64,000 nt of DNA. It comes from an uncultured Candidatus Saccharibacteria bacterium. GTDB taxonomy: Bacteria; Patescibacteriota; Doudnabacteria; UBA920. The first letter of the stretch is position 1, and every line of letters starts with the position of its first letter. The stretch spans positions 19,815-83,814 of the forward strand of contig CAZBAS010000001.1 of assembly GCA_964490395.1 (NCBI GenBank). The letters are read 5' to 3'. A program made the position numbers and the translations under genes. This document shows positions 1 through 64,000 of this stretch, piece by piece. Below the pieces are notes generated by a model. It was not told the origin of the DNA, ran no database searches, and worked only from the letters and a program-made list of their open reading frames with translations.

Positions 1-936
1 TTCTTGAAAGAAGCACTCAAGGGTAAGCCAGTGGAACAATTTACCGTGCCAAATGGAATCTCTACCGTAACCGTCGACGCAGTGTCCGGCAAACTTCCAA
101 CCGAGTTTACACCACAAACCAAAGAAGAAGTATTTGCAGATTATTCTGTACCAAAAGACTACGACAACGTTCATGTATCTGTACGCGTAGATAGAACCAC
201 TGGACTACCGGCAAACAACCTCACACCACCGGAAAACATAGAAACCCGATCGTACCTGTCTTTCCAAAGCGAACAACCAGACAATGCCAACTGGGAAAGC
301 GCTGTGCAAACCTGGATTGAAAAGATGCAACAGCAGGGCCTCCCCTACATCTCTACAGGAAGCGTACCCACCACCCCCGCAAATACGAGCGGCGGACCAA
401 CCGTAACCATTTCCGAGCCTCGAGACGGTACCATTATTACCCGCTCTCCATTTACTGTTACGGTGCTGAACAGCTCGAATACAACTCTTTCAAAAATAGA
501 CCTACTCATCGACGGGCAGCTTATTGAGAGCAAAAGCAGCGAGCCGTACACATTTACTGTGCAAAAGAAATTTACGGATGGAAGTCGAGTTATTGCCATT
601 CATGCGGTTGACGCAGGTGGCCACAGCTCAGACGTTAGTGTACAGGTGCTCTTTGCAACGAACCAAGCAATAGCCATCACGAGCCCAGTCAAAGATGCTG
701 TAATGAGCGGACCTCTCACGCTCCAAGCTGTAAGCGGAAGTAATTTAGGTACCGCGACGTTCTACGTCAACGACGCACAAGTGGGCACGAGCCTACCCGT
801 AGAGGACACACAAGATGGAACATATGCGTACAGCCTGGTCTGGGATGCGCCAGCTAACGGAAACTATAAAGTTCAAGTAAAAGCTGGAGGAAACAGTAGT
901 GGAAAAATACCATTTACAGTGAACGACGGAAACTAG
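1..936 (+). CDS. 5'-truncated secreted protein. The C-terminal part resembles the tail of a class A penicillin-binding protein and is followed by Ig-like (Big) domains.
   Basis: The ORF is open to the window edge. The segment VPNGISTVTVDAVSGKLP...EEVFADYSVP resembles the post-transpeptidase region of PBP1A. Downstream are Thr/Ser-rich beta-strand repeats, and the gene ends just before a hairpin terminator. Confidence 0.4.
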   Translation, partial: FLKEALKGKPVEQFTVPNGISTVTVDAVSGKLPTEFTPQTKEEVFADYSVPKDYDNVHVSVRVDRTTGLPANNLTPPENIETRSYLSFQSEQPDNANWESAVQTWIEKMQQQGLPYISTGSVPTTPANTSGGPTVTISEPRDGTIITRSPFTVTVLNSSNTTLSKIDLLIDGQLIESKSSEPYTFTVQKKFTDGSRVIAIHAVDAGGHSSDVSVQVLFATNQAIAITSPVKDAVMSGPLTLQAVSGSNLGTATFYVNDAQVGTSLPVEDTQDGTYAYSLVWDAPANGNYKVQVKAGGNSSGKIPFTVNDGN

Positions 937-960
937 CGACAACGCCAAATAGCTCATAAT

Positions 961-986
961 AAAACACGGATTGTATTCCGTGTTTT
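961..986. terminator. Bidirectional rho-independent terminator hairpin (aacacgg-N-ccgtgtt) between convergent genes.
   Basis: Inverted repeat aaaacacggattgtattccgtgtttt with flanking A/T runs. Confidence 0.6.
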
Positions 987-999
987 ATTATGTCCTCAC

Positions 1000-1503
1000 T
1001 TACTCAGCCTCGCCTGTCGGAAATAGCGCTTCCAAGTCTTTAGTATAGTTTATGTCTGTAGTCTTTATAACCCTCACAAATAACTTTTCTGCAAGTTGTT
1101 TTAGTTCCGACTCAAGCTGACTATCGAGCTTATAGGGCGACGCCCAAATACTTGCTTGCCACATCCTAAACCCAAGGGACTTCAGTTTATTTCTTAAAAA
1201 GGTCCGCACACTTCTCTGCCGCTCTGGTATATCGAAAATAACTAGTTTCCACACCCCATCACGTTCAGGACGCTTTGTAGTTAACAACCCTAAGCCATCT
1301 GGGGTTATAGAAACCTGCGTTTTCGCCGGATTACTGTAGATAAGAAAGCCCTGCTGGATAAGACGGAACACGGTATCGTATACACCCTTGCGCCCCTTTT
1401 CTGGTGAAAATTGACTAAAGAGAGCAGTAAGTGTAGACGGACCATCCACGCTCGCAACCTGAGCGAGAAGCTCTACGCTAAATTGTGTATGAGTTCGAGC
1501 CAT
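1000..1503 (-). CDS. PaaX-like transcriptional regulator.
   Basis: The motif WKLVIFDIPERQRSVRTFLRNKLKSLGFRMWQASIWASP matches the PaaX family C-terminal domain signature (WhLv-f-Pe...R..Lr..L...GF..l...vWv.P), with a winged-helix-like N-terminus. Confidence 0.55.
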   Translation of the reverse strand: MARTHTQFSVELLAQVASVDGPSTLTALFSQFSPEKGRKGVYDTVFRLIQQGFLIYSNPAKTQVSITPDGLGLLTTKRPERDGVWKLVIFDIPERQRSVRTFLRNKLKSLGFRMWQASIWASPYKLDSQLESELKQLAEKLFVRVIKTTDINYTKDLEALFPTGEAE

Positions 1504-1564
1504 AGCAAGACTGAATTGAGAATAATGAATTAAGAATTAAAGTAAAATTAGAACCTCGCAAAGA

Positions 1565-2071
1565 CTATTCTTGATTCGTAATTCTCGCTTCTTGATTCTT
1601 CATTTTTATGATTACTTTCCTACGTGGTTCTAAACCGCTACTAGTTGATACGACCTCTGGATACTGCGCTTGTATGAGGGAGTGCACCAGCTTTCGCTCG
1701 TAATTTGGCATGGGCTCAAGCGCAACCGGGCGCGTAGTACGCTTAAGCTGCTCTACAGCGCCGCGTACAATTTCTTTAATGTACCACTCTCGCTTGCGCC
1801 TATAGTCATCCACATCCAAACTAAACCGAACAAACTGCCCCATGGTGCGACGAGCCACAATGGCCTGAGTAATTATTTCTAATGCATGCAAGTGAGCGCC
1901 GCGATGACCAATAAGCAGGTAGGATTCATTCCCAAGGTTAATGTTGAAAACCAAACCTTTAAGAATAGAGTCTTCGGCTTGTACGGTGGCAGCAAAACCC
2001 ATACTCGAAAAGAGTTCGAGGAGGAGCCGCTCTACACTGTCTTTGTATTCCGAAGACGCTTTTGAATCCAT
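1565..2071 (-). CDS. khpB: Jag/KhpB RNA-binding protein (Jag_N, KH, R3H).
   Basis: Position immediately downstream of yidC. R3H-like ERKLVHSLIQ and KH-like GHRGAHLHALEIIT motifs. Confidence 0.8.
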   Translation of the reverse strand: MDSKASSEYKDSVERLLLELFSSMGFAATVQAEDSILKGLVFNINLGNESYLLIGHRGAHLHALEIITQAIVARRTMGQFVRFSLDVDDYRRKREWYIKEIVRGAVEQLKRTTRPVALEPMPNYERKLVHSLIQAQYPEVVSTSSGLEPRRKVIIKMKNQEARITNQE

Positions 2072-2080
2072 ACGTAAAGG

Positions 2081-2782
2081 TTAAGAAGCTTTCTCAGATT
2101 TTTTCATTATATAGTATTGCTGTGCTATAGCAAACAATGTCGTCACCACCCAGTACAAAGGCAGGCCCGCCGGTAAGCGCCACGCAATAAAAATGCTGAC
2201 AAGTGGAAGCAAATAGGTGGTTTGCATTTGTATGGCCTTTGCCGTTGCGTCAGTCGAAGTACTGGTGTTTTTTGCTTGCATCATCCGCGCCTGCCAGAAC
2301 TGCAATCCACCCGCCAATACTGCTAATACAATGTTTGGCTTGGCAAGATTGATAAAACCTAAGAAGTACGGGTTTATGGTGCCGGGATTAAACACGGTGT
2401 GGTATAGGCCGCTCAGATTACCGTTTAGCGCAGTGCGGAACACTTGATATAAGGCAATGAGTATTGGCAACTGGATGAGCAACGGAAGACAAGAGCTAAA
2501 GGGGTTTACATTATGCTCTTTATATAAAGCCATTACCGCTTTTGCCTGCGCCTCTTTGTCGTCTTTATGCTTAGCCTTCACCTCATCAAGCTTTGGCTGA
2601 AGCGAGGTCATGGCGTGCTGACTCTTTATCTGCTTATGCATGGTAGGCGCGAGCACCAATCGAACCAGCACAGTCAGGATGATAATAACTATACCCACAT
2701 CATGGCCAGGTATAGAATTATAGCCCCACACGAGTAAGTTGAGGAGTGGTTGGTAAATAATTTGATGATAGAGTGCGAGCAT
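2081..2782 (-). CDS. yidC: Membrane protein insertase YidC/Oxa1 (short Gram-positive-type form).
   Basis: Multi-TM protein with the conserved YidC core (LPLLIQLPILIALYQVFR...) in the rnpA-yidD-yidC synteny. Confidence 0.85.
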   Translation of the reverse strand: MLALYHQIIYQPLLNLLVWGYNSIPGHDVGIVIIILTVLVRLVLAPTMHKQIKSQHAMTSLQPKLDEVKAKHKDDKEAQAKAVMALYKEHNVNPFSSCLPLLIQLPILIALYQVFRTALNGNLSGLYHTVFNPGTINPYFLGFINLAKPNIVLAVLAGGLQFWQARMMQAKNTSTSTDATAKAIQMQTTYLLPLVSIFIAWRLPAGLPLYWVVTTLFAIAQQYYIMKKSEKAS

Positions 2783-2788
2783 GGAGAT

Positions 2789-2855
2789 AGAATTATGAAT
2801 TAAGAATCAAGAATTATGTGTAAAATCATAATTCTTAATTCCATATTCTTAATTC
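2789..2855. repeat. AT-rich imperfect inverted repeat (gaattatgaattaagaatcaagaattatg ... cataattcttaattccatattcttaattc) in the yidD-yidC intergenic region.
   Basis: ~29-nt arms with an 8-nt spacer, visible directly. Member of a recurrent gaattaagaat/attcttaattc element family (see 26890..26945). Confidence 0.6.
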
Positions 2856-3127
2856 GGCATTTCAACCTTGGGCTGGGCGAATGGATTACAGCGAACAACC
2901 CGGTACAGCCCCAGATACACACCCTTTATTACACCATGATGCAAAATGGACACTCGAGTATATTCACTACAACTAGGATAATAAGGGCAAAACCCATAGG
3001 GAAAACGGCCCCGGAACACACCGTGGTCAGGAGAGAGAGTTTTCTGATATAGGCTGATTAACGCACTGAGTAAGTACTTCATATAACAAAATATGGAACT
3101 TTTGAGTTCCATTGCATTATACAGCAC
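2849..3127 (-). CDS. yidD: Membrane protein insertion efficiency factor YidD.
   Basis: Conserved Cys motifs (CRFxPSCSxY-like: FCPYYPSCSEYTRVSI) and position between rnpA and yidC. Confidence 0.8.
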   Translation of the reverse strand: MLYNAMELKSSIFCYMKYLLSALISLYQKTLSPDHGVFRGRFPYGFCPYYPSCSEYTRVSILHHGVIKGVYLGLYRVVRCNPFAQPKVEMPN

Positions 3128-3142
3128 TCCCGAGCAACTATG

Positions 3143-3487
3143 CTATAGGAGGAATTTGTTGCGCGCGAGCGCGTCTTGCAAGGCAGTTCGCACCTCAGCC
3201 GGAGTTGTCTTAGCAATCCCAGGACGAACTATAATCATATAGTCGCCACAAACAAGACCAGCCAGACGAAGCCGAAGATACTCTCGAATTATCCGCTTAA
3301 TGCGATTGCGCGTAACAGCCTGCTTAGCCACTTTAGTGGAAACGACCACCGTAAAACGGGACACACCAGCTTGCTGCCTAGATTTTAAAAACTTTATAGT
3401 AAAAAGTGGGGTAAAAAAAGTCCGCCCCGCTCGATAGGCGGTTTGTACATCCCTATCTTTAGCGAGGCGATTTTGCTTTGCAAACAT
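3143..3487 (-). CDS. rnpA: Ribonuclease P protein component.
   Basis: 114-aa basic protein with the RnpA signature (KRIIREYLR, RNRIKR) directly downstream of rpmH. Confidence 0.85.
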   Translation of the reverse strand: MFAKQNRLAKDRDVQTAYRAGRTFFTPLFTIKFLKSRQQAGVSRFTVVVSTKVAKQAVTRNRIKRIIREYLRLRLAGLVCGDYMIIVRPGIAKTTPAEVRTALQDALARNKFLL

Positions 3488-3579
3488 TCGTTAGTTTATA
3501 AAGTTTATAAAGTAGAAAGTTTATAAAGTAACGGATTTAGCTTTATGAACTTTACAAACTTTAAGAACTTGATACTTAT

Positions 3580-3717
3580 TTAGGCTACAGTAAGCCGTTT
3601 TCGACCCTTGGCGCGACGACTTGCGAGTACATTTTGACCTGCTCGTGTCTGCATGCGCTTGAGAAAACCGTGAACTCGTAGGCGTCTTCGGACTTTTGGT
3701 TGATAGGTTCGCTTCAT
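3580..3717 (-). CDS. rpmH: 50S ribosomal protein L34.
   Basis: Hand translation of the minus strand gives [45 protein letters not shown] (45 aa). This is a near-consensus L34. It is absent from the ORF track because it is shorter than 60 aa. Confidence 0.9.
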
Positions 3718-3896
3718 GATAAACAGTACATATTAATTGCGGACCCGCAAAGCAGGCCTAAAACTTCGCCAAGCATTGCTGGAAAGTAGAAAAACTATAC
3801 ATAGTATAAGGAAAACATACCCATTTCGTCAACTCCCCCATGGAGATGCCTTATATAGTTGTATAATGGATAAGGAGTGTATATTTTACGAACACC

Positions 3897-4274
3897 ATGA
3901 AGATAACAACATCAACCGGAACGCTCGTACTGCTACTTGCAGTGTCCATTGCGCTTATGCCCACCATTTCAGCCCTGGATAAATTCAATGCAGAGATAGT
4001 TCCCCCCGTAGGGACAGTTGCAGGTATTGCCATTGGAGGCGTTATTGAGCCAACCCCCACAAACACCCTCTATGCAGAATTGCAAAACGAGAAAACTGTC
4101 CTCGACAGCAGAACCAAAGAGCTGGACGCCAAGGAGCGATACCTTAATGCTGCAAATCAGCATAAAACCTACATACTCGAATTCGCCGTTGCTATACTAT
4201 TTTGCTTAGTTTTAATAAATTTCTATTTTGATATACGCAGAACAAAAAAGGAAGTCACACAAATCAATACATGA
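3897..4274 (+). CDS. Small bitopic membrane protein (N-terminal signal/TM, coiled-coil, C-terminal TM).
   Basis: Hydrophobic N- and C-terminal segments. Overlaps the next gene by 4 nt (atga), so it is first in an operon of surface-protein genes. Confidence 0.5.
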   Translation: MKITTSTGTLVLLLAVSIALMPTISALDKFNAEIVPPVGTVAGIAIGGVIEPTPTNTLYAELQNEKTVLDSRTKELDAKERYLNAANQHKTYILEFAVAILFCLVLINFYFDIRRTKKEVTQINT

Positions 4275-5794
4275 AGTACACTAAAAAAATATCCCTACTA
4301 CTCCTAACCGCTTTGCTGTGGCATCTCTGCACACCCTTGCACACAGCCATAGCCGCGCAGGAACTACTCAACAGAAAAGACACGTTGGGCAGTTCAATCA
4401 TAGACACTGCATCAAGTCACGACATACTGTTCACCACAACCACAACCATACCTGCTTCGGGTAAAATTGTATTTACGCTTACGCCCGGACAATTCACCAC
4501 TCCCCCTAGTATGAGCGAGAGCGATGTAGATGTTTTAGTAAATGGCGTAAATAAAAACATCGGAAGCACGCCAGGTTTAGGCGCGGGGAGCAATTTGGGC
4601 GTTGTGGTAACAACTGGGACAAGCGGATCCATCACCATCACCCTCAACGACACAGATGCCATAAGTAGCGGCAGTACAGTTGAGATTAAAACTGGCAATA
4701 TTGCAAACTTTCAGACCGGAGGAGTATTTAACATAATAAACCCTTCCACAATTGGGTCTTACCTTGTTACATTGACCACCTACTCCCCAGCTCTAGCAGT
4801 TCTAGACCAAAGTGGCATTGGCCTAGCCACTTCTGTCCCCGTAGGGATAATGGGAAGTAACATAGTAGAAACCCCTACTTTCAATCCTGCAAGCGGCACC
4901 TATACGAACCCAATCACCGCTTCCATACTCTCTACACCAGGAACAACTATCTACTACACCCTAGACGCAACAACGCCCACTACAAGCAGTCAAATATATA
5001 CAGGACCTTTATCCATAACTACATCTACCATTATTAATGCAATTGCTACTGCCCCGGGAATGTCTGACAGCGCCGTAGGCACAGCGAGCTATATAATTAG
5101 CAACGGCCAAACAAATACTGGTGGTGGTGGCGGCGGAGGTGGCGGTGGTGGAGTTGTGTACACCCCACCACCGGGTGAAACACCCATACAAGGGAACAGC
5201 GGCGGTACCCTTTCGACTCAGTGTGGTAATGGTGCGCGACTCACCCTCGTTGTGCCACCCCACGCCTTCGAAGGAGAGCAGTTCATAATTATTTCTTGTA
5301 TGGCATGGAGCACCTTTCCCATTAAGACCGGAGCACCAAAGGGCGACGCACTAGCAGATACTATTTTTGGGATTACCGTCCGCGATGTATACGGTACCTT
5401 GTCTACGAGCCCAAAAATTCCACTTTCCGCAACCATTGAGTATACACAAGGGCAAAGCTCCCAATATGCAGCACCTTTTGTGGCAACGCAGTACACCATA
5501 GGAGGCGTGTGGACGGTATTACCTACCCCCTCTGCACAGAACAATAACCAACAATTCGCCCTACAACTACCTACCGTTGGCCCCGTAGCCGTGCTCGCTA
5601 CGAAAGAACCACGCAACCAATGCAGTACAATCCCCGCTGACCTTAATTGTGACGGCCGAGTCAACCTTACCGATCTAAGTATTTTGCTCTATTATTGGCA
5701 ACAAAAAGGCGCTGGAATAAAAGCTGATATTAACAAAGATGGTATAGTTAATCTAATAGACTTCAGCGTAATGCTCTATTGGTGGACAAATTAG
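4271..5794 (+). CDS. Secreted protein with a C-terminal dockerin-like module and a chitobiase/Fn3-like domain.
   Basis: Signal peptide. Segment TIYYTLDATTPTTSSQIYTGPLSITTSTIINAIATAPGMSDS (CHB_HEX_C-like). Gly11 tract. C-terminal duplicated Ca-binding segments DLNCDGRVNLTDLSILLYYW and DINKDGIVNLIDFSVMLYWW, typical of dockerin type I. Confidence 0.65.
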   Translation: MKYTKKISLLLLTALLWHLCTPLHTAIAAQELLNRKDTLGSSIIDTASSHDILFTTTTTIPASGKIVFTLTPGQFTTPPSMSESDVDVLVNGVNKNIGSTPGLGAGSNLGVVVTTGTSGSITITLNDTDAISSGSTVEIKTGNIANFQTGGVFNIINPSTIGSYLVTLTTYSPALAVLDQSGIGLATSVPVGIMGSNIVETPTFNPASGTYTNPITASILSTPGTTIYYTLDATTPTTSSQIYTGPLSITTSTIINAIATAPGMSDSAVGTASYIISNGQTNTGGGGGGGGGGGVVYTPPPGETPIQGNSGGTLSTQCGNGARLTLVVPPHAFEGEQFIIISCMAWSTFPIKTGAPKGDALADTIFGITVRDVYGTLSTSPKIPLSATIEYTQGQSSQYAAPFVATQYTIGGVWTVLPTPSAQNNNQQFALQLPTVGPVAVLATKEPRNQCSTIPADLNCDGRVNLTDLSILLYYWQQKGAGIKADINKDGIVNLIDFSVMLYWWTN

Positions 5795-5798
5795 CCAC

Positions 5799-6761
5799 AT
5801 GAATACACATTATTTAAAATTTTTCTTAGCAACCGCCCTACTTGTTTTTACAGGAACACCCGCTGTATCCAGGGCAGCCAACACCAACATTAGCCTTTCC
5901 AGCCCCCACACCGCAAGCGTTGGTCAGAGCATTCGTATACGCGTACTAGTTTCAAGCGACCAAAGCCTTAACGCGGCACAGGGCACAGTACAATACCCAA
6001 AAGAATTTCTTTCGGTAACGGGCATCGCAACAGGAAAATCAATTATAAAATATTGGCAACAAGAGCCAAATAACGACCCGGGCACCGGCACCATAAGTTT
6101 TACGGGAGGATTGCCAAACCCTGGGTATACAGGCACGGGAGGCACTGTTTTCGACATTACCGCACGAGCGCTTGCTGAAGGAAAAGCAACGGTTGTGTTT
6201 GGAGAAAACACTCAAATTCTAGCAAATGATGGCAACGGTAGCGTGCTCGACACCAGTAAACAAGGCGCGACCATACAAATTACAAAAGCCACTACACCCG
6301 ACCAGGAAACAACACCACCAGCCGAACCCGCAAAAGATACAACACCCCCTACCGACCTAGAACTTCTCATAGGGCACGATGGAAATTTATTTAACGGGGA
6401 CTGGTTCGCGGTCTTTCAAGCAACCGACACTGAAAGTGGCATCGACCACTATGAAATAGCAGAGACCTCACAAAAAACGCCATACCCTGTTGACAATGAG
6501 TGGATAAAAGCAACAAGCCCGTACCGCCTACAAGAGCAAGTTAAGAATACTAAAATATTTTTTAAGGCTGTAGACAAAGCAGGAAACCAGTCCATAATTA
6601 GCCACGATCACATTGTAAAGCCACCCCTTTTGCAAATGATTACTACCCAAACCGATTGGAGATTTCTTGTAATTCTGGCTATCCTCCTCTTACTCGCCGT
6701 CGTACTACCCATATTTGTCTACAACAGAAAAAAACAACAAGCGGGCACTGTACAAAAGTAG
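5799..6761 (+). CDS. Cohesin-like domain protein with a C-terminal TM anchor.
   Basis: Signal peptide, then a ~140-aa region with cohesin-like strand pattern (GQSIRIRVLVSS...GTVQYPKEFLSVTGI...GTVFDITARALAEGKATVVFGE). Ends with the hydrophobic stretch LVILAILLLLAVVLPIFVY plus a basic tail. Immediately follows the dockerin gene. Confidence 0.55.
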   Translation: MNTHYLKFFLATALLVFTGTPAVSRAANTNISLSSPHTASVGQSIRIRVLVSSDQSLNAAQGTVQYPKEFLSVTGIATGKSIIKYWQQEPNNDPGTGTISFTGGLPNPGYTGTGGTVFDITARALAEGKATVVFGENTQILANDGNGSVLDTSKQGATIQITKATTPDQETTPPAEPAKDTTPPTDLELLIGHDGNLFNGDWFAVFQATDTESGIDHYEIAETSQKTPYPVDNEWIKATSPYRLQEQVKNTKIFFKAVDKAGNQSIISHDHIVKPPLLQMITTQTDWRFLVILAILLLLAVVLPIFVYNRKKQQAGTVQK

Positions 6762-6827
6762 AAAAATGTGATATTATTATTTCATAAAATATTTTTTGTC
6801 AGTTAAGAAATAAAAAGTAAACGTGTT

Positions 6828-7955
6828 ATGGCAAACCGACTAGCCTTCTACTTGAAAAAGAAGTTTAAAAATACAACCAGCAAAGCTCTTGTCGCCACAC
6901 TAGTGCTCAGCACAATTCTTTTTGGTGCCAATACAGCCAATGCAGCTCAAATTACTTCATTCTCAGATACGCTCACAAGGCTCAAAGCAAGCACGGCAGC
7001 AGACCACACCATATTCTTGGTCAGTCCTAGTGGTATTGCAGCAGGCCAAAGCATGACACTTACTTTTGGAGCAGCCTTTACTACAAGCTCAATAGTTCTT
7101 GCAGATATCGACTTTGCTACGGGAAACAGTGGTACTTGTACGAGTGCCACCTATACTGAGCAAACCCTAGCAGCTTCCCCTTCTGGTGCTACTTGGGGTG
7201 TTACCTTTTCAAGCTCAGTGTTAACCCTCACCTCAGGAACAGGCACCTCAACGGCTGGTAACTGCATGCGCTTCAGAATAGGGACAAACGCTGTAACTGG
7301 CAGCTCTGGTACCCATCAAATCACAAATGGTACAGCTGGCGCCACAACCGCAACGGTAGTAGCGAACATAAACTCAAGCACCGATACGGGTACACTGTTT
7401 ATTCCAATCATCACCAACGACCAAGTAACTATTAGCGCTACGGTTGACCCGACTATTTCTTTTAGCATAAACAACACCTCTGTTAGTTTCGGTTCTCTTT
7501 CTTCATCTACAGGCCGCTGGGCTACTACCGGTGGTGGCGCAAACGCCTCAGCTGCAACAGACCCTACCGCGGCCAACACTGCTCATACCTTAACTATAGG
7601 AACAAACGCCACCAGTGGATATACAGTTACCTACAACGGAGCCTTGCTTACAAGCGGTGCAAATACTATAGCAGCGGCTACAATCACTGGGGATAGCGAC
7701 GGAACACAAAACTCAAACCAATTTGGGCTCTGCGGTAAGGGCACCTCCGGTAGTCCAACAGTTGCCTCTGGCTATGTATGCAGTACCAACAGTGACTACA
7801 ACTTTGTCGCAAACACAACTACCACCCTTGCCAGCGCAACGGCCCCAGCCAGCAGCGACGTAGTAAGCGTAGCGTATTTGGCCAACATCGCGAGCTCGAA
7901 GCAAGCTGGTACATATACCACCACCCTGACCTACGTCGCCACCGGTAATTTCTAA
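6828..7955 (+). CDS. Secreted Thr/Ser-rich beta-sandwich protein with a WxL-like / SCPU-like C-terminal domain.
   Basis: Signal peptide. C-terminal ~170 aa has the pattern VTISATVDPTISFSI..SVSFGSL...HTLTIGTNATSGYTVTY....AGTYTTTLTYVATGNF*. Paralogous to 9062..10156. Confidence 0.5.
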   Translation: MANRLAFYLKKKFKNTTSKALVATLVLSTILFGANTANAAQITSFSDTLTRLKASTAADHTIFLVSPSGIAAGQSMTLTFGAAFTTSSIVLADIDFATGNSGTCTSATYTEQTLAASPSGATWGVTFSSSVLTLTSGTGTSTAGNCMRFRIGTNAVTGSSGTHQITNGTAGATTATVVANINSSTDTGTLFIPIITNDQVTISATVDPTISFSINNTSVSFGSLSSSTGRWATTGGGANASAATDPTAANTAHTLTIGTNATSGYTVTYNGALLTSGANTIAAATITGDSDGTQNSNQFGLCGKGTSGSPTVASGYVCSTNSDYNFVANTTTTLASATAPASSDVVSVAYLANIASSKQAGTYTTTLTYVATGNF

Positions 7956-7968
7956 ACGTTTTACCACC

Positions 7969-8997
7969 TTGTCTAGCATTCGCTTCATATATAAGCTTTT
8001 TACTATCAGCACTCTGTTGCTGATAGTTTTTATTACCTACCCGCAGCACGCCAGGGCAACCACCATTTCACCAGTAAAACTCGAGCTAGCGGCAAACCCT
8101 GGAGAGACAATTCAAGGGTCAATCAAGGTAATAAATGAAACCCAAAGCTCCGAGGTACTCTACACTGCAACATTAAACTTTGAGCCAAAGGGTGATGAAA
8201 GTGGTGAACCAAATTTCGTACCAACCAAAGACGGCCTAGCGGCTTGGGTAAAAACTGATTATTCCATCACCCTGGGACAAAAAGAGCAAAAAAACCTGCC
8301 TTTTATCATCCAAATTCCCATGGGAACTGAACCGGGGGGATATTTTGGGGCCATTTTTACTTCTACAACACCGCCAAAAGAAAATGGTAGCGGTGGGGTA
8401 ATGCTCACAGAACGGGTCGGATCCCTTGTGTTATTGCGTGTAAACGGAGCACTCGCCGATTCCGGAGATATATTAGAATTCGGTACAAAAGATAAAAAGT
8501 TTTGGCATACCACCCTGCCCATTACTTTCTACTACCGATTTCAAAATAGCGGCCTAGATCGCGTTAGACCGCTCGGCGATATTCTCATAAAAAATTGGGT
8601 TGGACGTACCTCAAAAATAGTCCCCGCCAATCCAGAGGGCGGAAACGTGCTACCTAAAAGTATACGCAGGTTTGAATCGAAATGGATTAACCTATGGGGC
8701 AAGGCAAACAAAGAGGATATTGCCCAATTCCCAACCCCGCCAGAACAGGGCTTCTGGAAAAAAGTGTCGTACGAAGCAAAATATTTTGCCTGGGGTCGCT
8801 ACAAAATTCAGCTCAACCTTGCATATGGTTTCACGGAATTCCACTCAACCAGCGCCACCACAACAATTTTTGTCTTCCCGTGGCACCTCACACTCGTAAG
8901 TACACTTGCCGCAATTACATTATTCTTCATACTACGCTTCGCAATACGTAGATACAATCGCTGGATAATAAAAAAGGCAACCAAGAAAACAAAGTAA
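7969..8997 (+). CDS. DUF916/DUF3324-like (CscA-like) cell-surface protein with a C-terminal TM anchor.
   Basis: Signal peptide, ~300-aa extracellular domain (PVKLELAANPGETIQGSIKV...EPGGYFGAIFTSTTPP...), and C-terminal TM plus basic tail (ITLFFILRFAIRRYNRWIIKK). Paralogous to 10161..11123 and 11120..12097. Confidence 0.5.
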   Translation: MSSIRFIYKLFTISTLLLIVFITYPQHARATTISPVKLELAANPGETIQGSIKVINETQSSEVLYTATLNFEPKGDESGEPNFVPTKDGLAAWVKTDYSITLGQKEQKNLPFIIQIPMGTEPGGYFGAIFTSTTPPKENGSGGVMLTERVGSLVLLRVNGALADSGDILEFGTKDKKFWHTTLPITFYYRFQNSGLDRVRPLGDILIKNWVGRTSKIVPANPEGGNVLPKSIRRFESKWINLWGKANKEDIAQFPTPPEQGFWKKVSYEAKYFAWGRYKIQLNLAYGFTEFHSTSATTTIFVFPWHLTLVSTLAAITLFFILRFAIRRYNRWIIKKATKKTK

Positions 8998-9007
8998 CTA
9001 TATAAAT

Positions 9008-9038
9008 AACACCCTTGTCTGAGCTGGGGTGTTTTTTA
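9008..9038 (+). terminator. Rho-independent terminator.
   Basis: Hairpin aacaccc-ttgtctgagctg-gggtgtt followed by a T run. Confidence 0.55.
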
Positions 9039-9061
9039 TATATCCGTGATAAAATGATTAC

Positions 9062-10156
9062 ATGGAACTCGCAAAAAAAATCTTGCTGCTATGCTCTCTT
9101 ATAACGCTTATTTTATACCCCTTTGGCCTGCACGCAGAGACGTTATCAAGCACAAATTATACCGTAGAGAACCCCAGCGTGGATTCAGGCGGTGAAAATA
9201 GCAATTCAACAAATTATAATGAGCGAGAATCCATCGGGGGAAGCAACGACAGCGCTGCGAGTTCAACAAACTATCGAGCATTCCCCGGATTCGTCCAACA
9301 TGCCTACCCAGGCATTCCCGGGCAACCAACACTCGTGAATACTGGTGGGGTACTGTACAACGCCCTAGATTTTATTATTGCTACTGCAGGCAACCAAACT
9401 GACACTACATACGCCATTGCCATATCGAGCGACAACTTTACCACAACCAACTTCATTCAAGCAGACGACACCGTAGGCAGCAGCGCTGTATGGCAATCCT
9501 ATACATCATGGGGCTCAGGCACAGGCCAACGAGTTACAGGGCTCAGCGCGAACACCACATATAAAATTAAAGTCAAAGCGCGCTATGGCTTTGATACCGA
9601 AACTGCTTATTCTATTACCGCCAGCGCTACTACAGGCGGGCCAACCCTCACAGTATCGTTTGCGGGCGTAAACTCAGGCACTACCATATCTGGAGCGACC
9701 ACTACCATTACGAGCGCAAGTAATACTATAAGCTATGGCTCACTAACCCCGAACGTAACAGCGGTAGCAGCTCAAACCATAACGGTAAGTACAAATGCAA
9801 CAGGCGGCTATACTACAACGCTGCAGCAAGACGGCGATCTACGCAACAATGGTGGAGATTCCATAAGTCCCGTATCGGGCAGCAACGCCTCACCCGCAGC
9901 ATGGCCCACAGGCATCACCACTGGGTTTTTTGGATATCACACTACTGACGCCACCCTCTGTACAGGGACCGCGGGAAGATTCACTTCAAATAACACGTAT
10001 GCTGCGGCCACAACCACCCCTTCAGAAATTGCCTGTTCTACCACAACGGTTACAAACGAACAAACGTCATTAGTATATAAAGTGGAAATTGGAACTGGAC
10101 AAGACGCAGGAACATATCAAAACATAGTTACCTACATAACCACTGCGCAATTTTAA
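9062..10156 (+). CDS. Secreted Thr/Ser-rich beta-sandwich protein, paralogue of 6828..7955 (WxL-like / SCPU-like C-terminus).
   Basis: Signal peptide. The C-terminal pattern TLTVSFAGV...ISYGSL...TITVSTNATGGYTTTL....AGTYQNIVTYITTAQF* parallels that of 6828..7955. Confidence 0.5.
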   Translation: MELAKKILLLCSLITLILYPFGLHAETLSSTNYTVENPSVDSGGENSNSTNYNERESIGGSNDSAASSTNYRAFPGFVQHAYPGIPGQPTLVNTGGVLYNALDFIIATAGNQTDTTYAIAISSDNFTTTNFIQADDTVGSSAVWQSYTSWGSGTGQRVTGLSANTTYKIKVKARYGFDTETAYSITASATTGGPTLTVSFAGVNSGTTISGATTTITSASNTISYGSLTPNVTAVAAQTITVSTNATGGYTTTLQQDGDLRNNGGDSISPVSGSNASPAAWPTGITTGFFGYHTTDATLCTGTAGRFTSNNTYAAATTTPSEIACSTTTVTNEQTSLVYKVEIGTGQDAGTYQNIVTYITTAQF

Positions 10157-10160
10157 ACTC

Positions 10161-11123
10161 ATGCATTACTCTTGGCGGGCCCTTATTGTATGGATACTTA
10201 TTATGGCTAGTTTTTTACTGGCCCCTGTTGGATACGCCCAAACAAATGAAGTGGCGCCAGAACTTGAAGTGCAAGGCGTGCGCATAACCCCTTTTATATT
10301 TGAACAATCCGTGCAAAAAGGAGAATCATTCACAGGAGACATTACTCTTACGAACACTACGGCAGCTCCGGTCACGCTTTCATTAGCCATTCGCGACTTC
10401 ATCCCCGCTGGCCGGCACGGCGAAGTCCGATTCCTACCAGCCAACCAAGAAACAGACTCTCATTTTTCCTTATCAAATTGGGTAGAAATACAGAAGCAGC
10501 CAGATTACACGCTTGACCCCGGACAAAGCACGCGTACTACATTTCGCATACATGTCCCAACTGATGCAGATGACGGCACTCACTACGGGGGCATACTCTT
10601 CTCTTTTAGCGAGGGAAAAGCAGAGAACGGCACAACGGTCATTCAAAGCATTGGCGCTATTCTCATTGCAAAAATTGGATATGCCAACGGTAGCGGTACA
10701 GTTGAAACTTTTACCACCCCGCAACACATATACGCCAGCAGCACTGTTCCATTTGTGGCCACTTTTCGTAATACCGGAAATGTGCATTTTAGTCCTAAAG
10801 GTAAAATAGAAATCAAAAATATCTTTGGCAAAGTCGTCGGCCTTGCTTATATAAACGAAAATGCGCAAATTAGCCTTCCTGACACAGTAAGACAATTTGA
10901 AAGTGTTTATAAAGGGAAATTTATGGTGGGAAAATATACTGCCACACTTACCCTTGTTTTCGGAAATCCAAAACTGGAAGCCCAAAAAACGATAGGGTTT
11001 TGGGTGCTGCCATGGAAATCACTTATAAAATTTGGATTATTGAGCATACTTGTATTAGCCCTGCTCATATTCGCAATAATCCGCTATAATACATGGGTTA
11101 TTAAACACGCCCCCCGATCATGA
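10161..11123 (+). CDS. DUF916-like (CscA-like) cell-surface protein with a C-terminal TM anchor (paralogue).
   Basis: Shares VRITPFIFEQSVQKGESFTGDITLTN and DGTHYGGILFSF with the corresponding PVKLELAANPGE... and EPGGYFGAIF segments of 7969..8997. C-terminal TM LSILVLALLIFAIIRY. Confidence 0.5.
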   Translation: MHYSWRALIVWILIMASFLLAPVGYAQTNEVAPELEVQGVRITPFIFEQSVQKGESFTGDITLTNTTAAPVTLSLAIRDFIPAGRHGEVRFLPANQETDSHFSLSNWVEIQKQPDYTLDPGQSTRTTFRIHVPTDADDGTHYGGILFSFSEGKAENGTTVIQSIGAILIAKIGYANGSGTVETFTTPQHIYASSTVPFVATFRNTGNVHFSPKGKIEIKNIFGKVVGLAYINENAQISLPDTVRQFESVYKGKFMVGKYTATLTLVFGNPKLEAQKTIGFWVLPWKSLIKFGLLSILVLALLIFAIIRYNTWVIKHAPRS

Positions 11124-12097
11124 ACCCAGTCTTGCGTTCAGTACTTGTAGTCAGCTTTATTTTTGCCATCATTGCTGGGACACTACCCCGCACTGCCAAC
11201 GCGCTTACTGCCTCCCCTATACGTATAGAGCTAAACTCAGATCCTGGTAAAACAATAACTTCGCAGTTTAAGCTTTACAACGACGGCAAAACAAGCGAGA
11301 CCTACTACGTAATTTTCGAAAACTTTGAAGCCAAAGGAGAAGACGGCAGCCCAACTCTAGTTGCCGGCACAGACGGCCTTGCCCGATGGATGTCCACAAC
11401 GGAGTCTGTCACTATAAACCCAAAAGAGTCAAAAACACTACCCCTCACTGTTACAATACCCAAAGATGCCGAACCCGGCGGGTATTTTGCTGCCATTCTA
11501 GCCTCTACCATTCCACCAACACCTGAAAGCGACCAAAACGTATTACTTGAAGCACAGGTGGGAACCCTTGTTTTATTACAGGTAAACGGAGATTTTAAAC
11601 AAGGAGTAGACATACTAGAGTTTGGAACTACAAGCAAAAAGCACTGGTTTACAGCGCTTCCTATAGAGCTCTATTACCGCTTTCAGAACGCAGGAGACAG
11701 CTGGGTTAAACCCATAGGAGACATTATTGCCAGGAATTGGTTTGGTAAAACAACCAAAGTTATCCCAACAAATGAGGATCGGGGCAACATCCTACCCCGC
11801 AGTATTAGAAAATTTACCACGACATGGTACGGAAAAGATAAAAGCGGCCAAATGCCCAAAGGCTTTTGGAAAAAAGTAGGCTACGAGTGGAACAATTTCG
11901 CTTTTGGGAAATATTCCATGTCCTTAAACTTGGCCTATGGCAACAGTAGCGACCAAGCAGCCAGAGCAACAACAAGTGTGTGGATATTTCCTTGGCATTT
12001 ATTGCTGGCCGGGCTTGTAGCAATTGTGCTAGTATTCGGAATTTCCATCTCGCTCGCCGTTGTTCTGGTCATGAAACTACTAAAACGAAGAAAATAA
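11120..12097 (+). CDS. DUF916-like (CscA-like) cell-surface protein with a C-terminal TM anchor (paralogue).
   Basis: Segments SPIRIELNSDPGKTITSQFKLYN and EPGGYFAAILASTIPP are nearly identical to those of 7969..8997. The start overlaps the previous gene by 4 nt. C-terminal TM plus KRRK tail. Confidence 0.5.
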   Translation: MNPVLRSVLVVSFIFAIIAGTLPRTANALTASPIRIELNSDPGKTITSQFKLYNDGKTSETYYVIFENFEAKGEDGSPTLVAGTDGLARWMSTTESVTINPKESKTLPLTVTIPKDAEPGGYFAAILASTIPPTPESDQNVLLEAQVGTLVLLQVNGDFKQGVDILEFGTTSKKHWFTALPIELYYRFQNAGDSWVKPIGDIIARNWFGKTTKVIPTNEDRGNILPRSIRKFTTTWYGKDKSGQMPKGFWKKVGYEWNNFAFGKYSMSLNLAYGNSSDQAARATTSVWIFPWHLLLAGLVAIVLVFGISISLAVVLVMKLLKRRK

Positions 12098-12114
12098 TCT
12101 CTCACATACATCTA

Positions 12115-12145
12115 AAGCGCCCTCTGTGGGGCGCTTTTGTTTTAA
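12115..12145 (+). terminator. Rho-independent terminator.
   Basis: Hairpin agcgccc-tctgt-ggggcgct followed by tttgtttt. Confidence 0.6.
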
Positions 12146-12483
12146 TAGGAAAATTGGTAGCAACTGTTAAAACAATAATGCTTATTTACTGACGTAGTTA
12201 GTAAATTAAAAGTTACTTTCCACGCAAGCCCAGCTTCACCAACATATACGATCGCAAAAATACACTTTCTAATACTTACGACCACACTTGCTTAAGCGTT
12301 GTCTCAACCATGAAACATAGTAATATGCCTCAGATTTCATACCACACAGCTATTATTGGTTCATGGGTATAATGTAGTTTTTTGTTTTATATAAGCAATA
12401 TTTATGAATAAAACGTATTACCAAGGAATGATTTATATCAAAAACCCTTTTATATTCAAGGAAAAATTTTGAGATGCGCTCTA

Positions 12484-12512
12484 TTGACCTAATGATAAAA
12501 CTGTGATAAAAT
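12484..12512 (+). promoter_or_regulatory. Sigma70-like promoter (TTGACC, 17 nt spacer, TAAAAT) in the long AT-rich leader upstream of the HTH gene and the giant protein gene.
   Basis: ttgacc-taatgataaaactgtga-taaaat read directly. It lies ~210 nt upstream of the 12721 start codon. Confidence 0.4.
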
Positions 12513-12720
12513 ATACATAAGTTTTGTTAAGTTGTGTGTAGATAAAAAACCTAACACCACCTACCAAAAGCTACTTCATTCCGCATAGCGGAAAGAAACC
12601 AAAAGAAAAAATAATTCAATAAGTGGTATTAGTTATTCGTTTTCAGTTTAGTTTTTTGAATGCCTATTTGGTGTTCGTCTAGCAGAAACGAGCAAATATA
12701 ACCACAAGGAAACAAACACC

Positions 12721-12924
12721 ATGCAAAATATGCAGTTACCAGAGCTGCTAACCTTGCGAGAAGCCTGCGAGCTCCTTCACGTTCACCCAAACACGCTCAG
12801 AAATTGGGAAAAAGAGGGAAGACTGTCCGCAGTTCGCATAGGCAGCCGCCGAGACCGCCGCTTCACCAAAGAAGCGCTGGCCCAGCTCTACACCTCTCTT
12901 GCAACCCAATCAGCCGCTTTGTAA
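12721..12924 (+). CDS. Small helix-turn-helix DNA-binding protein (excisionase/MerR-type HTH_17 family).
   Basis: The motif LLTLREACELLHVHPNTLRNWEKEGRLSAVRIGSRRDRRF is the typical excisionase-family HTH. The gene is 67 aa and lies immediately upstream of the giant ORF. Confidence 0.6.
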   Translation: MQNMQLPELLTLREACELLHVHPNTLRNWEKEGRLSAVRIGSRRDRRFTKEALAQLYTSLATQSAAL

Positions 12925-13043
12925 CCATAGTGGCTTTTATTGCAGTCCAAAAACAACAAGAAACAAAAACATTCAATAACGCCATGGCTCACGTATAGCA
13001 CGAAAGCCATACATAAAGAACTACTGGCGAACACCCCCCACAC

Positions 13044-16000
13044 GTGGCAAAACACAATCTGAAAACTATTCTAAATTTCAGAAAGCGTACAAAGCTGTAT
13101 GCTCTTTTGGCATTGGCGGGTGTAGCACTCAATTGGATGCCGTTGTTTGCCCCACCGGCCCAAGCCACGGTTCCAAAATACATAAACTTCCAGGGAAAGC
13201 TCACAAAAGTCTCTGATGGTACTAACGTCACGAACGGAAGCTATGCTTTTGAATTCAAACTATACGATGCGAGCACCAGTGGCACCCTACTCTGGACAGA
13301 AACATATGACCAACCAAGTGGTGCGTGTACTAAACTAGCAGTAACAAGTGGGGTATTCAACGCCAAACTTGGTTCTTGTGCGTCCCTGGCGAGCATCGAC
13401 TTTACCGGCGGATCAATATATCTCAGTGTAAACTTTGCTCCCACAGGTGTTAGCTATGACGGTGAAATGTCGCCACGCAAGCAACTCGTAGCCTCTCCCT
13501 TTGCATTAGTCGCCAACAGCGTATCCGGTGATGGACCTATTAATACAGTTAATTCTTCTGCTACGGCCTTAACCGTAGCAAAATCCGGAAGCAACTATGG
13601 CCTCCAAGTTGATACCAGCACTGCCTCTGCTGCGACAGGTCTTAAAATAACCTCAGCAGCTGCAGCGAGCGGTATTGCCTTGTCGGCTATTTCTTCTGGA
13701 ACTAATGAAAGTATTACTCTCGACGCCAAAGGAACAGGCTCAGTCAGCCTCGGCGCAACCTCTACCGGTGACATCCTCCTTGGTGGAGGCTCGGGTTCCA
13801 CTGGTTGTACAGTTACCAACTCAACCGGTGCATTTGCTTGTACGGCTGGCGGCTCGTTCACAACCCTTGGTCTGAGCGGGGCAATTACCGGAGCGACCGG
13901 GATTACATCTTCCGGCACCATCAACTTCTCTACTCTTTCCGCCTCAAGTGCCGTCTATACCGACGGCTCAAAAAACCTCACCTCAACAGCACCAACAAGC
14001 GGCGCCATTGGCTACTGGTCTAGAAGTGGCACCACACTTCAACCTACGACCAGCAACGATGCAATCTCAATAACGGGCAACTCTGGAGATATTGCCACAC
14101 TTACTTCCTCTGCAACTGAAGCCTCTAACAAAACTTTAAATATTTCTCAGACTGGTGCAACAAGTGGTACTGACTACGGAGCATATATTTCAAACACAGG
14201 AGCAGCAACAAACAATGTTGGTTTATATACCACCACCTCTGGGGCAACCAATAACTATGCTGCGATTTTTGATAGTGGAACAGTAGGGTTTGGTACAACT
14301 GCCCCCACAGCAGGCAAATTGCACATTCTAGCAGCAAACACTACACAACCCGCAATTGCAGTACAGCAGCCAAGCGCGAACAACAACTACAGCATATTAT
14401 TAGCATCTACAAACAACTTTGGCTCCAACAACCTTGATTTAAACTATCAAGATGGTAATGGTATTCGGATGATTAGCAACCTAAATATGAATATCAGCGC
14501 TGGAAGCGCGCTTAATTTAACATCCGGCACCGCATCTACGTACGCCCTACCTTCAAACACCGCAAGTGCTTTACGCTTTACAGATGGGACAAACTCGTAC
14601 CACACTATCGATACGAGAACTACAAACTCCACATCCTCCGCGCACACTTTCGCCACAACTGCACCCACCATTGCCTCATCTAGTACTTCCGCGTATTTAC
14701 TTACGACTTTTACCCCAGGCACCCAAACATACACCGGGACCACCAACACCACCAGCACTGGTGCTACTGCCCCACTGAGCGTACTCTTCAACCAGCCAAC
14801 CATAGCAGGCAACGGCACCAGAACTATTACTGAAACTTCTAACACCGTTATTAATGGTCCAACCATTGCATCTTCTTCTTCAGGTACAGAAACAATTACT
14901 AGCGCCTATGGACTTAATATCCTTTCCGGTTCTGCACTAAACGGCACTGGTGGTGCGGTTACTAACGGTGTTGGTCTTTCAGTAAACGCCCCCACTGGCG
15001 CAACCAATAACTACGCAGCCTTGTTTAACGGCGGCAATGTAGGCATTGGAAACACCGCCCCGACTGAGACGCTCGACGTAACGGGCAACGCAAAAATACG
15101 CGGCACTTTAAAGATCCGAAGCGCTAGCAATACTGGAAACCTAAGCATTCTTGATGCTGGAGGTGGTGTAGCCACAATAGACAACACTGGTAATAGTATT
15201 CTCGCTATAAATGGTGGCTCTATCAGCACAAACTTTGTGACTGGCAACGTTGGTATTGGTATTTCCAACGTCACCACACCAAATGCTGCATTACAAATTG
15301 CCACAAACGGCGCAGCTTCAACACCAGGCGTACGACTTGATGGTACCTGGTACGCTGCAGGAACAAGCACTACTAATAAACCACAATTATTAGTCGAACC
15401 AACTGGCACAACCTCTACTACCTGGTCCGGCGCAGGCACTGGCATTGGCGCCAATGCCGCAAGTGGTTTTACCGGCAACTTACTTGACCTGCAAACAAAC
15501 AATGCAAGCAAGTTTTCAGTAGCAAGCGACGGTACTGTAATTACAGCCAGTACTATTTTTGGCGGCAACGACATTTATGCTGGATCAAGCAGCTACTTAG
15601 CTTTTAGCAGCCGAAGTAAAATTAGTTCCCCTGCCGACAGCAACTTACTACTCACCAACGCTGCTGCAAACGCATTTAACTTATTGCAGTTCGGCGGCAC
15701 TTCTTCTTCTTTCCCTGCCCTAAAACGCAGCACAACCATCCTACAAGCGCGACTTGCAGATGATAGTGGGTACACATCATTTGACGCAGGAAATTTCCTC
15801 CTCAGCGGCACAAACATAAACACCGCGGGTACACTCACTAATGTTGCGTATAAAAATGCAGCCAATACTTTTACAGCTAATAATATCTTCCAGCCAACTG
15901 TCACTACCGGCACTGGGGCCACTGCTGGTGTACAAATTGCAGCAAACAGTTTAACCACCGGTAATGGACTAGATGTTTCTTCTACCTCACTCACAACAGG

Positions 16001-19000
16001 AAACCTAGCAGCGCTCTCTTCTTCATCCACCGCTGGTGGAGCGTCTGGTACTTCTACCCTCCTAAACTTGTCTCGCACTGGTGTTAATAGTAATACCGCA
16101 CACACTGCGTATGGACTTTATTCTACCGTCACAAACACAAACGTGACCAGCGGCACAAACATTGCTGCTTATCTTTCTGCTAGTGGTGCGACTACTGCAA
16201 ATTACGGCCTAATTGTTGCTGCTGGAAATGTAGGGATAGGAACAACAACACCTAAAGGGCTCCTTGAAATTGACGGATACGCGGGACAAACAATACTAAG
16301 AGACCTAGGAGCCGCAGCAGACGAAGGTGGGTGGTCATTTACCACTTCCGCAACCACCCTCACTCTTGGATCAACAAACGACGCCAACAATGCTGGCGCA
16401 AGCCTTCTTGTCGCAAAACGTGGCACCGGCACAACTATAACAAGCTTATACTCCCCTTCGACTTCTACTAATTTTGGGCTGGGCGACTCAACACCGGCCT
16501 CCCTACTTACTGTAGGCAACGGCGACCTTTTCCAAGTAAACTCATCGGGTGCAATTGCTGCTGCCACTGGAATTACCTCTTCTGGAACAATTAACTTCTC
16601 TACTCTTTCCGCTTCTAGCGCGGTCTATACCGACGGCTCAAAAAACTTAACCTCTACCGCACCAACAAGTGGCGCCATTGGGTATTGGTCTAGGAGCGGC
16701 ACCACTTTGCAACCAGCAACAAGCAATGACGTTGTAGCAATTTCTAGTAACGCTGTTGCTGCGGGCGGAGTTCTCGATATTACATCTTCTGGCACAGTTA
16801 CGAGCGGCAATAACGCAATTAGAATCACTGCAAACTCAGTAACCACTGGGGTAGGCGTTTCCTTGTCTACAACTGGAGTAACTACTGGAACAGCATTAAA
16901 CATTACCGGCCCTAGCACAACAGGTGTAACCACTGGCTTGTCATCTGGCTTCATCAAGGCAACAAGCGACGTTGGATCAGGTGGAACCGGCGGGGTGCTG
17001 GCGTACTTAGCACCAGACTACAGCTCCGCTTCTGCCGCAACTAGTTATGGCCTTGAAATAAATGGAACGGATAGCACAACGGTAAGTAATAACAATTACA
17101 ACCTTTACAGTAATTTGGCTATGAGCGGCGATGCTACGAGTAAACTCGGGGTAGCTATCTACGGCAATGTCAGCTCGAGTAGTACACTAGCTGATACTAC
17201 ATATGGCGGCCTATTTGGCACCTCTGTAAGCGGGGCAATATCCACCGGAAGCAGAAACAACTACGGAATATACGCGCAACCAAACGTCAGCAGCGCTAAC
17301 ACAGGTGGTATTACAAATGTGTACGGTGCCTTCCTAGCACCCGCTTCATCGAACTCTACTACTGGCTCTACAGTAAACGTGTACGGCAGCTATACTACAA
17401 ACCAAGCACTCTTAACAACAGGTGGCACCATAAACAGCTATGGCAACTATATTGCCAATGGGTCGGTAAGCACTACTGGAACTTCGACTCAATACGGTTT
17501 ATATGTGGAATCTCAAACTGGCGCAGATAATAACTACACCGCGGTGTTTGCGGGTGGAAACGTAGGAATAGGAACAACAACGCCTACGGCCTTTCTTCAT
17601 GTCGGCTCTAATGGTGCAGCATCTAACCCTGGACTTAAGCTGAGCGGCTCATGGTTTACCGGTGGCGACTCTACCACGACTAAACCACAGGCTTTAATAG
17701 AAGCGAGTGGGGCAACTTCTTCAGGGTGGTCCACAAGCGGCACTGGCCTTGGTATAAACGCACCGAGTGGTTTTACGGGAAGAATGATAGATGTAAAACT
17801 AAATGGAACCAGCTCCTTTGCCCTTAATGAGGCTGGAGGCATTTCAATCTTGGGCCAAGGAGTTACTAATATTGGGGCGGCCCAAGCCTACTGGTATCAA
17901 CCATCAGGAGCTACTGTATCAATTGGAAACAACGGCGACACTGGGGCAAGTAATTTATTACTACGGGCTGGAGCAAGCGGGTCTTCTGGTGGAAACATCA
18001 CATTTAATATAAACAACTCTAATACCGGAATATGGAACTCCGCAGGTTTTGGTATTGGTACCGGCACACCAATAGACCCACTCTCTATTAGCACCGCAAT
18101 AAACGCATCTGCGACACACGCACTGTTTAATCTTTCAAACACCGCTCTTTCCAGTGGTTCGGCTAATGGTACGTACATAGGCGCAAACCCTGCGGCTTTT
18201 ACTGGCAACTTCTTCGACTTTCAAGTTGCGAGTTCTAGTGTAGCTAAACTCACCAGCGCTGGTGCATTAACCGTTTCATCTTGTACTGGTTGTGGTAGTG
18301 GAGCCACTACATTCGACGCAATTGGAGATCCCGCTGGTAATGGCGCTATAAACATGGGTACCACTGTTCAAACCCTAGACTGGGGAGCCACCACCACAAC
18401 CGACAACTTAAGCATTACTTCCTCTGGTACTGGCATAACCTCTGGTTCTGTATTAAAAGTCACCTCGGCCACTACTGGCGCAGTTTCAAATGGACTTATT
18501 CAATTCACCGCAAGTGGTGCATATACATCAACTGGCGGGTTATTGAGTGTAACCGGCAACTCTACCGCAACTGGTACACTCGCAAAGTTTTCTGCTACCG
18601 GTTTAACTACTGGTACAGGGCTAACAATTGCCGGTGGTACGGCAATGACAACTGGCACAGTACTAGGCGTGAGCAGTGCAACCTACAACCACGCCAACGG
18701 TGAAACTGGAAATATGGCTTCACTAATCTTCTCAGACGCAACCACAACCGCCGGCGCCGTAACCAGCACCACCAACGGATTAAACATCGCCTCAACCATA
18801 GCAGCAACAACCAGCACCAGTGGTACAAAAACTGTGAACGCAATTAACATTGCCTCCCCTACTCTCACTTCTTGTACTGGTGGTGCTAGTTGTGTCTGGA
18901 ACGGTGTACAAATTACTGCTCCAGCGACTACTGCTAGTTTTACTTCTACTGCACTCAAAGTAGTTGCGAACTCTTTAACCACCGACACAGTGGCTAGTAT

Positions 19001-22000
19001 TTCTGCAACAGGTCAAACAAGTGGTATCGGGCTCTCCATAACTGGTGGTGGCGCCAACCTTACTGCTTCCGGTAAACTCATAGACCTGCAAATGGGTGCA
19101 GCCACCGTGGGTGCAGGATTAAATATTCTTAGCTCGGGTGTATATACTGGCGCGGGCTTAGTACAGCTCACTGCTAACTCAGCCACCAGTGGTGTAATCG
19201 ATAGTATTTCTGGAACAGGATTAACTTCTGGATCAGCAGTTAGAGTAACTGGGTCTGGTGCAACCATGACTACTGGTGGTGAACTCATTGACCTTGTCCT
19301 TGGCGCCAATACTGTAGGGGCGGGAATGACCATCACCAGCACGGGTGCATATACAGGTACCGGTGCAGCTGATGGACTAATTAACATAGTCGCCAACTCA
19401 CTTTCGAGCGGATTTGGTTCCCAATATTCCTTCACTGGCATGACCAGTGGTACCGGCATAAAAATAACCGGTGGCGGCGCAAACTTAACTGCTTCTGGTA
19501 AACTGATAGACCTTCAAATGGGCGCAGCTACTGTTGGTGCGGGTTTAAACATTGCCAGTTCTGGTGTATATACGGGCGCTGGCCTCGTACAACTAACTGC
19601 GAACAGTGCAACCTCTGGTGTAATAGATAGAATCTCCGGAACAGGATTAACTTCTGGATCAGCAGTTAGAGTAACTGGGTCTGGCGCAACCATGACCACT
19701 GGCGGAGAATTGATCGATTTAGTGCTTGGTGCCAATACTGTTGGTGCAGGCCTTACGGTTACCAGCACTGGTACGTATACGGGTAGCGGCGCTGCTGATG
19801 GATTAATTAACGTCGTAGCAAACTCGCTCACCACAGGACTCGGTTCACAATACTCATTCACTGGTATGACAACGGGCACCGGAATAAAGATGACTGGCGG
19901 TACCGCAATGACCACCGGTGGGCTAATACAAATCGGAAACGGTACATATAACCATGTCAACGGTGAAACGGGTAGTATTGCTAAAATTCTTGTTACGGAC
20001 GCCACCACAACCGCCGGTGCGGTTACGAGCACCACTAACGGATTAAACATTGCCTCAACCATAGCAGCAACAACCAGCACAAGTGGAACGAAAACAATAA
20101 ATGCTATCAACATAGCCTCCCCTACTCTTACCTCTTGTGCGGGTGGTGCAAGTTGTGTGTGGAATGGTATGCAAATTACCGCTCCGGCAACCACTGCAAG
20201 TTTTACTTCTACCGCGCTTAAGGTGGTGGCGGATTCGCTGACCACCGATACCGGCGTGAGCATTTCTGCTGCCGCATTAACTACGGGCAACGCCTTAAGC
20301 ATTACCGCTGGTGGCGCAACCGCACTAACTAGTGGTGCAGGACTCAAAGTAACCGGACCAAGCGGGGCTGCTGCAATAGCGAACGGCTTAGTACAAATTA
20401 CTGCAGCTGGTGCGTATACAGGCACAGGCGGACTGTTAAATGTAACCTCTGCGGCCTCTACAGCAGGAACACTTGTTAACTTTACCAACAACACAGCCAG
20501 CTTTACCGGTACGGCTGTTAACATCTCGACCAGCGGCATTACAAGCGGCTCAGCAATGCAAATTACAGGAGGAAGCTCTATGGCTGCGGGTGGACAATTA
20601 CTTGGTCTAAGCATTGGCACGGCAGGTGCAGGTACTGCCCTTAATATTGTTGCCAATGGTGGAACATATACCGGAACCGGGCTTCTAGCATTTAATAGTA
20701 ACAGCTTAACATCCGGAACCATGATGTCGGTAGCGGCAAATGGCTCCGGCCAAACCAGCGCAAAATATATCGACATTGCCCAGACAGGCGTTACCACAGG
20801 GTTTACAGGAAACCTAATAAACCTTAGCTCTACCTCTACAACTGGCGCGGCAACGTTTATAAACCTAACAGCAAACTCTTCTACGGTTGGGGTTGGCCAG
20901 GCTATTTCTATGACCGGCCTAACAACCGGCTCTGCCCTAACCATTACCGGACCAAGCTCGACCGGAGTTACGGGGAGCGGCATCTTAAAAGTTACTGCTG
21001 ACGTAGGGTCTGGTGGCACCCAAGGACAATTGGTCAGTTTTTCTCCGGACTACAGCGCGGGCACCGCGAGTACGGGCTACGGTCAAACCATACTCGGAAC
21101 CGACTCAACATCTACGGCAAACTCAGACAACAACCTATATTCCAGCCTAGCTTTAACAGGAAATGCCGCAAAAACAGGATACGCATTTTATGGCACAGTG
21201 ACCTCTAACTCAACCACTGCTGACACAACCTATGGCGCAAACTTTGACACCAGCATAACCGGAGCAATTTCCACTGGAACCCGCAACACCATTGGTGTCA
21301 GAAGCGCCCCCGCCACTTCAGGCGCAAACACAGGTGGAACCACACAACTGTTTGGTGGAAACTTTGCCCCAAGCAGTACTGGTTCTACCACAGGCGCTAC
21401 AGTAAATGTATTCGGCGCCTATGTAAGCAATACCGCCACCCTTACCACTGCCGGAACCATTAACAGTTACGGGCTGTATGTAGACTCTGGAACCACAAGC
21501 ACCACCGGAACCTCTACTGCATATGGCGCCTATATTCTAGCCCCGACAGGCGCAGACACAAACACGGGACTACTCATTAACACTGCAAACGCAGCAAGCA
21601 TTGGTCAAGTAATAAAGGCATCGACAAGCCAGACTGCTGACCTACTCCAATTCCAAAACTCTTCAGGCACTGTGTTAATGTCCCCAGACTTTGCCAACAG
21701 CAGTTCTTTGTGGAACTTCTACAACACAAGCGGTACAAAAATGGCAGTCATGGGATACGATAACGCCAACAATGCAGCCTTCTTCCAGTCCATAGGCATT
21801 GATGGAGTACTCCGTGCCCGCGACGCTATTAATGGAAGAGATTACGCCAAAATTAATCTGAATTACACTTCGGGTTATATATCTCTTAGTACCAACACCG
21901 GTGCGGATGCAGTAGAACGCATGCGCATAGATGCAACTGGTGCGGTTGGTATTGGCGCAAGCATGACCGCACCAAAACAACCCAACGGATTACAAATGGC

Positions 22001-23726
22001 ATACAGCACCACCGCCAATCAAAAATGGGCATTTATTAGTGGTGAAAGCGGCGCGTATTTAAACGGAAACGCCTACTACGACGGCACCTGGAGATATCTC
22101 GACGGCGCCAACGGCGCATCTATGGTTAACGCCAATAGCGTGCTTAATGCGATCCTGTTCTACACAACCGCAACAACCGGCAGCACCGGAGGAGCCATTA
22201 GCAACTGGACAGAAAAAATGCGTATTGAAGGTGGTGGAAACGTGGACATCGGCACCAGCACATCAAAAGGACTTTTGACTGTTGCCCAAACCGACGCCGC
22301 GAACGACGAAGGTATTTACTTAGATACCGAGGAATCAACTACCACGCAAACGGTGTTTGCTATAGAGAGTGACGCAACCTCTGCTGATACAGTGAAATTT
22401 AAAGTTACGGCGGACGGCGAAACGAGCGCACTTCTTAATGGCCAAGGCGGAAACAACTTGTGCCAAAACGGAGTATTCGCTGGTGGTGTTGGAAAAATTG
22501 GTGATTGTACTTCGGACCGCAGATTAAAAACCAATATTGTTGACCTTGATGGTGGGGCGCTAGAAAAAATCATGCAGGTAAAACCTCGTGTATTCGACTG
22601 GATTAACGGCGCCGGACAACACCAGTCAGGGTTTATAGCCCAAGAAGTACAGGCTGTCATACCAGAGCTGTACAGGGGCGAAACTGCCGATGGCTACTTA
22701 CGGTTCTCCAAAGACCTGCTAGTCCCCTATCTCACCAAAGCGCTACAAGAGTTAAACCAGGTTTCCATTAAGACAAATGCCGACGGAACGATAAACCGAG
22801 ACTCGTTCGTGTTTGAAATGCCCGAAAACCAAGCCAATACGGCACAAATTACAGGGACAGGCACACAGGCCGTGGCCAGTACCGGATTTGTCATAAATCA
22901 AAAAGGAAGTGGCAATATTCTTCAACTCCAAAAAGATGGCATGGACAACTTCTTGGTAGCAAACGACGGTACAGTACACATTCACACAGACCTCGCAAGC
23001 GGTACTGTACTTGAAATAACCAATGCAAACACTTCCCTCTTTACTATTAACACCCAAGGCAATGCGGCACTCGCAGGTACATTGGTTGTAAAGAAAGATG
23101 TTGCAGTACTTGGAAGAATCCTCGGATCTACAGCCATAGTAGCCAAAAATACCAGCAACGAGACTATTCACCAAGGCGACCTACTTATGCTTACTGGTGC
23201 AACCGCAGAGCCAATGCTTGGAGACCAGCCAACCCTTACCGTTGCAAAAGCAGTAGCGGGTACCAACACTACCATTGTTGGCATAGCAGACCGCAACCTT
23301 TCTGACTTCAACATAAACCCTGACTCCCCTGTTGCCGATGACCCAACTACCATAAAACCTGGAGAATATGTAAGCATTGTTATTACGGGCACATACAAAA
23401 AAGTCTTTGTGAACGGCAGCGTTTCACTGGGAGACAAGCTAACCGCATCCATAATCCCAGGAAAAGCAGAAAAGCTCACAGCCAACACACCAGGGCAAGT
23501 GTTTGGTATTTCCCTCGACAACACCCCGGACACAACTGGTTCCATACGCGTTATGCTCTTATCCACTTTTCAACAAGTAACCCAAATAGTTCAGCAAGTA
23601 CCAGTTAGCCAAGCCGCCCCACCAGCACCAAACCAGAACAATAACAACACTCCCCCCCCTGATAACGGTGGAACAACAAGCGATCCTGTGACCCCTCCCG
23701 CAGAAACCCCATCACCTACAGAATAG
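13044..23726 (+). CDS. Giant (3560 aa) secreted Thr/Gly/Ser/Ala-rich repetitive surface protein. It has a phage-tail-fibre-like beta-helical repeat region and a peptidase S74 / intramolecular chaperone autoprocessing domain near the C-terminus.
   Basis: Putative GTG start with a classic signal peptide (KRTKLYALLALAGVALNWMPLFAPPAQA). Globular N-terminal domain. Recurring GNVGIGTTTP / SGTVGFGTTAP motifs. Long internal repeats. The segment CTSDRRLKTNIVDL...PRVFDWIN.....GFIAQEVQAVIPELY....YLRFSKDLLVPYLTKALQELNQ matches the S74 chaperone domain consensus. Pro-rich C-terminal tail. Confidence 0.7.
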   Translation: MAKHNLKTILNFRKRTKLYALLALAGVALNWMPLFAPPAQATVPKYINFQGKLTKVSDGTNVTNGSYAFEFKLYDASTSGTLLWTETYDQPSGACTKLAVTSGVFNAKLGSCASLASIDFTGGSIYLSVNFAPTGVSYDGEMSPRKQLVASPFALVANSVSGDGPINTVNSSATALTVAKSGSNYGLQVDTSTASAATGLKITSAAAASGIALSAISSGTNESITLDAKGTGSVSLGATSTGDILLGGGSGSTGCTVTNSTGAFACTAGGSFTTLGLSGAITGATGITSSGTINFSTLSASSAVYTDGSKNLTSTAPTSGAIGYWSRSGTTLQPTTSNDAISITGNSGDIATLTSSATEASNKTLNISQTGATSGTDYGAYISNTGAATNNVGLYTTTSGATNNYAAIFDSGTVGFGTTAPTAGKLHILAANTTQPAIAVQQPSANNNYSILLASTNNFGSNNLDLNYQDGNGIRMISNLNMNISAGSALNLTSGTASTYALPSNTASALRFTDGTNSYHTIDTRTTNSTSSAHTFATTAPTIASSSTSAYLLTTFTPGTQTYTGTTNTTSTGATAPLSVLFNQPTIAGNGTRTITETSNTVINGPTIASSSSGTETITSAYGLNILSGSALNGTGGAVTNGVGLSVNAPTGATNNYAALFNGGNVGIGNTAPTETLDVTGNAKIRGTLKIRSASNTGNLSILDAGGGVATIDNTGNSILAINGGSISTNFVTGNVGIGISNVTTPNAALQIATNGAASTPGVRLDGTWYAAGTSTTNKPQLLVEPTGTTSTTWSGAGTGIGANAASGFTGNLLDLQTNNASKFSVASDGTVITASTIFGGNDIYAGSSSYLAFSSRSKISSPADSNLLLTNAAANAFNLLQFGGTSSSFPALKRSTTILQARLADDSGYTSFDAGNFLLSGTNINTAGTLTNVAYKNAANTFTANNIFQPTVTTGTGATAGVQIAANSLTTGNGLDVSSTSLTTGNLAALSSSSTAGGASGTSTLLNLSRTGVNSNTAHTAYGLYSTVTNTNVTSGTNIAAYLSASGATTANYGLIVAAGNVGIGTTTPKGLLEIDGYAGQTILRDLGAAADEGGWSFTTSATTLTLGSTNDANNAGASLLVAKRGTGTTITSLYSPSTSTNFGLGDSTPASLLTVGNGDLFQVNSSGAIAAATGITSSGTINFSTLSASSAVYTDGSKNLTSTAPTSGAIGYWSRSGTTLQPATSNDVVAISSNAVAAGGVLDITSSGTVTSGNNAIRITANSVTTGVGVSLSTTGVTTGTALNITGPSTTGVTTGLSSGFIKATSDVGSGGTGGVLAYLAPDYSSASAATSYGLEINGTDSTTVSNNNYNLYSNLAMSGDATSKLGVAIYGNVSSSSTLADTTYGGLFGTSVSGAISTGSRNNYGIYAQPNVSSANTGGITNVYGAFLAPASSNSTTGSTVNVYGSYTTNQALLTTGGTINSYGNYIANGSVSTTGTSTQYGLYVESQTGADNNYTAVFAGGNVGIGTTTPTAFLHVGSNGAASNPGLKLSGSWFTGGDSTTTKPQALIEASGATSSGWSTSGTGLGINAPSGFTGRMIDVKLNGTSSFALNEAGGISILGQGVTNIGAAQAYWYQPSGATVSIGNNGDTGASNLLLRAGASGSSGGNITFNINNSNTGIWNSAGFGIGTGTPIDPLSISTAINASATHALFNLSNTALSSGSANGTYIGANPAAFTGNFFDFQVASSSVAKLTSAGALTVSSCTGCGSGATTFDAIGDPAGNGAINMGTTVQTLDWGATTTTDNLSITSSGTGITSGSVLKVTSATTGAVSNGLIQFTASGAYTSTGGLLSVTGNSTATGTLAKFSATGLTTGTGLTIAGGTAMTTGTVLGVSSATYNHANGETGNMASLIFSDATTTAGAVTSTTNGLNIASTIAATTSTSGTKTVNAINIASPTLTSCTGGASCVWNGVQITAPATTASFTSTALKVVANSLTTDTVASISATGQTSGIGLSITGGGANLTASGKLIDLQMGAATVGAGLNILSSGVYTGAGLVQLTANSATSGVIDSISGTGLTSGSAVRVTGSGATMTTGGELIDLVLGANTVGAGMTITSTGAYTGTGAADGLINIVANSLSSGFGSQYSFTGMTSGTGIKITGGGANLTASGKLIDLQMGAATVGAGLNIASSGVYTGAGLVQLTANSATSGVIDRISGTGLTSGSAVRVTGSGATMTTGGELIDLVLGANTVGAGLTVTSTGTYTGSGAADGLINVVANSLTTGLGSQYSFTGMTTGTGIKMTGGTAMTTGGLIQIGNGTYNHVNGETGSIAKILVTDATTTAGAVTSTTNGLNIASTIAATTSTSGTKTINAINIASPTLTSCAGGASCVWNGMQITAPATTASFTSTALKVVADSLTTDTGVSISAAALTTGNALSITAGGATALTSGAGLKVTGPSGAAAIANGLVQITAAGAYTGTGGLLNVTSAASTAGTLVNFTNNTASFTGTAVNISTSGITSGSAMQITGGSSMAAGGQLLGLSIGTAGAGTALNIVANGGTYTGTGLLAFNSNSLTSGTMMSVAANGSGQTSAKYIDIAQTGVTTGFTGNLINLSSTSTTGAATFINLTANSSTVGVGQAISMTGLTTGSALTITGPSSTGVTGSGILKVTADVGSGGTQGQLVSFSPDYSAGTASTGYGQTILGTDSTSTANSDNNLYSSLALTGNAAKTGYAFYGTVTSNSTTADTTYGANFDTSITGAISTGTRNTIGVRSAPATSGANTGGTTQLFGGNFAPSSTGSTTGATVNVFGAYVSNTATLTTAGTINSYGLYVDSGTTSTTGTSTAYGAYILAPTGADTNTGLLINTANAASIGQVIKASTSQTADLLQFQNSSGTVLMSPDFANSSSLWNFYNTSGTKMAVMGYDNANNAAFFQSIGIDGVLRARDAINGRDYAKINLNYTSGYISLSTNTGADAVERMRIDATGAVGIGASMTAPKQPNGLQMAYSTTANQKWAFISGESGAYLNGNAYYDGTWRYLDGANGASMVNANSVLNAILFYTTATTGSTGGAISNWTEKMRIEGGGNVDIGTSTSKGLLTVAQTDAANDEGIYLDTEESTTTQTVFAIESDATSADTVKFKVTADGETSALLNGQGGNNLCQNGVFAGGVGKIGDCTSDRRLKTNIVDLDGGALEKIMQVKPRVFDWINGAGQHQSGFIAQEVQAVIPELYRGETADGYLRFSKDLLVPYLTKALQELNQVSIKTNADGTINRDSFVFEMPENQANTAQITGTGTQAVASTGFVINQKGSGNILQLQKDGMDNFLVANDGTVHIHTDLASGTVLEITNANTSLFTINTQGNAALAGTLVVKKDVAVLGRILGSTAIVAKNTSNETIHQGDLLMLTGATAEPMLGDQPTLTVAKAVAGTNTTIVGIADRNLSDFNINPDSPVADDPTTIKPGEYVSIVITGTYKKVFVNGSVSLGDKLTASIIPGKAEKLTANTPGQVFGISLDNTPDTTGSIRVMLLSTFQQVTQIVQQVPVSQAAPPAPNQNNNNTPPPDNGGTTSDPVTPPAETPSPTE

Positions 23727-23735
23727 AGCACATAT

Positions 23736-23762
23736 AAAAAGCCCTTATTTAAGGGTTTTTTA
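23736..23762 (+). terminator. Rho-independent terminator of the giant gene.
   Basis: aaaaagccctt-attt-aagggtttttt. Confidence 0.65.
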
Positions 23763-24110
23763 TATAACCAATTATGTTGGCCAATTTTAGTACTGACTTC
23801 GGCAGACAACCGCATTAACAGATTTAATTATCAACATACTATTAATTTACAAAATTACCCATAAGTACTCACATCTTTTGTACCTGCAATGTGGTTATTC
23901 ACTAGTAATATCCCCAAATACCACAAGTAATCCACAGGCAATCAACAGTTACGCGCCTTAACCGCTTATATAAGCGGTTTTATTACCTCCTAGCATGTTG
24001 ATAACTACCTTGGTAAGATAAGTAAATCAAAAGCAAATAAGTAAGTATTACGTAATAAATAGAGGTATTTTTACATAATTACTATCCTTAATTACGTAAA
24101 TACTGTTTTT

Positions 24111-25481
24111 ATGAACAATCAACAGATCTGGCAAGCCATCTTAGGACACCTAGAAGTCTCCCTTTCCAAAGCCAATTTTAATACTTGGCTTAAAAATACC
24201 CACATCATTGAGAAAACAGACGACAACATAACCGTTGCCGTACCCTCTACCTACCACCGGGATTGGATTGCTAGCAAATACAATGCCGAAATGCTGAAAG
24301 CACTAAAAGGTATTGCCCCAGAAATAAAGACCATCAAATACCAGGTAGGAACCATTGTAAAACCTTCGCCCGCCCCTATCCAAACACAGCAACAGCAGCA
24401 AAACGATACAACTTCTGCAGCCCCGTCATACCCTGCGCAAGTTACAACCCCGAACGCCCAGTCAAATATCAACCCGAAGTATATTTTCGACACATTCATT
24501 ATTGGTAAAAATAATGAACTCGCTCATGCCGCCAGTCTTGCAGTGGCAAAAAACCCAGGAACACAGTACAATCCGTTGTTTATCTATGGGGGAGTAGGAC
24601 TAGGCAAAACCCACCTTATGCACGCAGTTGCCAACAAGCTCCTCTCCGAGAACCCGCGAGCAAAAGTTCTATACCTAACCAGCGAAAAATTCACTAACGA
24701 CTATATAAACGCCATCTCAACCAAAAAAATGGAAGACTTTAAGCAGCATTACCGCACTGTGGACATGCTACTCATAGATGATATTCAGTTTATTGCTGGA
24801 AAAGAAGGAACTCAGGAAGAATTCTTTCACACATTTAACGAACTCCGCGACAAAGGCAAGCAGATCATAATCACTGCTGATAGGCTTCCTAAAGAAATCC
24901 CGGCCATAGAAGCAAGGCTTGTGAGCCGATTTGAATGGGGAATGGTCGCAGATATTCAAGCCCCAGACTTAGAGACGCGCATGGCCATATTGCGCACAAA
25001 GCTACAGAAAAGGGGGACGAACCTACCAGAAGAAATAGTGTATTACATAGCAGAGAACATACAGAGCAATGTGCGTGAACTAGAAGGCGCGCTCAATAGA
25101 TTGCTGGTTTTCCAAGACATGGAAAACCGTACTGTAAGCCTGGAGCAAGCCCAGAGTATGCTCCAGGGAATGATGAATAATAAGAAAAAAGGCGTTACAG
25201 TAAAGAAAATAGTTTCCCTTGTTGCCGAATTCTACAACGTTACGGGAGAAGACCTTATAAAACAGTCCAGAAGACAAGAATTCGTAAAACCCCGGCAAAT
25301 TGCCATGTTTTTAGCCAGACAAGAACTTTCAAGCTCATTTCCTAGTATTGGTGAATTCTTTGGGGGGAGAGACCACACAACTGTTATGCATGCTGTAGAA
25401 AAAATTCAGAATATGCTCGCAGAGAAAGAGTCGTTCAAGCAAGAGGTAGACTTGATTTTGGATAAACTCTACACGACATAG
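24111..25481 (+). CDS. dnaA: Chromosomal replication initiator protein DnaA.
   Basis: AAA+ Walker A GGVGLGKTHLMHAV, sensor motifs, and C-terminal DNA-binding domain (KPRQIAMFLARQELSSSFPSIGEFFGGRDHTTVMHA). Confidence 0.95.
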   Translation: MNNQQIWQAILGHLEVSLSKANFNTWLKNTHIIEKTDDNITVAVPSTYHRDWIASKYNAEMLKALKGIAPEIKTIKYQVGTIVKPSPAPIQTQQQQQNDTTSAAPSYPAQVTTPNAQSNINPKYIFDTFIIGKNNELAHAASLAVAKNPGTQYNPLFIYGGVGLGKTHLMHAVANKLLSENPRAKVLYLTSEKFTNDYINAISTKKMEDFKQHYRTVDMLLIDDIQFIAGKEGTQEEFFHTFNELRDKGKQIIITADRLPKEIPAIEARLVSRFEWGMVADIQAPDLETRMAILRTKLQKRGTNLPEEIVYYIAENIQSNVRELEGALNRLLVFQDMENRTVSLEQAQSMLQGMMNNKKKGVTVKKIVSLVAEFYNVTGEDLIKQSRRQEFVKPRQIAMFLARQELSSSFPSIGEFFGGRDHTTVMHAVEKIQNMLAEKESFKQEVDLILDKLYTT

Positions 25482-25769
25482 AGACCTGAATAACGAACGA
25501 CGAATTAAGCACGGAAATATCTTGGGGAAAACTGACGTATAAGAACCTCATAGCTAGTTGATAACTTTGACCCAATAGACCAGACCAATACTTTTCCCCA
25601 TTTAGTAATCCACCCTATGCACAAGTTATCCGCTAAAACCGCTGAGCCCAAAATGTATTTTTGCTTAATTCCTAATTCATAATTCGTCATTCCGCATTCG
25701 GGTTACCCACATATCCACCGCCCTTATTACTATTACTAATTTATTTATATATTTATTTAATAATAATCT
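25482..25769. other. Candidate oriC in the dnaA-dnaN intergenic region, with DnaA-box-like 9-mers and an AT-rich unwinding element.
   Basis: taatccacc (25606..25614), ttatccgct (25627..25635) and atatccacc (25711..25719) each differ from TTATCCACA at 2 positions. AT-rich tract tttatttatatatttatttaataataat (25741..25767) directly upstream of dnaN. Confidence 0.4.
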
Positions 25770-26876
25770 ATGAGAATTGTTGTAGTGCAGGAAAATTTGA
25801 AAAATGCACTTGCCGTATGCAGTAGAGCAGTTGCTACGAGTAGTACATTAGCTGTGTTGGGAAATGTTTTGCTTAAAACGCAAAATGGCTTATTAAAAAT
25901 AAGTGCTACAAATCTAGAAATAGGGATTTCTCAGCTAGTGCGCTGTAAAGTTGAAGAAGAGGGCGTGGTTTGCTTACCAGCAAGGCTGCTTGTTGAGGTG
26001 GTAAATAATTTACCTGGTGAGCCTGTAACGCTTGAAACGGTTGAAGAAGGCCTGCGACTTTCAGTAGGGAAGTACCGTACAGTGCTTAAAACTGTCCCTG
26101 CAGAAGACTTTCCGGTTATTGCCGATGCTCTGGGCGACAACGCTCTCTCATTGCCCTCACAGGACTTTTTTCATGCGTTAGAAGGTGTCCTGTTCGCGGT
26201 GTCAACCAACGAAACACAGATTGAATTGTGCGGGGTCTTTATGGGGCATTCGCAGTCAAATGAAATTGTGCTCGCTGGTACCGACAGGTACAGATTGGCT
26301 GAAAGTAAGGTTGTGTTAAAGGTGGGGACAGAAGTTTTCCCCAATTTTAGTATCATTGTTCCAGCAAGGGCGGCGAGCGAAGTTCTTCGTCTTTTACACA
26401 ACGCAACTGGGGAGTTTAAGGTAAGTATTGGCGATAATCAAGCCATATTCTCTGTGGACGAAACAATCATTACTACACGCCTTGTTGATGCGCAGTACCC
26501 AGAATATGAAGCAATTATCCCCAAGGAATTCACAGTCACTATTACCACTTCTCGGACCGATTTAATATCAGCGCTTAAGGCTGTTTCTGTTTTCGCGAAG
26601 GGGGTAAGCGGCATATCTGTTGCGTACGTACCGGGTGGTGGGCTGGTTCTTTCTGCTCGCTCGCAAGATGCGGGAGAGGGGACTGTAGAAGTTGCTGCTG
26701 AGGTAAGCGGCGGAGAAGATACTATTTTGTTTAACCATAAGTATCTGCTCGACATGCTGCAATTTTTGACTTCCCAGAGTGTTCATATTAAGCTGAATAA
26801 CCCAACAACCCCCGTAATACTGCAAAGTCCGGAAGATAAGAACTACATGTATCTAGTAATGCCAATAAAAACATAA
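25770..26876 (+). CDS. dnaN: DNA polymerase III beta sliding clamp.
   Basis: 368 aa, N-terminus MRIVVVQENLKNAL...LKISATNLEIGIS, and dnaA-dnaN-recF synteny. Confidence 0.9.
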   Translation: MRIVVVQENLKNALAVCSRAVATSSTLAVLGNVLLKTQNGLLKISATNLEIGISQLVRCKVEEEGVVCLPARLLVEVVNNLPGEPVTLETVEEGLRLSVGKYRTVLKTVPAEDFPVIADALGDNALSLPSQDFFHALEGVLFAVSTNETQIELCGVFMGHSQSNEIVLAGTDRYRLAESKVVLKVGTEVFPNFSIIVPARAASEVLRLLHNATGEFKVSIGDNQAIFSVDETIITTRLVDAQYPEYEAIIPKEFTVTITTSRTDLISALKAVSVFAKGVSGISVAYVPGGGLVLSARSQDAGEGTVEVAAEVSGGEDTILFNHKYLLDMLQFLTSQSVHIKLNNPTTPVILQSPEDKNYMYLVMPIKT

Positions 26877-26889
26877 TTTAGTCCGAAGT

Positions 26890-26945
26890 ATGAATCAAGA
26901 ATTACGAAGTGTGTGTTCTTGAGTTCATAATTCTTGATTCATTAT
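26890..26945. repeat. AT-rich inverted repeat (atgaatcaagaattacgaa ... ttcataattcttgattcat) in the dnaN-recF intergenic region.
   Basis: ~19-nt arms with 2 mismatches. Same motif family as 2789..2855. Confidence 0.55.
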
Positions 26946-26963
26946 TCATAATTCTACTTTGCT

Positions 26964-28055
26964 ATGAGAGTAAAACAGATTTCCATAAAGAATTTTCGAA
27001 ATTATCCAGAATTACAACTGGATATTACCAGTGATTTAGTAGTTTTATCCGGTCCAAATGCCGTAGGGAAGACCAATTTGCTTGAGTCAGTGTATTTTGC
27101 CTCTTTGTTTAAATCCTTTCGGGATGATTCAGAGTTTATCTTCATGAAGAACGCCACGACTGCCGAGGTTCGCGTGACTGTGGAGCGGCGAGGGCAGGAT
27201 CATACCATAGAAATATTCTTGGAGCAGCGAGACAAGATTTACGCAAACTTCAAGCTCGATGGTGTGGTGAAGCGTCGCCGGGAAGTACAAGGGTTTTTGA
27301 ATGTAGTCATATTTGAACCGGAAGATGTTGGTTTGTTTACCGCAAGTCCAGAAAGCAGGCGCCGATATTTAAACATGGTACTTTCTCAAAAAGACATTCA
27401 GTACTTGGAAGATATAGGGAATTACAAAAAAGTGCTGAGTCAGAAAAATAGGGTGCTCCAGCAAATTCGCGGTGGGGGAGCATCCCAGGATGACCTTATT
27501 GCCTGGAACGAACAAATAGTGAAATTGGGTGTTCCTATTATTATGCACCGAAAGCGGTTTATTAGTTTCTTAAACCAGCACTTTGCAGATATTTATAGCA
27601 ATATTTCAGGCTTTCACCGCCCCGTTGAAGTGGAGTACGCAACCCTTCCTGGTACTACTGTAGAAGAGGTTGAGAGTGCCTTACGCAAACTGCTCGCAGA
27701 CCAACTTCAGCGCGAAATTATGCTTTCTACGAGCTTGGTGGGGCCGCACCGTGATGATTTTAATTTAAAGAGCGACGGACTATTTTTGTCCCCATTTTCA
27801 TCTCGCGGTGAACTACGCAGTCAGATCCTTTCCCTTAAAGTTCTTGAGCTTGAGTATCTGAGTAAGGGAGAAGATAAGCCTGTATTGCTACTTGATGATG
27901 TGCTTTCAGAACTTGATGAACAGCGCCGCACATTCTTACTTAAGTTTCTACAAGGTAAATTCCAAACCTTTATTACCACTACCCACCCGCTGGAAATGGC
28001 AGCTCAGCATGTTACGTTAACCCCGAGCGCCCAAGAAGAAGAGTATAAGGCATAG
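26964..28055 (+). CDS. recF: DNA replication and repair protein RecF.
   Basis: N-terminus IKNFRNYPELQLDITSDLVVLSGPNAVGKTNLLESVYF (Walker A), C-terminal signature/Walker B LLLDDVLSELDEQR. Confidence 0.9.
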   Translation: MRVKQISIKNFRNYPELQLDITSDLVVLSGPNAVGKTNLLESVYFASLFKSFRDDSEFIFMKNATTAEVRVTVERRGQDHTIEIFLEQRDKIYANFKLDGVVKRRREVQGFLNVVIFEPEDVGLFTASPESRRRYLNMVLSQKDIQYLEDIGNYKKVLSQKNRVLQQIRGGGASQDDLIAWNEQIVKLGVPIIMHRKRFISFLNQHFADIYSNISGFHRPVEVEYATLPGTTVEEVESALRKLLADQLQREIMLSTSLVGPHRDDFNLKSDGLFLSPFSSRGELRSQILSLKVLELEYLSKGEDKPVLLLDDVLSELDEQRRTFLLKFLQGKFQTFITTTHPLEMAAQHVTLTPSAQEEEYKA

Positions 28056-28070
28056 ATAAAAAACTAACAT

Positions 28071-28104
28071 ATGTAAATAAAAATACTTTCCACACTATAA
28101 GGAA
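28071..28104 (+). terminator. Rho-independent terminator after recF.
   Basis: aaatactttcc-acactataa-ggaaagtattt followed by tt. Confidence 0.55.
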
Positions 28105-28134
28105 AGTATTTTTAATCTACCATATAATAAATAC

Positions 28135-28689
28135 ATGAATGAAATTGCATTTCAGAAAATAAAACAATTATTTGATAGTGTTGGTATAGAATATTCTATC
28201 TATACGCACCCAGAGTGCCGCACAAGCGAAGAGTCTGCGCGGGTTCGTAAAGAGACGGGTATGCCCGATGCTGTGGGGGCAAAGGCTTTATTGTGCAAGG
28301 TAGATTTTAAGCCTTCTCCCTCTGTTGTTAAGGTCTCCGAGTCGGAATCCAATGCTGCTCGTAGTGAGTTTGTCGTATTCGTCTTGCCCGGTACTCATGC
28401 GTTAGATAAAACAAAGCTAAAAAGTGGCTTGCCCGATTTAAAACAATTCCGTTTCTCGACCAAAGAAGAACTGCTTGATATTGCCGGGGTTGTTCCAGGT
28501 TGTATGCCTCCATTCGGTAATCAAATATTTGAAAAAGCACAAAGACTGTACGTTTCCGAAGCGCTTAAGGATTTTCCCCGCATTGCATTTAACGCTGCAA
28601 AATTAGATACAAGTATTACTCTTGCTACTGAAGACTATTTGCATACAGTAACACCGGATAGTGTCTTTGATTTTTCTTCCCTTAAGTAA
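28135..28689 (+). CDS. ybaK: YbaK/ProX-type aminoacyl-tRNA deacylase domain protein.
   Basis: YbaK fold motifs: HPECRTSEESA, KALLCKV, VLPGTHALDKTKL, GVVPGCMPPFG. Confidence 0.6.
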   Translation: MNEIAFQKIKQLFDSVGIEYSIYTHPECRTSEESARVRKETGMPDAVGAKALLCKVDFKPSPSVVKVSESESNAARSEFVVFVLPGTHALDKTKLKSGLPDLKQFRFSTKEELLDIAGVVPGCMPPFGNQIFEKAQRLYVSEALKDFPRIAFNAAKLDTSITLATEDYLHTVTPDSVFDFSSLK

Positions 28690-28710
28690 CAATCATAGGC
28701 AGCTTTAAAA

Positions 28711-28750
28711 TATACCCACCAACTCGCGGTCAGGAGTTAGTGGGTATATT
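28711..28750. terminator. Palindromic terminator-like element (atacccaccaactc-gcggtcag-gagttagtgggtat) between convergent genes. A second copy lies at 45978..46018.
   Basis: 14-nt stem with one mismatch. A near-identical element occurs downstream of uvrB. Confidence 0.55.
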
Positions 28751-28787
28751 TAGATGAGTAGGGGGGGCCTGAGTTTTTCTTAAGCGT

Positions 28788-29837
28788 TTATAAGAGATCG
28801 TCTTTGCCTTGTTTTTTAAGGCGGTTCACTATTTCTCCTACTTTGCCCGATTTATTTTTGTGGCAAATAAGCAAAGCGTCTTCAGTGTCTACAACTATTA
28901 AGTCTTGTACTCCAACTAGGGCAACTTGCTTACCGTTTTGTACTCGTACAAAGTTGTTAGAAGAATCTATTTCCTCTATATGCGCAGCGTCAGTGGTTTT
29001 TTGCGGTGCTGCAAAGTTCATGAGTGATTCCCAGGTACCAAAGTCTATCCAGTCAAAGGGGAGTTGGACCACCAGGGACTCGCCAGCCGCGTGCACTTTC
29101 TGAGTAACTTCTTCTATTGGTCCCGCTGGCATAGTGGCATATTCACTGGCTGCGTCGCCGCCTTCAATAATGCGCATGAGTGGTTCGTACCAGTCCGTGC
29201 GATATTGTTTCAGCATGTTCAGAAAAGCCCGGGGTGTCATGCAGGTGTGATTTGCATGAATCAGCGCTCCTTCTTGAATGTACTTACTGGTTTCTTCTTT
29301 TGTAGCGCGCCAGAGAAATTTGTCTACGCTATATACACCTGCCTCACCCTCTTCGGATACGCGCGCGCCGGGTACTAAGTAGTCTACTCCCATTACAGCG
29401 TATGTTGGTGCAATGCCTCCTGTAATGTATTTTCCAGTTTCTTTAGCGAGCCTGTCGCATACCTCTATCATTTCAATGAACTTATTACTAGGCAGGCGCA
29501 GTACATCTGCTTGAACGAGCATAAACGGCTCGTCGGGAAACTGTTTGTACAGCATGGCTGCAGCAAAGCCGCTTGCAGGGCCTTGGTTCCGCATCTCAGG
29601 CTCAAGAAATATATTTTCCTCAACTATTTCGCTTACCTGCTCTCTGGCCAGTTGTGCTTGTAGTTCGTTTGTTTGAATATATATATCTTCTGGTGCGAAT
29701 TTTAAACGTAGTGCTTCCCAGTTAAGCTGAAAAAGCGATTTACCATTAAAAAGAGGGAGGAACTGTTTTGGCGAATCTTGCCGGCTTTCTGGCCACATTT
29801 TAGTGCCAACGCCACCACAGAGAATTACAGGAATCAT
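28788..29837 (-). CDS. Mannose-1-phosphate guanylyltransferase (GDP-mannose pyrophosphorylase) family nucleotidyltransferase, without a PMI domain.
   Basis: N-terminus MIPVILCGGVGTKMWPESRQDSPKQFLPL matches the ManC/GMP G-x-G-T-R-L-x-P-L-S...PKQ motif. Length 349 aa. Confidence 0.7.
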   Translation of the reverse strand: MIPVILCGGVGTKMWPESRQDSPKQFLPLFNGKSLFQLNWEALRLKFAPEDIYIQTNELQAQLAREQVSEIVEENIFLEPEMRNQGPASGFAAAMLYKQFPDEPFMLVQADVLRLPSNKFIEMIEVCDRLAKETGKYITGGIAPTYAVMGVDYLVPGARVSEEGEAGVYSVDKFLWRATKEETSKYIQEGALIHANHTCMTPRAFLNMLKQYRTDWYEPLMRIIEGGDAASEYATMPAGPIEEVTQKVHAAGESLVVQLPFDWIDFGTWESLMNFAAPQKTTDAAHIEEIDSSNNFVRVQNGKQVALVGVQDLIVVDTEDALLICHKNKSGKVGEIVNRLKKQGKDDLL

Positions 29838-29999
29838 AGGAAAAGTAGAAATAATTGAAATAAAGAAATAAGAAAGCTATATAGCGTAAGACTAATAGAA
29901 ACTAGTAGATATATTGTTACTTGGTGTAACAATAATTTCTATTAGTTTCGTGAGTTTTTGAGCTAATTTCCTATATTTCTCTATACCACAGTATACCAC

Positions 30000-30578
30000 T
30001 TATGGATTAAGTGGTGGGGGAAGGGGGCTGGGTGTTGAGGTTTCCGTCACTTTTATAGCCATTTTACGGTGTTGCTCGTATATGTCTAATATTAACTTTT
30101 TAACCTGCTCCGGTCGGGCAACGTTTTCAAACTGGAACTCATTTTGTGCGCTGCTTGTTTGTACTAGCACATTGCCAAAATTAAATACGGTTGCAAGAAT
30201 TCCATGAGCATTACTGGTTACCTCTTCAACATTTTCTATTTGTATTTCAGTAACTTTTCTCCGAAATAGTCCGCTTTGGTCAACGTCTACCATTCGGTGG
30301 TCAGTTACTATTTGTAAAGAAAGATAGTAAAAAACAAATACTAACAAAGAGCCCAAGAGGAGGCCTAGGTAGTATATGTAAAAGAGCAGAGCAATAATTC
30401 CTACTGCGAGTTCGCTAAAAAAATCGGGAAGTATACGCGGTACTAAAATTTGTGCAGTAATACCAATGGCAAATAAAAATACAATCAGTGCCAGTCTAAA
30501 CCAAAGGAGTATAGGGTGCTCGCGTATAACTAAATATATTTTTTCATCATCAAGTTGCGATTCGAAAAGTTTATGCAT
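30000..30578 (-). CDS. Membrane protein with a bacterial PH (bPH_2/YdbT-like) domain.
   Basis: Two N-terminal TM helices, then a ~90-aa domain (DHRMVDVDQSGLFRRKVTEIQIENVEEV...) typical of DUF304/bPH proteins. Confidence 0.4.
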   Translation of the reverse strand: MHKLFESQLDDEKIYLVIREHPILLWFRLALIVFLFAIGITAQILVPRILPDFFSELAVGIIALLFYIYYLGLLLGSLLVFVFYYLSLQIVTDHRMVDVDQSGLFRRKVTEIQIENVEEVTSNAHGILATVFNFGNVLVQTSSAQNEFQFENVARPEQVKKLILDIYEQHRKMAIKVTETSTPSPLPPPLNP

Positions 30579-30583
30579 TTGAG

Positions 30584-30796
30584 TTATAAGTTAGCAAGCG
30601 TGTGAATAGAGAAAATAACTATGAGCAAAAATAAAATTCCGTAGACAGTCGAGACGCTGGTTGCGACCGAACGCTTCTCCGCATTTTTCAAAAATACGCC
30701 TATGGTAACAAGGCTAAATATTCCTAAAAACACCACTAGTAACAAGTAAATAGCTATAAGTATTCCCGATATGCTGTCAGGTAATATAGATGGCAT
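30584..30796 (-). CDS. Small two-TM membrane protein of unknown function.
   Basis: 70-aa hydrophobic ORF tightly packed between ruvB and the bPH gene. Confidence 0.35.
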   Translation of the reverse strand: MPSILPDSISGILIAIYLLLVVFLGIFSLVTIGVFLKNAEKRSVATSVSTVYGILFLLIVIFSIHTLANL

Positions 30797-30802
30797 AGTT
30801 TT

Positions 30803-31873
30803 TTATAAAAGTGTATTTGGTGGGGTCTTCCCCATGTGCTCGTACCCCCGTTTTGTTGCTTGTCGCCCTTTTGGAGTTCGGAGGATTAAACCTTCACGAA
30901 TTAAGTATGGTTCGTATATGTCTGTAATGGTATCTTCTGCTTCTCCGGTAGCTATGGCAAGTGTTTGCAGGCCAACTGGTCCGCCGTTGAACTTATTGAT
31001 AAGAGTCTCCATAATAAGCCGATCGCCATTGTCTAATCCTAATGGATCTATGCCAAGTTGCTCCAAACTTTCAACGGTATCTGTTGTGGTTATGGTATCA
31101 CGGCCTTTAAGCTGAGCAAAATCTCGCACTCGTTTTAGAAGGCGGTTGGCAATGCGCGGGGTGCCCCGACTGCGCCGCGCAATTTCTACGGCCGCGTCTT
31201 CAATTAGTGCAATTTCTAGTATATGTGCTGAGCGTTCAATAATGTGGCGAAGGTCCTCATCGGTATAATATTCAAGATGATAGATATGACCAAACCGGTC
31301 TCGGAGCGGTCCAGAAATAAGGCCTACCCGAGTGGTTGCGCCAACAAGAGTAAATGCAGGGAGTTGCATGCGAATGCTGCGTGCGCCCGGTCCTTTGCCA
31401 ACTACAATATCCAGTACTCGGTCTTCTATGGCCGGGTATAGAATTTCTTCCGCAGTAATGTGGAGGCGGTGGATTTCATCAATAAACAAAATATCACCCT
31501 CCTCCAGGTTCGTGAGGATGGCCGCAAGGTCGCCGGCTCGCTGCAGGCTTGCCCCAGAGGTTATGCGTAGTGCTCTACCGGTTTCTTTTGCAATAATGCT
31601 GGCCAGAGTGGTTTTGCCAAGTCCAGGAGGGCCATACAATAATACGTGCTCAACGGGCTCGCTCCGTTGTTTTGCTGCGGCAATGGCTACTCCAAGGTTA
31701 TTTTTTATTTGAGTTTGTCCTATATATTCAGTAAGCGCGTGTGGCCTCAGTGTTTGCTCAAGTATTGTTTCGTCCGGTTCTGCTGTACCTGCAACAATCT
31801 TTTCAGAATTTTCATTCGAGGATTCTATCATAGTAATAGTATTGTAAATGATTATCCTCGAGCTGGAAAGCAT
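30803..31873 (-). CDS. ruvB: Holliday junction branch migration helicase RuvB.
   Basis: LRPHALTEYIGQ...LLYGPPGLGKTTLA, Walker B ILFIDEIHRL, and C-terminal winged helix. Confidence 0.9.
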   Translation of the reverse strand: MLSSSRIIIYNTITMIESSNENSEKIVAGTAEPDETILEQTLRPHALTEYIGQTQIKNNLGVAIAAAKQRSEPVEHVLLYGPPGLGKTTLASIIAKETGRALRITSGASLQRAGDLAAILTNLEEGDILFIDEIHRLHITAEEILYPAIEDRVLDIVVGKGPGARSIRMQLPAFTLVGATTRVGLISGPLRDRFGHIYHLEYYTDEDLRHIIERSAHILEIALIEDAAVEIARRSRGTPRIANRLLKRVRDFAQLKGRDTITTTDTVESLEQLGIDPLGLDNGDRLIMETLINKFNGGPVGLQTLAIATGEAEDTITDIYEPYLIREGLILRTPKGRQATKRGYEHMGKTPPNTLL

Positions 31874-31876
31874 ATT

Positions 31877-31897
31877 AAAACCCGCCTCAAGGCGGGT
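31877..31897 (-). terminator. Terminator hairpin downstream of the vanW-like gene.
   Basis: aacccgcct-caa-ggcgggtt. Confidence 0.45.
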
Positions 31898-31937
31898 TTA
31901 TGTAGTGATGCTGTGTTGTGAACTATGCGTTCCCAGC

Positions 31938-33176
31938 TTAATTGGTAGAGTTTATCTGTGGCTGAGTTGGTGTTGGGGTTGTGGTATTTGCTGGAGTAGG
32001 CGGTGTTGCAATAACGAACTTCTCCTCTTTTTTAAATATTGCTGGTGGTAAATAGTTTGACTTAAGAACATCTTCGCGAGTGGTGCCATCTTTGGTGACG
32101 TGCCTGGTCCAGGAAGCTTTCATGGATCCGTCAGATTTTTTGTCCCACTGTATTGGCTCGTCTACCATCACGCTTCTGTCGTCTTTTGTGCCGTACAAAT
32201 CAAAAGCTAAATGGGTTTTATCTATATAGTATGGCCAAATAAGAACGTGAGCAGGGGTGTCGTTGATAAATTTTAAATCTGTAGCAGGAGTATAAATGGT
32301 GGCATCGGTTCCAGGAGGGAAGTAGTGACTAACGGAAAACGCATGATTTCGGCGCTGGGTAATTTGCATACCGGATTGCATAACTGCGCGGAATAGAGTT
32401 GATGATACCTGGCAAATGCCCCCACCCAGTTCAGGTACGAGTCCCTCTGCTTTAATAACAATTTCCGGTTTAAAGCCTTTTGCAGCAGTAACGTCGCCGA
32501 GGTATTCACCAAAACTAAAAGTGTCTCCTGGATTTACAATGACTCCTCGAACTTGCTGCATACCAGCTTCAATATTTGCTAGTCTGTTCTTGGAGCTATT
32601 GGAAAAGTCTGAAATTCCACCGCTGAGAAATTCATTTATTCCTAGGGTGTTGGTGCTCGCAAGTGTGTTCTGGGCTTTCCGTACAATGCCAGAAACGGCA
32701 ATAGAGGGGGCTTTTTTGTCTATAGCTAGAAGAAGTTCGAGTGTGGATTTTCGATTGTCTGGCACCAGGCCTTCTTTGCCGGGTGAAAAGTCAACCACAC
32801 GATTATTTTGCATGACCATCTTTGCGTCTTCCGGCTCTGTGGTTGCATCTTTTGTGTGCGAAGTAAGCCAGTCGTAAGCCTTTTGCGGGTCGGTGTTGGT
32901 TTGTCTTGTATTTCGTGTGTGCGGCTGCAGTGATTGTGCTTCGAGGAAGAGGGGGGTTGTGGCTATACGAACTGTTTGGGGTGTGGGGGAGCTCAGTTCG
33001 GTCAGTGCGCTCTCATCCAGGGGTATCTGAAGGCCTGTTGCGTTGTCAGTTGTTTTTATAATTTCTTTAACTGGTACCGTGCGTCCGTATGCGCTCTGTC
33101 CGCTATATACAAAAAGCGCTCCCCCAATAAGTAACAGAGCGAGGTATGTTGTTTTGGATGAGTGAGAAAATATCAT
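31938..33176 (-). CDS. VanW-family protein with an N-terminal TM anchor.
   Basis: VanW domain motifs GDTFSFGEYLGDVTAAKGF...ELGGGICQVSSTLFRAV. The start was chosen at the internal Met (MIFSHSS...), which abuts rather than overlaps tsaE. Confidence 0.7.
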   Translation of the reverse strand: MIFSHSSKTTYLALLLIGGALFVYSGQSAYGRTVPVKEIIKTTDNATGLQIPLDESALTELSSPTPQTVRIATTPLFLEAQSLQPHTRNTRQTNTDPQKAYDWLTSHTKDATTEPEDAKMVMQNNRVVDFSPGKEGLVPDNRKSTLELLLAIDKKAPSIAVSGIVRKAQNTLASTNTLGINEFLSGGISDFSNSSKNRLANIEAGMQQVRGVIVNPGDTFSFGEYLGDVTAAKGFKPEIVIKAEGLVPELGGGICQVSSTLFRAVMQSGMQITQRRNHAFSVSHYFPPGTDATIYTPATDLKFINDTPAHVLIWPYYIDKTHLAFDLYGTKDDRSVMVDEPIQWDKKSDGSMKASWTRHVTKDGTTREDVLKSNYLPPAIFKKEEKFVIATPPTPANTTTPTPTQPQINSTN

Positions 33177-33178
33177 GA

Positions 33179-33613
33179 TTATGTAAAGTATATAGTAATG
33201 GCGTTTTTTGGAATGAGGCTTGGAGCTTTGTCCGCCCATTCTACTAAGGTAATGCTGTGTGGGTCACCCCACTGTTCTGTAATTCCGCTCTGAACTGCCT
33301 CAGAAGCATTTTCAATACGGTAGAGATCTAAATGGTGTATAAACAGCCTTGTTTTGTTCTTGGGGTTTGTACCGGTATATGTCTGGAGGAGAACAAATGT
33401 GGGACTGCTGACTCTGCCCACATAGCCAAGGGCTTTGGCAAGGTGTTTGGCAAAAGTGGTCTTTCCCGCGCCGAGTGGCCCAATGAGGGCAAATATTTCA
33501 CCGCCGGTAATGGACTTTGCAATGGTCTGGGCTAATTTTTCTGTCTCCGCAACCGTTGTAGTTATAGACTTGGGCATGGGTTCTTTGGTGTATGCCTTTG
33601 TTGTGGTAAGCAC
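33179..33613 (-). CDS. tsaE: tRNA threonylcarbamoyladenosine biosynthesis protein TsaE.
   Basis: Walker A GPLGAGKTTFAK, and SPTFVLLQTY...HLDLYRI motifs typical of TsaE/YjeE. Confidence 0.8.
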   Translation of the reverse strand: MLTTTKAYTKEPMPKSITTTVAETEKLAQTIAKSITGGEIFALIGPLGAGKTTFAKHLAKALGYVGRVSSPTFVLLQTYTGTNPKNKTRLFIHHLDLYRIENASEAVQSGITEQWGDPHSITLVEWADKAPSLIPKNAITIYFT

Positions 33614-33801
33614 CTCTATTATAGTAGGCTGCTTCGCGTAATGGGGCGTGTGGTTAAAATGAACAACTTATTGTATATCATTGTACACTTTATTGACCTA
33701 GTAAGTAAAATGCGGTATAGTGTAGAGCTTTAACACGGTTGTTGGAGTGTTCTATTTTTATTACCCCGGTGGGGCTCCAAACTTGAGTTAATTTAAAGCT
33801 T

Positions 33802-34959
33802 ATGGACGAAATTACATTACAAACTACTGCGTCATTTTTAGAAAAACACAACAAAATAGGAATAGTGCTGCCCACCGCTACTACCATCGACGCTGCTGCA
33901 GCTGCGCTTGGTCTGCAAGCTGCGCTGCGAGCATTGGGTAAAACTGTGGAAGTAATAAGCGACGGCTCGGTTCCTCAAAAACTCTCGTTCCTTGAGTTAA
34001 GCGGTCAGGTGCACCCTCTCGAAGTTTCCCATTCACAGATAGTTATATCTTTAGATACTACTAAAGCCCAGTTGGCAGAACTGAGCTACGATACTTTGCC
34101 CGGAAAAGTTAATATCTACCTTCGCTCCAAGGAAGGACAGTTTTTACCAAGCGACGTGAGCATTGCTCCAGGTGAATTGCCATTTGAGGTGCTTATATTG
34201 TGTGGGGTAGAAAACCCGGAACAGCTTGGAAAAACCTTTTCAGAAAACGCTGAACTTTTTTATGCGTTACCAAGAATAAATATAGACACAAACCCGCACA
34301 ACGAGAATCACGGTACGCTCAATTTAGTAAGCGTCACATCCAGCTCTGTAAGTGAGTTGGTATATCATGTTGTATCGGCTCTAAAGCAGGAACAGTCTTT
34401 GCCTGTTGCTGCTACAGCGCTACTGGCCGGTATTCTTGCGAGCACGGATAGTTTAAAAAGTATTCGTACTACTCCAGATACATTTGCAGTTGTTGCAGAT
34501 TTAATAGCGGCTGGCGCAGAATATCCTTTAGTAGTTAAATATTTGTTTAAAACCGAAAGGCTTGGTTTTTTGAAATTGTGGGGACGAAGCTTGGCACGAC
34601 TCAAGGTGTTGGAAGGAAGAGCTGCGGCGTACTCTGTGTTGCTAACGGCAGATTTTGAAAAAACTGATGAAAAGCCCGAGATGGCAAAGAATGTTTTGGC
34701 GGAACTCTACGAGAATGTGAGCGGTATGGCTACTATCGCGTTGGCTGTGCCGTTTGCTGCGGGGAGTAAGGTTGCAGTAGTGCAAAATTCACGACTCAAT
34801 GTAGATGAACTAGTAGCAGCTCTTGGAGGTGGTGCGGTAGAGCATGCAAAGCTCGATACAGGCCTTGAAGTAGTGGTCATAGAAACGCCCATTGCGGTAG
34901 AGAAAATAGAGCAGCAGCTAGTCGCTGGGCTTAGCCAGGCGTTGCCAGCGCAGGTGTAG
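33802..34959 (+). CDS. NrnA-like DHH/DHHA1 family protein with degenerate catalytic motifs.
   Basis: Co-linear with NrnA (…VISDGSVPQKLSFL…, INIDTNPHNENHG in the DHH position, GILASTDSLKS for GI-TDTG, GGGAVEHAKLD for GGGH). The DHH His/Asp residues are substituted. Confidence 0.45.
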   Translation: MDEITLQTTASFLEKHNKIGIVLPTATTIDAAAAALGLQAALRALGKTVEVISDGSVPQKLSFLELSGQVHPLEVSHSQIVISLDTTKAQLAELSYDTLPGKVNIYLRSKEGQFLPSDVSIAPGELPFEVLILCGVENPEQLGKTFSENAELFYALPRINIDTNPHNENHGTLNLVSVTSSSVSELVYHVVSALKQEQSLPVAATALLAGILASTDSLKSIRTTPDTFAVVADLIAAGAEYPLVVKYLFKTERLGFLKLWGRSLARLKVLEGRAAAYSVLLTADFEKTDEKPEMAKNVLAELYENVSGMATIALAVPFAAGSKVAVVQNSRLNVDELVAALGGGAVEHAKLDTGLEVVVIETPIAVEKIEQQLVAGLSQALPAQV

Positions 34960-35112
34960 GTCAATCCAATACCGTTCTTTTTACCCTTTCGTGTATAATA
35001 AACGAAAGGGTATTTTATTATACGCCTTCGGCGTGTATGTACGAATTCGCGAATGGCACGAATCTGCAAATTGCTACGAATGCAGAATATGTCTTAAAAC
35101 AAATAATTATAA

Positions 35113-36762
35113 ATGTCTAAAAATTTTTTACAATCAAATAAAACCACACTTTCCGACTCGCTGAGTCGCATGAACCGGCAAATGGAAGAAGCAAACACGG
35201 AAGAAAAAGCGAAACTTCTCGGTTTGCCGTATGTAAATCTCCATGCTTTTCCTGCAGACTTAAATACGCTGAGTCTCTTTTCCGAAGCTGAAGCATCGGC
35301 CGCAGAGGCAGTGCCATTTTCTCGGGAGCATAATGAACTCCGTGTTGCTGCTGTGGATCCGCGAAATGAGCTACTCCAGAGTAAACTCGCTGAACTATCT
35401 ACTCGTTTTACCATAAAAACGTATGTCGTGTCTAAGTCCGGTTTAACATATGCGCTTACGTTTTATAAAAATGTTGTCACGCCGCATGCGCACGTTATAG
35501 AAGATGTGCGCCTTGCATCTGCCACAAACTATATTGAAGCAATAGCGCGTTTAAAAGATGCCAGTATTCAAAAAGGTACAAACATTACAGAGCTGGTTGG
35601 TAGTTTGTTTGGTCTTGCTATGCAGCTACAGGCTTCGGATATACACATTGAACCAGAGGACCACCTCATTAAAGTGAGGCTTCGCGTAGATGGGGTGCTG
35701 CAAGATATGCTGCACATAGACAAGTCCTTGCAGTCGGCGTTAGTGTCGCGCATAAAAATACTTTCTAAACTCAAGCTGAACGTTGCCAACCTTCCCCAGG
35801 ATGGCCGTATGACATTTTCCTGGGACATAAATCCTATAGATGTTCGTGTTTCTAGCTTACCTTCGGCGTACGGCGAAGGGTTAGTGCTCCGCTTGCTTGG
35901 CGTGGGGGCGGTGCGCTTAAAGCTTAAAGATTTAGGGTTGGTCGGCCGGTCGTACACTATTATAGAAACTGAACTTCAAAAACCAAATGGAATGATAGTT
36001 ACCACTGGACCTACTGGAAGTGGTAAGACTACAACGTTGTATGCTTTTTTGAATGAACTCAATGACCCTGGTGTCAAAATAATAACTATAGAAGACCCGG
36101 TAGAATATAAGCTCGAGGGCATCCAGCAAACCCCTATAGACCACAATGTAGACTTTAGCTTTGCCAAAGCCTTGCGTGCTATCTTGCGACAAGACCCCGA
36201 CATAGTAATGGTTGGTGAAATCCGTGATGGCGAAACGGCAGACACTGCTCTCCAAGCAGCGTTGACCGGGCACATTGTGCTTTCTACACTACACACCAAT
36301 GACTCGTTTGGCGCCGTCCCTAGACTTATGACTATGGGCGCGCAGCCATTTATTATTGCTCCTGCCATTAATGCTGTCATTGCTCAGCGTTTAGTGAGAC
36401 GCCTTTGTGAACATTGCAAAACCACGGTAGTTCTTGAACCAGCGCTATTGGAGCATGTGCAAACTATACTAAACGCTATTCCACCGGCGGCTGCGACTAT
36501 TCTACCAAACCCGCTTCAGTTTTATCATTCTGTGGGGTGTGACCAGTGTCATGGTCTTGGGTATAAGGGGCGAGTGGGTATATATGAAGTTATTCATGTA
36601 AACGATGCCATGAAGGATCTTATTTTAAAAAGTGCGTCTATGCTTGAGTTAAAAAAGCAGGCTATTGCCGATGGCACGCTTACCATGGCGCAAGACGGAT
36701 TGGTAAAAGCACTGCAAGGCATAACAGATGTTGAAGAAGTGTTTCGAGTTGCAGGGGAGTAG
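35113..36762 (+). CDS. pilB: Type IV pilus / type II secretion assembly ATPase (PilB/GspE family).
   Basis: N-terminal GspII_E_N-like region. Walker A TGPTGSGKTT, Asp box, His box (LSTLHTNDS), and tetracysteine CEHCK...CDQCHGLGYKGRVGIYEV. Confidence 0.9.
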   Translation: MSKNFLQSNKTTLSDSLSRMNRQMEEANTEEKAKLLGLPYVNLHAFPADLNTLSLFSEAEASAAEAVPFSREHNELRVAAVDPRNELLQSKLAELSTRFTIKTYVVSKSGLTYALTFYKNVVTPHAHVIEDVRLASATNYIEAIARLKDASIQKGTNITELVGSLFGLAMQLQASDIHIEPEDHLIKVRLRVDGVLQDMLHIDKSLQSALVSRIKILSKLKLNVANLPQDGRMTFSWDINPIDVRVSSLPSAYGEGLVLRLLGVGAVRLKLKDLGLVGRSYTIIETELQKPNGMIVTTGPTGSGKTTTLYAFLNELNDPGVKIITIEDPVEYKLEGIQQTPIDHNVDFSFAKALRAILRQDPDIVMVGEIRDGETADTALQAALTGHIVLSTLHTNDSFGAVPRLMTMGAQPFIIAPAINAVIAQRLVRRLCEHCKTTVVLEPALLEHVQTILNAIPPAAATILPNPLQFYHSVGCDQCHGLGYKGRVGIYEVIHVNDAMKDLILKSASMLELKKQAIADGTLTMAQDGLVKALQGITDVEEVFRVAGE

Positions 36763-36806
36763 GTGTGGTATTATATAAATATGATTTGTAAGTCGTTAAG
36801 AAAAAA

Positions 36807-37739
36807 ATGAAACCAAATAAAAATGTAACGCCTCCTGCGCATGAAGCAGATAGGCTCGCAGTAGAAATAGAAAAAGATGCAGCGCTCGTAAAACGCTTTG
36901 GCTATCGCGGTTCCTTCGTTATTTTATTCGTTGCCGTTTTTCTGCTGATTGGTATTTCGCTGTACGCGGCGCTGTCGGCCTTTACCTCGCGGAGCTTAGC
37001 GCTGCAGTCGCAAAATGCAGATGCTGCATGGCTGAATACGTTTGGTTCCGGGAGTGGCGGGTCTGCGCCGAAAACGATTAGTGGGTATAAAGCTCCAGCT
37101 CCCACAGCAACCGATCCTACTCCAGCGGTAGAGGCGGCAACTAAGCCTGGTATTTGTCCACGCGGCTTAGTAACAGTGTCGCCGGGTACTCTCACTGTAG
37201 GGGGTCCGTCTGCTACGGTTAGTGCGCCTGCGGGTTGGAAAGAGGGTTCTTTCCATTCTACTAACCCTAGTGTTATTCGTGTAGACGGTACTACGGTAAC
37301 AGCCGTGAGCGCTGGCTATGCGCAAGTCTATGGTATAGATTTTCGAGCGGGTACTGAGTGGCCTTGTACTGCCGATGCAGTGGGTGTTACTGCCCAGGGG
37401 GCGCCACAAATAAAACCAGCGTTCATAAATGGGTATGAGGTTATTAGTGACTGTGGTCGCTCCTCAGCAACACTCAGAGCAACCGCAGGCGTCCCTGGTG
37501 AAATTCGTTTTACTGAAATTCGAAATGAAGGTGGTACTACGGCAAGCTCGTACCGTGGCGCGAGAACAGCGAAACTTACCAAGCTTGGCGATGGAAGCTA
37601 TAGCGGTCAAATTACAGTTCGGACACGAGATTTTGGTGAAGGGCTGGCCGCAATATTTAGACTATATGGTGCCACGGGAGAACAGCTGGCTCCAGGGTAT
37701 GCCGCAGTAAGTCATGATTACGACAGTTCTTGCCAATAG
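36807..37739 (+). CDS. Bitopic membrane protein with an extracellular Big_2-like Ig domain.
   Basis: Cytoplasmic N-terminus, single TM (FVILFVAVFLLIGISLYAAL), and extracellular segment VSPGTLTVGGPSATVSAPAGW..FHSTNPSVIRVDGTTVTAVSAGYAQVYG. Confidence 0.45.
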   Translation: MKPNKNVTPPAHEADRLAVEIEKDAALVKRFGYRGSFVILFVAVFLLIGISLYAALSAFTSRSLALQSQNADAAWLNTFGSGSGGSAPKTISGYKAPAPTATDPTPAVEAATKPGICPRGLVTVSPGTLTVGGPSATVSAPAGWKEGSFHSTNPSVIRVDGTTVTAVSAGYAQVYGIDFRAGTEWPCTADAVGVTAQGAPQIKPAFINGYEVISDCGRSSATLRATAGVPGEIRFTEIRNEGGTTASSYRGARTAKLTKLGDGSYSGQITVRTRDFGEGLAAIFRLYGATGEQLAPGYAAVSHDYDSSCQ

Positions 37740-37846
37740 TCAAAAAGCATAATTACTCAATAGGGAATAGTCGTATATACACCATCGGAAACGATGGTGT
37801 TTTTTTTGCACTCGATTTACCAAGGAGTATCGTTTATACTACGCAT

Positions 37847-40714
37847 ATGGCTACTACCACAAAACACGCTCGATACATGCTTATAGATGGCAACGCCCTC
37901 GTGCATAGGGGCTTTCACGCTGTGCCCGGTCTTACTATTACCAAAACCGGGGAACCCATTGGCGCGGTATATGGATTTACCATGATATTGCTTCGCGCAA
38001 TTAAAGATTTAAAACCAACTCACGTTGTCTGTACCTTTGATTTGGCCGGGCCAACATTTCGTCACGAACAATACGCAGACTATAAAGGAACCCGTGCTAA
38101 AACGGCGGACGATTTAGTTCCGCAATTCCCGCTTGTAAAAGAGGTGGTGCGTGCTTTGAACATACCAATTTTTGAAAAAGAAGGCTTTGAAGCGGATGAC
38201 GTTCTTGGAACACTGGCGGTAGAGTTGTGTAAGCAAAATAAAGATGGTTGCGATGTTATGATAGTGACGGGCGATATGGATGCCATACAGCTTGTTAACA
38301 AGTGTGTAAAAATTTATACTTTGCGCAAAGGCATTACCGATACTGCCATATACGATGAAGCAGCTGTGCTGGAGCGCTATGGCTTTGCACCAAAGCAAAT
38401 GATTGACTATAAAGCGCTGCGCGGAGACCCGTCAGATAACATAAAAGGAGTAAAAGGCATTGGCGAAAAAGGAGCCACAGATTTAATAAAAGAATTTGGA
38501 AGCATAGACGCGTTGTATGAGGCAATCAAGAATCAAGAACCAAGAGTTAATGACCTCATAAAGCCACGCATACTTCAGTTGCTCATAGACCAAGAAGAGT
38601 CAGCTCGGCAATCCTACCACCTCGCGACCATTGTAACAAATGTGCCTATAGATATTGAAATCCCACCCTATAATTTTGGTGCGGCTGAATCTGCTGCCGC
38701 AGTAGAGGTTTTTAAAAAATTCGAGTTTAAGAGCTTGGTAGATAAGTTGCCGAAAGGGTATGACTCTGACGCTGGGCGAGTAACGGAAAGTGGCGTGTCC
38801 GGCCCCTCTCCTCGCGAGGAGAGGTTGGGAGAGGTCGCAGTAACGAATGATAATACATCAAAAGTTTCTATGACCCCCACTAGCTCCCCCTCAAGAGGGG
38901 GAGGACAGGATGTGCCACCTATCGGCAAGCAAGACTATCAGCTTATTGATACTGAGCAGAAATTAGATAAGCTCGTGGCGAAGCTGGAAAAGCAAAAAGT
39001 ATTTGCGTTGGACACAGAAAGCACTTCGCTGAGCATTATCGACGCAGAGCTGGTTGGTGTGTCTATTTGTTACACGCCTGGAGAAGCCTACTATATTCCA
39101 GCTGCTACCGTGCTTTCACATAAGGCTTTTGTGAAAATACTTGAAAGCAATATGCATAAAGTTGGTCATAACATTAAATTTGACCAGCACATGTTGCAGA
39201 ATGCTGGTGTTACTCTCGGCGGTATATATTTTGATACCATGATTGCATCTTATTTACTCAATGCAGGTACCCGCCAGCATGGATTGGATGCACTTGCGTT
39301 CAACGAACTCGGCTATCAAATGCAGCCGATAGAGGATTTAATAGGTAAAGGCAAAACAGCTATTGCCATGGACCAGGTTCCGGTAGAAAAAGTTTCGTGG
39401 TATGCCGCAGAAGACGTGGATATTACGTTTCGGTTGTACGAACTATTTGCACCCAAGCTTACCGCAGATAATCTAGAAGCCATATTCGCCGACATAGAAA
39501 TGCCGTTGGTTCCCGTGCTGGAACGTATGGAGCGAGAAGGCATCTTATTAGATGTACCATTTTTAAAGAAGCTTTCGGACGAAGCAGAAAAAACCATTTA
39601 CAGCCTTACCAAAGACATACACAAACTGGCAGAAGAAGAGTTTAACATTAACTCACCTACACAGCTTAGAGAAATATTATTTAATAAACTCGGTTTAAAA
39701 GCAGAGTTTGCTAAAAAAACAAAAACAGGGTTTTCTACTGCTGCTGGTGAACTTGAAAAACTGCTTGGCCAGCACCCCATTGTTGAAAAAATAATGCAGT
39801 ACCGCGAGCTTACGAAACTGCAAAATACCTACTTGCTGGCACTACCAGAAATGGTAAACGCTACCACTAAACGCATTCACACCAGTTATAACCAAACCAT
39901 TGCTGCTACGGGCCGGCTTAGTTCTGTAGACCCAAACCTGCAAAACATACCCGTAAAGGGCGATGGTGTAGGTAGTGAGATTCGCAAAGCCTTTGTGGCC
40001 CAAAAAGGATATAAGCTCCTCAGTTTAGACTATTCACAAATTGAACTTCGGGTGGTTGCGCATTTATCTAAAGACGAGAGCATGCTCGAAGTATTTAAGT
40101 CGGGCAAGGATATTCACACGAGCACTGCCATGGGTATATTTAATGTGCCAGCAGATAAGGTAACCAAAGACATGCGTCGCCACGCAAAAACAGTTAACTT
40201 TGGTATTCTCTATGGTTTGTCTGCATTTGGTTTGTCGTATCGCATAAGTGAAATAGCCAACGGGGATGCAAAAGAGTATATAGATAAATACTTTAAGACC
40301 TATCCGCGAGTGAAGGAGTATTTAGAGAAAGTAAAGACCGAGGTGAGAGATAATGGGTTTGTAACAAACGAACTTGGCCGTATGCGCAAGTTTCCTGAAA
40401 TAAAATCGAGCCAGTTTTTTATTCGCCAAGCCGCAGAGCGCGCCGCCATTAATTTTCCCATCCAGTCTTTAGCTGCTGATGTTATAAAAGTCGCCATGAT
40501 TAATATCTGGTCAAAGATCAAAGATAAAGGATTAGAGATAAAGATGTTGCTTCAGGTACACGACGAACTCGTGTTTGAAGTAAAGGAAAATAAGGTACAA
40601 GAATATATCAAACTTATAAAACCTCTTATGGAAGACGCCATACAATTGTCTGTCCCCGTAACCTCTGACGCCAAAGTTGGAGATAGCTGGGGCGAAATGG
40701 AGCAGTGGTCATGA
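37847..40714 (+). CDS. polA: DNA polymerase I.
   Basis: 5'-3' exonuclease (LIDGNALVHRGFHA), 3'-5' exonuclease and polymerase domains (RRHAKTVNFGILYG, QVHDELVFE). The start was taken at the ATG at 37847, since the track ORF at 37730 adds a non-conserved 39-aa extension. A low-complexity linker (SPSRGGGQDVPP) sits between the exonuclease domains. Confidence 0.9.
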   Translation: MATTTKHARYMLIDGNALVHRGFHAVPGLTITKTGEPIGAVYGFTMILLRAIKDLKPTHVVCTFDLAGPTFRHEQYADYKGTRAKTADDLVPQFPLVKEVVRALNIPIFEKEGFEADDVLGTLAVELCKQNKDGCDVMIVTGDMDAIQLVNKCVKIYTLRKGITDTAIYDEAAVLERYGFAPKQMIDYKALRGDPSDNIKGVKGIGEKGATDLIKEFGSIDALYEAIKNQEPRVNDLIKPRILQLLIDQEESARQSYHLATIVTNVPIDIEIPPYNFGAAESAAAVEVFKKFEFKSLVDKLPKGYDSDAGRVTESGVSGPSPREERLGEVAVTNDNTSKVSMTPTSSPSRGGGQDVPPIGKQDYQLIDTEQKLDKLVAKLEKQKVFALDTESTSLSIIDAELVGVSICYTPGEAYYIPAATVLSHKAFVKILESNMHKVGHNIKFDQHMLQNAGVTLGGIYFDTMIASYLLNAGTRQHGLDALAFNELGYQMQPIEDLIGKGKTAIAMDQVPVEKVSWYAAEDVDITFRLYELFAPKLTADNLEAIFADIEMPLVPVLERMEREGILLDVPFLKKLSDEAEKTIYSLTKDIHKLAEEEFNINSPTQLREILFNKLGLKAEFAKKTKTGFSTAAGELEKLLGQHPIVEKIMQYRELTKLQNTYLLALPEMVNATTKRIHTSYNQTIAATGRLSSVDPNLQNIPVKGDGVGSEIRKAFVAQKGYKLLSLDYSQIELRVVAHLSKDESMLEVFKSGKDIHTSTAMGIFNVPADKVTKDMRRHAKTVNFGILYGLSAFGLSYRISEIANGDAKEYIDKYFKTYPRVKEYLEKVKTEVRDNGFVTNELGRMRKFPEIKSSQFFIRQAAERAAINFPIQSLAADVIKVAMINIWSKIKDKGLEIKMLLQVHDELVFEVKENKVQEYIKLIKPLMEDAIQLSVPVTSDAKVGDSWGEMEQWS

Positions 40715-41937
40715 GAGTTGGTGCTGAGCGAAAACGATTTCGCGAGTTTACTAAGGAGCACCATCAAGAGCAGCGAACAGCACTCGCTCAGGAAATTCGT
40801 CATATCCGCAGACAAGAGTTGCTTGAGCAACAAAGCCTGGATTTACTAATCGAGCGTATACAAGGTGAGGTGGAGGCTGGGGACTTACAAGTATCGGACC
40901 TCGCAGCAGAAATAGCGCAATTGGAAACAGATCAGGAAAAGATTGCTGAAAAGTTTTTAGCGAAGGTGCTGCACTTTATTGAATTACAGAGCGTTCGAAA
41001 AAAATTGGGTACAACACAACAGTTAAGCCGGCTCACAGAGAGTGTTACAGAGTTTAAACGTGGTCAAATTCGCACGTTTCAAGAGGCGCGCACACTTCAA
41101 ATGTCTAAGAGTAAAATAACTACTTTGCTTAAGGATTTCTCGCATGCACACAGAGACGAGGTGAAAGAGTATTCCGAAATACAGAAAAATACTTCCCTGC
41201 GAGAAGTTGCGGACAGAGAAAATTGCTTGTTTTTACATGGTACTTTAAACTACGCGAGCCCAACCGCAGCGCTGGAGAATGATGGAATATTGGACTGGGT
41301 AGATAAGATGAACGTAGTCGCAAGCGTTCCAGTAGACATAGGAAGTTTTACATTTGACGAGCACACTGTTTCTCAAGGCCAAATGTTCGGGGAAATCGGT
41401 GTAGTCTTGTATGATGGGGAAATTACTAACGCTAAAGCCTCTGACCAGGGTTCAACCAAGGGTAGTAGGGGTCGCACACCATATGCCACTCTAGAGCAAA
41501 AGGCTGTATTGGCTGGGGAGATTATTCCTCGTGCCATCCACGAGCGGGGAGACAGGTATAATGAGTTCACTGTACGCAATCCCAATATATCTGGTATTTG
41601 GTACAATTTTGAACCAAATGACTTTGACCGCAAGAAGCGTCTGCAGGGTCTGGGTGGTGCGGAAAAAATACGCAGTAAGGCAGAATCGTTTGGCGTGCCA
41701 CTGTACATTTTGCACCAGGGCAAAGCATATGAGCCACTGGCCGAAGTGGAAGGCGATTTGCGCTTGGGCAGGGAAGTTTCTTTAGAGTCTGTGCGCAAGC
41801 GACCACCTATATTTATGAGCGACGAACGATCGAATAGGATTTTTTCAGAGGTTGTTAATAGAACAGTTTTTACTAAACTAGAGCAACAAAGATTGCCTCA
41901 AGATATTCATCAAAAAATATATAAAAAAGCTGCCTAG
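40705..41937 (+). CDS. Hypothetical protein (410 aa) with a coiled-coil N-terminus, translationally coupled to polA.
   Basis: ATGGTCATGA overlap with the polA stop. No recognisable domain. Confidence 0.45.
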   Translation: MVMRVGAERKRFREFTKEHHQEQRTALAQEIRHIRRQELLEQQSLDLLIERIQGEVEAGDLQVSDLAAEIAQLETDQEKIAEKFLAKVLHFIELQSVRKKLGTTQQLSRLTESVTEFKRGQIRTFQEARTLQMSKSKITTLLKDFSHAHRDEVKEYSEIQKNTSLREVADRENCLFLHGTLNYASPTAALENDGILDWVDKMNVVASVPVDIGSFTFDEHTVSQGQMFGEIGVVLYDGEITNAKASDQGSTKGSRGRTPYATLEQKAVLAGEIIPRAIHERGDRYNEFTVRNPNISGIWYNFEPNDFDRKKRLQGLGGAEKIRSKAESFGVPLYILHQGKAYEPLAEVEGDLRLGREVSLESVRKRPPIFMSDERSNRIFSEVVNRTVFTKLEQQRLPQDIHQKIYKKAA

Positions 41938-42035
41938 GGCCTTTACAGAGTAGTTCTTACCGTTGCGAGAGTTTACTCCCCCATATCCCTTAGTGGATAA
42001 GCGCGTTTGACAATGGGTGTACGTGCGTATACCAT

Positions 42036-42674
42036 ATGGGTATGGAATACGCATCGCAAAATTGGCTCGTTCAGGTTTTGGCCTCTTGGTACGGGGTCCT
42101 AGCTTTCCTCGGGCTTGTTTTTATTATTGTGTGTAGAAAAGCGTTGGGAGATTTGGTCCGTAAGGTAACTATTAGTTTCCGAAAGGGAGACATAGAAGTT
42201 ACTAATCAGCAATCACAGCAGGACGAGTCTAAAGATGTTATTAAAACCGATGAGTATGCCAAGGTGCAAAAGGTGTTAGAAAAGCTTGAGGTAGAGAAAA
42301 TAGAAGAATTAGAAGATCTAGTAAATAACGCTCTGGAAACTATAGATGAGCAGGATAAGGAGCTTGAAGATGCAGATGTGGCTTTTAGCGCATTGTTGGA
42401 GCTTAAGGAAACGTATGAATTTGCATATCTCAACCTATACCTTGTTGAGCGCACAAAGCAAGCGTTATTGAAATTATATAATTTGGGCAGTAGCACTAAA
42501 GAGTTGTTCATTGGTTCATTGGTTTTTGATGAGTCTGTAGCAGACCCAGCGCTGGAGCGGGAAGCAATTTGCAGTGCCCTGTTATCTCATGAGCTTATCG
42601 AGGTAGCTAATAATGGTTTGCACGGCACTTCGGAAAAAGGCGAGCGGTTTCTGCGGTTTGTGGATTTGGTGTGA
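42036..42674 (+). CDS. Hypothetical membrane-anchored coiled-coil protein (212 aa).
   Basis: N-terminal TM (LVQVLASWYGVLAFLGLVFIIV) followed by an acidic coiled-coil. Confidence 0.4.
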   Translation: MGMEYASQNWLVQVLASWYGVLAFLGLVFIIVCRKALGDLVRKVTISFRKGDIEVTNQQSQQDESKDVIKTDEYAKVQKVLEKLEVEKIEELEDLVNNALETIDEQDKELEDADVAFSALLELKETYEFAYLNLYLVERTKQALLKLYNLGSSTKELFIGSLVFDESVADPALEREAICSALLSHELIEVANNGLHGTSEKGERFLRFVDLV

Positions 42675-42877
42675 CGACTGCCTTGTTGTTGGTGGATAGT
42701 GGTAAGGGCTTGCCCTGCCGCTGGCGAGGGTTACACTACGTAGCTTTAGCGAAGTAGTGGATAATCCTGTGGAAAAGTACTTTTGACTGTGGGTAAACGT
42801 TAGTTTACCATGTAAGTAAGTTCCATTTTTGAACTTACTGAACTATTCGGAAATCCCGAATAGTTGGAAAGGTTTAT

Positions 42878-43891
42878 ATGTCAGAAATAAAAGAGCAAAA
42901 TACAAGCGAAATTACTATTTATAAAGACAATGAAGGCCCTGAAGTCCAGGTCAGTTTTGAAGGCGACACAGTATGGCTTTCACAGGCACAAATGGCGGAA
43001 TTGTTCCAAAAAGACGTAAAAACTATTTCCGAGCATATTGCCAATGTTTATAAGGATAAAGAGTTAGAACCAGAAAAAACTTTGCTTAAGAAAGCCAATT
43101 CTGGTATTTCCGGAATTGCTTCAAATAAGCGGATATTTTACTATAATTTGGACGTAATAATATCTGTTGGCTACCGAGTAAAATCTAAGCGCGGTACCCA
43201 ATTTCGTATTTGGGCTACACAACACCTACGTGACTATTTACTGAAGGGTTTTGTGGTAAACCAGGAACGGCTTAAGGAACAGTCGCAGGCAAAGCTAAAA
43301 GAGCTGGAAGGCGCAGTAAAGCTTTTACAGGGAGCAGTTGAGACACATCGGTTAGATGGGTATGAAAAAGAGTTGCTCAATATAATTACCGACTACACTG
43401 CTACATGGGTACTGCTGAATAAGTACGACCACGACGAGCTAGAAATTGAGAACGTCACTAAAAAGTCAGTTTATAAACTCGACTACGAAAAAGTTACTAA
43501 GTCCATTGCGCAATTTAAAAAGCGGCTCATGGCCAAAGGGGAGGCGAGTGATATATTTGGCACTGAGTCAGGTAGTAAGTTCCAGGGTTTGCTGGGTAGC
43601 ATAGAACAAACTTGGGATGGTAAGCCACTGTACGAAAGCCTGGAAGAAAAAGCTGCACATCTTTTGTACTTTGCCATAAAGGATCACCCGTTCGTAGATG
43701 GAAACAAACGCATAGGGTCACTATTATTCCTGCTGTACCTGATAGAAAATCGTGCGCTATACAATAAACGCGGAGAGCGTAAATTAAACGACAACGCCTT
43801 GGCTGCCCTTGCCCTCTTAATCGCAGAAAGCAAGCCCGATCAAAAAGAGGTTATGGTAAAATTAATTGTAAACATAATTAACAAGAAGTGA
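42878..43891 (+). CDS. RhuM-family N-terminal domain fused to a Fic/Doc-fold domain with a Doc-type active-site motif.
   Basis: RhuM signature VWLSQAQMAELFQKDVKTISEHI...YYNLDVIISVGYRVKSKRGTQFRIWATQHLRDYLLKGF. C-terminal HPFVDGNKRIGS matches the Doc motif H-x-F-x-D-G-N-K-R. Confidence 0.7.
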   Translation: MSEIKEQNTSEITIYKDNEGPEVQVSFEGDTVWLSQAQMAELFQKDVKTISEHIANVYKDKELEPEKTLLKKANSGISGIASNKRIFYYNLDVIISVGYRVKSKRGTQFRIWATQHLRDYLLKGFVVNQERLKEQSQAKLKELEGAVKLLQGAVETHRLDGYEKELLNIITDYTATWVLLNKYDHDELEIENVTKKSVYKLDYEKVTKSIAQFKKRLMAKGEASDIFGTESGSKFQGLLGSIEQTWDGKPLYESLEEKAAHLLYFAIKDHPFVDGNKRIGSLLFLLYLIENRALYNKRGERKLNDNALAALALLIAESKPDQKEVMVKLIVNIINKK

Positions 43892-43986
43892 GCAGTAAAT
43901 AGAAAATAGTAATCAGAAAATAGAGACCTGCAGTGGTTTGTGTCTGATTACTACTTACTAATTTCTGCTTACCTACCTACATCCCC

Positions 43987-44475
43987 ATGTCTGAACGAGA
44001 ATTCTACATGTATACCGTAAGTGACGAAATACCTCGGTTTGAGCGCGCTGTTTCTGCGGTTCCGCAAGAGCATGATGATTACAAACCAGATCCTAAGTCT
44101 AAAACCGCCATGGAGCTCGCAACCATGATGGCGGGTGAAGCGGGGACCATAAAAACGCTCCTTACCGAAGGCGATTTGGATTTTACAAAAGTAGTATGGC
44201 CTACCTTCACTACTCCTGCAGAGGCAGCAGCAGAATTGGTCCGCGCGCTCAAGGAGTCTAAAACAATAGCCGAAGGCTTAAGTGATGAGCAGTGGGATGC
44301 TGAAGGTCGCATGCATATGAATGGCCAAAATGAGTGGAAGAATACGAGAGGGAAGCTTGCGTTTAGTTTCTTGCTCGATATGATACATCATCGCGGCCAA
44401 CTTTCCACCTACTTCCGCGCTATGGGTGGTAAGACACCGTCCATTTACGGCCCTTCGGCAGACTCCGCAGAGTAA
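43987..44475 (+). CDS. DinB/YfiT-like (DinB_2 superfamily) metal-dependent protein.
   Basis: Four-helix-bundle pattern with the conserved MIHHRGQLSTYFR (H-x-HHRGQ) motif. Confidence 0.6.
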   Translation: MSEREFYMYTVSDEIPRFERAVSAVPQEHDDYKPDPKSKTAMELATMMAGEAGTIKTLLTEGDLDFTKVVWPTFTTPAEAAAELVRALKESKTIAEGLSDEQWDAEGRMHMNGQNEWKNTRGKLAFSFLLDMIHHRGQLSTYFRAMGGKTPSIYGPSADSAE

Positions 44476-44539
44476 TATACGGCGCCTTACATTTTTCTTC
44501 AGTATAGTGTGTTAGTATGTTAGTAATTAAACTTATTTT

Positions 44540-44785
44540 ATGGCAGACGATATTATTGACGAAGAAGAAATAGCAGATCCGGTAATTGATACCGGCGAAC
44601 CAGCGGCTGTGTACCCAGTAAAAGATGTTGAGCGGATTGGTGTTGATACAGATCAAGGAACACCAGCAAGCGCTACGGACGATGTGGACGAAAACGATAA
44701 AATTGCAGGTACCCCAGACGATGTTTCCGATGGCGGTACAGAGGGTGACGAGGCTGGTCTCGAAGACGGCTCAATAGTAAAGTAA
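44540..44785 (+). CDS. Small highly acidic protein, probably disordered (81 aa).
   Basis: Contains 20 Asp (25% of residues) plus further Glu. Followed by a strong terminator. Confidence 0.35.
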   Translation: MADDIIDEEEIADPVIDTGEPAAVYPVKDVERIGVDTDQGTPASATDDVDENDKIAGTPDDVSDGGTEGDEAGLEDGSIVK

Positions 44786-44810
44786 ATCCAGCACAACACG
44801 CGTGCATCAA

Positions 44811-44838
44811 AAAAGACCTCGCAAGAGGTCTTTTTTCT
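44811..44838. terminator. Bidirectional rho-independent terminator.
   Basis: aaaa-gacctc-gcaa-gaggtc-tttttt, an A run and a T run flanking a 6-bp GC stem. Confidence 0.7.
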
Positions 44839-44924
44839 TGCCTCTTCGCACTAGCGAGGGGCTTCCGTTCTTTTTCTCCCCCTAATATAGGGGGAGCTAG
44901 AGGGGGTATAATTTGCTTTTAGAA

Positions 44925-45194
44925 CTAAGCTTTCTTAAGCTTGTTAATCGCTTTTGCCATGCGGCTCTTTTTGCGATTTGCAGTGTTCTTGTGAATGACT
45001 TTCTTCTTTGCTGCTTTGTCGAGCGCTGCATATGCTGCGGTAAGAGCCTTAAGGGCTTCATCTGCGTTGCTGGTCTTAACAGCGTCCTTTACGACCTTAA
45101 CTGCTGCTTTAAACTTGTCTTTGGTGCGGAGGTTGTATACCCGCTTGCGAGCGCTTCCGCGCATAGCCTTTGCGGCCGATTTCGTATTTGGCAT
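44925..45194 (-). CDS. rpsT: 30S ribosomal protein S20.
   Basis: 89-aa basic protein MPNTKSAAKAMRGSARKRVYNLRTKDKFKAAVK...AINKLKKA. Confidence 0.9.
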   Translation of the reverse strand: MPNTKSAAKAMRGSARKRVYNLRTKDKFKAAVKVVKDAVKTSNADEALKALTAAYAALDKAAKKKVIHKNTANRKKSRMAKAINKLKKA

Positions 45195-45324
45195 GTATAA
45201 ATTTAGTGACTAGTACTTAGTAAGTAGTTATTAGTGTTTGAGCAACTAAAACTTGTGACACGGTGAACCTATTGTACAGAATATCACGAAAAAAAACAAG
45301 CCCAAAGGGCTTGCTTGGGGGCTG

Positions 45325-45879
45325 TTATTTATACTGGTTCTTAATCTGGAAAAGTATGTAGAGACCAATTATGTCGCCAAGAATGCCGCCAATGTTTATG
45401 CTGAGTATGTTTACTGCGGCAGTAATGAGTGCTGCGTAAAACACAAATACCCAACCTTTCTTTGTGCGGTGGAATAATCCTGGTAAGGCAATTATCTCGA
45501 GTACGAGAGAGGCAATGGAAATTACTGCCACTACCATGGACCAGGTGCCATAGTGGTATCCAATTACCGCAGCTGTAGATACTGTGGCAAGGCCAAGACC
45601 AAATGCTGCCAGTATAAGAGGCAGGCCCAATACCAAAACCACAAGTGTTATCCATGGGCCAATCTTTGCTATTGTTTGGCGCCACTTTTCTGGCATCTGG
45701 GGTGCTTTCTGTCCCAAATATTCTTCGAGCCATTCTTCAAGCTGGGGTATAGCACTGTATGGAGGCAGCTTTGGTGGTAGCTGTTTATGCGGCTCGCTAT
45801 GCGTGCTGCTAGTTTGTGGTCCTTGATTTGTTGCTTGTGTGTTTCCAGGCTGTGCCTGACCTTGTGTTTGTTCTTCCAT
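45325..45879 (-). CDS. Hypothetical polytopic membrane protein with a Gln/Pro-rich N-terminus.
   Basis: Four predicted TM helices. No recognised domain. Confidence 0.4.
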   Translation of the reverse strand: MEEQTQGQAQPGNTQATNQGPQTSSTHSEPHKQLPPKLPPYSAIPQLEEWLEEYLGQKAPQMPEKWRQTIAKIGPWITLVVLVLGLPLILAAFGLGLATVSTAAVIGYHYGTWSMVVAVISIASLVLEIIALPGLFHRTKKGWVFVFYAALITAAVNILSINIGGILGDIIGLYILFQIKNQYK

Positions 45880-45977
45880 AAAATATTTTAATATGTCCTT
45901 ATGTATAGTGTGCCAAATCCTTAAGAATTAGCAAGTCTTGGGTAAATGGCCCTAGGTGCATCATTTCACCACATAAA

Positions 45978-46018
45978 ATATACCCAGTAACTCACGGTCG
46001 TGAGTTACTGGGTATATG
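45978..46018. terminator. Palindromic terminator element downstream of uvrB (atacccagtaactcac-ggtc-gtgagttactgggtat), second copy of the 28711..28750 element.
   Basis: Perfect 16-nt stem. Shares atataccca..aactc / gagtta..tgggtatat with the copy at 28711..28750. Confidence 0.6.
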
Positions 46019-46054
46019 TATTCCGCTCCGGTCCTGCGATGCTGGTCGACGGGG

Positions 46055-48118
46055 CTATTTCTTTTTCAATTTTGAAAGTTTCTTTGCGGCGGTTATTTTG
46101 TCTCGTAGGGTTGCGGCCAACTCGAATTCCAAGTTTTTTGCAGCGAGCTCCATTTGGTTTTCTAGTTCTTCCAAGTAGTACTTCAACTCTTCTTTGTTGA
46201 GCTTGCCCGGATCAACTTCTTGTATACTGCTCCCTGGAAGTGTTTCTGGTATTTTACTTCCGGCCATGCGCGTATCTGCTATGGCTTTTTGTATGCCTTT
46301 AGGAGTTATACCGTGCTCTTCATTGTATTTTTGTTGGAGCGTGCGACGTCTGGTGGTTTCTTTTATGGCGCGGTCCATGGAACCGGTCATGCGGTCTGCA
46401 TACATAATAACGTGCCCGTGTAAGTGGCGAGCAGCACGGCCAATAATTTGCATAAACGCTGTTTCGCTTCTCAGGAACCCTTCTTTGTCTGCATCGAGTA
46501 TCGCCACGAGCGATACTTCGGGGAGGTCTAGTCCTTCACGTAAAAGATTAATGCCTACTAGGACATCATAAATTCCCAAACGCAAGTCACGCAGGGTTTC
46601 TATGCGCTCCATGGTGTCTACTTCGGAGTGAATGTACTGAACTTTAATATTTGCCTCTTTTAAATACTCGGTAAGCTCTTCTGCCATGCGCTTTGTAAGG
46701 GTTGTTACCAGCACACGCTCATGCTTTTTTATGCGGTCCTGAATTTGTTCAAGCAGGTCGTCTACCTGATTCTTGATCGGCTTTATCTCTATGGTCGGGT
46801 CCACTAAGCCTGTTGGACGTATAATTTGCTCCACTACTGTAGGAGTAGAATTTCCAATTTTCAATTTCCTATTTCCAATTTTTTGATGAGTTTTTATATT
46901 CTCATTTTCTTCGACACTCTTGCGAATCTCGTACGGTCCTGGTGTGGCAGACACATAGACCACTTGATCAACTTTCTTTTCAAATTCAGCAAACTGCAAT
47001 GGGCGGTTGTCCATGGCACTGGGCAGGCGGAATCCATAATCCACTAGTGTTGTTTTGCGAGCGCGGTCGCCATTGTACATGGCACCAACCTGGGGGATGG
47101 TTTGGTGGGATTCATCCACGAACAATAAAAAGTCGTCGGGAAAATAATCAATCAAAGTAGAGGGTGGGTCGCCGGCTTGGCGTCCGTCCATGTGGCGGGA
47201 ATAGTTTTCTATACCAGCGACAAAACCCGTATTTGTAAGCATTTCCAAATCAAAGTTTGTTCGTTGTTCAAGCCGGGCTGCCTCAAGAATCTTCCCTTGC
47301 CCGCGCAATACCGCGAGCTGCTCAAGTAGTTCATTGCGAATATTTTTTATGGCCGTGTGTATGGCGTCTTCGGTTGCTACAAAGTGTTTTGCCGGAAATA
47401 TGTGAATGCTATCAAGCACGTCCAGTGTTTCGCCAGTAAGAACGTCGCGGCGCTCAATTTTTTCTAATTCATCACCAAAAAATTCCAAACGGATAAGTGT
47501 GTCTTCGCTGGCAAGTACAATTTCCAAGGTGTCACCTTGCGCCCTGAATGTGCCGCGCTTTAAGTCAAAATCGTTCCTGTGGAATTGTAAATCCGTAAGT
47601 CTGCGCAGGAGTTTATCGCGCTTGAGCTGCTGTCCCTTTTTAAGCTCCATGGATAGCTCCATGTAGTTCGCTGGGTTACCAAGACCATAAATACAGGACA
47701 CCGAAGCTACTATTAATACATCTTTTCGGGTGAGCAAGCTTTGCGTTGCAGCGTTGCGGAGCCGGTCTATTTCTTCGTTTATTTGGGTTTCTTTTTCTAC
47801 AAATGTGTCAGAGCGGGGGATATACGCCTCCGGTTGGTAGTAGTCGTAGTAGGAAACAAAGTAGTGTACGGCGTTGTTGGGGAAAAATTCTTGGAACTCG
47901 CTGGCCAGTTGAGCTGCCAGAGTTTTGTTGTGGCACATTACGAGCGTAGGCCGTTGTAGCTCTTGGACTACATTTGCCATGGTGAATGTTTTGCCGCTTC
48001 CGGTTACGCCCAAGAGCGTCTGGTGTTTGTTTCCAGATTTTAAGGAGGCGATTATTCCTGCGATGGCCCTTGGTTGATCACCTGCCGGTTTATACGTACT
48101 TTGTAGGTCAAACTGCAT
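46055..48118 (-). CDS. uvrB: Excinuclease ABC subunit B.
   Basis: [14 protein letters not shown] (Walker A), helicase motifs, beta-hairpin region, and C-terminal UvrB/UvrC interaction coiled-coil. Contains a ~20-aa low-complexity insertion ([20 protein letters not shown]). Confidence 0.95.
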
Positions 48119-48281
48119 AGGGTAAGCTTACCAGATATTGTCATGGTGCAAAACCAAGCAGTATATATAGATGAGTCAATCTTGCATATACATGATAAAC
48201 GTGATATAATGATTTCAATTGCTTACAAATTCCCCAAAATTAGGGAGCTGAAACAAAAAATAAATTAACAAAAGAATATTT

Positions 48282-51113
48282 ATGTCAGAAAACACGAGCT
48301 CATGGGTGAGTCGGGTCGTTTTGAACCGCATTCCCGTTGTAGCATCTCTTGCGATCGGCAGCATTGCGCTGGTTGCATCCGTCGTCACCACTTCTCCTAT
48401 TGGAGGACCAGTGGCTTTTGGTCGTCCAGACCCAGCCAGGAGTGACGCAAGTGCTAAGATGTTGTACGCAGACCCAAATCCAATATCCGTTTGTAATGGA
48501 GCAACTGCTTCAACAACGCTCTATTGGAATATAGGCCAGGCAAAACAGTATAAGTTGTTTAGAGATAATGCTGGTACACCGTTTAAGCAGGGGGTAGGCT
48601 CTGGAAAGTATACGGTAGATTCAGTTTCTGTGGGCACCGTGTTCAGAATTGACGCGTACACCACCAGAATTCAGACAACAAAATCTGGAAATCGTCAGGT
48701 GCGAACTCCTGTTCAGGTTAAAGATAGCTCTTCTACTATAACTATTTCCCTTAGCCCGGCAACGGATTGTGCACCACCAGTAGATCCAGATCCAGCTCCT
48801 GCGAAAGCATCTTTTGAGTTTGTGACACAACAATTGCCAAGCGCAAATACTGGTATAGGCTACGATAGTGGAAAAATTAGCTTCCAGTACCACACCACAG
48901 GCACGAACTATGCAACTAACGTTAGTTTTAGTGGTCTACCAGCAGGTATAACTACTGGCAGCGCATCCCATCCGAATGAGGTTATTGGCGTGCTTCCTGG
49001 GATTGATGGCCCAAATGGTCAAGCATCGGTTACTTTGGTAGGGACTCCAACAACTGCAGGAACGTATGCAGTTACCATGGCCTTAACCGACCAATACGGT
49101 ACAAATGCTACCAAAACTTACCAGTTAGTAGTGAATACGCGCCCAGTAGTGGTACTTCCTCTAACTTGTACTCCAAACGCTAAAAATATCGGAACTGGCC
49201 AAGAAGTATCCTTTGCGGCAGCAGGCGGTACTGGTAGCTATACGTGGTCAGCCCCAGGCGCAACTGGCGGGGACTTAAATGCTCAAATACTGAAGGTTTC
49301 TTATGCTTCAGGAGGGGTTAAAACCGTTACTTTACGCTCTGTTCCACAAAGTGCTGCAGAAGCAGTAACTTGTGAAGTTTCTGTAATTACTCCCCAGCCT
49401 CCAATAGTACAGCCTCGCGTAGGTCGGCTCATTACAAAAGCAGACGGTGTAGTGTACTTGGTGGGCGACAATGGGCTCATTGGTATACCAAGCATGGCAG
49501 TATTTAACTCCTGGTGCTTTAGTATTTCCGATTTAACCCCTGCGAATACCGCAGAGGCAGCGCTCTCGCAGGTTTCAGTGCTTGAAACCCGGGCAAATGG
49601 CCAAACACTCCCTGCTGGGGTATCGGTATTAAAAGTTACTACTTGTCCCGCAGGTGTTACACCTCCTGCAAATGTTCAGGCCAGAACTGGCCAACTTATA
49701 AATAGAGATGGAACCGTATTGCTCGTGGGGGATAATGGGGTAATTGGCATTCCTACTTTAGCCATATTTAACTCTTGGTGCTTTAGTTTTGGTCAGGTGG
49801 TTGAAGCAAATAGCGCAGAAAGAGCAATGTCCCAAGTGGGATTGCTCGAAATGCGTGCTGCAGGGCAAACGCTTCCTGCGGGCGTATCGGTGCTTAAGGT
49901 GACAACATGTTCAAACACTCCACCTCCTGCTGTAGAAAACCGTTCTCCAGTTAGCTCGGTGGACCTTGCAGACTGTGACCAAAATGTTATTAAAGGTTGG
50001 GCAGCGGACCCAGATGCCCTTACCGATTCAATAGTTGTTCGTTTGCTCGATGGCGGTGTTGGTGGAACCGTTATTAAAAGCCAGCCTACAGATATCCTGC
50101 GCGCTGACGTAAACACCTATCTTGCAAGTCAGTATAATGCGGGCCATGCAGTTACCGGTAGTCATGGATTCTCCTTTGACTTAACCCCAATTCGAGCAGA
50201 CGAAAAAGTACACTTGTTCGCTCTGGAATTGGTTGATAACACTGGTGCTATTGTAAAAGCAAACATAGGCAATGCAGCAAGTTTTGTTTGTCAGGCGTCG
50301 ACGGTTGCTCATGCAAGCCTTTCTGTGAGCTATAAGCAAATTACACTTCTCGATAAGCACGACACGAGTGTTGTTATAACCGATCCAACCGGACGGGATG
50401 ATACAACTGTTACCTATAAAGAAGACACGGTTACCGTTGGCGACACTATGGATATATGTCCAGGGCCAGACGGTGCCATAGGGCGACGAAAAAATGTAGC
50501 TCTTGCAGGTTGGATTAGCCCTAACGGAGGCAGTATCTTTGTAAAAGACAGTGTGACGAACCAAGAAAAATGGTTTGCTACGTTAGTCGGTCCTACCCCA
50601 CAGACAAATATGTGGACCGCGCAGTTAGGCCCAGGAAATACTGCTATTACGTACACATTCAGAGCCTCAAACTACTATTCTGGAGCTAATACTCTTTTGA
50701 CCAAGACTGTTACTGTGCGCCCCATAACTGGCGCATGTGATCCGGGCGAATACACGCTAACCTATTTCTTGGACACCACTCCATATTGCCCATTAAATAA
50801 CCAGTATACTCGCGCATACGCTACTGCTACGCTTGAAAATGTCAGCTCGCAGCCTCCACTGAGTGCATCAGACGCAATAGTTGTGAAGTTTAGACCCTTT
50901 GGTAAGGCCGACGTGCCAGAAAACTGGCAGGTAATTCCTGTAGAAGTTAAGCAGGCTTACACTAACGACCCTCACTACTTTGTTATATCCACCTTGGCTT
51001 TCCCTATGCAGCAAAAAGGTACCTACGATTTCTTCCTTAAGTTTAGAGGAAAGACAATCCATCAGGTAAGCAAGGAATACTTTGTTGGAATACCTGGTCC
51101 GTTCTGCGAGTAG
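48282..51113 (+). CDS. Large (943 aa) membrane-anchored extracellular protein with Ig-like/cadherin-like domains and two tandem ~95-aa repeats.
   Basis: N-terminal TM. He_PIG/cadherin-like segment (GLPAGITTG...VTLVGTPTTAGTYAVTMALTDQYG). Tandem repeats VGRLITKADGVVYLVGDNGLIGIPSMAVFNSWCFS... / TGQLINRDGTVLLVGDNGVIGIPTLAIFNSWCFS... at 49430..49920. Confidence 0.5.
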   Translation: MSENTSSWVSRVVLNRIPVVASLAIGSIALVASVVTTSPIGGPVAFGRPDPARSDASAKMLYADPNPISVCNGATASTTLYWNIGQAKQYKLFRDNAGTPFKQGVGSGKYTVDSVSVGTVFRIDAYTTRIQTTKSGNRQVRTPVQVKDSSSTITISLSPATDCAPPVDPDPAPAKASFEFVTQQLPSANTGIGYDSGKISFQYHTTGTNYATNVSFSGLPAGITTGSASHPNEVIGVLPGIDGPNGQASVTLVGTPTTAGTYAVTMALTDQYGTNATKTYQLVVNTRPVVVLPLTCTPNAKNIGTGQEVSFAAAGGTGSYTWSAPGATGGDLNAQILKVSYASGGVKTVTLRSVPQSAAEAVTCEVSVITPQPPIVQPRVGRLITKADGVVYLVGDNGLIGIPSMAVFNSWCFSISDLTPANTAEAALSQVSVLETRANGQTLPAGVSVLKVTTCPAGVTPPANVQARTGQLINRDGTVLLVGDNGVIGIPTLAIFNSWCFSFGQVVEANSAERAMSQVGLLEMRAAGQTLPAGVSVLKVTTCSNTPPPAVENRSPVSSVDLADCDQNVIKGWAADPDALTDSIVVRLLDGGVGGTVIKSQPTDILRADVNTYLASQYNAGHAVTGSHGFSFDLTPIRADEKVHLFALELVDNTGAIVKANIGNAASFVCQASTVAHASLSVSYKQITLLDKHDTSVVITDPTGRDDTTVTYKEDTVTVGDTMDICPGPDGAIGRRKNVALAGWISPNGGSIFVKDSVTNQEKWFATLVGPTPQTNMWTAQLGPGNTAITYTFRASNYYSGANTLLTKTVTVRPITGACDPGEYTLTYFLDTTPYCPLNNQYTRAYATATLENVSSQPPLSASDAIVVKFRPFGKADVPENWQVIPVEVKQAYTNDPHYFVISTLAFPMQQKGTYDFFLKFRGKTIHQVSKEYFVGIPGPFCE

Positions 51114-51122
51114 TATAGTTCT

Positions 51123-51160
51123 AAATAAAAGAAGCCCGGAAAGGGCTTCTTTTATTTTTA
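51123..51160. terminator. Bidirectional terminator between convergent genes.
   Basis: aaataaaa-gaagccc-ggaa-agggcttc-ttttatttt. Confidence 0.7.
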
Positions 51161-51184
51161 GTAGTGCCTAATGTTGCCGCGCCG

Positions 51185-52477
51185 TTAAGGCTTGTTTTGG
51201 GCATTCTGGATAATGTTTTTGTACTCATCGGCGCTGGGCCGGAGAGAGCGCACAAACGTTTTGTTATTAACCGATGCAAGGCCAAATTTGGGCCAAAAAC
51301 CCTTGTCCCATTCAAAGTTATCGAGCAGTGACCAGTAAAAATAGCCTCGCATGTCTACCCCAGCGGTAAGTAGCTTTTGCACTTGTTCCACATGGTCGGT
51401 AATGTACTGTGCTCGATATTGGTCGTTTCTATCTGCTATACCATTTTCTGTAACAATAATTGGTTTTTTGTAACGTTTCCATACAAGCAACGCATATTTG
51501 TATAGTCCTGCGGGATATATTTCTTGGCCCATGTCACTGGCGGGTCCTGGTTGTAGTATCTCTCTGGGTAGGGGAATAAGGTATTTGCTTTTACGAAACC
51601 CAATTACGCCACGGGTGTAGTATTGAATACCAATAAAGTCCGTATGGTTCTGAATGCCATTTAAAAATTTCCAATTCGCAAAGTAGTGTACCGCATGTAC
51701 TAGGAGCCGATTGTACCAGTGGTTGCCTTCTGCTTCTGCATACACAGCTGCCTGAGCACAGCCAATTTGCGCATTGCTGTTCACCGTTTTTATGGCCGCA
51801 TATGCCTTATTGTGCGCGCGAATCATGTTGCGGTAGGCGGTGAGCCCCGCCACTATGTTTTTTCTGCGGGGTGGGATGCTTCCGGCAATATATCCGCCGC
51901 CTACGTTAAGGACTGGCTCATTCAAAACAGTCCAGTGGGTTACGCTCGAACCAAAAGTTTCAGCCAATAATTTTGCATAGAACACGAAAGTACGAACAGA
52001 TTCAGGGTGCGCCCAGCCGCCTTTTCGAGCAAACCACACGGGTACGGTCCGGTGAAGAATGGTGATACATGGTTCTATATTGTTCGCCTTGAGGGCGGCA
52101 ATGATATGTTTGTAGTGAGCCAGCGCTTCATTGTTAATTTTGCCGAATTCCGGCTCTATTCTGGACCATTCTACAGAAAACCGATATGCATTTACGCCAA
52201 GCTCTTTGAGTAGTGCGACATCTTCTACCCATCGGTTATAGCTATCATCACACGGCCCAGAAATGTAATTCTTCGGGTCAATAGCCTCTGCTTTAACCTG
52301 CTGCCAAATAGGGGACCGCTTTTCAAACGCCTTTGGCGCATCTGCGGCGAGCTGCGTTGCATGTTCTTGTTCAAATACAGACCAGTCATTGGTGGTGTTT
52401 CCTTCTATTTGGTGACTTGCGGTGGAGACGCCCCAGAAAAATTTTTTGGGAAAGGACGTTTGTGTCATAGATGGCAT
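51185..52477 (-). CDS. Glycoside hydrolase family 1 beta-glucosidase.
   Basis: N-terminus FPKKFFWGVSTASHQIEGN, acid/base TLNEP (WTVLNEP), nucleophile ITENG (IIVTENGIAD), and NAYRFSVEWSRIEP. Confidence 0.85.
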   Translation of the reverse strand: MPSMTQTSFPKKFFWGVSTASHQIEGNTTNDWSVFEQEHATQLAADAPKAFEKRSPIWQQVKAEAIDPKNYISGPCDDSYNRWVEDVALLKELGVNAYRFSVEWSRIEPEFGKINNEALAHYKHIIAALKANNIEPCITILHRTVPVWFARKGGWAHPESVRTFVFYAKLLAETFGSSVTHWTVLNEPVLNVGGGYIAGSIPPRRKNIVAGLTAYRNMIRAHNKAYAAIKTVNSNAQIGCAQAAVYAEAEGNHWYNRLLVHAVHYFANWKFLNGIQNHTDFIGIQYYTRGVIGFRKSKYLIPLPREILQPGPASDMGQEIYPAGLYKYALLVWKRYKKPIIVTENGIADRNDQYRAQYITDHVEQVQKLLTAGVDMRGYFYWSLLDNFEWDKGFWPKFGLASVNNKTFVRSLRPSADEYKNIIQNAQNKP

Positions 52478-52678
52478 GTTCGAAATGGCAATATTTTAGA
52501 ACTATAAGTAGTGATTGTATTGTAGCATCCAACTGAGCTTTACTAATATATGAAAACCTGATATAATCAACTTAAGAAATTACATTTCTGAAACAAAAAA
52601 CAATTTAATATGTCCCGTGTCTTTTTGGCCAAAAAATAGCCAAGGAGATGTGGTGATATACAAAGAAAAATACAATTC

Positions 52679-55600
52679 ATGCCATCTTCTGTGCAGTCAT
52701 TCGCGCAGGCTTCTCCGGACCAAAGCCGCGCGCATGGTTTTGTCAGGTTTTTGACCCAAACAAAGGTTAACCAGCTCTCCGCATTTGCAATAATAATTGC
52801 GAGTGCTTTTTCCGTTATTTCTGTGCTGTTGCACAGCACCCCAGTCACTCCGGATGAAACGTATGCGTTAGTAGCCCACGAAGGCGCCCCCATGGCACTT
52901 GCCTATGACGCAACTACCCCAGCACATCCGCAGGTGCTCGGCCGAACTACCTTGGCTCCCGTTATAAAATTGCCGGGGACCATACAAGGGTATCGCACAG
53001 CCCCAGCTGGCCAGACTTTGCCGGATGCTGTTATAACTGCAGGGGCATATGCATCGAATTCTGCAGACAGTTCCTATACCTCATCGGTTCCGGCAGGGCA
53101 GCAGGTGGTAACCACCTCAGAGCCTACGGGGTACGATGTATTTTATTCTGTGTGTACGAATTGTACAGAGCATCCCGACTCTAGTTATGTGCAGGGAAAT
53201 GCAGCTATAGTAACAGTTACCAGTTCCGGGTATGTAGATGTATGGTGGAAATACGTAGCCCGAGCCCAGCAGAATACCGGTTTAACGGTTTCTATAGACA
53301 AGGCCGAAGTTGCCGCTGGCGGTGTGTATGTGGTTTCTGCAAAGGATGCTCAAGGGCAGATTTTTAGCGGGGCTACGGACTTTGAAGTTACTGTTTGTGA
53401 TTATGCAAACAATACTCAATGCGGCGCTACGACAGTAATGGCGCCTTTGGCAGATGGGATTTTTAGTAATGGCAGAAACATTCGCCAGACTACCAGTGCT
53501 ACTCCGAGCGGTTTGTACAAGTTTCGTATACGACCTGCTGGACAGAGTGCAACTCCTTGGAGTAACCTTCTCACGGTAAAGGTGTCGCCAGTCCAAGCAA
53601 ACGCCCTTTCCATACTTCTAAGTTCTTCGACAGTTTCAACGCCGGCAACTACTGTTACCGTACCGTACGGAGGCACCTACACGCTCTATGCTAAGCAGGG
53701 TGGACAAAATTATAACGGCCAACTAGAGTACCAGCTTCAGGTGTGCCAACTCAGCAACCAGTCACAGTGTTCTGCCATGACTACTGGGCCATGGGGCAAC
53801 TATACTCTTTCAAGCGGGCAAGTAACTGTAGGGTTAGATACTACTGCACCTGGTGTATATAAGGCTAAATTCCGCCCTCGTAACCAAACAAGTTGGCAAT
53901 GGAGCAATGAAATAGTTGTTACGGTAAATGCTGCCTCTTCAGCTGGTGCTCACACGTACCAGGAAGGTAATGTGCTATTTTTGGATACAGGTGCACTAAA
54001 GGTTGGCGCGGATATCCATTGGGGTGGTGCAATAACTCACGTGCTAGCGAATGGCCTTGATATGGTTAATCGCCATGATACCGGACGGGAAGCACAATTT
54101 GCGTTGTACGATGGCGAAGCCCAGTATGATGGCTGTGCTGGCTGCTCGGGGACATTTGGCTGGGATCCGGTTCAGGGTGGTGATACCCACGGCAACGGGA
54201 GTGCTGTGCTGTCTAAGGAGCTTGGTGCAGACTATATATATACCAAGACCGCGCCTATTCATTGGAATCCTTCGGGTGTTGGTGGTGGCGCAGGTCAGCC
54301 AGTGGTGAGCGATGTAGTAATTGAGCAGTGGGTTCGTGGCGTTCCTGGTTTGCCTTCAGTTGCGCAAGTGCAATACAAAATTACACATACCGGAACCGAT
54401 ACCCATACCAATAGCTTTCAGGAGCTGCCCGCATTTTATGTAAATAAAGATTTTTCAAAAACAATTACGTATGCAGGGGATGAGCCCTGGACGAACGGTG
54501 CTACAAGCACACGAACATACCCGCCCTCTACAAACGATAGGCCTTTTTTCAAAGCTACTGAGCGGTGGGCTGCGCAGGTAAACAGTGACGGTGTTGGGGT
54601 GGGGCTGTTTGCTCCTGGTGAGTTTAATATGATGGCCGGACTGTATTTTCCCGGGGTTGGTAGTGGTGGGCCAAATGGCGATGCAACCTATTATTTGCGC
54701 CCAGAATGTGGATTTAGTTTTTCACCAGGAAGCGTTGCAGCGGGTTCGTATTACATTGCAACTGGTTCTTCTACGGCAATACGGCAAGCTATATACGCCT
54801 TGCATAACCAATTGCCAGCTAGTGATACCTGTGGAGTATATGGGTATTCAAACATGGATACTCCCACACCAAACCAAACTCTTTCTGGCTCAGTGGTTGT
54901 AGGTGGGTGGTTATTTGATAATGTTGGAGTGCAAACTATAGACGTCCTGGTTGACGGTATTGTGGTTGGTCAAGCATGGTACGGGGCCCCCCGCCCAGAT
55001 GTAATTGCTTTTTACCCAGGCGCTCCGACGAATGCTGGGTATGGATACACCTGGGACACAACAACACTTGCCAACGGGAATCATACGCTCCAGCTTCGTG
55101 TTACCGATACGAGCGGTATAGTTAGTATGATGCCTACGCGAAAAGTGGTCACAGCGAATTCTGGTGTACCGACTAGTGTGGTTCGCGATGGCTACGTAGA
55201 TACTGCGACTAGTGCAAGCATTGCCGGGTGGACGTACGATTCATCAAACGGCAACACCGGACAGCCGGTTACCATTGTAGTGGTAAGCACAAGTAATTCT
55301 CAAACAACTTTTTCTAAAACTGTACAACCAAGCGTAGTGCGCGGGGATGCGGCAGGGTATTTACACCAAACATACGGCCCTACACTTACGGTAACCAATA
55401 CCAATGAGCACCCTCTCGGGTTTGTAATAGACCCGGCAACATTTATATCAACACCAGGCACATATAAAATTCAAAGTGTTGCGACTAGCCGCGGATATGC
55501 TGTCGCCATAGATCAAGCCGCTCAGGGCCAGTTTGTGGTTGGCGCGACCTCTGCAAATCAACTCTCTGTTACGGTTGGTGCTGTCGCAGCCTCTACGCAG

Positions 55601-57319
55601 GGTAATGCCGTGTCAGTGCCGGCTGGTAGTAGCTACGCCTTAACAGCAAAACAAGGAACAGCGTCCTACACTGTGCAACCTCGCCAGCTCGATTATCAAT
55701 TAGTTATTTGTGACAATAATGGCGCCAATTGCGGCAATATGACTACCGGCGCTTGGGGGGATTATACGTTAGATGCAAACGGACAAGTAATAGTATCTCT
55801 TGGTAGTACTCCTCCGGGTGTTTACAAAGCTAAGTTTAGACCCCGCAATCAAACTACTTGGAACTGGAGCAATGAGGTAGTGGTGAGCGTGACAGGTAAT
55901 TCTGTGGCGCCGGCAACAAATCTGTATGGAGTACACAGCGCCCTCGAGTGGAAGACTTTTTTCGCCCAAGATGAGCACATAGACAAGCTCAAAGAACTTG
56001 GTGTGCAGGTTTCTCGTAGTGGGGTCTTTTGGCAGATGGTTGAACCGGTACGGGGTCAAAAAAACTGGACTTTAACCGACAAATGGGTAAACGACTTAAA
56101 CAATGCAGGTATAAAACCACTTATTTCTATTTTAGGTTCAGCTGCGTGGGCGAACGGGACAACGCCTAGCGATACCACTAATTATATGATGGTGGTTCCT
56201 ACCGAAGAGGCCGCGTTTAACCAATGGGTTGAAAACTATCGTCTTTACGTGCACGAAATGGTCGTGCGGTATAAAGATAAGGTGAAGTTGTGGGAACTCT
56301 GGAACGAGCCTAACTGGCACGAATTTTGGTTACCAGCACCGAACCCAGAACATTATGTGCGATGGGCTCAAGTAATGGAACGAGAAATAAAGTCAGTACA
56401 GCCAGACGCTCAGGTGGCATATGCAGGTTTAACCGTCCTAGATGGTTATTCCGGTATGACCGCAGGCGATATAAAAGGTAAAGACTTTTTGCAGGCAATG
56501 TATAACGCGGGTGCCCGACCAGATATTGTGAGCCTTCACCCGTACGCGTTAACCAATGCTGCCCCAGATCAGTATTCGGTTGGTGATGGTATAAGTACGT
56601 TCCGCGATGTAGAAACAATAAAGGCTGTTATGGATGCGAATGGACAGAGCAGTAAGAAGCTTTGGCTTACCGAGTTTGGGTGGGATGCTGATGTGGTTAC
56701 GGAAGCTGTAAAAGCCCAGTATTTAGAACGATCTTTTAGCCTTATTCGAGATTCGTGGCCGTATGTAACCCTTGCGACCTGGTATTTGGACTTCCTTGGT
56801 CCGCCGGTTATTCCGGCAACAACCACCAGCGGGTACGGTCTCATGAAAGTGGACGGAACAATAACCCCAGCGGGCGTCGCCTTCAAAAATTTTATGCAAC
56901 CGGATTCGGCTGTCGCGTCTACCCCTCAAAAATTACCAGTGCTTCAGGTGCATACTTCAAATGCATATGCAGGTGCTCCCGGAGCAAATGCAGTTGATGG
57001 GAATTTGAATACTATGTGGAATGCAGGAGGCTCCCCAGATCAATGGATAGAGCTGGATTTAGGGGCCGTAAAGAGCGTAAGCAAAATTCGCCTGTTGGTT
57101 GAACAAACACCAGCCGGACCAACTACCCACAAGGTCTATATGGGCAATGGTACGTGGCCGAATCAGCAACTGAAATATACATTTTCTGGCACGACCAGTA
57201 GTGGTCAGTGGCTAGAATATAATTTGCCAGCTACAGCGGATGTTCGCTATATCAGCATAGATACCACAGACAGTTCTTCGTGGGTGGCATGGCGCGAAGT
57301 AGAGGTCTATGGTAACTAA
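52679..57319 (+). CDS. Very large (1546 aa) secreted multidomain glycoside hydrolase. It has three repeated ~100-aa Cys-containing modules, Ig-like domains, a clan GH-A TIM-barrel catalytic domain and a C-terminal F5/8 type C (discoidin) domain.
   Basis: N-terminal TM/signal. Repeated modules ...CGATTVMAPLADG...YKFRIRPAGQSATPWSN / ...CSAMTTGPWGNYTL...YKAKFRPRNQTSWQWSNE / ...CGNMTTGAWGDYTL...YKAKFRPRNQTTWNWSNE. Catalytic WELWNEPN (acid/base) and LWLTEFGWD (nucleophile). Discoidin AVDGNLNTMWNAGGSPDQWIELDLG. Confidence 0.7.
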   Translation: MPSSVQSFAQASPDQSRAHGFVRFLTQTKVNQLSAFAIIIASAFSVISVLLHSTPVTPDETYALVAHEGAPMALAYDATTPAHPQVLGRTTLAPVIKLPGTIQGYRTAPAGQTLPDAVITAGAYASNSADSSYTSSVPAGQQVVTTSEPTGYDVFYSVCTNCTEHPDSSYVQGNAAIVTVTSSGYVDVWWKYVARAQQNTGLTVSIDKAEVAAGGVYVVSAKDAQGQIFSGATDFEVTVCDYANNTQCGATTVMAPLADGIFSNGRNIRQTTSATPSGLYKFRIRPAGQSATPWSNLLTVKVSPVQANALSILLSSSTVSTPATTVTVPYGGTYTLYAKQGGQNYNGQLEYQLQVCQLSNQSQCSAMTTGPWGNYTLSSGQVTVGLDTTAPGVYKAKFRPRNQTSWQWSNEIVVTVNAASSAGAHTYQEGNVLFLDTGALKVGADIHWGGAITHVLANGLDMVNRHDTGREAQFALYDGEAQYDGCAGCSGTFGWDPVQGGDTHGNGSAVLSKELGADYIYTKTAPIHWNPSGVGGGAGQPVVSDVVIEQWVRGVPGLPSVAQVQYKITHTGTDTHTNSFQELPAFYVNKDFSKTITYAGDEPWTNGATSTRTYPPSTNDRPFFKATERWAAQVNSDGVGVGLFAPGEFNMMAGLYFPGVGSGGPNGDATYYLRPECGFSFSPGSVAAGSYYIATGSSTAIRQAIYALHNQLPASDTCGVYGYSNMDTPTPNQTLSGSVVVGGWLFDNVGVQTIDVLVDGIVVGQAWYGAPRPDVIAFYPGAPTNAGYGYTWDTTTLANGNHTLQLRVTDTSGIVSMMPTRKVVTANSGVPTSVVRDGYVDTATSASIAGWTYDSSNGNTGQPVTIVVVSTSNSQTTFSKTVQPSVVRGDAAGYLHQTYGPTLTVTNTNEHPLGFVIDPATFISTPGTYKIQSVATSRGYAVAIDQAAQGQFVVGATSANQLSVTVGAVAASTQGNAVSVPAGSSYALTAKQGTASYTVQPRQLDYQLVICDNNGANCGNMTTGAWGDYTLDANGQVIVSLGSTPPGVYKAKFRPRNQTTWNWSNEVVVSVTGNSVAPATNLYGVHSALEWKTFFAQDEHIDKLKELGVQVSRSGVFWQMVEPVRGQKNWTLTDKWVNDLNNAGIKPLISILGSAAWANGTTPSDTTNYMMVVPTEEAAFNQWVENYRLYVHEMVVRYKDKVKLWELWNEPNWHEFWLPAPNPEHYVRWAQVMEREIKSVQPDAQVAYAGLTVLDGYSGMTAGDIKGKDFLQAMYNAGARPDIVSLHPYALTNAAPDQYSVGDGISTFRDVETIKAVMDANGQSSKKLWLTEFGWDADVVTEAVKAQYLERSFSLIRDSWPYVTLATWYLDFLGPPVIPATTTSGYGLMKVDGTITPAGVAFKNFMQPDSAVASTPQKLPVLQVHTSNAYAGAPGANAVDGNLNTMWNAGGSPDQWIELDLGAVKSVSKIRLLVEQTPAGPTTHKVYMGNGTWPNQQLKYTFSGTTSSGQWLEYNLPATADVRYISIDTTDSSSWVAWREVEVYGN

Positions 57320-57415
57320 TCTACACATACGAGTTATAAAGCAGACACCACGTAGTGTCTGCTTTATAATGTATAGCACTAGTCAAAATAGACGGCACAG
57401 TGGTACCATGTCTAT

Positions 57416-58363
57416 ATGGAAGATGTAATACAAGTATCCAATCTAAAGAAAGAATACGAATTGTCTCGCGCAAATGAGTCTGGAGAAAAAGTATTTCCAG
57501 CGCTACGCGGTGTATCGTTTGAGGTGCACACAGGAGAAGTTTTTGGCATTCTTGGACCAAATGGTGCTGGTAAAACAACCACCCTTGAGATTATAGAAGG
57601 TATTCGCAGGCAAACCTCCGGCAGTGTTGTTGTGCTTGGGTTAGATAACATAGACAGTAGCCATGCTATCAAACGGCGTATAGGCGTGCAATTGCAAAGC
57701 AGTGAGTATTTGCCAGCGCTTACTCTCGTGGAGCTACTGGCCCTATTCGCTTCAATTTACGGAACCAAAAAAGACCCCATGCAGCTGTTGGGGTTTGTGG
57801 GTCTGCAAGAGAAGGCTACAGAGAAAGTAAAAAACTTATCTGGTGGCCAGAAACAGCGGTTTACTATAGCAACAAGTTTGGTGAACGATCCGGAAATTAT
57901 TTTTCTTGACGAACCTACTACGGGTCTAGACCCCCGTGCGCGTCACGATATGTGGGATCTTATTAAGCAAATAAACGCCCGTGGCACCACTGTTGTGTTG
58001 ACCACACACTATATGGAGGAGGCGGAGTTTTTGTGCAATCGTGTAGCTATTATGGACCATGGCCAGCTTTTAAAAATAGACGAGCCAAAACGGCTGATCA
58101 ATGACCTTGCACATACTACTCAAATTGCTTTTCTAACCAGCGCGGAGTTGCCAGCAGGTATATGGGCGTCTATTCAAGATAGTATTGAAAAAGTAATCAA
58201 TCAAAACCCTAAGGTTATATTGGAGGTAACATCACTCGATGTGGTTGGTCGGGTGGTAGATTTGCTAAAGCAGTGGAATATTGGTTTCAGCGGTTTTACC
58301 GTACGCACCGCAAGCCTTGAGGACGTGTATTTGGACTTAACCGGAAAAGTGTATGGAGAATAA
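57416..58363 (+). CDS. ABC transporter ATP-binding protein (ABC-2 type exporter ATPase).
   Basis: Walker A GPNGAGKTT, signature LSGGQKQR, Walker B IIFLDEPTTGLD. Confidence 0.9.
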   Translation: MEDVIQVSNLKKEYELSRANESGEKVFPALRGVSFEVHTGEVFGILGPNGAGKTTTLEIIEGIRRQTSGSVVVLGLDNIDSSHAIKRRIGVQLQSSEYLPALTLVELLALFASIYGTKKDPMQLLGFVGLQEKATEKVKNLSGGQKQRFTIATSLVNDPEIIFLDEPTTGLDPRARHDMWDLIKQINARGTTVVLTTHYMEEAEFLCNRVAIMDHGQLLKIDEPKRLINDLAHTTQIAFLTSAELPAGIWASIQDSIEKVINQNPKVILEVTSLDVVGRVVDLLKQWNIGFSGFTVRTASLEDVYLDLTGKVYGE

Positions 58364-59000
58364 TGCCCAAGGTTTGCGGAAGATTGTAATGGCTTTTGCA
58401 ATCGCTGCGTTCATTTTCTGGCTTTCCTATTATTTTATTTCATCGCAAGTGGTGAGCGTTATATTTCATAAAAATATACTATGCACATCCGTAGGGTTGA
58501 ATAGTAGTAAAGTTCAGAAATGTTATGACGTGCCGAATAAAATGGGCTTTGGTACCCCTTCAGAACTATACGAACCATTAGAAAACAAAGAAATTCCTGA
58601 AGATGTTGTGGCTAGTAATTTCTTTTTCTTTAGCCATATGGGCTTGGGTGCGGCTGTGTTGTTATCCAGTTTAGTGCTCCGCCGCTTGAACTCAAGTGGT
58701 GGGCGGAATGCTGCGGCGCAAGAACCTGGCGGCTATGAAGCAACTATTTCTCTAAGAACTACAGAAGAAGAGGGGAGGCATGCACCATTTTTTAGTGGGT
58801 ATGCAGCGGAGATATATACTGAAGGAGAATTGGTACCTGTTATATTCACGCTTACCAATAGAGAAATGGTTTCGCCGGGGGAGATTGCTGAGGTGGTTAT
58901 GAGGATAAACGCCCAATCGAACCTTGGTATGGGTCAAGAATTTGAAATTCAAGACCACGGGCACATAATCGGTAGTGGTACTATTACTAAAATTTTATAA
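58353..59000 (+). CDS. Membrane-anchored protein whose C-terminal ~90 aa resemble EF-Tu domain 3, inserted between the ABC ATPase and permease genes.
   Basis: N-terminal TM (IVMAFAIAAFIFWLSYYF). The C-terminus YEATISLRTTEEEGRHAPFFSGYAAEIYTEGELVPVIFTLTNREMVSPGEIAEVVMRINAQSNLGMGQEFEIQDHGHIIGSGTITKIL aligns with EF-Tu [89 protein letters not shown]. Overlaps the upstream gene by 11 nt and shares its ATG/stop with the permease gene. Confidence 0.6.
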   Translation: MENNAQGLRKIVMAFAIAAFIFWLSYYFISSQVVSVIFHKNILCTSVGLNSSKVQKCYDVPNKMGFGTPSELYEPLENKEIPEDVVASNFFFFSHMGLGAAVLLSSLVLRRLNSSGGRNAAAQEPGGYEATISLRTTEEEGRHAPFFSGYAAEIYTEGELVPVIFTLTNREMVSPGEIAEVVMRINAQSNLGMGQEFEIQDHGHIIGSGTITKIL

Positions 59001-59746
59001 TGTATATGTCATTTTTAGAGCTCCTCAAAGCTAATTTAAAAATCGTTTTCCGCGATACAGGCGGCTTGTTTTGGACGGTGGCGTTGCCAGTGGTTATTTA
59101 TGTTGCGTTATCGCTCTTGCCCATTGGCAACTTCTTTAAGCTCGACTTCAACTACTCTGCATTTGTCCTGCCGGGTATTATTAGCTATGTAATAATGCAA
59201 GGTGGTATATACGGGCTTGGATATTGGATGGTAGACATGCGCGCGCAAGGGGTTATAAAGCGGTTTGTGGTAACACCACTTAGGCAGTGGGAGCTCGCAC
59301 TCGCAGTTGTGTGCTCGCGGCTTGTGGTTATGCTTATACAAGTGGTATTGCTCACCGCAATCGGCGTTCTTGCGTTCCATACGGCGTTTTACTGGAACAT
59401 ATTTTCCATCTTGCTATTTACTATTCTGGGAGGGAGTATATTCCTTATGCTTGGTCTCCTTATTTCTACGGTGGCAAGTAGTTACCAGGCAGCGGCCCCT
59501 ATTACTGCGGGCATAGGTTTGCCCCTCACCGTGCTTGGTAATATGTTTTTCTCAGTGTCAGTACTGCCCGTGGCGCTACAGTGGGTAGCAAAGGTTTTGC
59601 CTATCACGTATTTAGCTCAGGGCTTGCGCGCGGTATATCTTGAGCCGTTTAGCATAGAGCCGCTCGCAATTCCCGTACTCATTTTGTTCGGGTGGTTTGC
59701 TCTCATGCTCGCGCTTACTGTGTGGCGCTTTAAATTGAAAGAATAA
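59000..59746 (+). CDS. ABC-2 type transporter permease.
   Basis: Six TM helices in the ABC-2 permease topology. Translationally coupled to the upstream gene. Confidence 0.8.
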   Translation: MYMSFLELLKANLKIVFRDTGGLFWTVALPVVIYVALSLLPIGNFFKLDFNYSAFVLPGIISYVIMQGGIYGLGYWMVDMRAQGVIKRFVVTPLRQWELALAVVCSRLVVMLIQVVLLTAIGVLAFHTAFYWNIFSILLFTILGGSIFLMLGLLISTVASSYQAAAPITAGIGLPLTVLGNMFFSVSVLPVALQWVAKVLPITYLAQGLRAVYLEPFSIEPLAIPVLILFGWFALMLALTVWRFKLKE

Positions 59747-59778
59747 AAAATAGACTCCATACCGGAGTCTATTTTTTT
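59745..59778. terminator. Bidirectional rho-independent terminator.
   Basis: aaaaaa-tagactcc-atac-cggagtcta-ttttttt. Confidence 0.7.
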
Positions 59779-60131
59779 AAAATCTTAAGCGGGACATTCC
59801 AGGCTAGCGAAAGGGCTTGTGCTATGGAAGTGCCAATGCGTATGCCGGTGTAGGAGCCTTGGCCAGCGGAAACGGAAATAGCTGTCAGTTGTCTGTTGTC
59901 AGTTGTCAGTTTTTTCTTAGGCTTAGCCTGCTGCTTTGGTGGCAGGGGATGAATGCCTTCTTTACTGAGAAATGCGTCTAGATGTTTGAGAATGTCGCCG
60001 TTTTCGTGGTATTCAAGGGCTATGGTGTCTTCGGCAATAGTTTTTTTACCGTCTAGTAGTTTAAATTCGATTTGCTCAAGTTTTGTGGTATTGAGATGTA
60101 GGATCATAAGTGAGGAAATGTCTAATATCAA
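59769..60131 (-). CDS. tsaB: Truncated TsaB-like protein (N-terminal half only), carrying a low-complexity insertion with a 4x heptamer repeat.
   Basis: MILHLNTTKLEQIEFKLLDGKK... and LTAISVSAGQGSYTGIRIGTSIAQALSLAWNVPL match the TsaB N-domain, including the GPGSFTGxRIG motif. The protein ends right after this motif at ~120 aa. The insertion KQQAKPKKKLTTDNRQ is encoded by (ctgacaa)x4. Confidence 0.55.
   Translation of the reverse strand: MILDISSLMILHLNTTKLEQIEFKLLDGKKTIAEDTIALEYHENGDILKHLDAFLSKEGIHPLPPKQQAKPKKKLTTDNRQLTAISVSAGQGSYTGIRIGTSIAQALSLAWNVPLKILKK
59884..59911. repeat. Tandem heptamer repeat (gtcagtt gtctgtt gtcagtt gtcagtt) inside the tsaB-like coding sequence.
   Basis: Read directly. 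4 x 7 nt. Confidence 0.8.
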
Positions 60132-60206
60132 ATTTCTAATGTCTAATATAATACTAACTCTACGAATTCAGGTCCTTCATTAGAAGTTAGGTATTAGGAA
60201 TTAGGC
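60108..60206. repeat. ~90-nt AT-rich palindromic intergenic element (copy 1) flanking murE. It shares ctaatatc-aatttctaat...cattagaa-ttag-tattaggaattaggcatt with the copy at 61567..61647.
   Basis: Direct comparison of the two murE flanks. The terminal 19 nt tattaggaattaggcatt are identical in both copies. Confidence 0.7.
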
Positions 60207-61541
60207 ATTTTGTAACCGCTTTAGCTCTTCGCGGGTTACGGTACGGTCATCCCAGTCTTCGTACGTATTGTTCGCGCGGGCAATTTTTTGTTCTGCGCCT
60301 TTGCCGGTAATGAGCACAAGGTCGCCGGGCTCTGCGAGTGAAAGAGCTTTTGTTATTGCTCCGCGGCGGTCTGGGTTTCGAAAGAGCGTTTGACCAATAA
60401 CTTTACCTTCCGCAACTGCTTTGTCTGCAATATCATGGATTATACTTTGCGGGTCCTCATCAAACGGGTCTTCATCGGTAATTACTGCTATATCTGCAAA
60501 TTTACCCGCAAGAGTTCCTAAGTCAGTTCGTCTGGATTTGTCACGTACTCCGCCAGTTGCGCCGAACACTTGAATAATGCGGTTATGGGGCCATGATTTT
60601 ACTGTTTCGTATAACGCAGTCATGGATGCTTTCTCGTGCGCGTAATCTATGAGTACGGTAAATGGTTCGCTTTGCAAAATCTCCATGCGTCCAGGTATTG
60701 GCTGGAGTTTGTTCGCCGCTGCAGATATAGAGTTCATATCAAACCCTAACGACTCAGCTACGCCAACCGCTGCGAGTACATTGTATATATTGAATTTACC
60801 CGGCAATAGAATTGAAAATTGAAAATTGAAAGTTGAAAATTTCGACCCTGCATTATCACTTTGTACATTCGTCGCCACTACATTTGCCGTAGCATTATCA
60901 ATCCCATACGTAACATGCTTGTCCGCCTTAAAGTTCAAATAATACAATCCGTGCTCGCTGTCTATATTCGAAACTATCGTTTTCGAAAGGTTTTGATTTA
61001 CTTTCAACTTTTCACTTGTCACTTTCAACTTGTTTAGCCCCCTAAACAGTATTCCTTTTGCCTCTTTATACGCCTGGAAACTTCCATGTGCTTCTATGTG
61101 GTCTGGGGTGAGGTTGGTAAAGACCGCTATATCAAAGTTAATGCCAAAGTGGCGGTGCTGTGCCAAGCCTTCGCTCGACACCTCAACTACTGCATACTTT
61201 TTTCCGGCTTTTACCATGCGGGCAAGTAGACTGTGGGTAACAGGACCGGACATTTGGGTCATGCGGAATTCGTTCATGCGCTGCCCGCTACCGTCATCTA
61301 TTACTGCTGTGGTAACTAAGCCACATGATGCCCCAAGGTTGTTGAGTACCTGGTAAATAATGTGTGCAGTAGATGTCTTACCTTTGGTGCCAGTTACTCC
61401 AATAACAATAAGCTTGTCGCTTGGCTTTCCATAATAATAGTGCGCAAGCAATGCTAAAGTGCCGTGGTAGTACGGTTGTGCAGCTTTAAAAACTTTTGCT
61501 GGTATGAGTTTTCGAGCTATGTTTTTTACAGTGCGTATCAT
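60201..61541 (-). CDS. murE: Mur ligase, most similar to MurE (UDP-MurNAc-tripeptide synthetase), with a ~70-aa low-complexity insertion.
   Basis: GVTGTKGKTST (Walker A-like), DYAHEKAS, and LLPGKFNIYNVLAAVGVA (MurE LPGxHNVxNxLAA). The insertion is bounded by inverted heptamer-repeat blocks. Confidence 0.7.
   Translation of the reverse strand: MIRTVKNIARKLIPAKVFKAAQPYYHGTLALLAHYYYGKPSDKLIVIGVTGTKGKTSTAHIIYQVLNNLGASCGLVTTAVIDDGSGQRMNEFRMTQMSGPVTHSLLARMVKAGKKYAVVEVSSEGLAQHRHFGINFDIAVFTNLTPDHIEAHGSFQAYKEAKGILFRGLNKLKVTSEKLKVNQNLSKTIVSNIDSEHGLYYLNFKADKHVTYGIDNATANVVATNVQSDNAGSKFSTFNFQFSILLPGKFNIYNVLAAVGVAESLGFDMNSISAAANKLQPIPGRMEILQSEPFTVLIDYAHEKASMTALYETVKSWPHNRIIQVFGATGGVRDKSRRTDLGTLAGKFADIAVITDEDPFDEDPQSIIHDIADKAVAEGKVIGQTLFRNPDRRGAITKALSLAEPGDLVLITGKGAEQKIARANNTYEDWDDRTVTREELKRLQNA
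60811..60838. repeat. 4x heptamer tandem repeat (attgaaa)3-gttgaaa inside murE. It pairs as an inverted repeat with the block at 61000..61034.
   Basis: Read directly. Confidence 0.8.
61000..61034. repeat. Heptamer tandem repeat (actttca acttttc acttgtc actttca acttgtt) inside murE, the approximate reverse complement of the 60811..60838 block.
   Basis: Read directly. Confidence 0.75.
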
Positions 61542-61566
61542 GGGGATAGTATACCAATTTGAATGC

Positions 61567-61647
61567 CCAATATCTAATTTCTAATTTCTAATGCGTTAAT
61601 CCGATTTTCTTGCATTAGAAATTAGATATTAGGAATTAGGCATTATA
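61567..61647. repeat. ~90-nt AT-rich palindromic intergenic element (copy 2) upstream of murE, with internal hairpin ctaatttctaatgc...gcattagaaattag.
   Basis: See copy 1. Confidence 0.7.
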
Positions 61648-61668
61648 TTTTACCGTCTGTGCTAAAAT

Positions 61669-62013
61669 ATGTATATGAACAATCAGCCGCTTTCTATATT
61701 TAATTTTCCAATTTGGTGGTATAGCGAAGGTTTGGGTCTTGCTTGGCGACATTGCCAGTCTCGGTTTCGGTATGTCTTGCGCTCAACCGGGCTAGTTATT
61801 TTTTTGCGCAATATTACCCAACCTTTGTATGGTGATACTACAAGGCAGGGGAGAATTATTAGTATTTTTTTGCGGGTCATATTGCTCTTTTTTATTTTCT
61901 TTTGGACAGCTGCTCGCCTTGCGTTTTCGTTTGCGCTCTTTTTAGTACATGTGGTAGCGCTCCCATTCGCTATTGTCATGATTATCTATCAATTGTTTAG
62001 TCTCTTTACCTAG
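61669..62013 (+). CDS. Small polytopic membrane protein of unknown function.
   Basis: 114 aa with three hydrophobic helices. Confidence 0.35.
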   Translation: MYMNNQPLSIFNFPIWWYSEGLGLAWRHCQSRFRYVLRSTGLVIFLRNITQPLYGDTTRQGRIISIFLRVILLFFIFFWTAARLAFSFALFLVHVVALPFAIVMIIYQLFSLFT

Positions 62014-62044
62014 CACATACAATCATGGAAGAACCAGTTGAAGA

Positions 62045-64000
62045 AAATTTAGAATTTGCTGAGGCAAGCGGTAGTTGGCCGCTCGAAGCGCATAAGAATG
62101 GCGCTGTTTTTTCATTCTCAGGCAGCTTTTCCACTATACGCATAGCAGGAGAAAAGGCGGCTGAGGCAGCCAATGCTTTAGTGGATATGGTCTTGTATAT
62201 TGTGTGTGGTGTGGGCGCGGCTGCGTTGGTGTTTGGTGCCGTTACCGTAGGCATGGAAGAATCGGACCTGTTGTTCTTTGTGCGTGCTCACTGGTTCAAT
62301 ATTTTTGTTTGGGTGGGTGCACTCGGGGCCTTGTACCTGTGGGCTCGGCGCATTAAAGCAGCGGCTGAGTACGAAGTGACTCGAGTGCTGTCATGGGCAA
62401 ATGTAAGTAAGTGGACGAGTTCTGGTCGTTCGGTAGATGTATATCATTTGTTTACCAAGGGTGCGCGGCAGGTATGGAATTCTGTTCCTGGTATTGCAGG
62501 TGAAAAACCTACCACCGTTCATATTTTTCTTGCCCTGCTCACGCACGAGTCTATCAAACTAGTATTTTACCGGTTCGGTGTAAACCCGGATCAGCTTACA
62601 GAACAGCTACAGCAAATGCTGCCTAGTTTGGACGCGGCTAAGGAGGCTGAATATGTTGCTCAGGTGCCTTTTGTAGCGCTTTCTGAGAGTCTCAAGTTGC
62701 GCAACCGTTCTGTGGATCCACTCATGCTGCTCTGTGCTTTGGCAACCGAGTTGCCCGATGAACACCCTGTACAAAAACTGTTCTTTAACTTAGATCTTTC
62801 CTATGACAAGCTGGAAGTTATAGCTGCGTGGATATTTAACATAGACCTACTCTACGAAGAAGATAAAATATTTCGCAAACTTGCACGGCACAAGAGCGAT
62901 AAAGGTATAAACAAAGGTTTAACTGCCGTGCCAACGCCGTATTTGGATCAGTTTAGTGTGGACTTAACCATTGCTGCTAAGTACCACCGGTTGCCGCTTA
63001 CGCGCGGCCGCGATGCAGACACGGATAAGATAATGGATCTCATGGCCAATAGCGGCAAAAATGTCCTGGTCAAAGGTGCTATTGGCACCGGTAGGAGCAC
63101 TGTTCTTGCGGACTTAGCATATCGCATGGCTTCGGAGCAGGTGCCGTTCAGCCTGCAAGACAAAAGACTTATTCGTCTGGAACTCGCGGGCATGTTGGGG
63201 AGTCATGTGAGCCCAGAGCAAGCGCTCCTGAATATTTTCCACGAAGCTGAACATAGTGGCAATATCATTTTTGCCTTGGACGATATACAGCAACTGGCAA
63301 AGGCTTCTGGGAGTGAGGGCCTGTCTGTACTAGAAGTGCTGCTGAGTCATTTGGAAAATAGCTCTATACGAGTTATAGCTACTACTACTGCTGAGGATTA
63401 TCAGACTACGTTACGCAACAGCGCGAATTTTGACGAACGGTTTGTAACCTATGAACTGCAGGACTTAAATGAGCAGGGTATAATGCTTGCCAGCTGCATG
63501 CGTGCAAGTCAGCTCGAAGGTCAGACTGGCGCATTTTTTGAGTATCAGGCAGTGCAAGAGGCAGTGCGGCTTACTGACGAGTATTTTAAAGATATGGGCC
63601 AGCCGCAAAAAGCCATTTCAGTGTTACAAGAAGCGGCCAATAAAGTGAAAACAGCACCAAAGGGCCCAGCTAAGCTCATTACCCCACAAGTTATACAGGA
63701 AGTGGTAGCAGAAAAAACTCACGTTCCAACAAGCGCCTTTACTGAGGGTGAGGCGGAAAAGCTGTTGCATTTGGAAGAGACGATTGGCAAGCGAGTTATA
63801 GGTCAGGTAGAAGCAGTCACTGCAGTGTCAGAAGGTATGCGCCGGGCTCGTAGCGGACTCTCGAGTGGCCAACGACCGCTGGCGTCGTTCTTGTTTGTGG
63901 GGCCTACTGGTGTGGGTAAAACAGAACTCGCCAAAACACTTGCTGCGGTATATTTTGGTGATGAACGGTATATGCTGCGGTTAGATATGTCTGAATACCG
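62045..64000 (+). CDS. ClpB/ClpC-like AAA+ chaperone (3'-truncated by the window end), with an N-terminal hydrophobic segment and a degenerate D1 Walker A.
   Basis: Open reading frame from the ATG at 62045 to the window end (652 codons, hand-checked). Clp_N-like repeats. D1 P-loop reads GAIGTGRST (Lys replaced by Arg, Gly-Thr order altered). D2 is canonical: VIGQVEAV...LFVGPTGVGKTELAK. Confidence 0.75.

Follow-up and report, generated by a model that had tools for sequence, protein, structure and literature searches.

In a Patescibacterium of the Doudnabacteria-like clade, the murE gene is bracketed by two AT-rich palindromes, and the locus raises the question of what such elements are: controls of murE, traces of a mobile element, or members of a wider family of repeats. 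The whole stretch of DNA that was analysed, 64,000 nucleotides, is called here the window (W); related loci carry an L number. On the minus strand at 60201..61541, murE encodes a UDP-MurNAc-tripeptide synthetase of 446 aa with PF08245 and PF02875, and its relatives are named MurE.

Two heptad-armed palindromes at murE

A sequence-only reading had placed the two elements at 60108..60206 and 61567..61647. They are indeed there, with slightly shifted limits. The first, E1, spans 60117..60209 (arms 60117-60147 and 60178-60209, loop of ~30 nt at 60148-60177) and lies between the murE stop codon and the start of a tsaB-like gene encoding a TsaD-family fragment (59769..60107, minus strand). The second, E2, spans 61562..61644 (arms 61562-61594 and 61612-61644, 17-nt loop at 61595-61611) in the divergent intergenic region between murE and a membrane-protein-like gene of 112 aa (MNNQP..., 61675..62013, plus strand), beyond which a Clp/AAA+ ATPase gene begins at 62025. 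The resemblance of the two palindromes is borne out by an exact 18-mer common to both, TATTAGGAATTAGGCATT, whose only two exact occurrences in the window are at 60192 and 61627; with up to three mismatches allowed, it has 3 matches there against 0.12 expected. In pairwise alignment the arms are near-identical, with 27 of 31 positions matching on the left and 30 of 32 on the right, degenerate positions of the unit included; the loops are unrelated and do not align.

Internally, the arms repeat a heptamer in tandem, with a TRF period of 7 and 3.4-4.6 copies. Each is a degenerate array of ~31 nt made of ~4.5 heptanucleotide units CTAATNN, or NNATTAG in the inverted form, and the whole can be written as AATGCC-(TAATNNC)x4 for one arm, with the inverse of this array forming the other and a freely evolving loop in between. 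This periodicity and the arrays within murE described below were absent from the earlier note. In E1, the arm end AATGCC/TAA, read on the minus strand, forms the last two codons of murE (N, A) and its stop codon at 60201-60203. A stop codon inside the first heptad unit is found only for murE (W, L029, L030) and murA (L147); the ruvA stop codon of L001 did not hold as a further case when the ruvA-femAB region was checked.

RNA folding of both copies, a check already proposed with the sequence-only reading, gives a strong palindrome for E2 (arms of 33 nt, 88% complementary; MFE -35.7 kcal/mol, z = -8.2; z -7.4 for the whole intergenic region) and a decayed one for E1 (arms of 25 nt, 80% complementary), where the fold is weak on the murE-sense strand (-16.9 kcal/mol, z -1.7) and reaches -22.9 kcal/mol (z -2.4) on the + strand.

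E2 is flanked by two putative extended -10 promoters placed back to back. Each has its ATG at a distance of 6 nt, and every relative examined keeps this geometry. On the murE side, the putative promoter TGgTATACT (61548..61556, minus strand) precedes the ATG at 61541, a promoter scan returned TAGATA-17-TATACT with TG as the candidate, and TATACT-N6-ATG is kept in 12 of the 12 murE loci read. On the other side lies an inverted pair of -10-like elements, ATTTTACC-N6-GCTAAAAT (61647..61668), kept as ATTTTAGC-N6-GCTAAAAT in L033, L008 and L004. Its right copy, TGcTAAAAT (61660-61668, + strand), precedes the ATG at 61675, and TGnTAAAAT-N6-ATG is conserved across loci ahead of the divergent neighbour; its left copy could, to judge by its orientation, fire towards E2 and murE. 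Both murE and the divergent gene have a putative leaderless geometry. The idea that the proximal arm acts as a -35 element at a fixed spacing fits murE (TAGATA-17-TATACT) and fails at ruvA, where the arm units would stand at spacings of 7, 14 and 21 nt.

These data bear directly on the possibility that the elements control murE at the RNA level, E1 as an intrinsic terminator or 3' stabiliser and E2 as a 5' attenuator or leader hairpin; a promoter/terminator cassette and an attenuator had been among the options of the sequence-only reading. The position of E1 directly 3' of the murE stop codon speaks for it, as does the conserved -10-like TAAAAT/TATAAT upstream of E2, which faces murE and could start a transcript at the hairpin base. 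Against it, the stems are AT-rich rather than GC-rich, no U-tract follows either hairpin on the murE strand, E1 folds with a z of only -1.7, and the conserved promoter of murE itself lies downstream of E2. An intrinsic terminator scan listed neither E1 nor E2; it is instructive to contrast them with the canonical bidirectional terminator, a stem with T-runs, found between convergent genes at 59745..59777. No alternative-pairing architecture is present and no Rfam family applies, a first search giving no matches and a second only sub-threshold matches to miRNA precursor models from eukaryotes, which scored 22-31 bits where the cut-offs are 47-195. The same element moreover adjoins unrelated genes, as described in the next section. 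Control of murE by terminator and attenuator is therefore very unlikely, and E1 and E2 are probably not a murE-specific switch or regulatory cassette.

The CTAAT palindrome and other heptad hairpins

The CTAAT type is represented in the 64 kb by E1 and E2 only, as established by a census of the window. Heptad arrays in inverted pairs nevertheless occur at seven window sites, these two included. The related palindromes suspected at the yidD-yidC and dnaN-recF intergenic regions proved to be heptamer-armed hairpins, of GAATTAA type at 2789..2855 (z -6.4) and of GAATCAA/GAATTAC type at 26885..26954 (z -4.9) respectively. An AAATAGA-type hairpin lies at 43888..43972 between Fic/RhuM-like and DinB-like genes (z -5.8), inverted heptad arms (25484-25526 and 25647-25703) surround an oriC-like core in the dnaA-dnaN intergenic region (25484..25703), and decayed GAATTAA-type inverted arrays mark the boundary between jag(R3H) and a PaaX-like gene at 1513..1604 (z about 0). 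One further array was found in ~4 kb beyond the window, taken from a 99.7%-identical strain. Hairpins as such are common at gene boundaries, 16 of 30 intergenic regions having z <= -3, a base rate of ~53%.

In related genomes, CTAAT copies are present upstream of ruvA (L030, L003), between ruvA and femAB (L001, L008, L033), between murA and mreB (L147) and next to tig (L068). L030 has no element in the ruvA-femAB region, which is too diverged for an empty site to be defined. Metagenome and viral collections were scanned with CTAATNNx4; the matches listed were mostly unrelated heptamer-rich contigs, judged cyanobacteria-like by their units, and the CTAAT-family members among them were L068 and L147 only. 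Since the palindrome occurs at other boundaries (ruvA, murA-mreB, tig), its copies form a dispersed family; duplication confined to this locus, the outcome that would have undone the idea of a family of AT-rich hairpins, does not account for them, and that idea is upheld by the seven window sites together with the copies elsewhere.

Between CTAAT copies, identity reaches 73-94% in left arms, 61-91% in right arms and 38-72% in loops; orthologous arms are 76-94% identical and their loops randomised. The left-arm core TAATTCC-TAATATC-TAATTTC-TAATG is identical over 26 nt, 8 variable positions included, in W-E2, L029-E1 and L068. Such sharing at non-orthologous loci could be explained by a REP/REPIN- or MITE-like element, the CTAAT palindrome being non-autonomous and moved by a trans-acting transposase, for example a hairpin-recognising RAYT-type Y1. 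The ruvA-femAB copy that L001, L008 and L033 carry and L030 lacks agrees with this explanation, as do arms that are conserved around freely varying loops. Weighed against these points, the 43 window proteins scanned contain 0 transposase domains, RAYT included, and no direct repeat is seen by eye at the flanks of E1 (GGAA...TTGT) or E2 (TTTG...ATAT). E2 has descended vertically in at least five genomes, copies in the window are few, the same architecture recurs in many unrelated heptad units, and arrays inside genes form in situ with their length unchanged. Of the MITE-like character first suggested, the dispersed copies and conserved arms thus stand, the target-site duplication and, among the window proteins, the transposase do not appear, and a mobile element is an unlikely source of E1 and E2.

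The E2 site combines inheritance with turnover. Five genomes or more have received the element by vertical descent, and close pairs among them have homologous loops. Its type is CTAAT in W, L033, L008, L004 and L003; the hairpin of L007 is a related heptad one, those of L001, L005 and L029 are unrelated, and that of L005 is non-heptad and GC-richer. A hairpin with z <= -3.5 is found in 8 of 9 loci, from roughly 4-5 unrelated sequence types. Folding across loci revealed no consistent hairpin at the E1 site of relatives.

Conservation of the arms does not follow their pairing. Across 8 CTAAT copies, 78.7% of cells pair against 80.3% when shuffled, compensatory double changes number 3 pairs against 4.9 in shuffles, and at two heptad positions every one of the 8 copies has a mismatch. 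Because the arms do not covary, the conserved feature is the CTAAT core in inverted arrays and not base pairing, which fits a sequence-specific reader better than a purely structural role. The arrays might accordingly be binding sites for a heptad-reading protein, either a single-strand binder of OB-fold/cold-shock type or a DNA-binding regulator, which the inverted layout would load on both strands or on the hairpin. This explanation can draw on a core that is kept from locus to locus and genome to genome without covariation at the pairing positions, on the constant array size of ~4.5 units and on the precedent of CspB, which binds one heptamer per monomer (PMC4679880). It has to contend with the same architecture being built from GAATTAA, AAATAGA, TTTTGTCA, CACAGAT and in-gene units, and with the GC-richer, non-heptad hairpin that substitutes at the E2 site of L005, and it appears quite improbable.

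Period-7 arrays within and between genes

Among short tandem periods of 4-12 in the window, period 7 is the sole enriched one, with 8 arrays against 0-1 for each other period. The excess is repeated in the related Doudnabacteria-like loci L001-L008 (1-6 arrays each); such arrays are all but missing from loci L009-L018 of distant Patescibacteria (0-1 each). Array length is stereotyped, 36 of 63 arrays in 222 kb having 4-4.9 units and the longest measuring 46 nt; intergenic arms range from 23 to 33 nt among orthologues. Of 13 window arrays, 7 fall in the ~9% of sequence that is intergenic. Close relatives add little: L030, L031 and L032 are identical to each other and hence show no array differences, and W and L274 have 0 differences at three hairpin regions, in a stretch of 1-7.5 kb that is as a whole only ~0.3% diverged. 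These heptad arrays are STRR-like in their period-7 excess, clade restriction, intergenic bias, ~4 units and inverted pairs. TIGR arrays, DNA-uptake sequences and MraZ boxes appear to differ in architecture or density and were set aside.

The most informative arrays lie within murE itself. Array 1 (61000..61031, minus strand) is made of AAGTTGA/AAGTGAC units on the coding strand and encodes KLKVTSEKLK; relatives have (AAGTTAC)4 or (AAGAGAC)4 here instead, with indels absent. Array 2 (60810..60841, minus strand) is TTTTCAA x4.6 and encodes FSTFNFQFSI, and relatives have CTTGYCA, AACTTAC, TAGCTTC or GAAATTG arrays in its place. The two are spaced by 186 nt wherever both anchors were found, except in L005 (270 nt), and an alignment of 19 protein homologues, down to 47% identity, contains no gap at either array. 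Perfect arrays of different units are therefore laid over the same murE codons in different genomes; the periodicity is weak in L006 and absent in L007. The units of perfect coding arrays are stop-free in all frames. Concerted, length-neutral homogenisation seems visible in this pattern of units, which length-neutral conversion fits better than expansion and contraction. Two other readings of the murE arrays were discarded: pairing of the two as a conserved hairpin, complementarity being 19.9 within genomes and 19.2 across, and RPE-like in-frame insertion, no extra residues being present relative to the 19 homologues. The tsaB-like gene likewise has an internal (TGTCAGT)x4 array at 59883-59911, where L001 has an (AACCTAC) array.

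It could be argued that all these arrays are a functionless by-product, a neutral filler generated by a lineage-specific mutational bias (7-nt misalignment and template switching) in a repair-poor reduced genome, lasting only where the sequence is unconstrained. Arrays in tolerant coding segments, the lack of pairing between those of murE (19.9 versus 19.2), the decaying copies (E1 and 1513-1604, z about 0) and the fast sequence turnover at the E2 site are all in line with it. What it leaves aside are orthologous arms 76-94% identical beside randomised loops, and an E2 site where 8 of 9 genomes have a hairpin, of ~4-5 independent sequence types, when the intergenic base rate is ~53%. A by-product without function is rather unlikely.

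The explanation proposed here is a joint one, for which belief and doubt are evenly balanced: E1 and E2 would belong to a dispersed, clade-specific palindrome family, itself part of a lineage-wide STRR-like heptad phenomenon with length-neutral upkeep, and would serve as boundary spacers. Period-7 arrays of ~30 nt would arise in intergenic DNA and in tolerant coding segments, and would be kept periodic by length-neutral conversion in a 7-nt register, through transient slipped misalignment or gene conversion within the array. Their inverted partners may come from fold-back template switching or from copies taken from other family members. Palindromes at gene boundaries would then be kept as structural spacers that offer TAA/TAG stops in all six frames and a long RNA hairpin or DNA cruciform, separating neighbouring expression units where some genes start at promoters of the type -10, 6 nt, ATG. 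The role of gene-boundary spacer or insulator is one that we infer for E1 and E2. Against this explanation, it is hard to see what a hairpin would do between promoters that face outward; further points are the weak fold of E1, the lack of a consistent hairpin at its site in relatives, arms without covariation and only two CTAAT copies in the 64 kb.

A bolder version can be advanced with marked reservation. In the Doudnabacteria-like clade, arrays of ~31 nt would be written and re-homogenised by a process that is active and neutral in length, or by a factor dedicated to reading heptads; these would include arrays in tolerant segments of the essential genes murE, polA, uvrB and tsaB. Inverted CTAAT arrays would have been recruited by selection as six-frame-stop or insulator cassettes for leaderless genes. 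If this were true, the small size and large number of these genomes could allow the gene responsible to be traced by phyletic correlation, and light would be shed on a long-standing question, the dominance of 7-nt repeats among long bacterial simple sequence repeats.

Heptamer repeats and palindromes in other bacteria

Small AT-rich elements able to form hairpins, such as the Correia elements and the Rickettsia palindromic elements, may overlap gene ends and supply stops. Compared with MITEs and in-frame palindromic insertions, the present elements show no target-site duplications by eye, and the murE arrays have the length of those positions in distant homologues. Cyanobacterial STRR and heptamer repeats were reportedly treated by Mazel in 1990 and Vioque in 1997. 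REP, BIME and REPIN sequences (for REPINs, PMC3116915) are comparable as short imperfect palindromes dispersed in intergenic regions, frequently at the 3' ends of genes, in which the loop varies and the arms are conserved; E1 and E2 differ from them by internally periodic arms, an apparently low copy number, no GTAG-type 5' motif by eye and no RAYT in the window. With Rho-independent terminators they share a hairpin at a boundary, E1 following a stop codon, and they differ by long AT-rich stems with periodic mismatches, no U-tract and, for E2, a location in a divergent promoter region.

The closest parallels are found among heptamer repeats. Heptanucleotides are the commonest long simple repeats in bacteria according to Mrazek 2007, as cited in PMC4679880 and PMC4692102, and such repeats have been published for cyanobacteria, Xanthomonas, Beggiatoaceae, Bacteroidetes and a few more bacterial groups. 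Cyanobacterial STRR and the TAACTGA repeats of Beggiatoaceae represent a lineage-specific excess of tandem heptanucleotides with many units, located near start codons or promoters and occasionally in ORFs in a stop-free orientation (PMC4679880; bioRxiv 10.1101/2022.06.06.494920); polymerase slippage has been proposed for them, again as these papers cite Mrazek 2007. The clade-limited excess, the varied units and the stop-free in-gene arrays are features in common, whereas STRR/TAACTGA arrays are mostly direct and often long, and TAACTGA is one dominant unit with a single inverted case reported. Neither PMC4679880 nor the bioRxiv paper reports arrays of conserved position and fixed length in an essential gene that have been homogenised to different units.

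In Xanthomonas and Nostoc, the GGGAATC/GGGGAYT heptamers are degenerate, intergenic and mostly of ~4 units (Rehm et al. 2015, PMC4692102). In Xanthomonas, 70-75 of ~185 arrays form convergent (inverted) pairs capable of stem-loops or cruciforms, and from one species to the next the arrays keep their position and their single or paired type but vary in sequence and length (PMC4692102). The heptad arrays of the window resemble them in their ~4 units, inverted pairs and conserved intergenic positions. They differ in being AT-rich and without G-tracts, where the Xanthomonas/Nostoc units are G-rich and studied as G-quadruplex formers, in a maximum of ~6 units against up to 26 (PMC4692102), in the coexistence of several unrelated units, in the dispersal of one arm sequence across loci and genomes, and in their Patescibacterium host.

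For annotators, the overlap of these hairpins with stop codons and promoters is worth noting; without further evidence they are not to be taken as gene-specific regulators or mobile-element scars. With its many sequenced relatives, this Patescibacteria clade provides an unusually clean comparative system for the origin of such arrays: the fixed-position murE arrays, of different units and constant length, are a basis for asking how arrays form, and a search for genes co-occurring with them is made possible. E1 and E2 extend a known kind of heptamer repeat, STRR-like and comparable to the GGGAATC inverted pairs of Xanthomonas, to a new phylum, the Patescibacteria.

The palindromes flanking murE

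The murE gene (60201..61541, minus strand, 446 aa) is indeed bracketed by two palindromic copies, as the sequence-only reading had claimed. These elements, E1 (60117-60209) and E2 (61562-61644), have in common the exact 18-mer TATTAGGAATTAGGCATT, and their aligned arms match at 27/31 and 30/32 positions. The window contains no third exact copy of this 18-mer; at ≤3 mismatches it yields three matches, against 0.12 expected. The loops (~30 nt in E1, 17 nt in E2) are unrelated in sequence. Folding of each copy, a check proposed in that reading, characterizes E2 as a strong palindrome with 33-nt arms that are 88% complementary (-35.7 kcal/mol, folding energy z-score -8.2). E1 is a decayed palindrome; its murE-sense strand folds at -16.9 kcal/mol (z -1.7) and its + strand at -22.9 kcal/mol (z -2.4). 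The arms are tandem heptamer arrays, a feature previously overlooked: in murE orientation, each reads AATGCC TAATTCC TAATATC TAATTTC TAATG, followed by the loop and the inverse. As read from the sequence, CTAAT and ATTAG spaced by 7 nt produce TAA and TAG stops in all six frames.

The last two codons of murE and its stop codon are provided by the E1 end, AATGCC/TAA. The element also supplies the gene end of murE in the related loci L029 (MSNS*) and L030 (RNS*), and that of murA in L147. E1 is 9 nt away from the start codon of a tsaB-like gene (ATG 60107), and E2 separates murE from a divergent membrane-protein gene (ATG 61675). In both genes flanking E2, exactly 6 nt separate an extended -10 from the ATG (TGgTATACT for murE, TGcTAAAAT for its neighbor), a geometry kept in 12/12 murE loci read and, for the neighbor, in every locus where it flanks murE. 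Because of this spacing, both transcripts would be leaderless, with E2 upstream of each. A second, inverted GCTAAAAT by E2 might initiate transcription from the hairpin base, so that a transcript could run through E2. A -10-like hexamer exactly 6 nt 5' of the ATG is the modal gene-start arrangement in the window (7/43 genes; for instance 9062, 24111, 28135, 57416, 59000, 61541 and 61675). Inspection by eye found no obvious Shine-Dalgarno motif upstream of most window genes, and the gene starts suggest frequent leaderless mRNAs. In an ABC-2 transporter locus, the ATPase and permease genes enclose a 215-aa ORF (58353-59000) that matches domain 3 only, the C-terminal domain, of EF-Tu.

A GC-rich stem with a U-tract behind it is missing from both E1 and E2, and the terminator or attenuator identity envisaged earlier was rejected. 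A canonical terminator is present nearby, at 59745-59777. A search of the elements against Rfam gave no match at gathering scores; permissive thresholds returned generic miRNA-precursor models only, which reflect a long hairpin and nothing more.

A dispersed palindrome family

The window belongs to a genome of the Patescibacteria (CPR), and its MurE is identical to a database entry located on an NCBI contig of 357,935 bp. Relatives of MurE, several of them named Candidatus Doudnabacteria, range from 91% to about 50% identity. At the E2 site, a hairpin of the CTAAT type is found in W (the locus of the window), L033, L008, L004 and L003, a related heptad hairpin in L007 and L020, a CACAGAT type in L001, a TTTTGTCA type in the nearest relative, L029 (MurE identity 91%), and a perfect 22-bp non-heptad hairpin in L005. 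The z-score is ≤ -3.5 in 8/9 intergenic regions folded, and a hairpin is shown to be kept at this site through sequence turnover. The loops of the CTAAT hairpins are recognizably homologous in close pairs only (L004-L003, 72%), the values for W-L003 (67%) and W-L008 (61%) being near background for short AT-rich loops. At the E1 site, the CTAAT hairpin occurs in W, L029 and L030, and L001 carries a single TTCTTAA array; in the remaining relatives the hairpin is of another kind or weak, and a canonical terminator is found instead where synteny is broken.

The CTAAT palindrome is also encountered upstream of ruvA (L030, L003), between ruvA and femAB (L001, L008 and L033, not L030), between murA and mreB (L147) and adjoining tig (L068), which substantiates the suspected family of hairpin elements. 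An RNA regulator specific to murE is, with such a distribution, highly improbable. Left arms of the copies are 73-94% identical, orthologous or not, and loops 38-72%. W-E2, L029-E1 and L068 have the same 26-nt core, down to all eight positions termed "variable", and a common source must therefore lie behind the copies. E1 and E2 are thus shown to be copies of a dispersed family of heptad-array palindromes, and the alternative of a local duplication falls. The MITE-like reading keeps its dispersed family with a common arm sequence; E1 and E2 are not a demonstrated MITE, nor an RPE-like insertion, and a transposase-driven REPIN/MITE-like element is an unlikely source.

No covariation of pairing positions was detected among eight copies: 78.7% of cells pair (shuffles, 80.3%), and all eight have mismatches at two heptad positions. 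Conservation resides in the heptad core, arranged as inverted arrays. A candidate protein binding to and reading these heptads would suit such a core, and is given a rather poor chance.

Heptad arrays in genes and across the clade

Two heptad arrays are located within murE, at 61000-61031 and 60810-60841. Insertion was rejected as their origin, there being no gap at these positions in 19 homologues down to 47% identity. At the same codons, the relatives have near-perfect arrays whose units differ. The first array consists of (AAGTTAC)4 in L001 and L030, (AAGAGAC)4 in L033 and L002, AAATTAC units in L004 and mixed units in W, L029, L003 and L005. The second is built on TTTTCAA in W, L029 and L033, CTTGYCA in L001, L030 and L002, AACTTAC in L003, TAGCTTC in L004 and GAAATTG in L008. 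Periodicity is absent in L007 and weak in L006. Whenever both anchors could be located, the spacing is 186 nt, with the one exception of L005 (270 nt). Different lineages are thus shown to have fixed different variants across whole arrays of unchanged length. Such a pattern represents concerted evolution, which in a reading frame could not arise by simple ±7-nt slippage. The units of perfect coding arrays are stop-free in all three frames. Complementarity between the two murE arrays is no higher within genomes than across them (19.9 versus 19.2 matches); what is maintained in genes is periodicity, not pairing. Further arrays are present in polA (38524-38545, 40511-40545), uvrB (46849-46881) and the tsaB-like gene (59883-59911), where the unit of W and L029 differs from that of L001 (AACCTAC) at one and the same site.

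Among short repeat periods, 7 alone is enriched in the window (8 arrays, versus 0-1 for periods 4-12). This enrichment extends to L001-L008, and the arrays are essentially absent in more distant Patescibacteria (L009-L018): they are shown to be a clade trait. The 222 kb of clade DNA contain 63 arrays, 36 of them with 4-4.9 units, and the maximum length is 46 nt. The yidD-yidC and dnaN-recF sites, previously listed as related, are heptad-armed hairpins (2789-2855, 26885-26954) made of other units, as are those at 1513-1604 (jag-PaaX), 43888-43972 and 25484-25703 (around the oriC core). About half of the window intergenic regions (16/30), in all orientation classes, have a significant hairpin (z ≤ -3).

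The window holds the origin region (rpmH-rnpA-yidD-yidC-jag, dnaA-dnaN-recF), with a GC-skew minimum near 25 kb. The dnaA-dnaN intergenic region (25482-25769) looks like oriC, with DnaA-box-like 9-mers, an AT-rich tract (25730-25769) and the skew minimum nearby; inverted heptad arms (25484-25526, 25647-25703) bracket its core. Between rpmH (3580..3717, minus strand) and rnpA, the 3488-3579 region contains period-9 arrays, AGTTTATAA x4 at 3493-3529 and inverted CTTTAAGAA x3 at 3541-3570, a counterpart, in nonamers, of the heptad hairpins. A second family of hairpins, non-heptad and with common ATATACCCAnnAACTC arms, is located at two gene 3' ends (28708-28751, 45978-46017), one being a perfect 19-bp stem. 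A giant ORF of 3560 aa (13044-23726) includes a tandemly duplicated 426-nt segment (19038-19888, 79% identical) and belongs to a surface-protein gene cluster in which Big_7, dockerin and Fn3-like domains occur. The close strain L274 diverges from window positions 1-11500 by ~0.3% over most of the region, with a GGT/GGC repeat at 5123 affected by an indel of 12 nt; divergence of 12-19% at 7500-8000 and 9500-11500, in surface-protein genes, suggests recombination tracts.

Proposed origin and known repeat systems

The arms would be generated and maintained by length-neutral conversion in a 7-nt register, through transient misalignment or intra-array conversion, together with fold-back or inter-copy copying. 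The palindromes would then be retained at gene boundaries as spacers or insulators, their six-frame stops and hairpin or cruciform separating closely packed, partly leaderless expression units. We give this combination an even chance, its functional half being the most uncertain. Elements devoid of any function, set against the hairpin kept at the E2 site, are somewhat improbable.

Among published architectures, the GGGAATC repeat of Xanthomonas comes nearest: its arrays mostly have 4 units, 70-75 of ~185 are arranged as convergent inverted pairs, and their positions are conserved from species to species (PMC4692102). Heptamer repeats of cyanobacteria and Beggiatoaceae come second (PMC4679880; bioRxiv 10.1101/2022.06.06.494920). 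Four metagenome and viral contigs (L188, L252, L111 and L057, two of them from a viral collection) are extremely heptamer-rich: they contain as many as 17 arrays in 11 kb, built on many units, and inverted arrays placed side by side; they were judged, from their repeat units, to be probably cyanobacterial or cyanophage-derived. Full-text literature searches of incomplete coverage brought up no account of heptamer arrays from Patescibacteria, which is absence of evidence only. The E1/E2 family is filed with these heptanucleotide repeats, its notable local features being AT-rich units with six-frame stops, a dispersed arm sequence, a fixed array length and concerted evolution inside genes.
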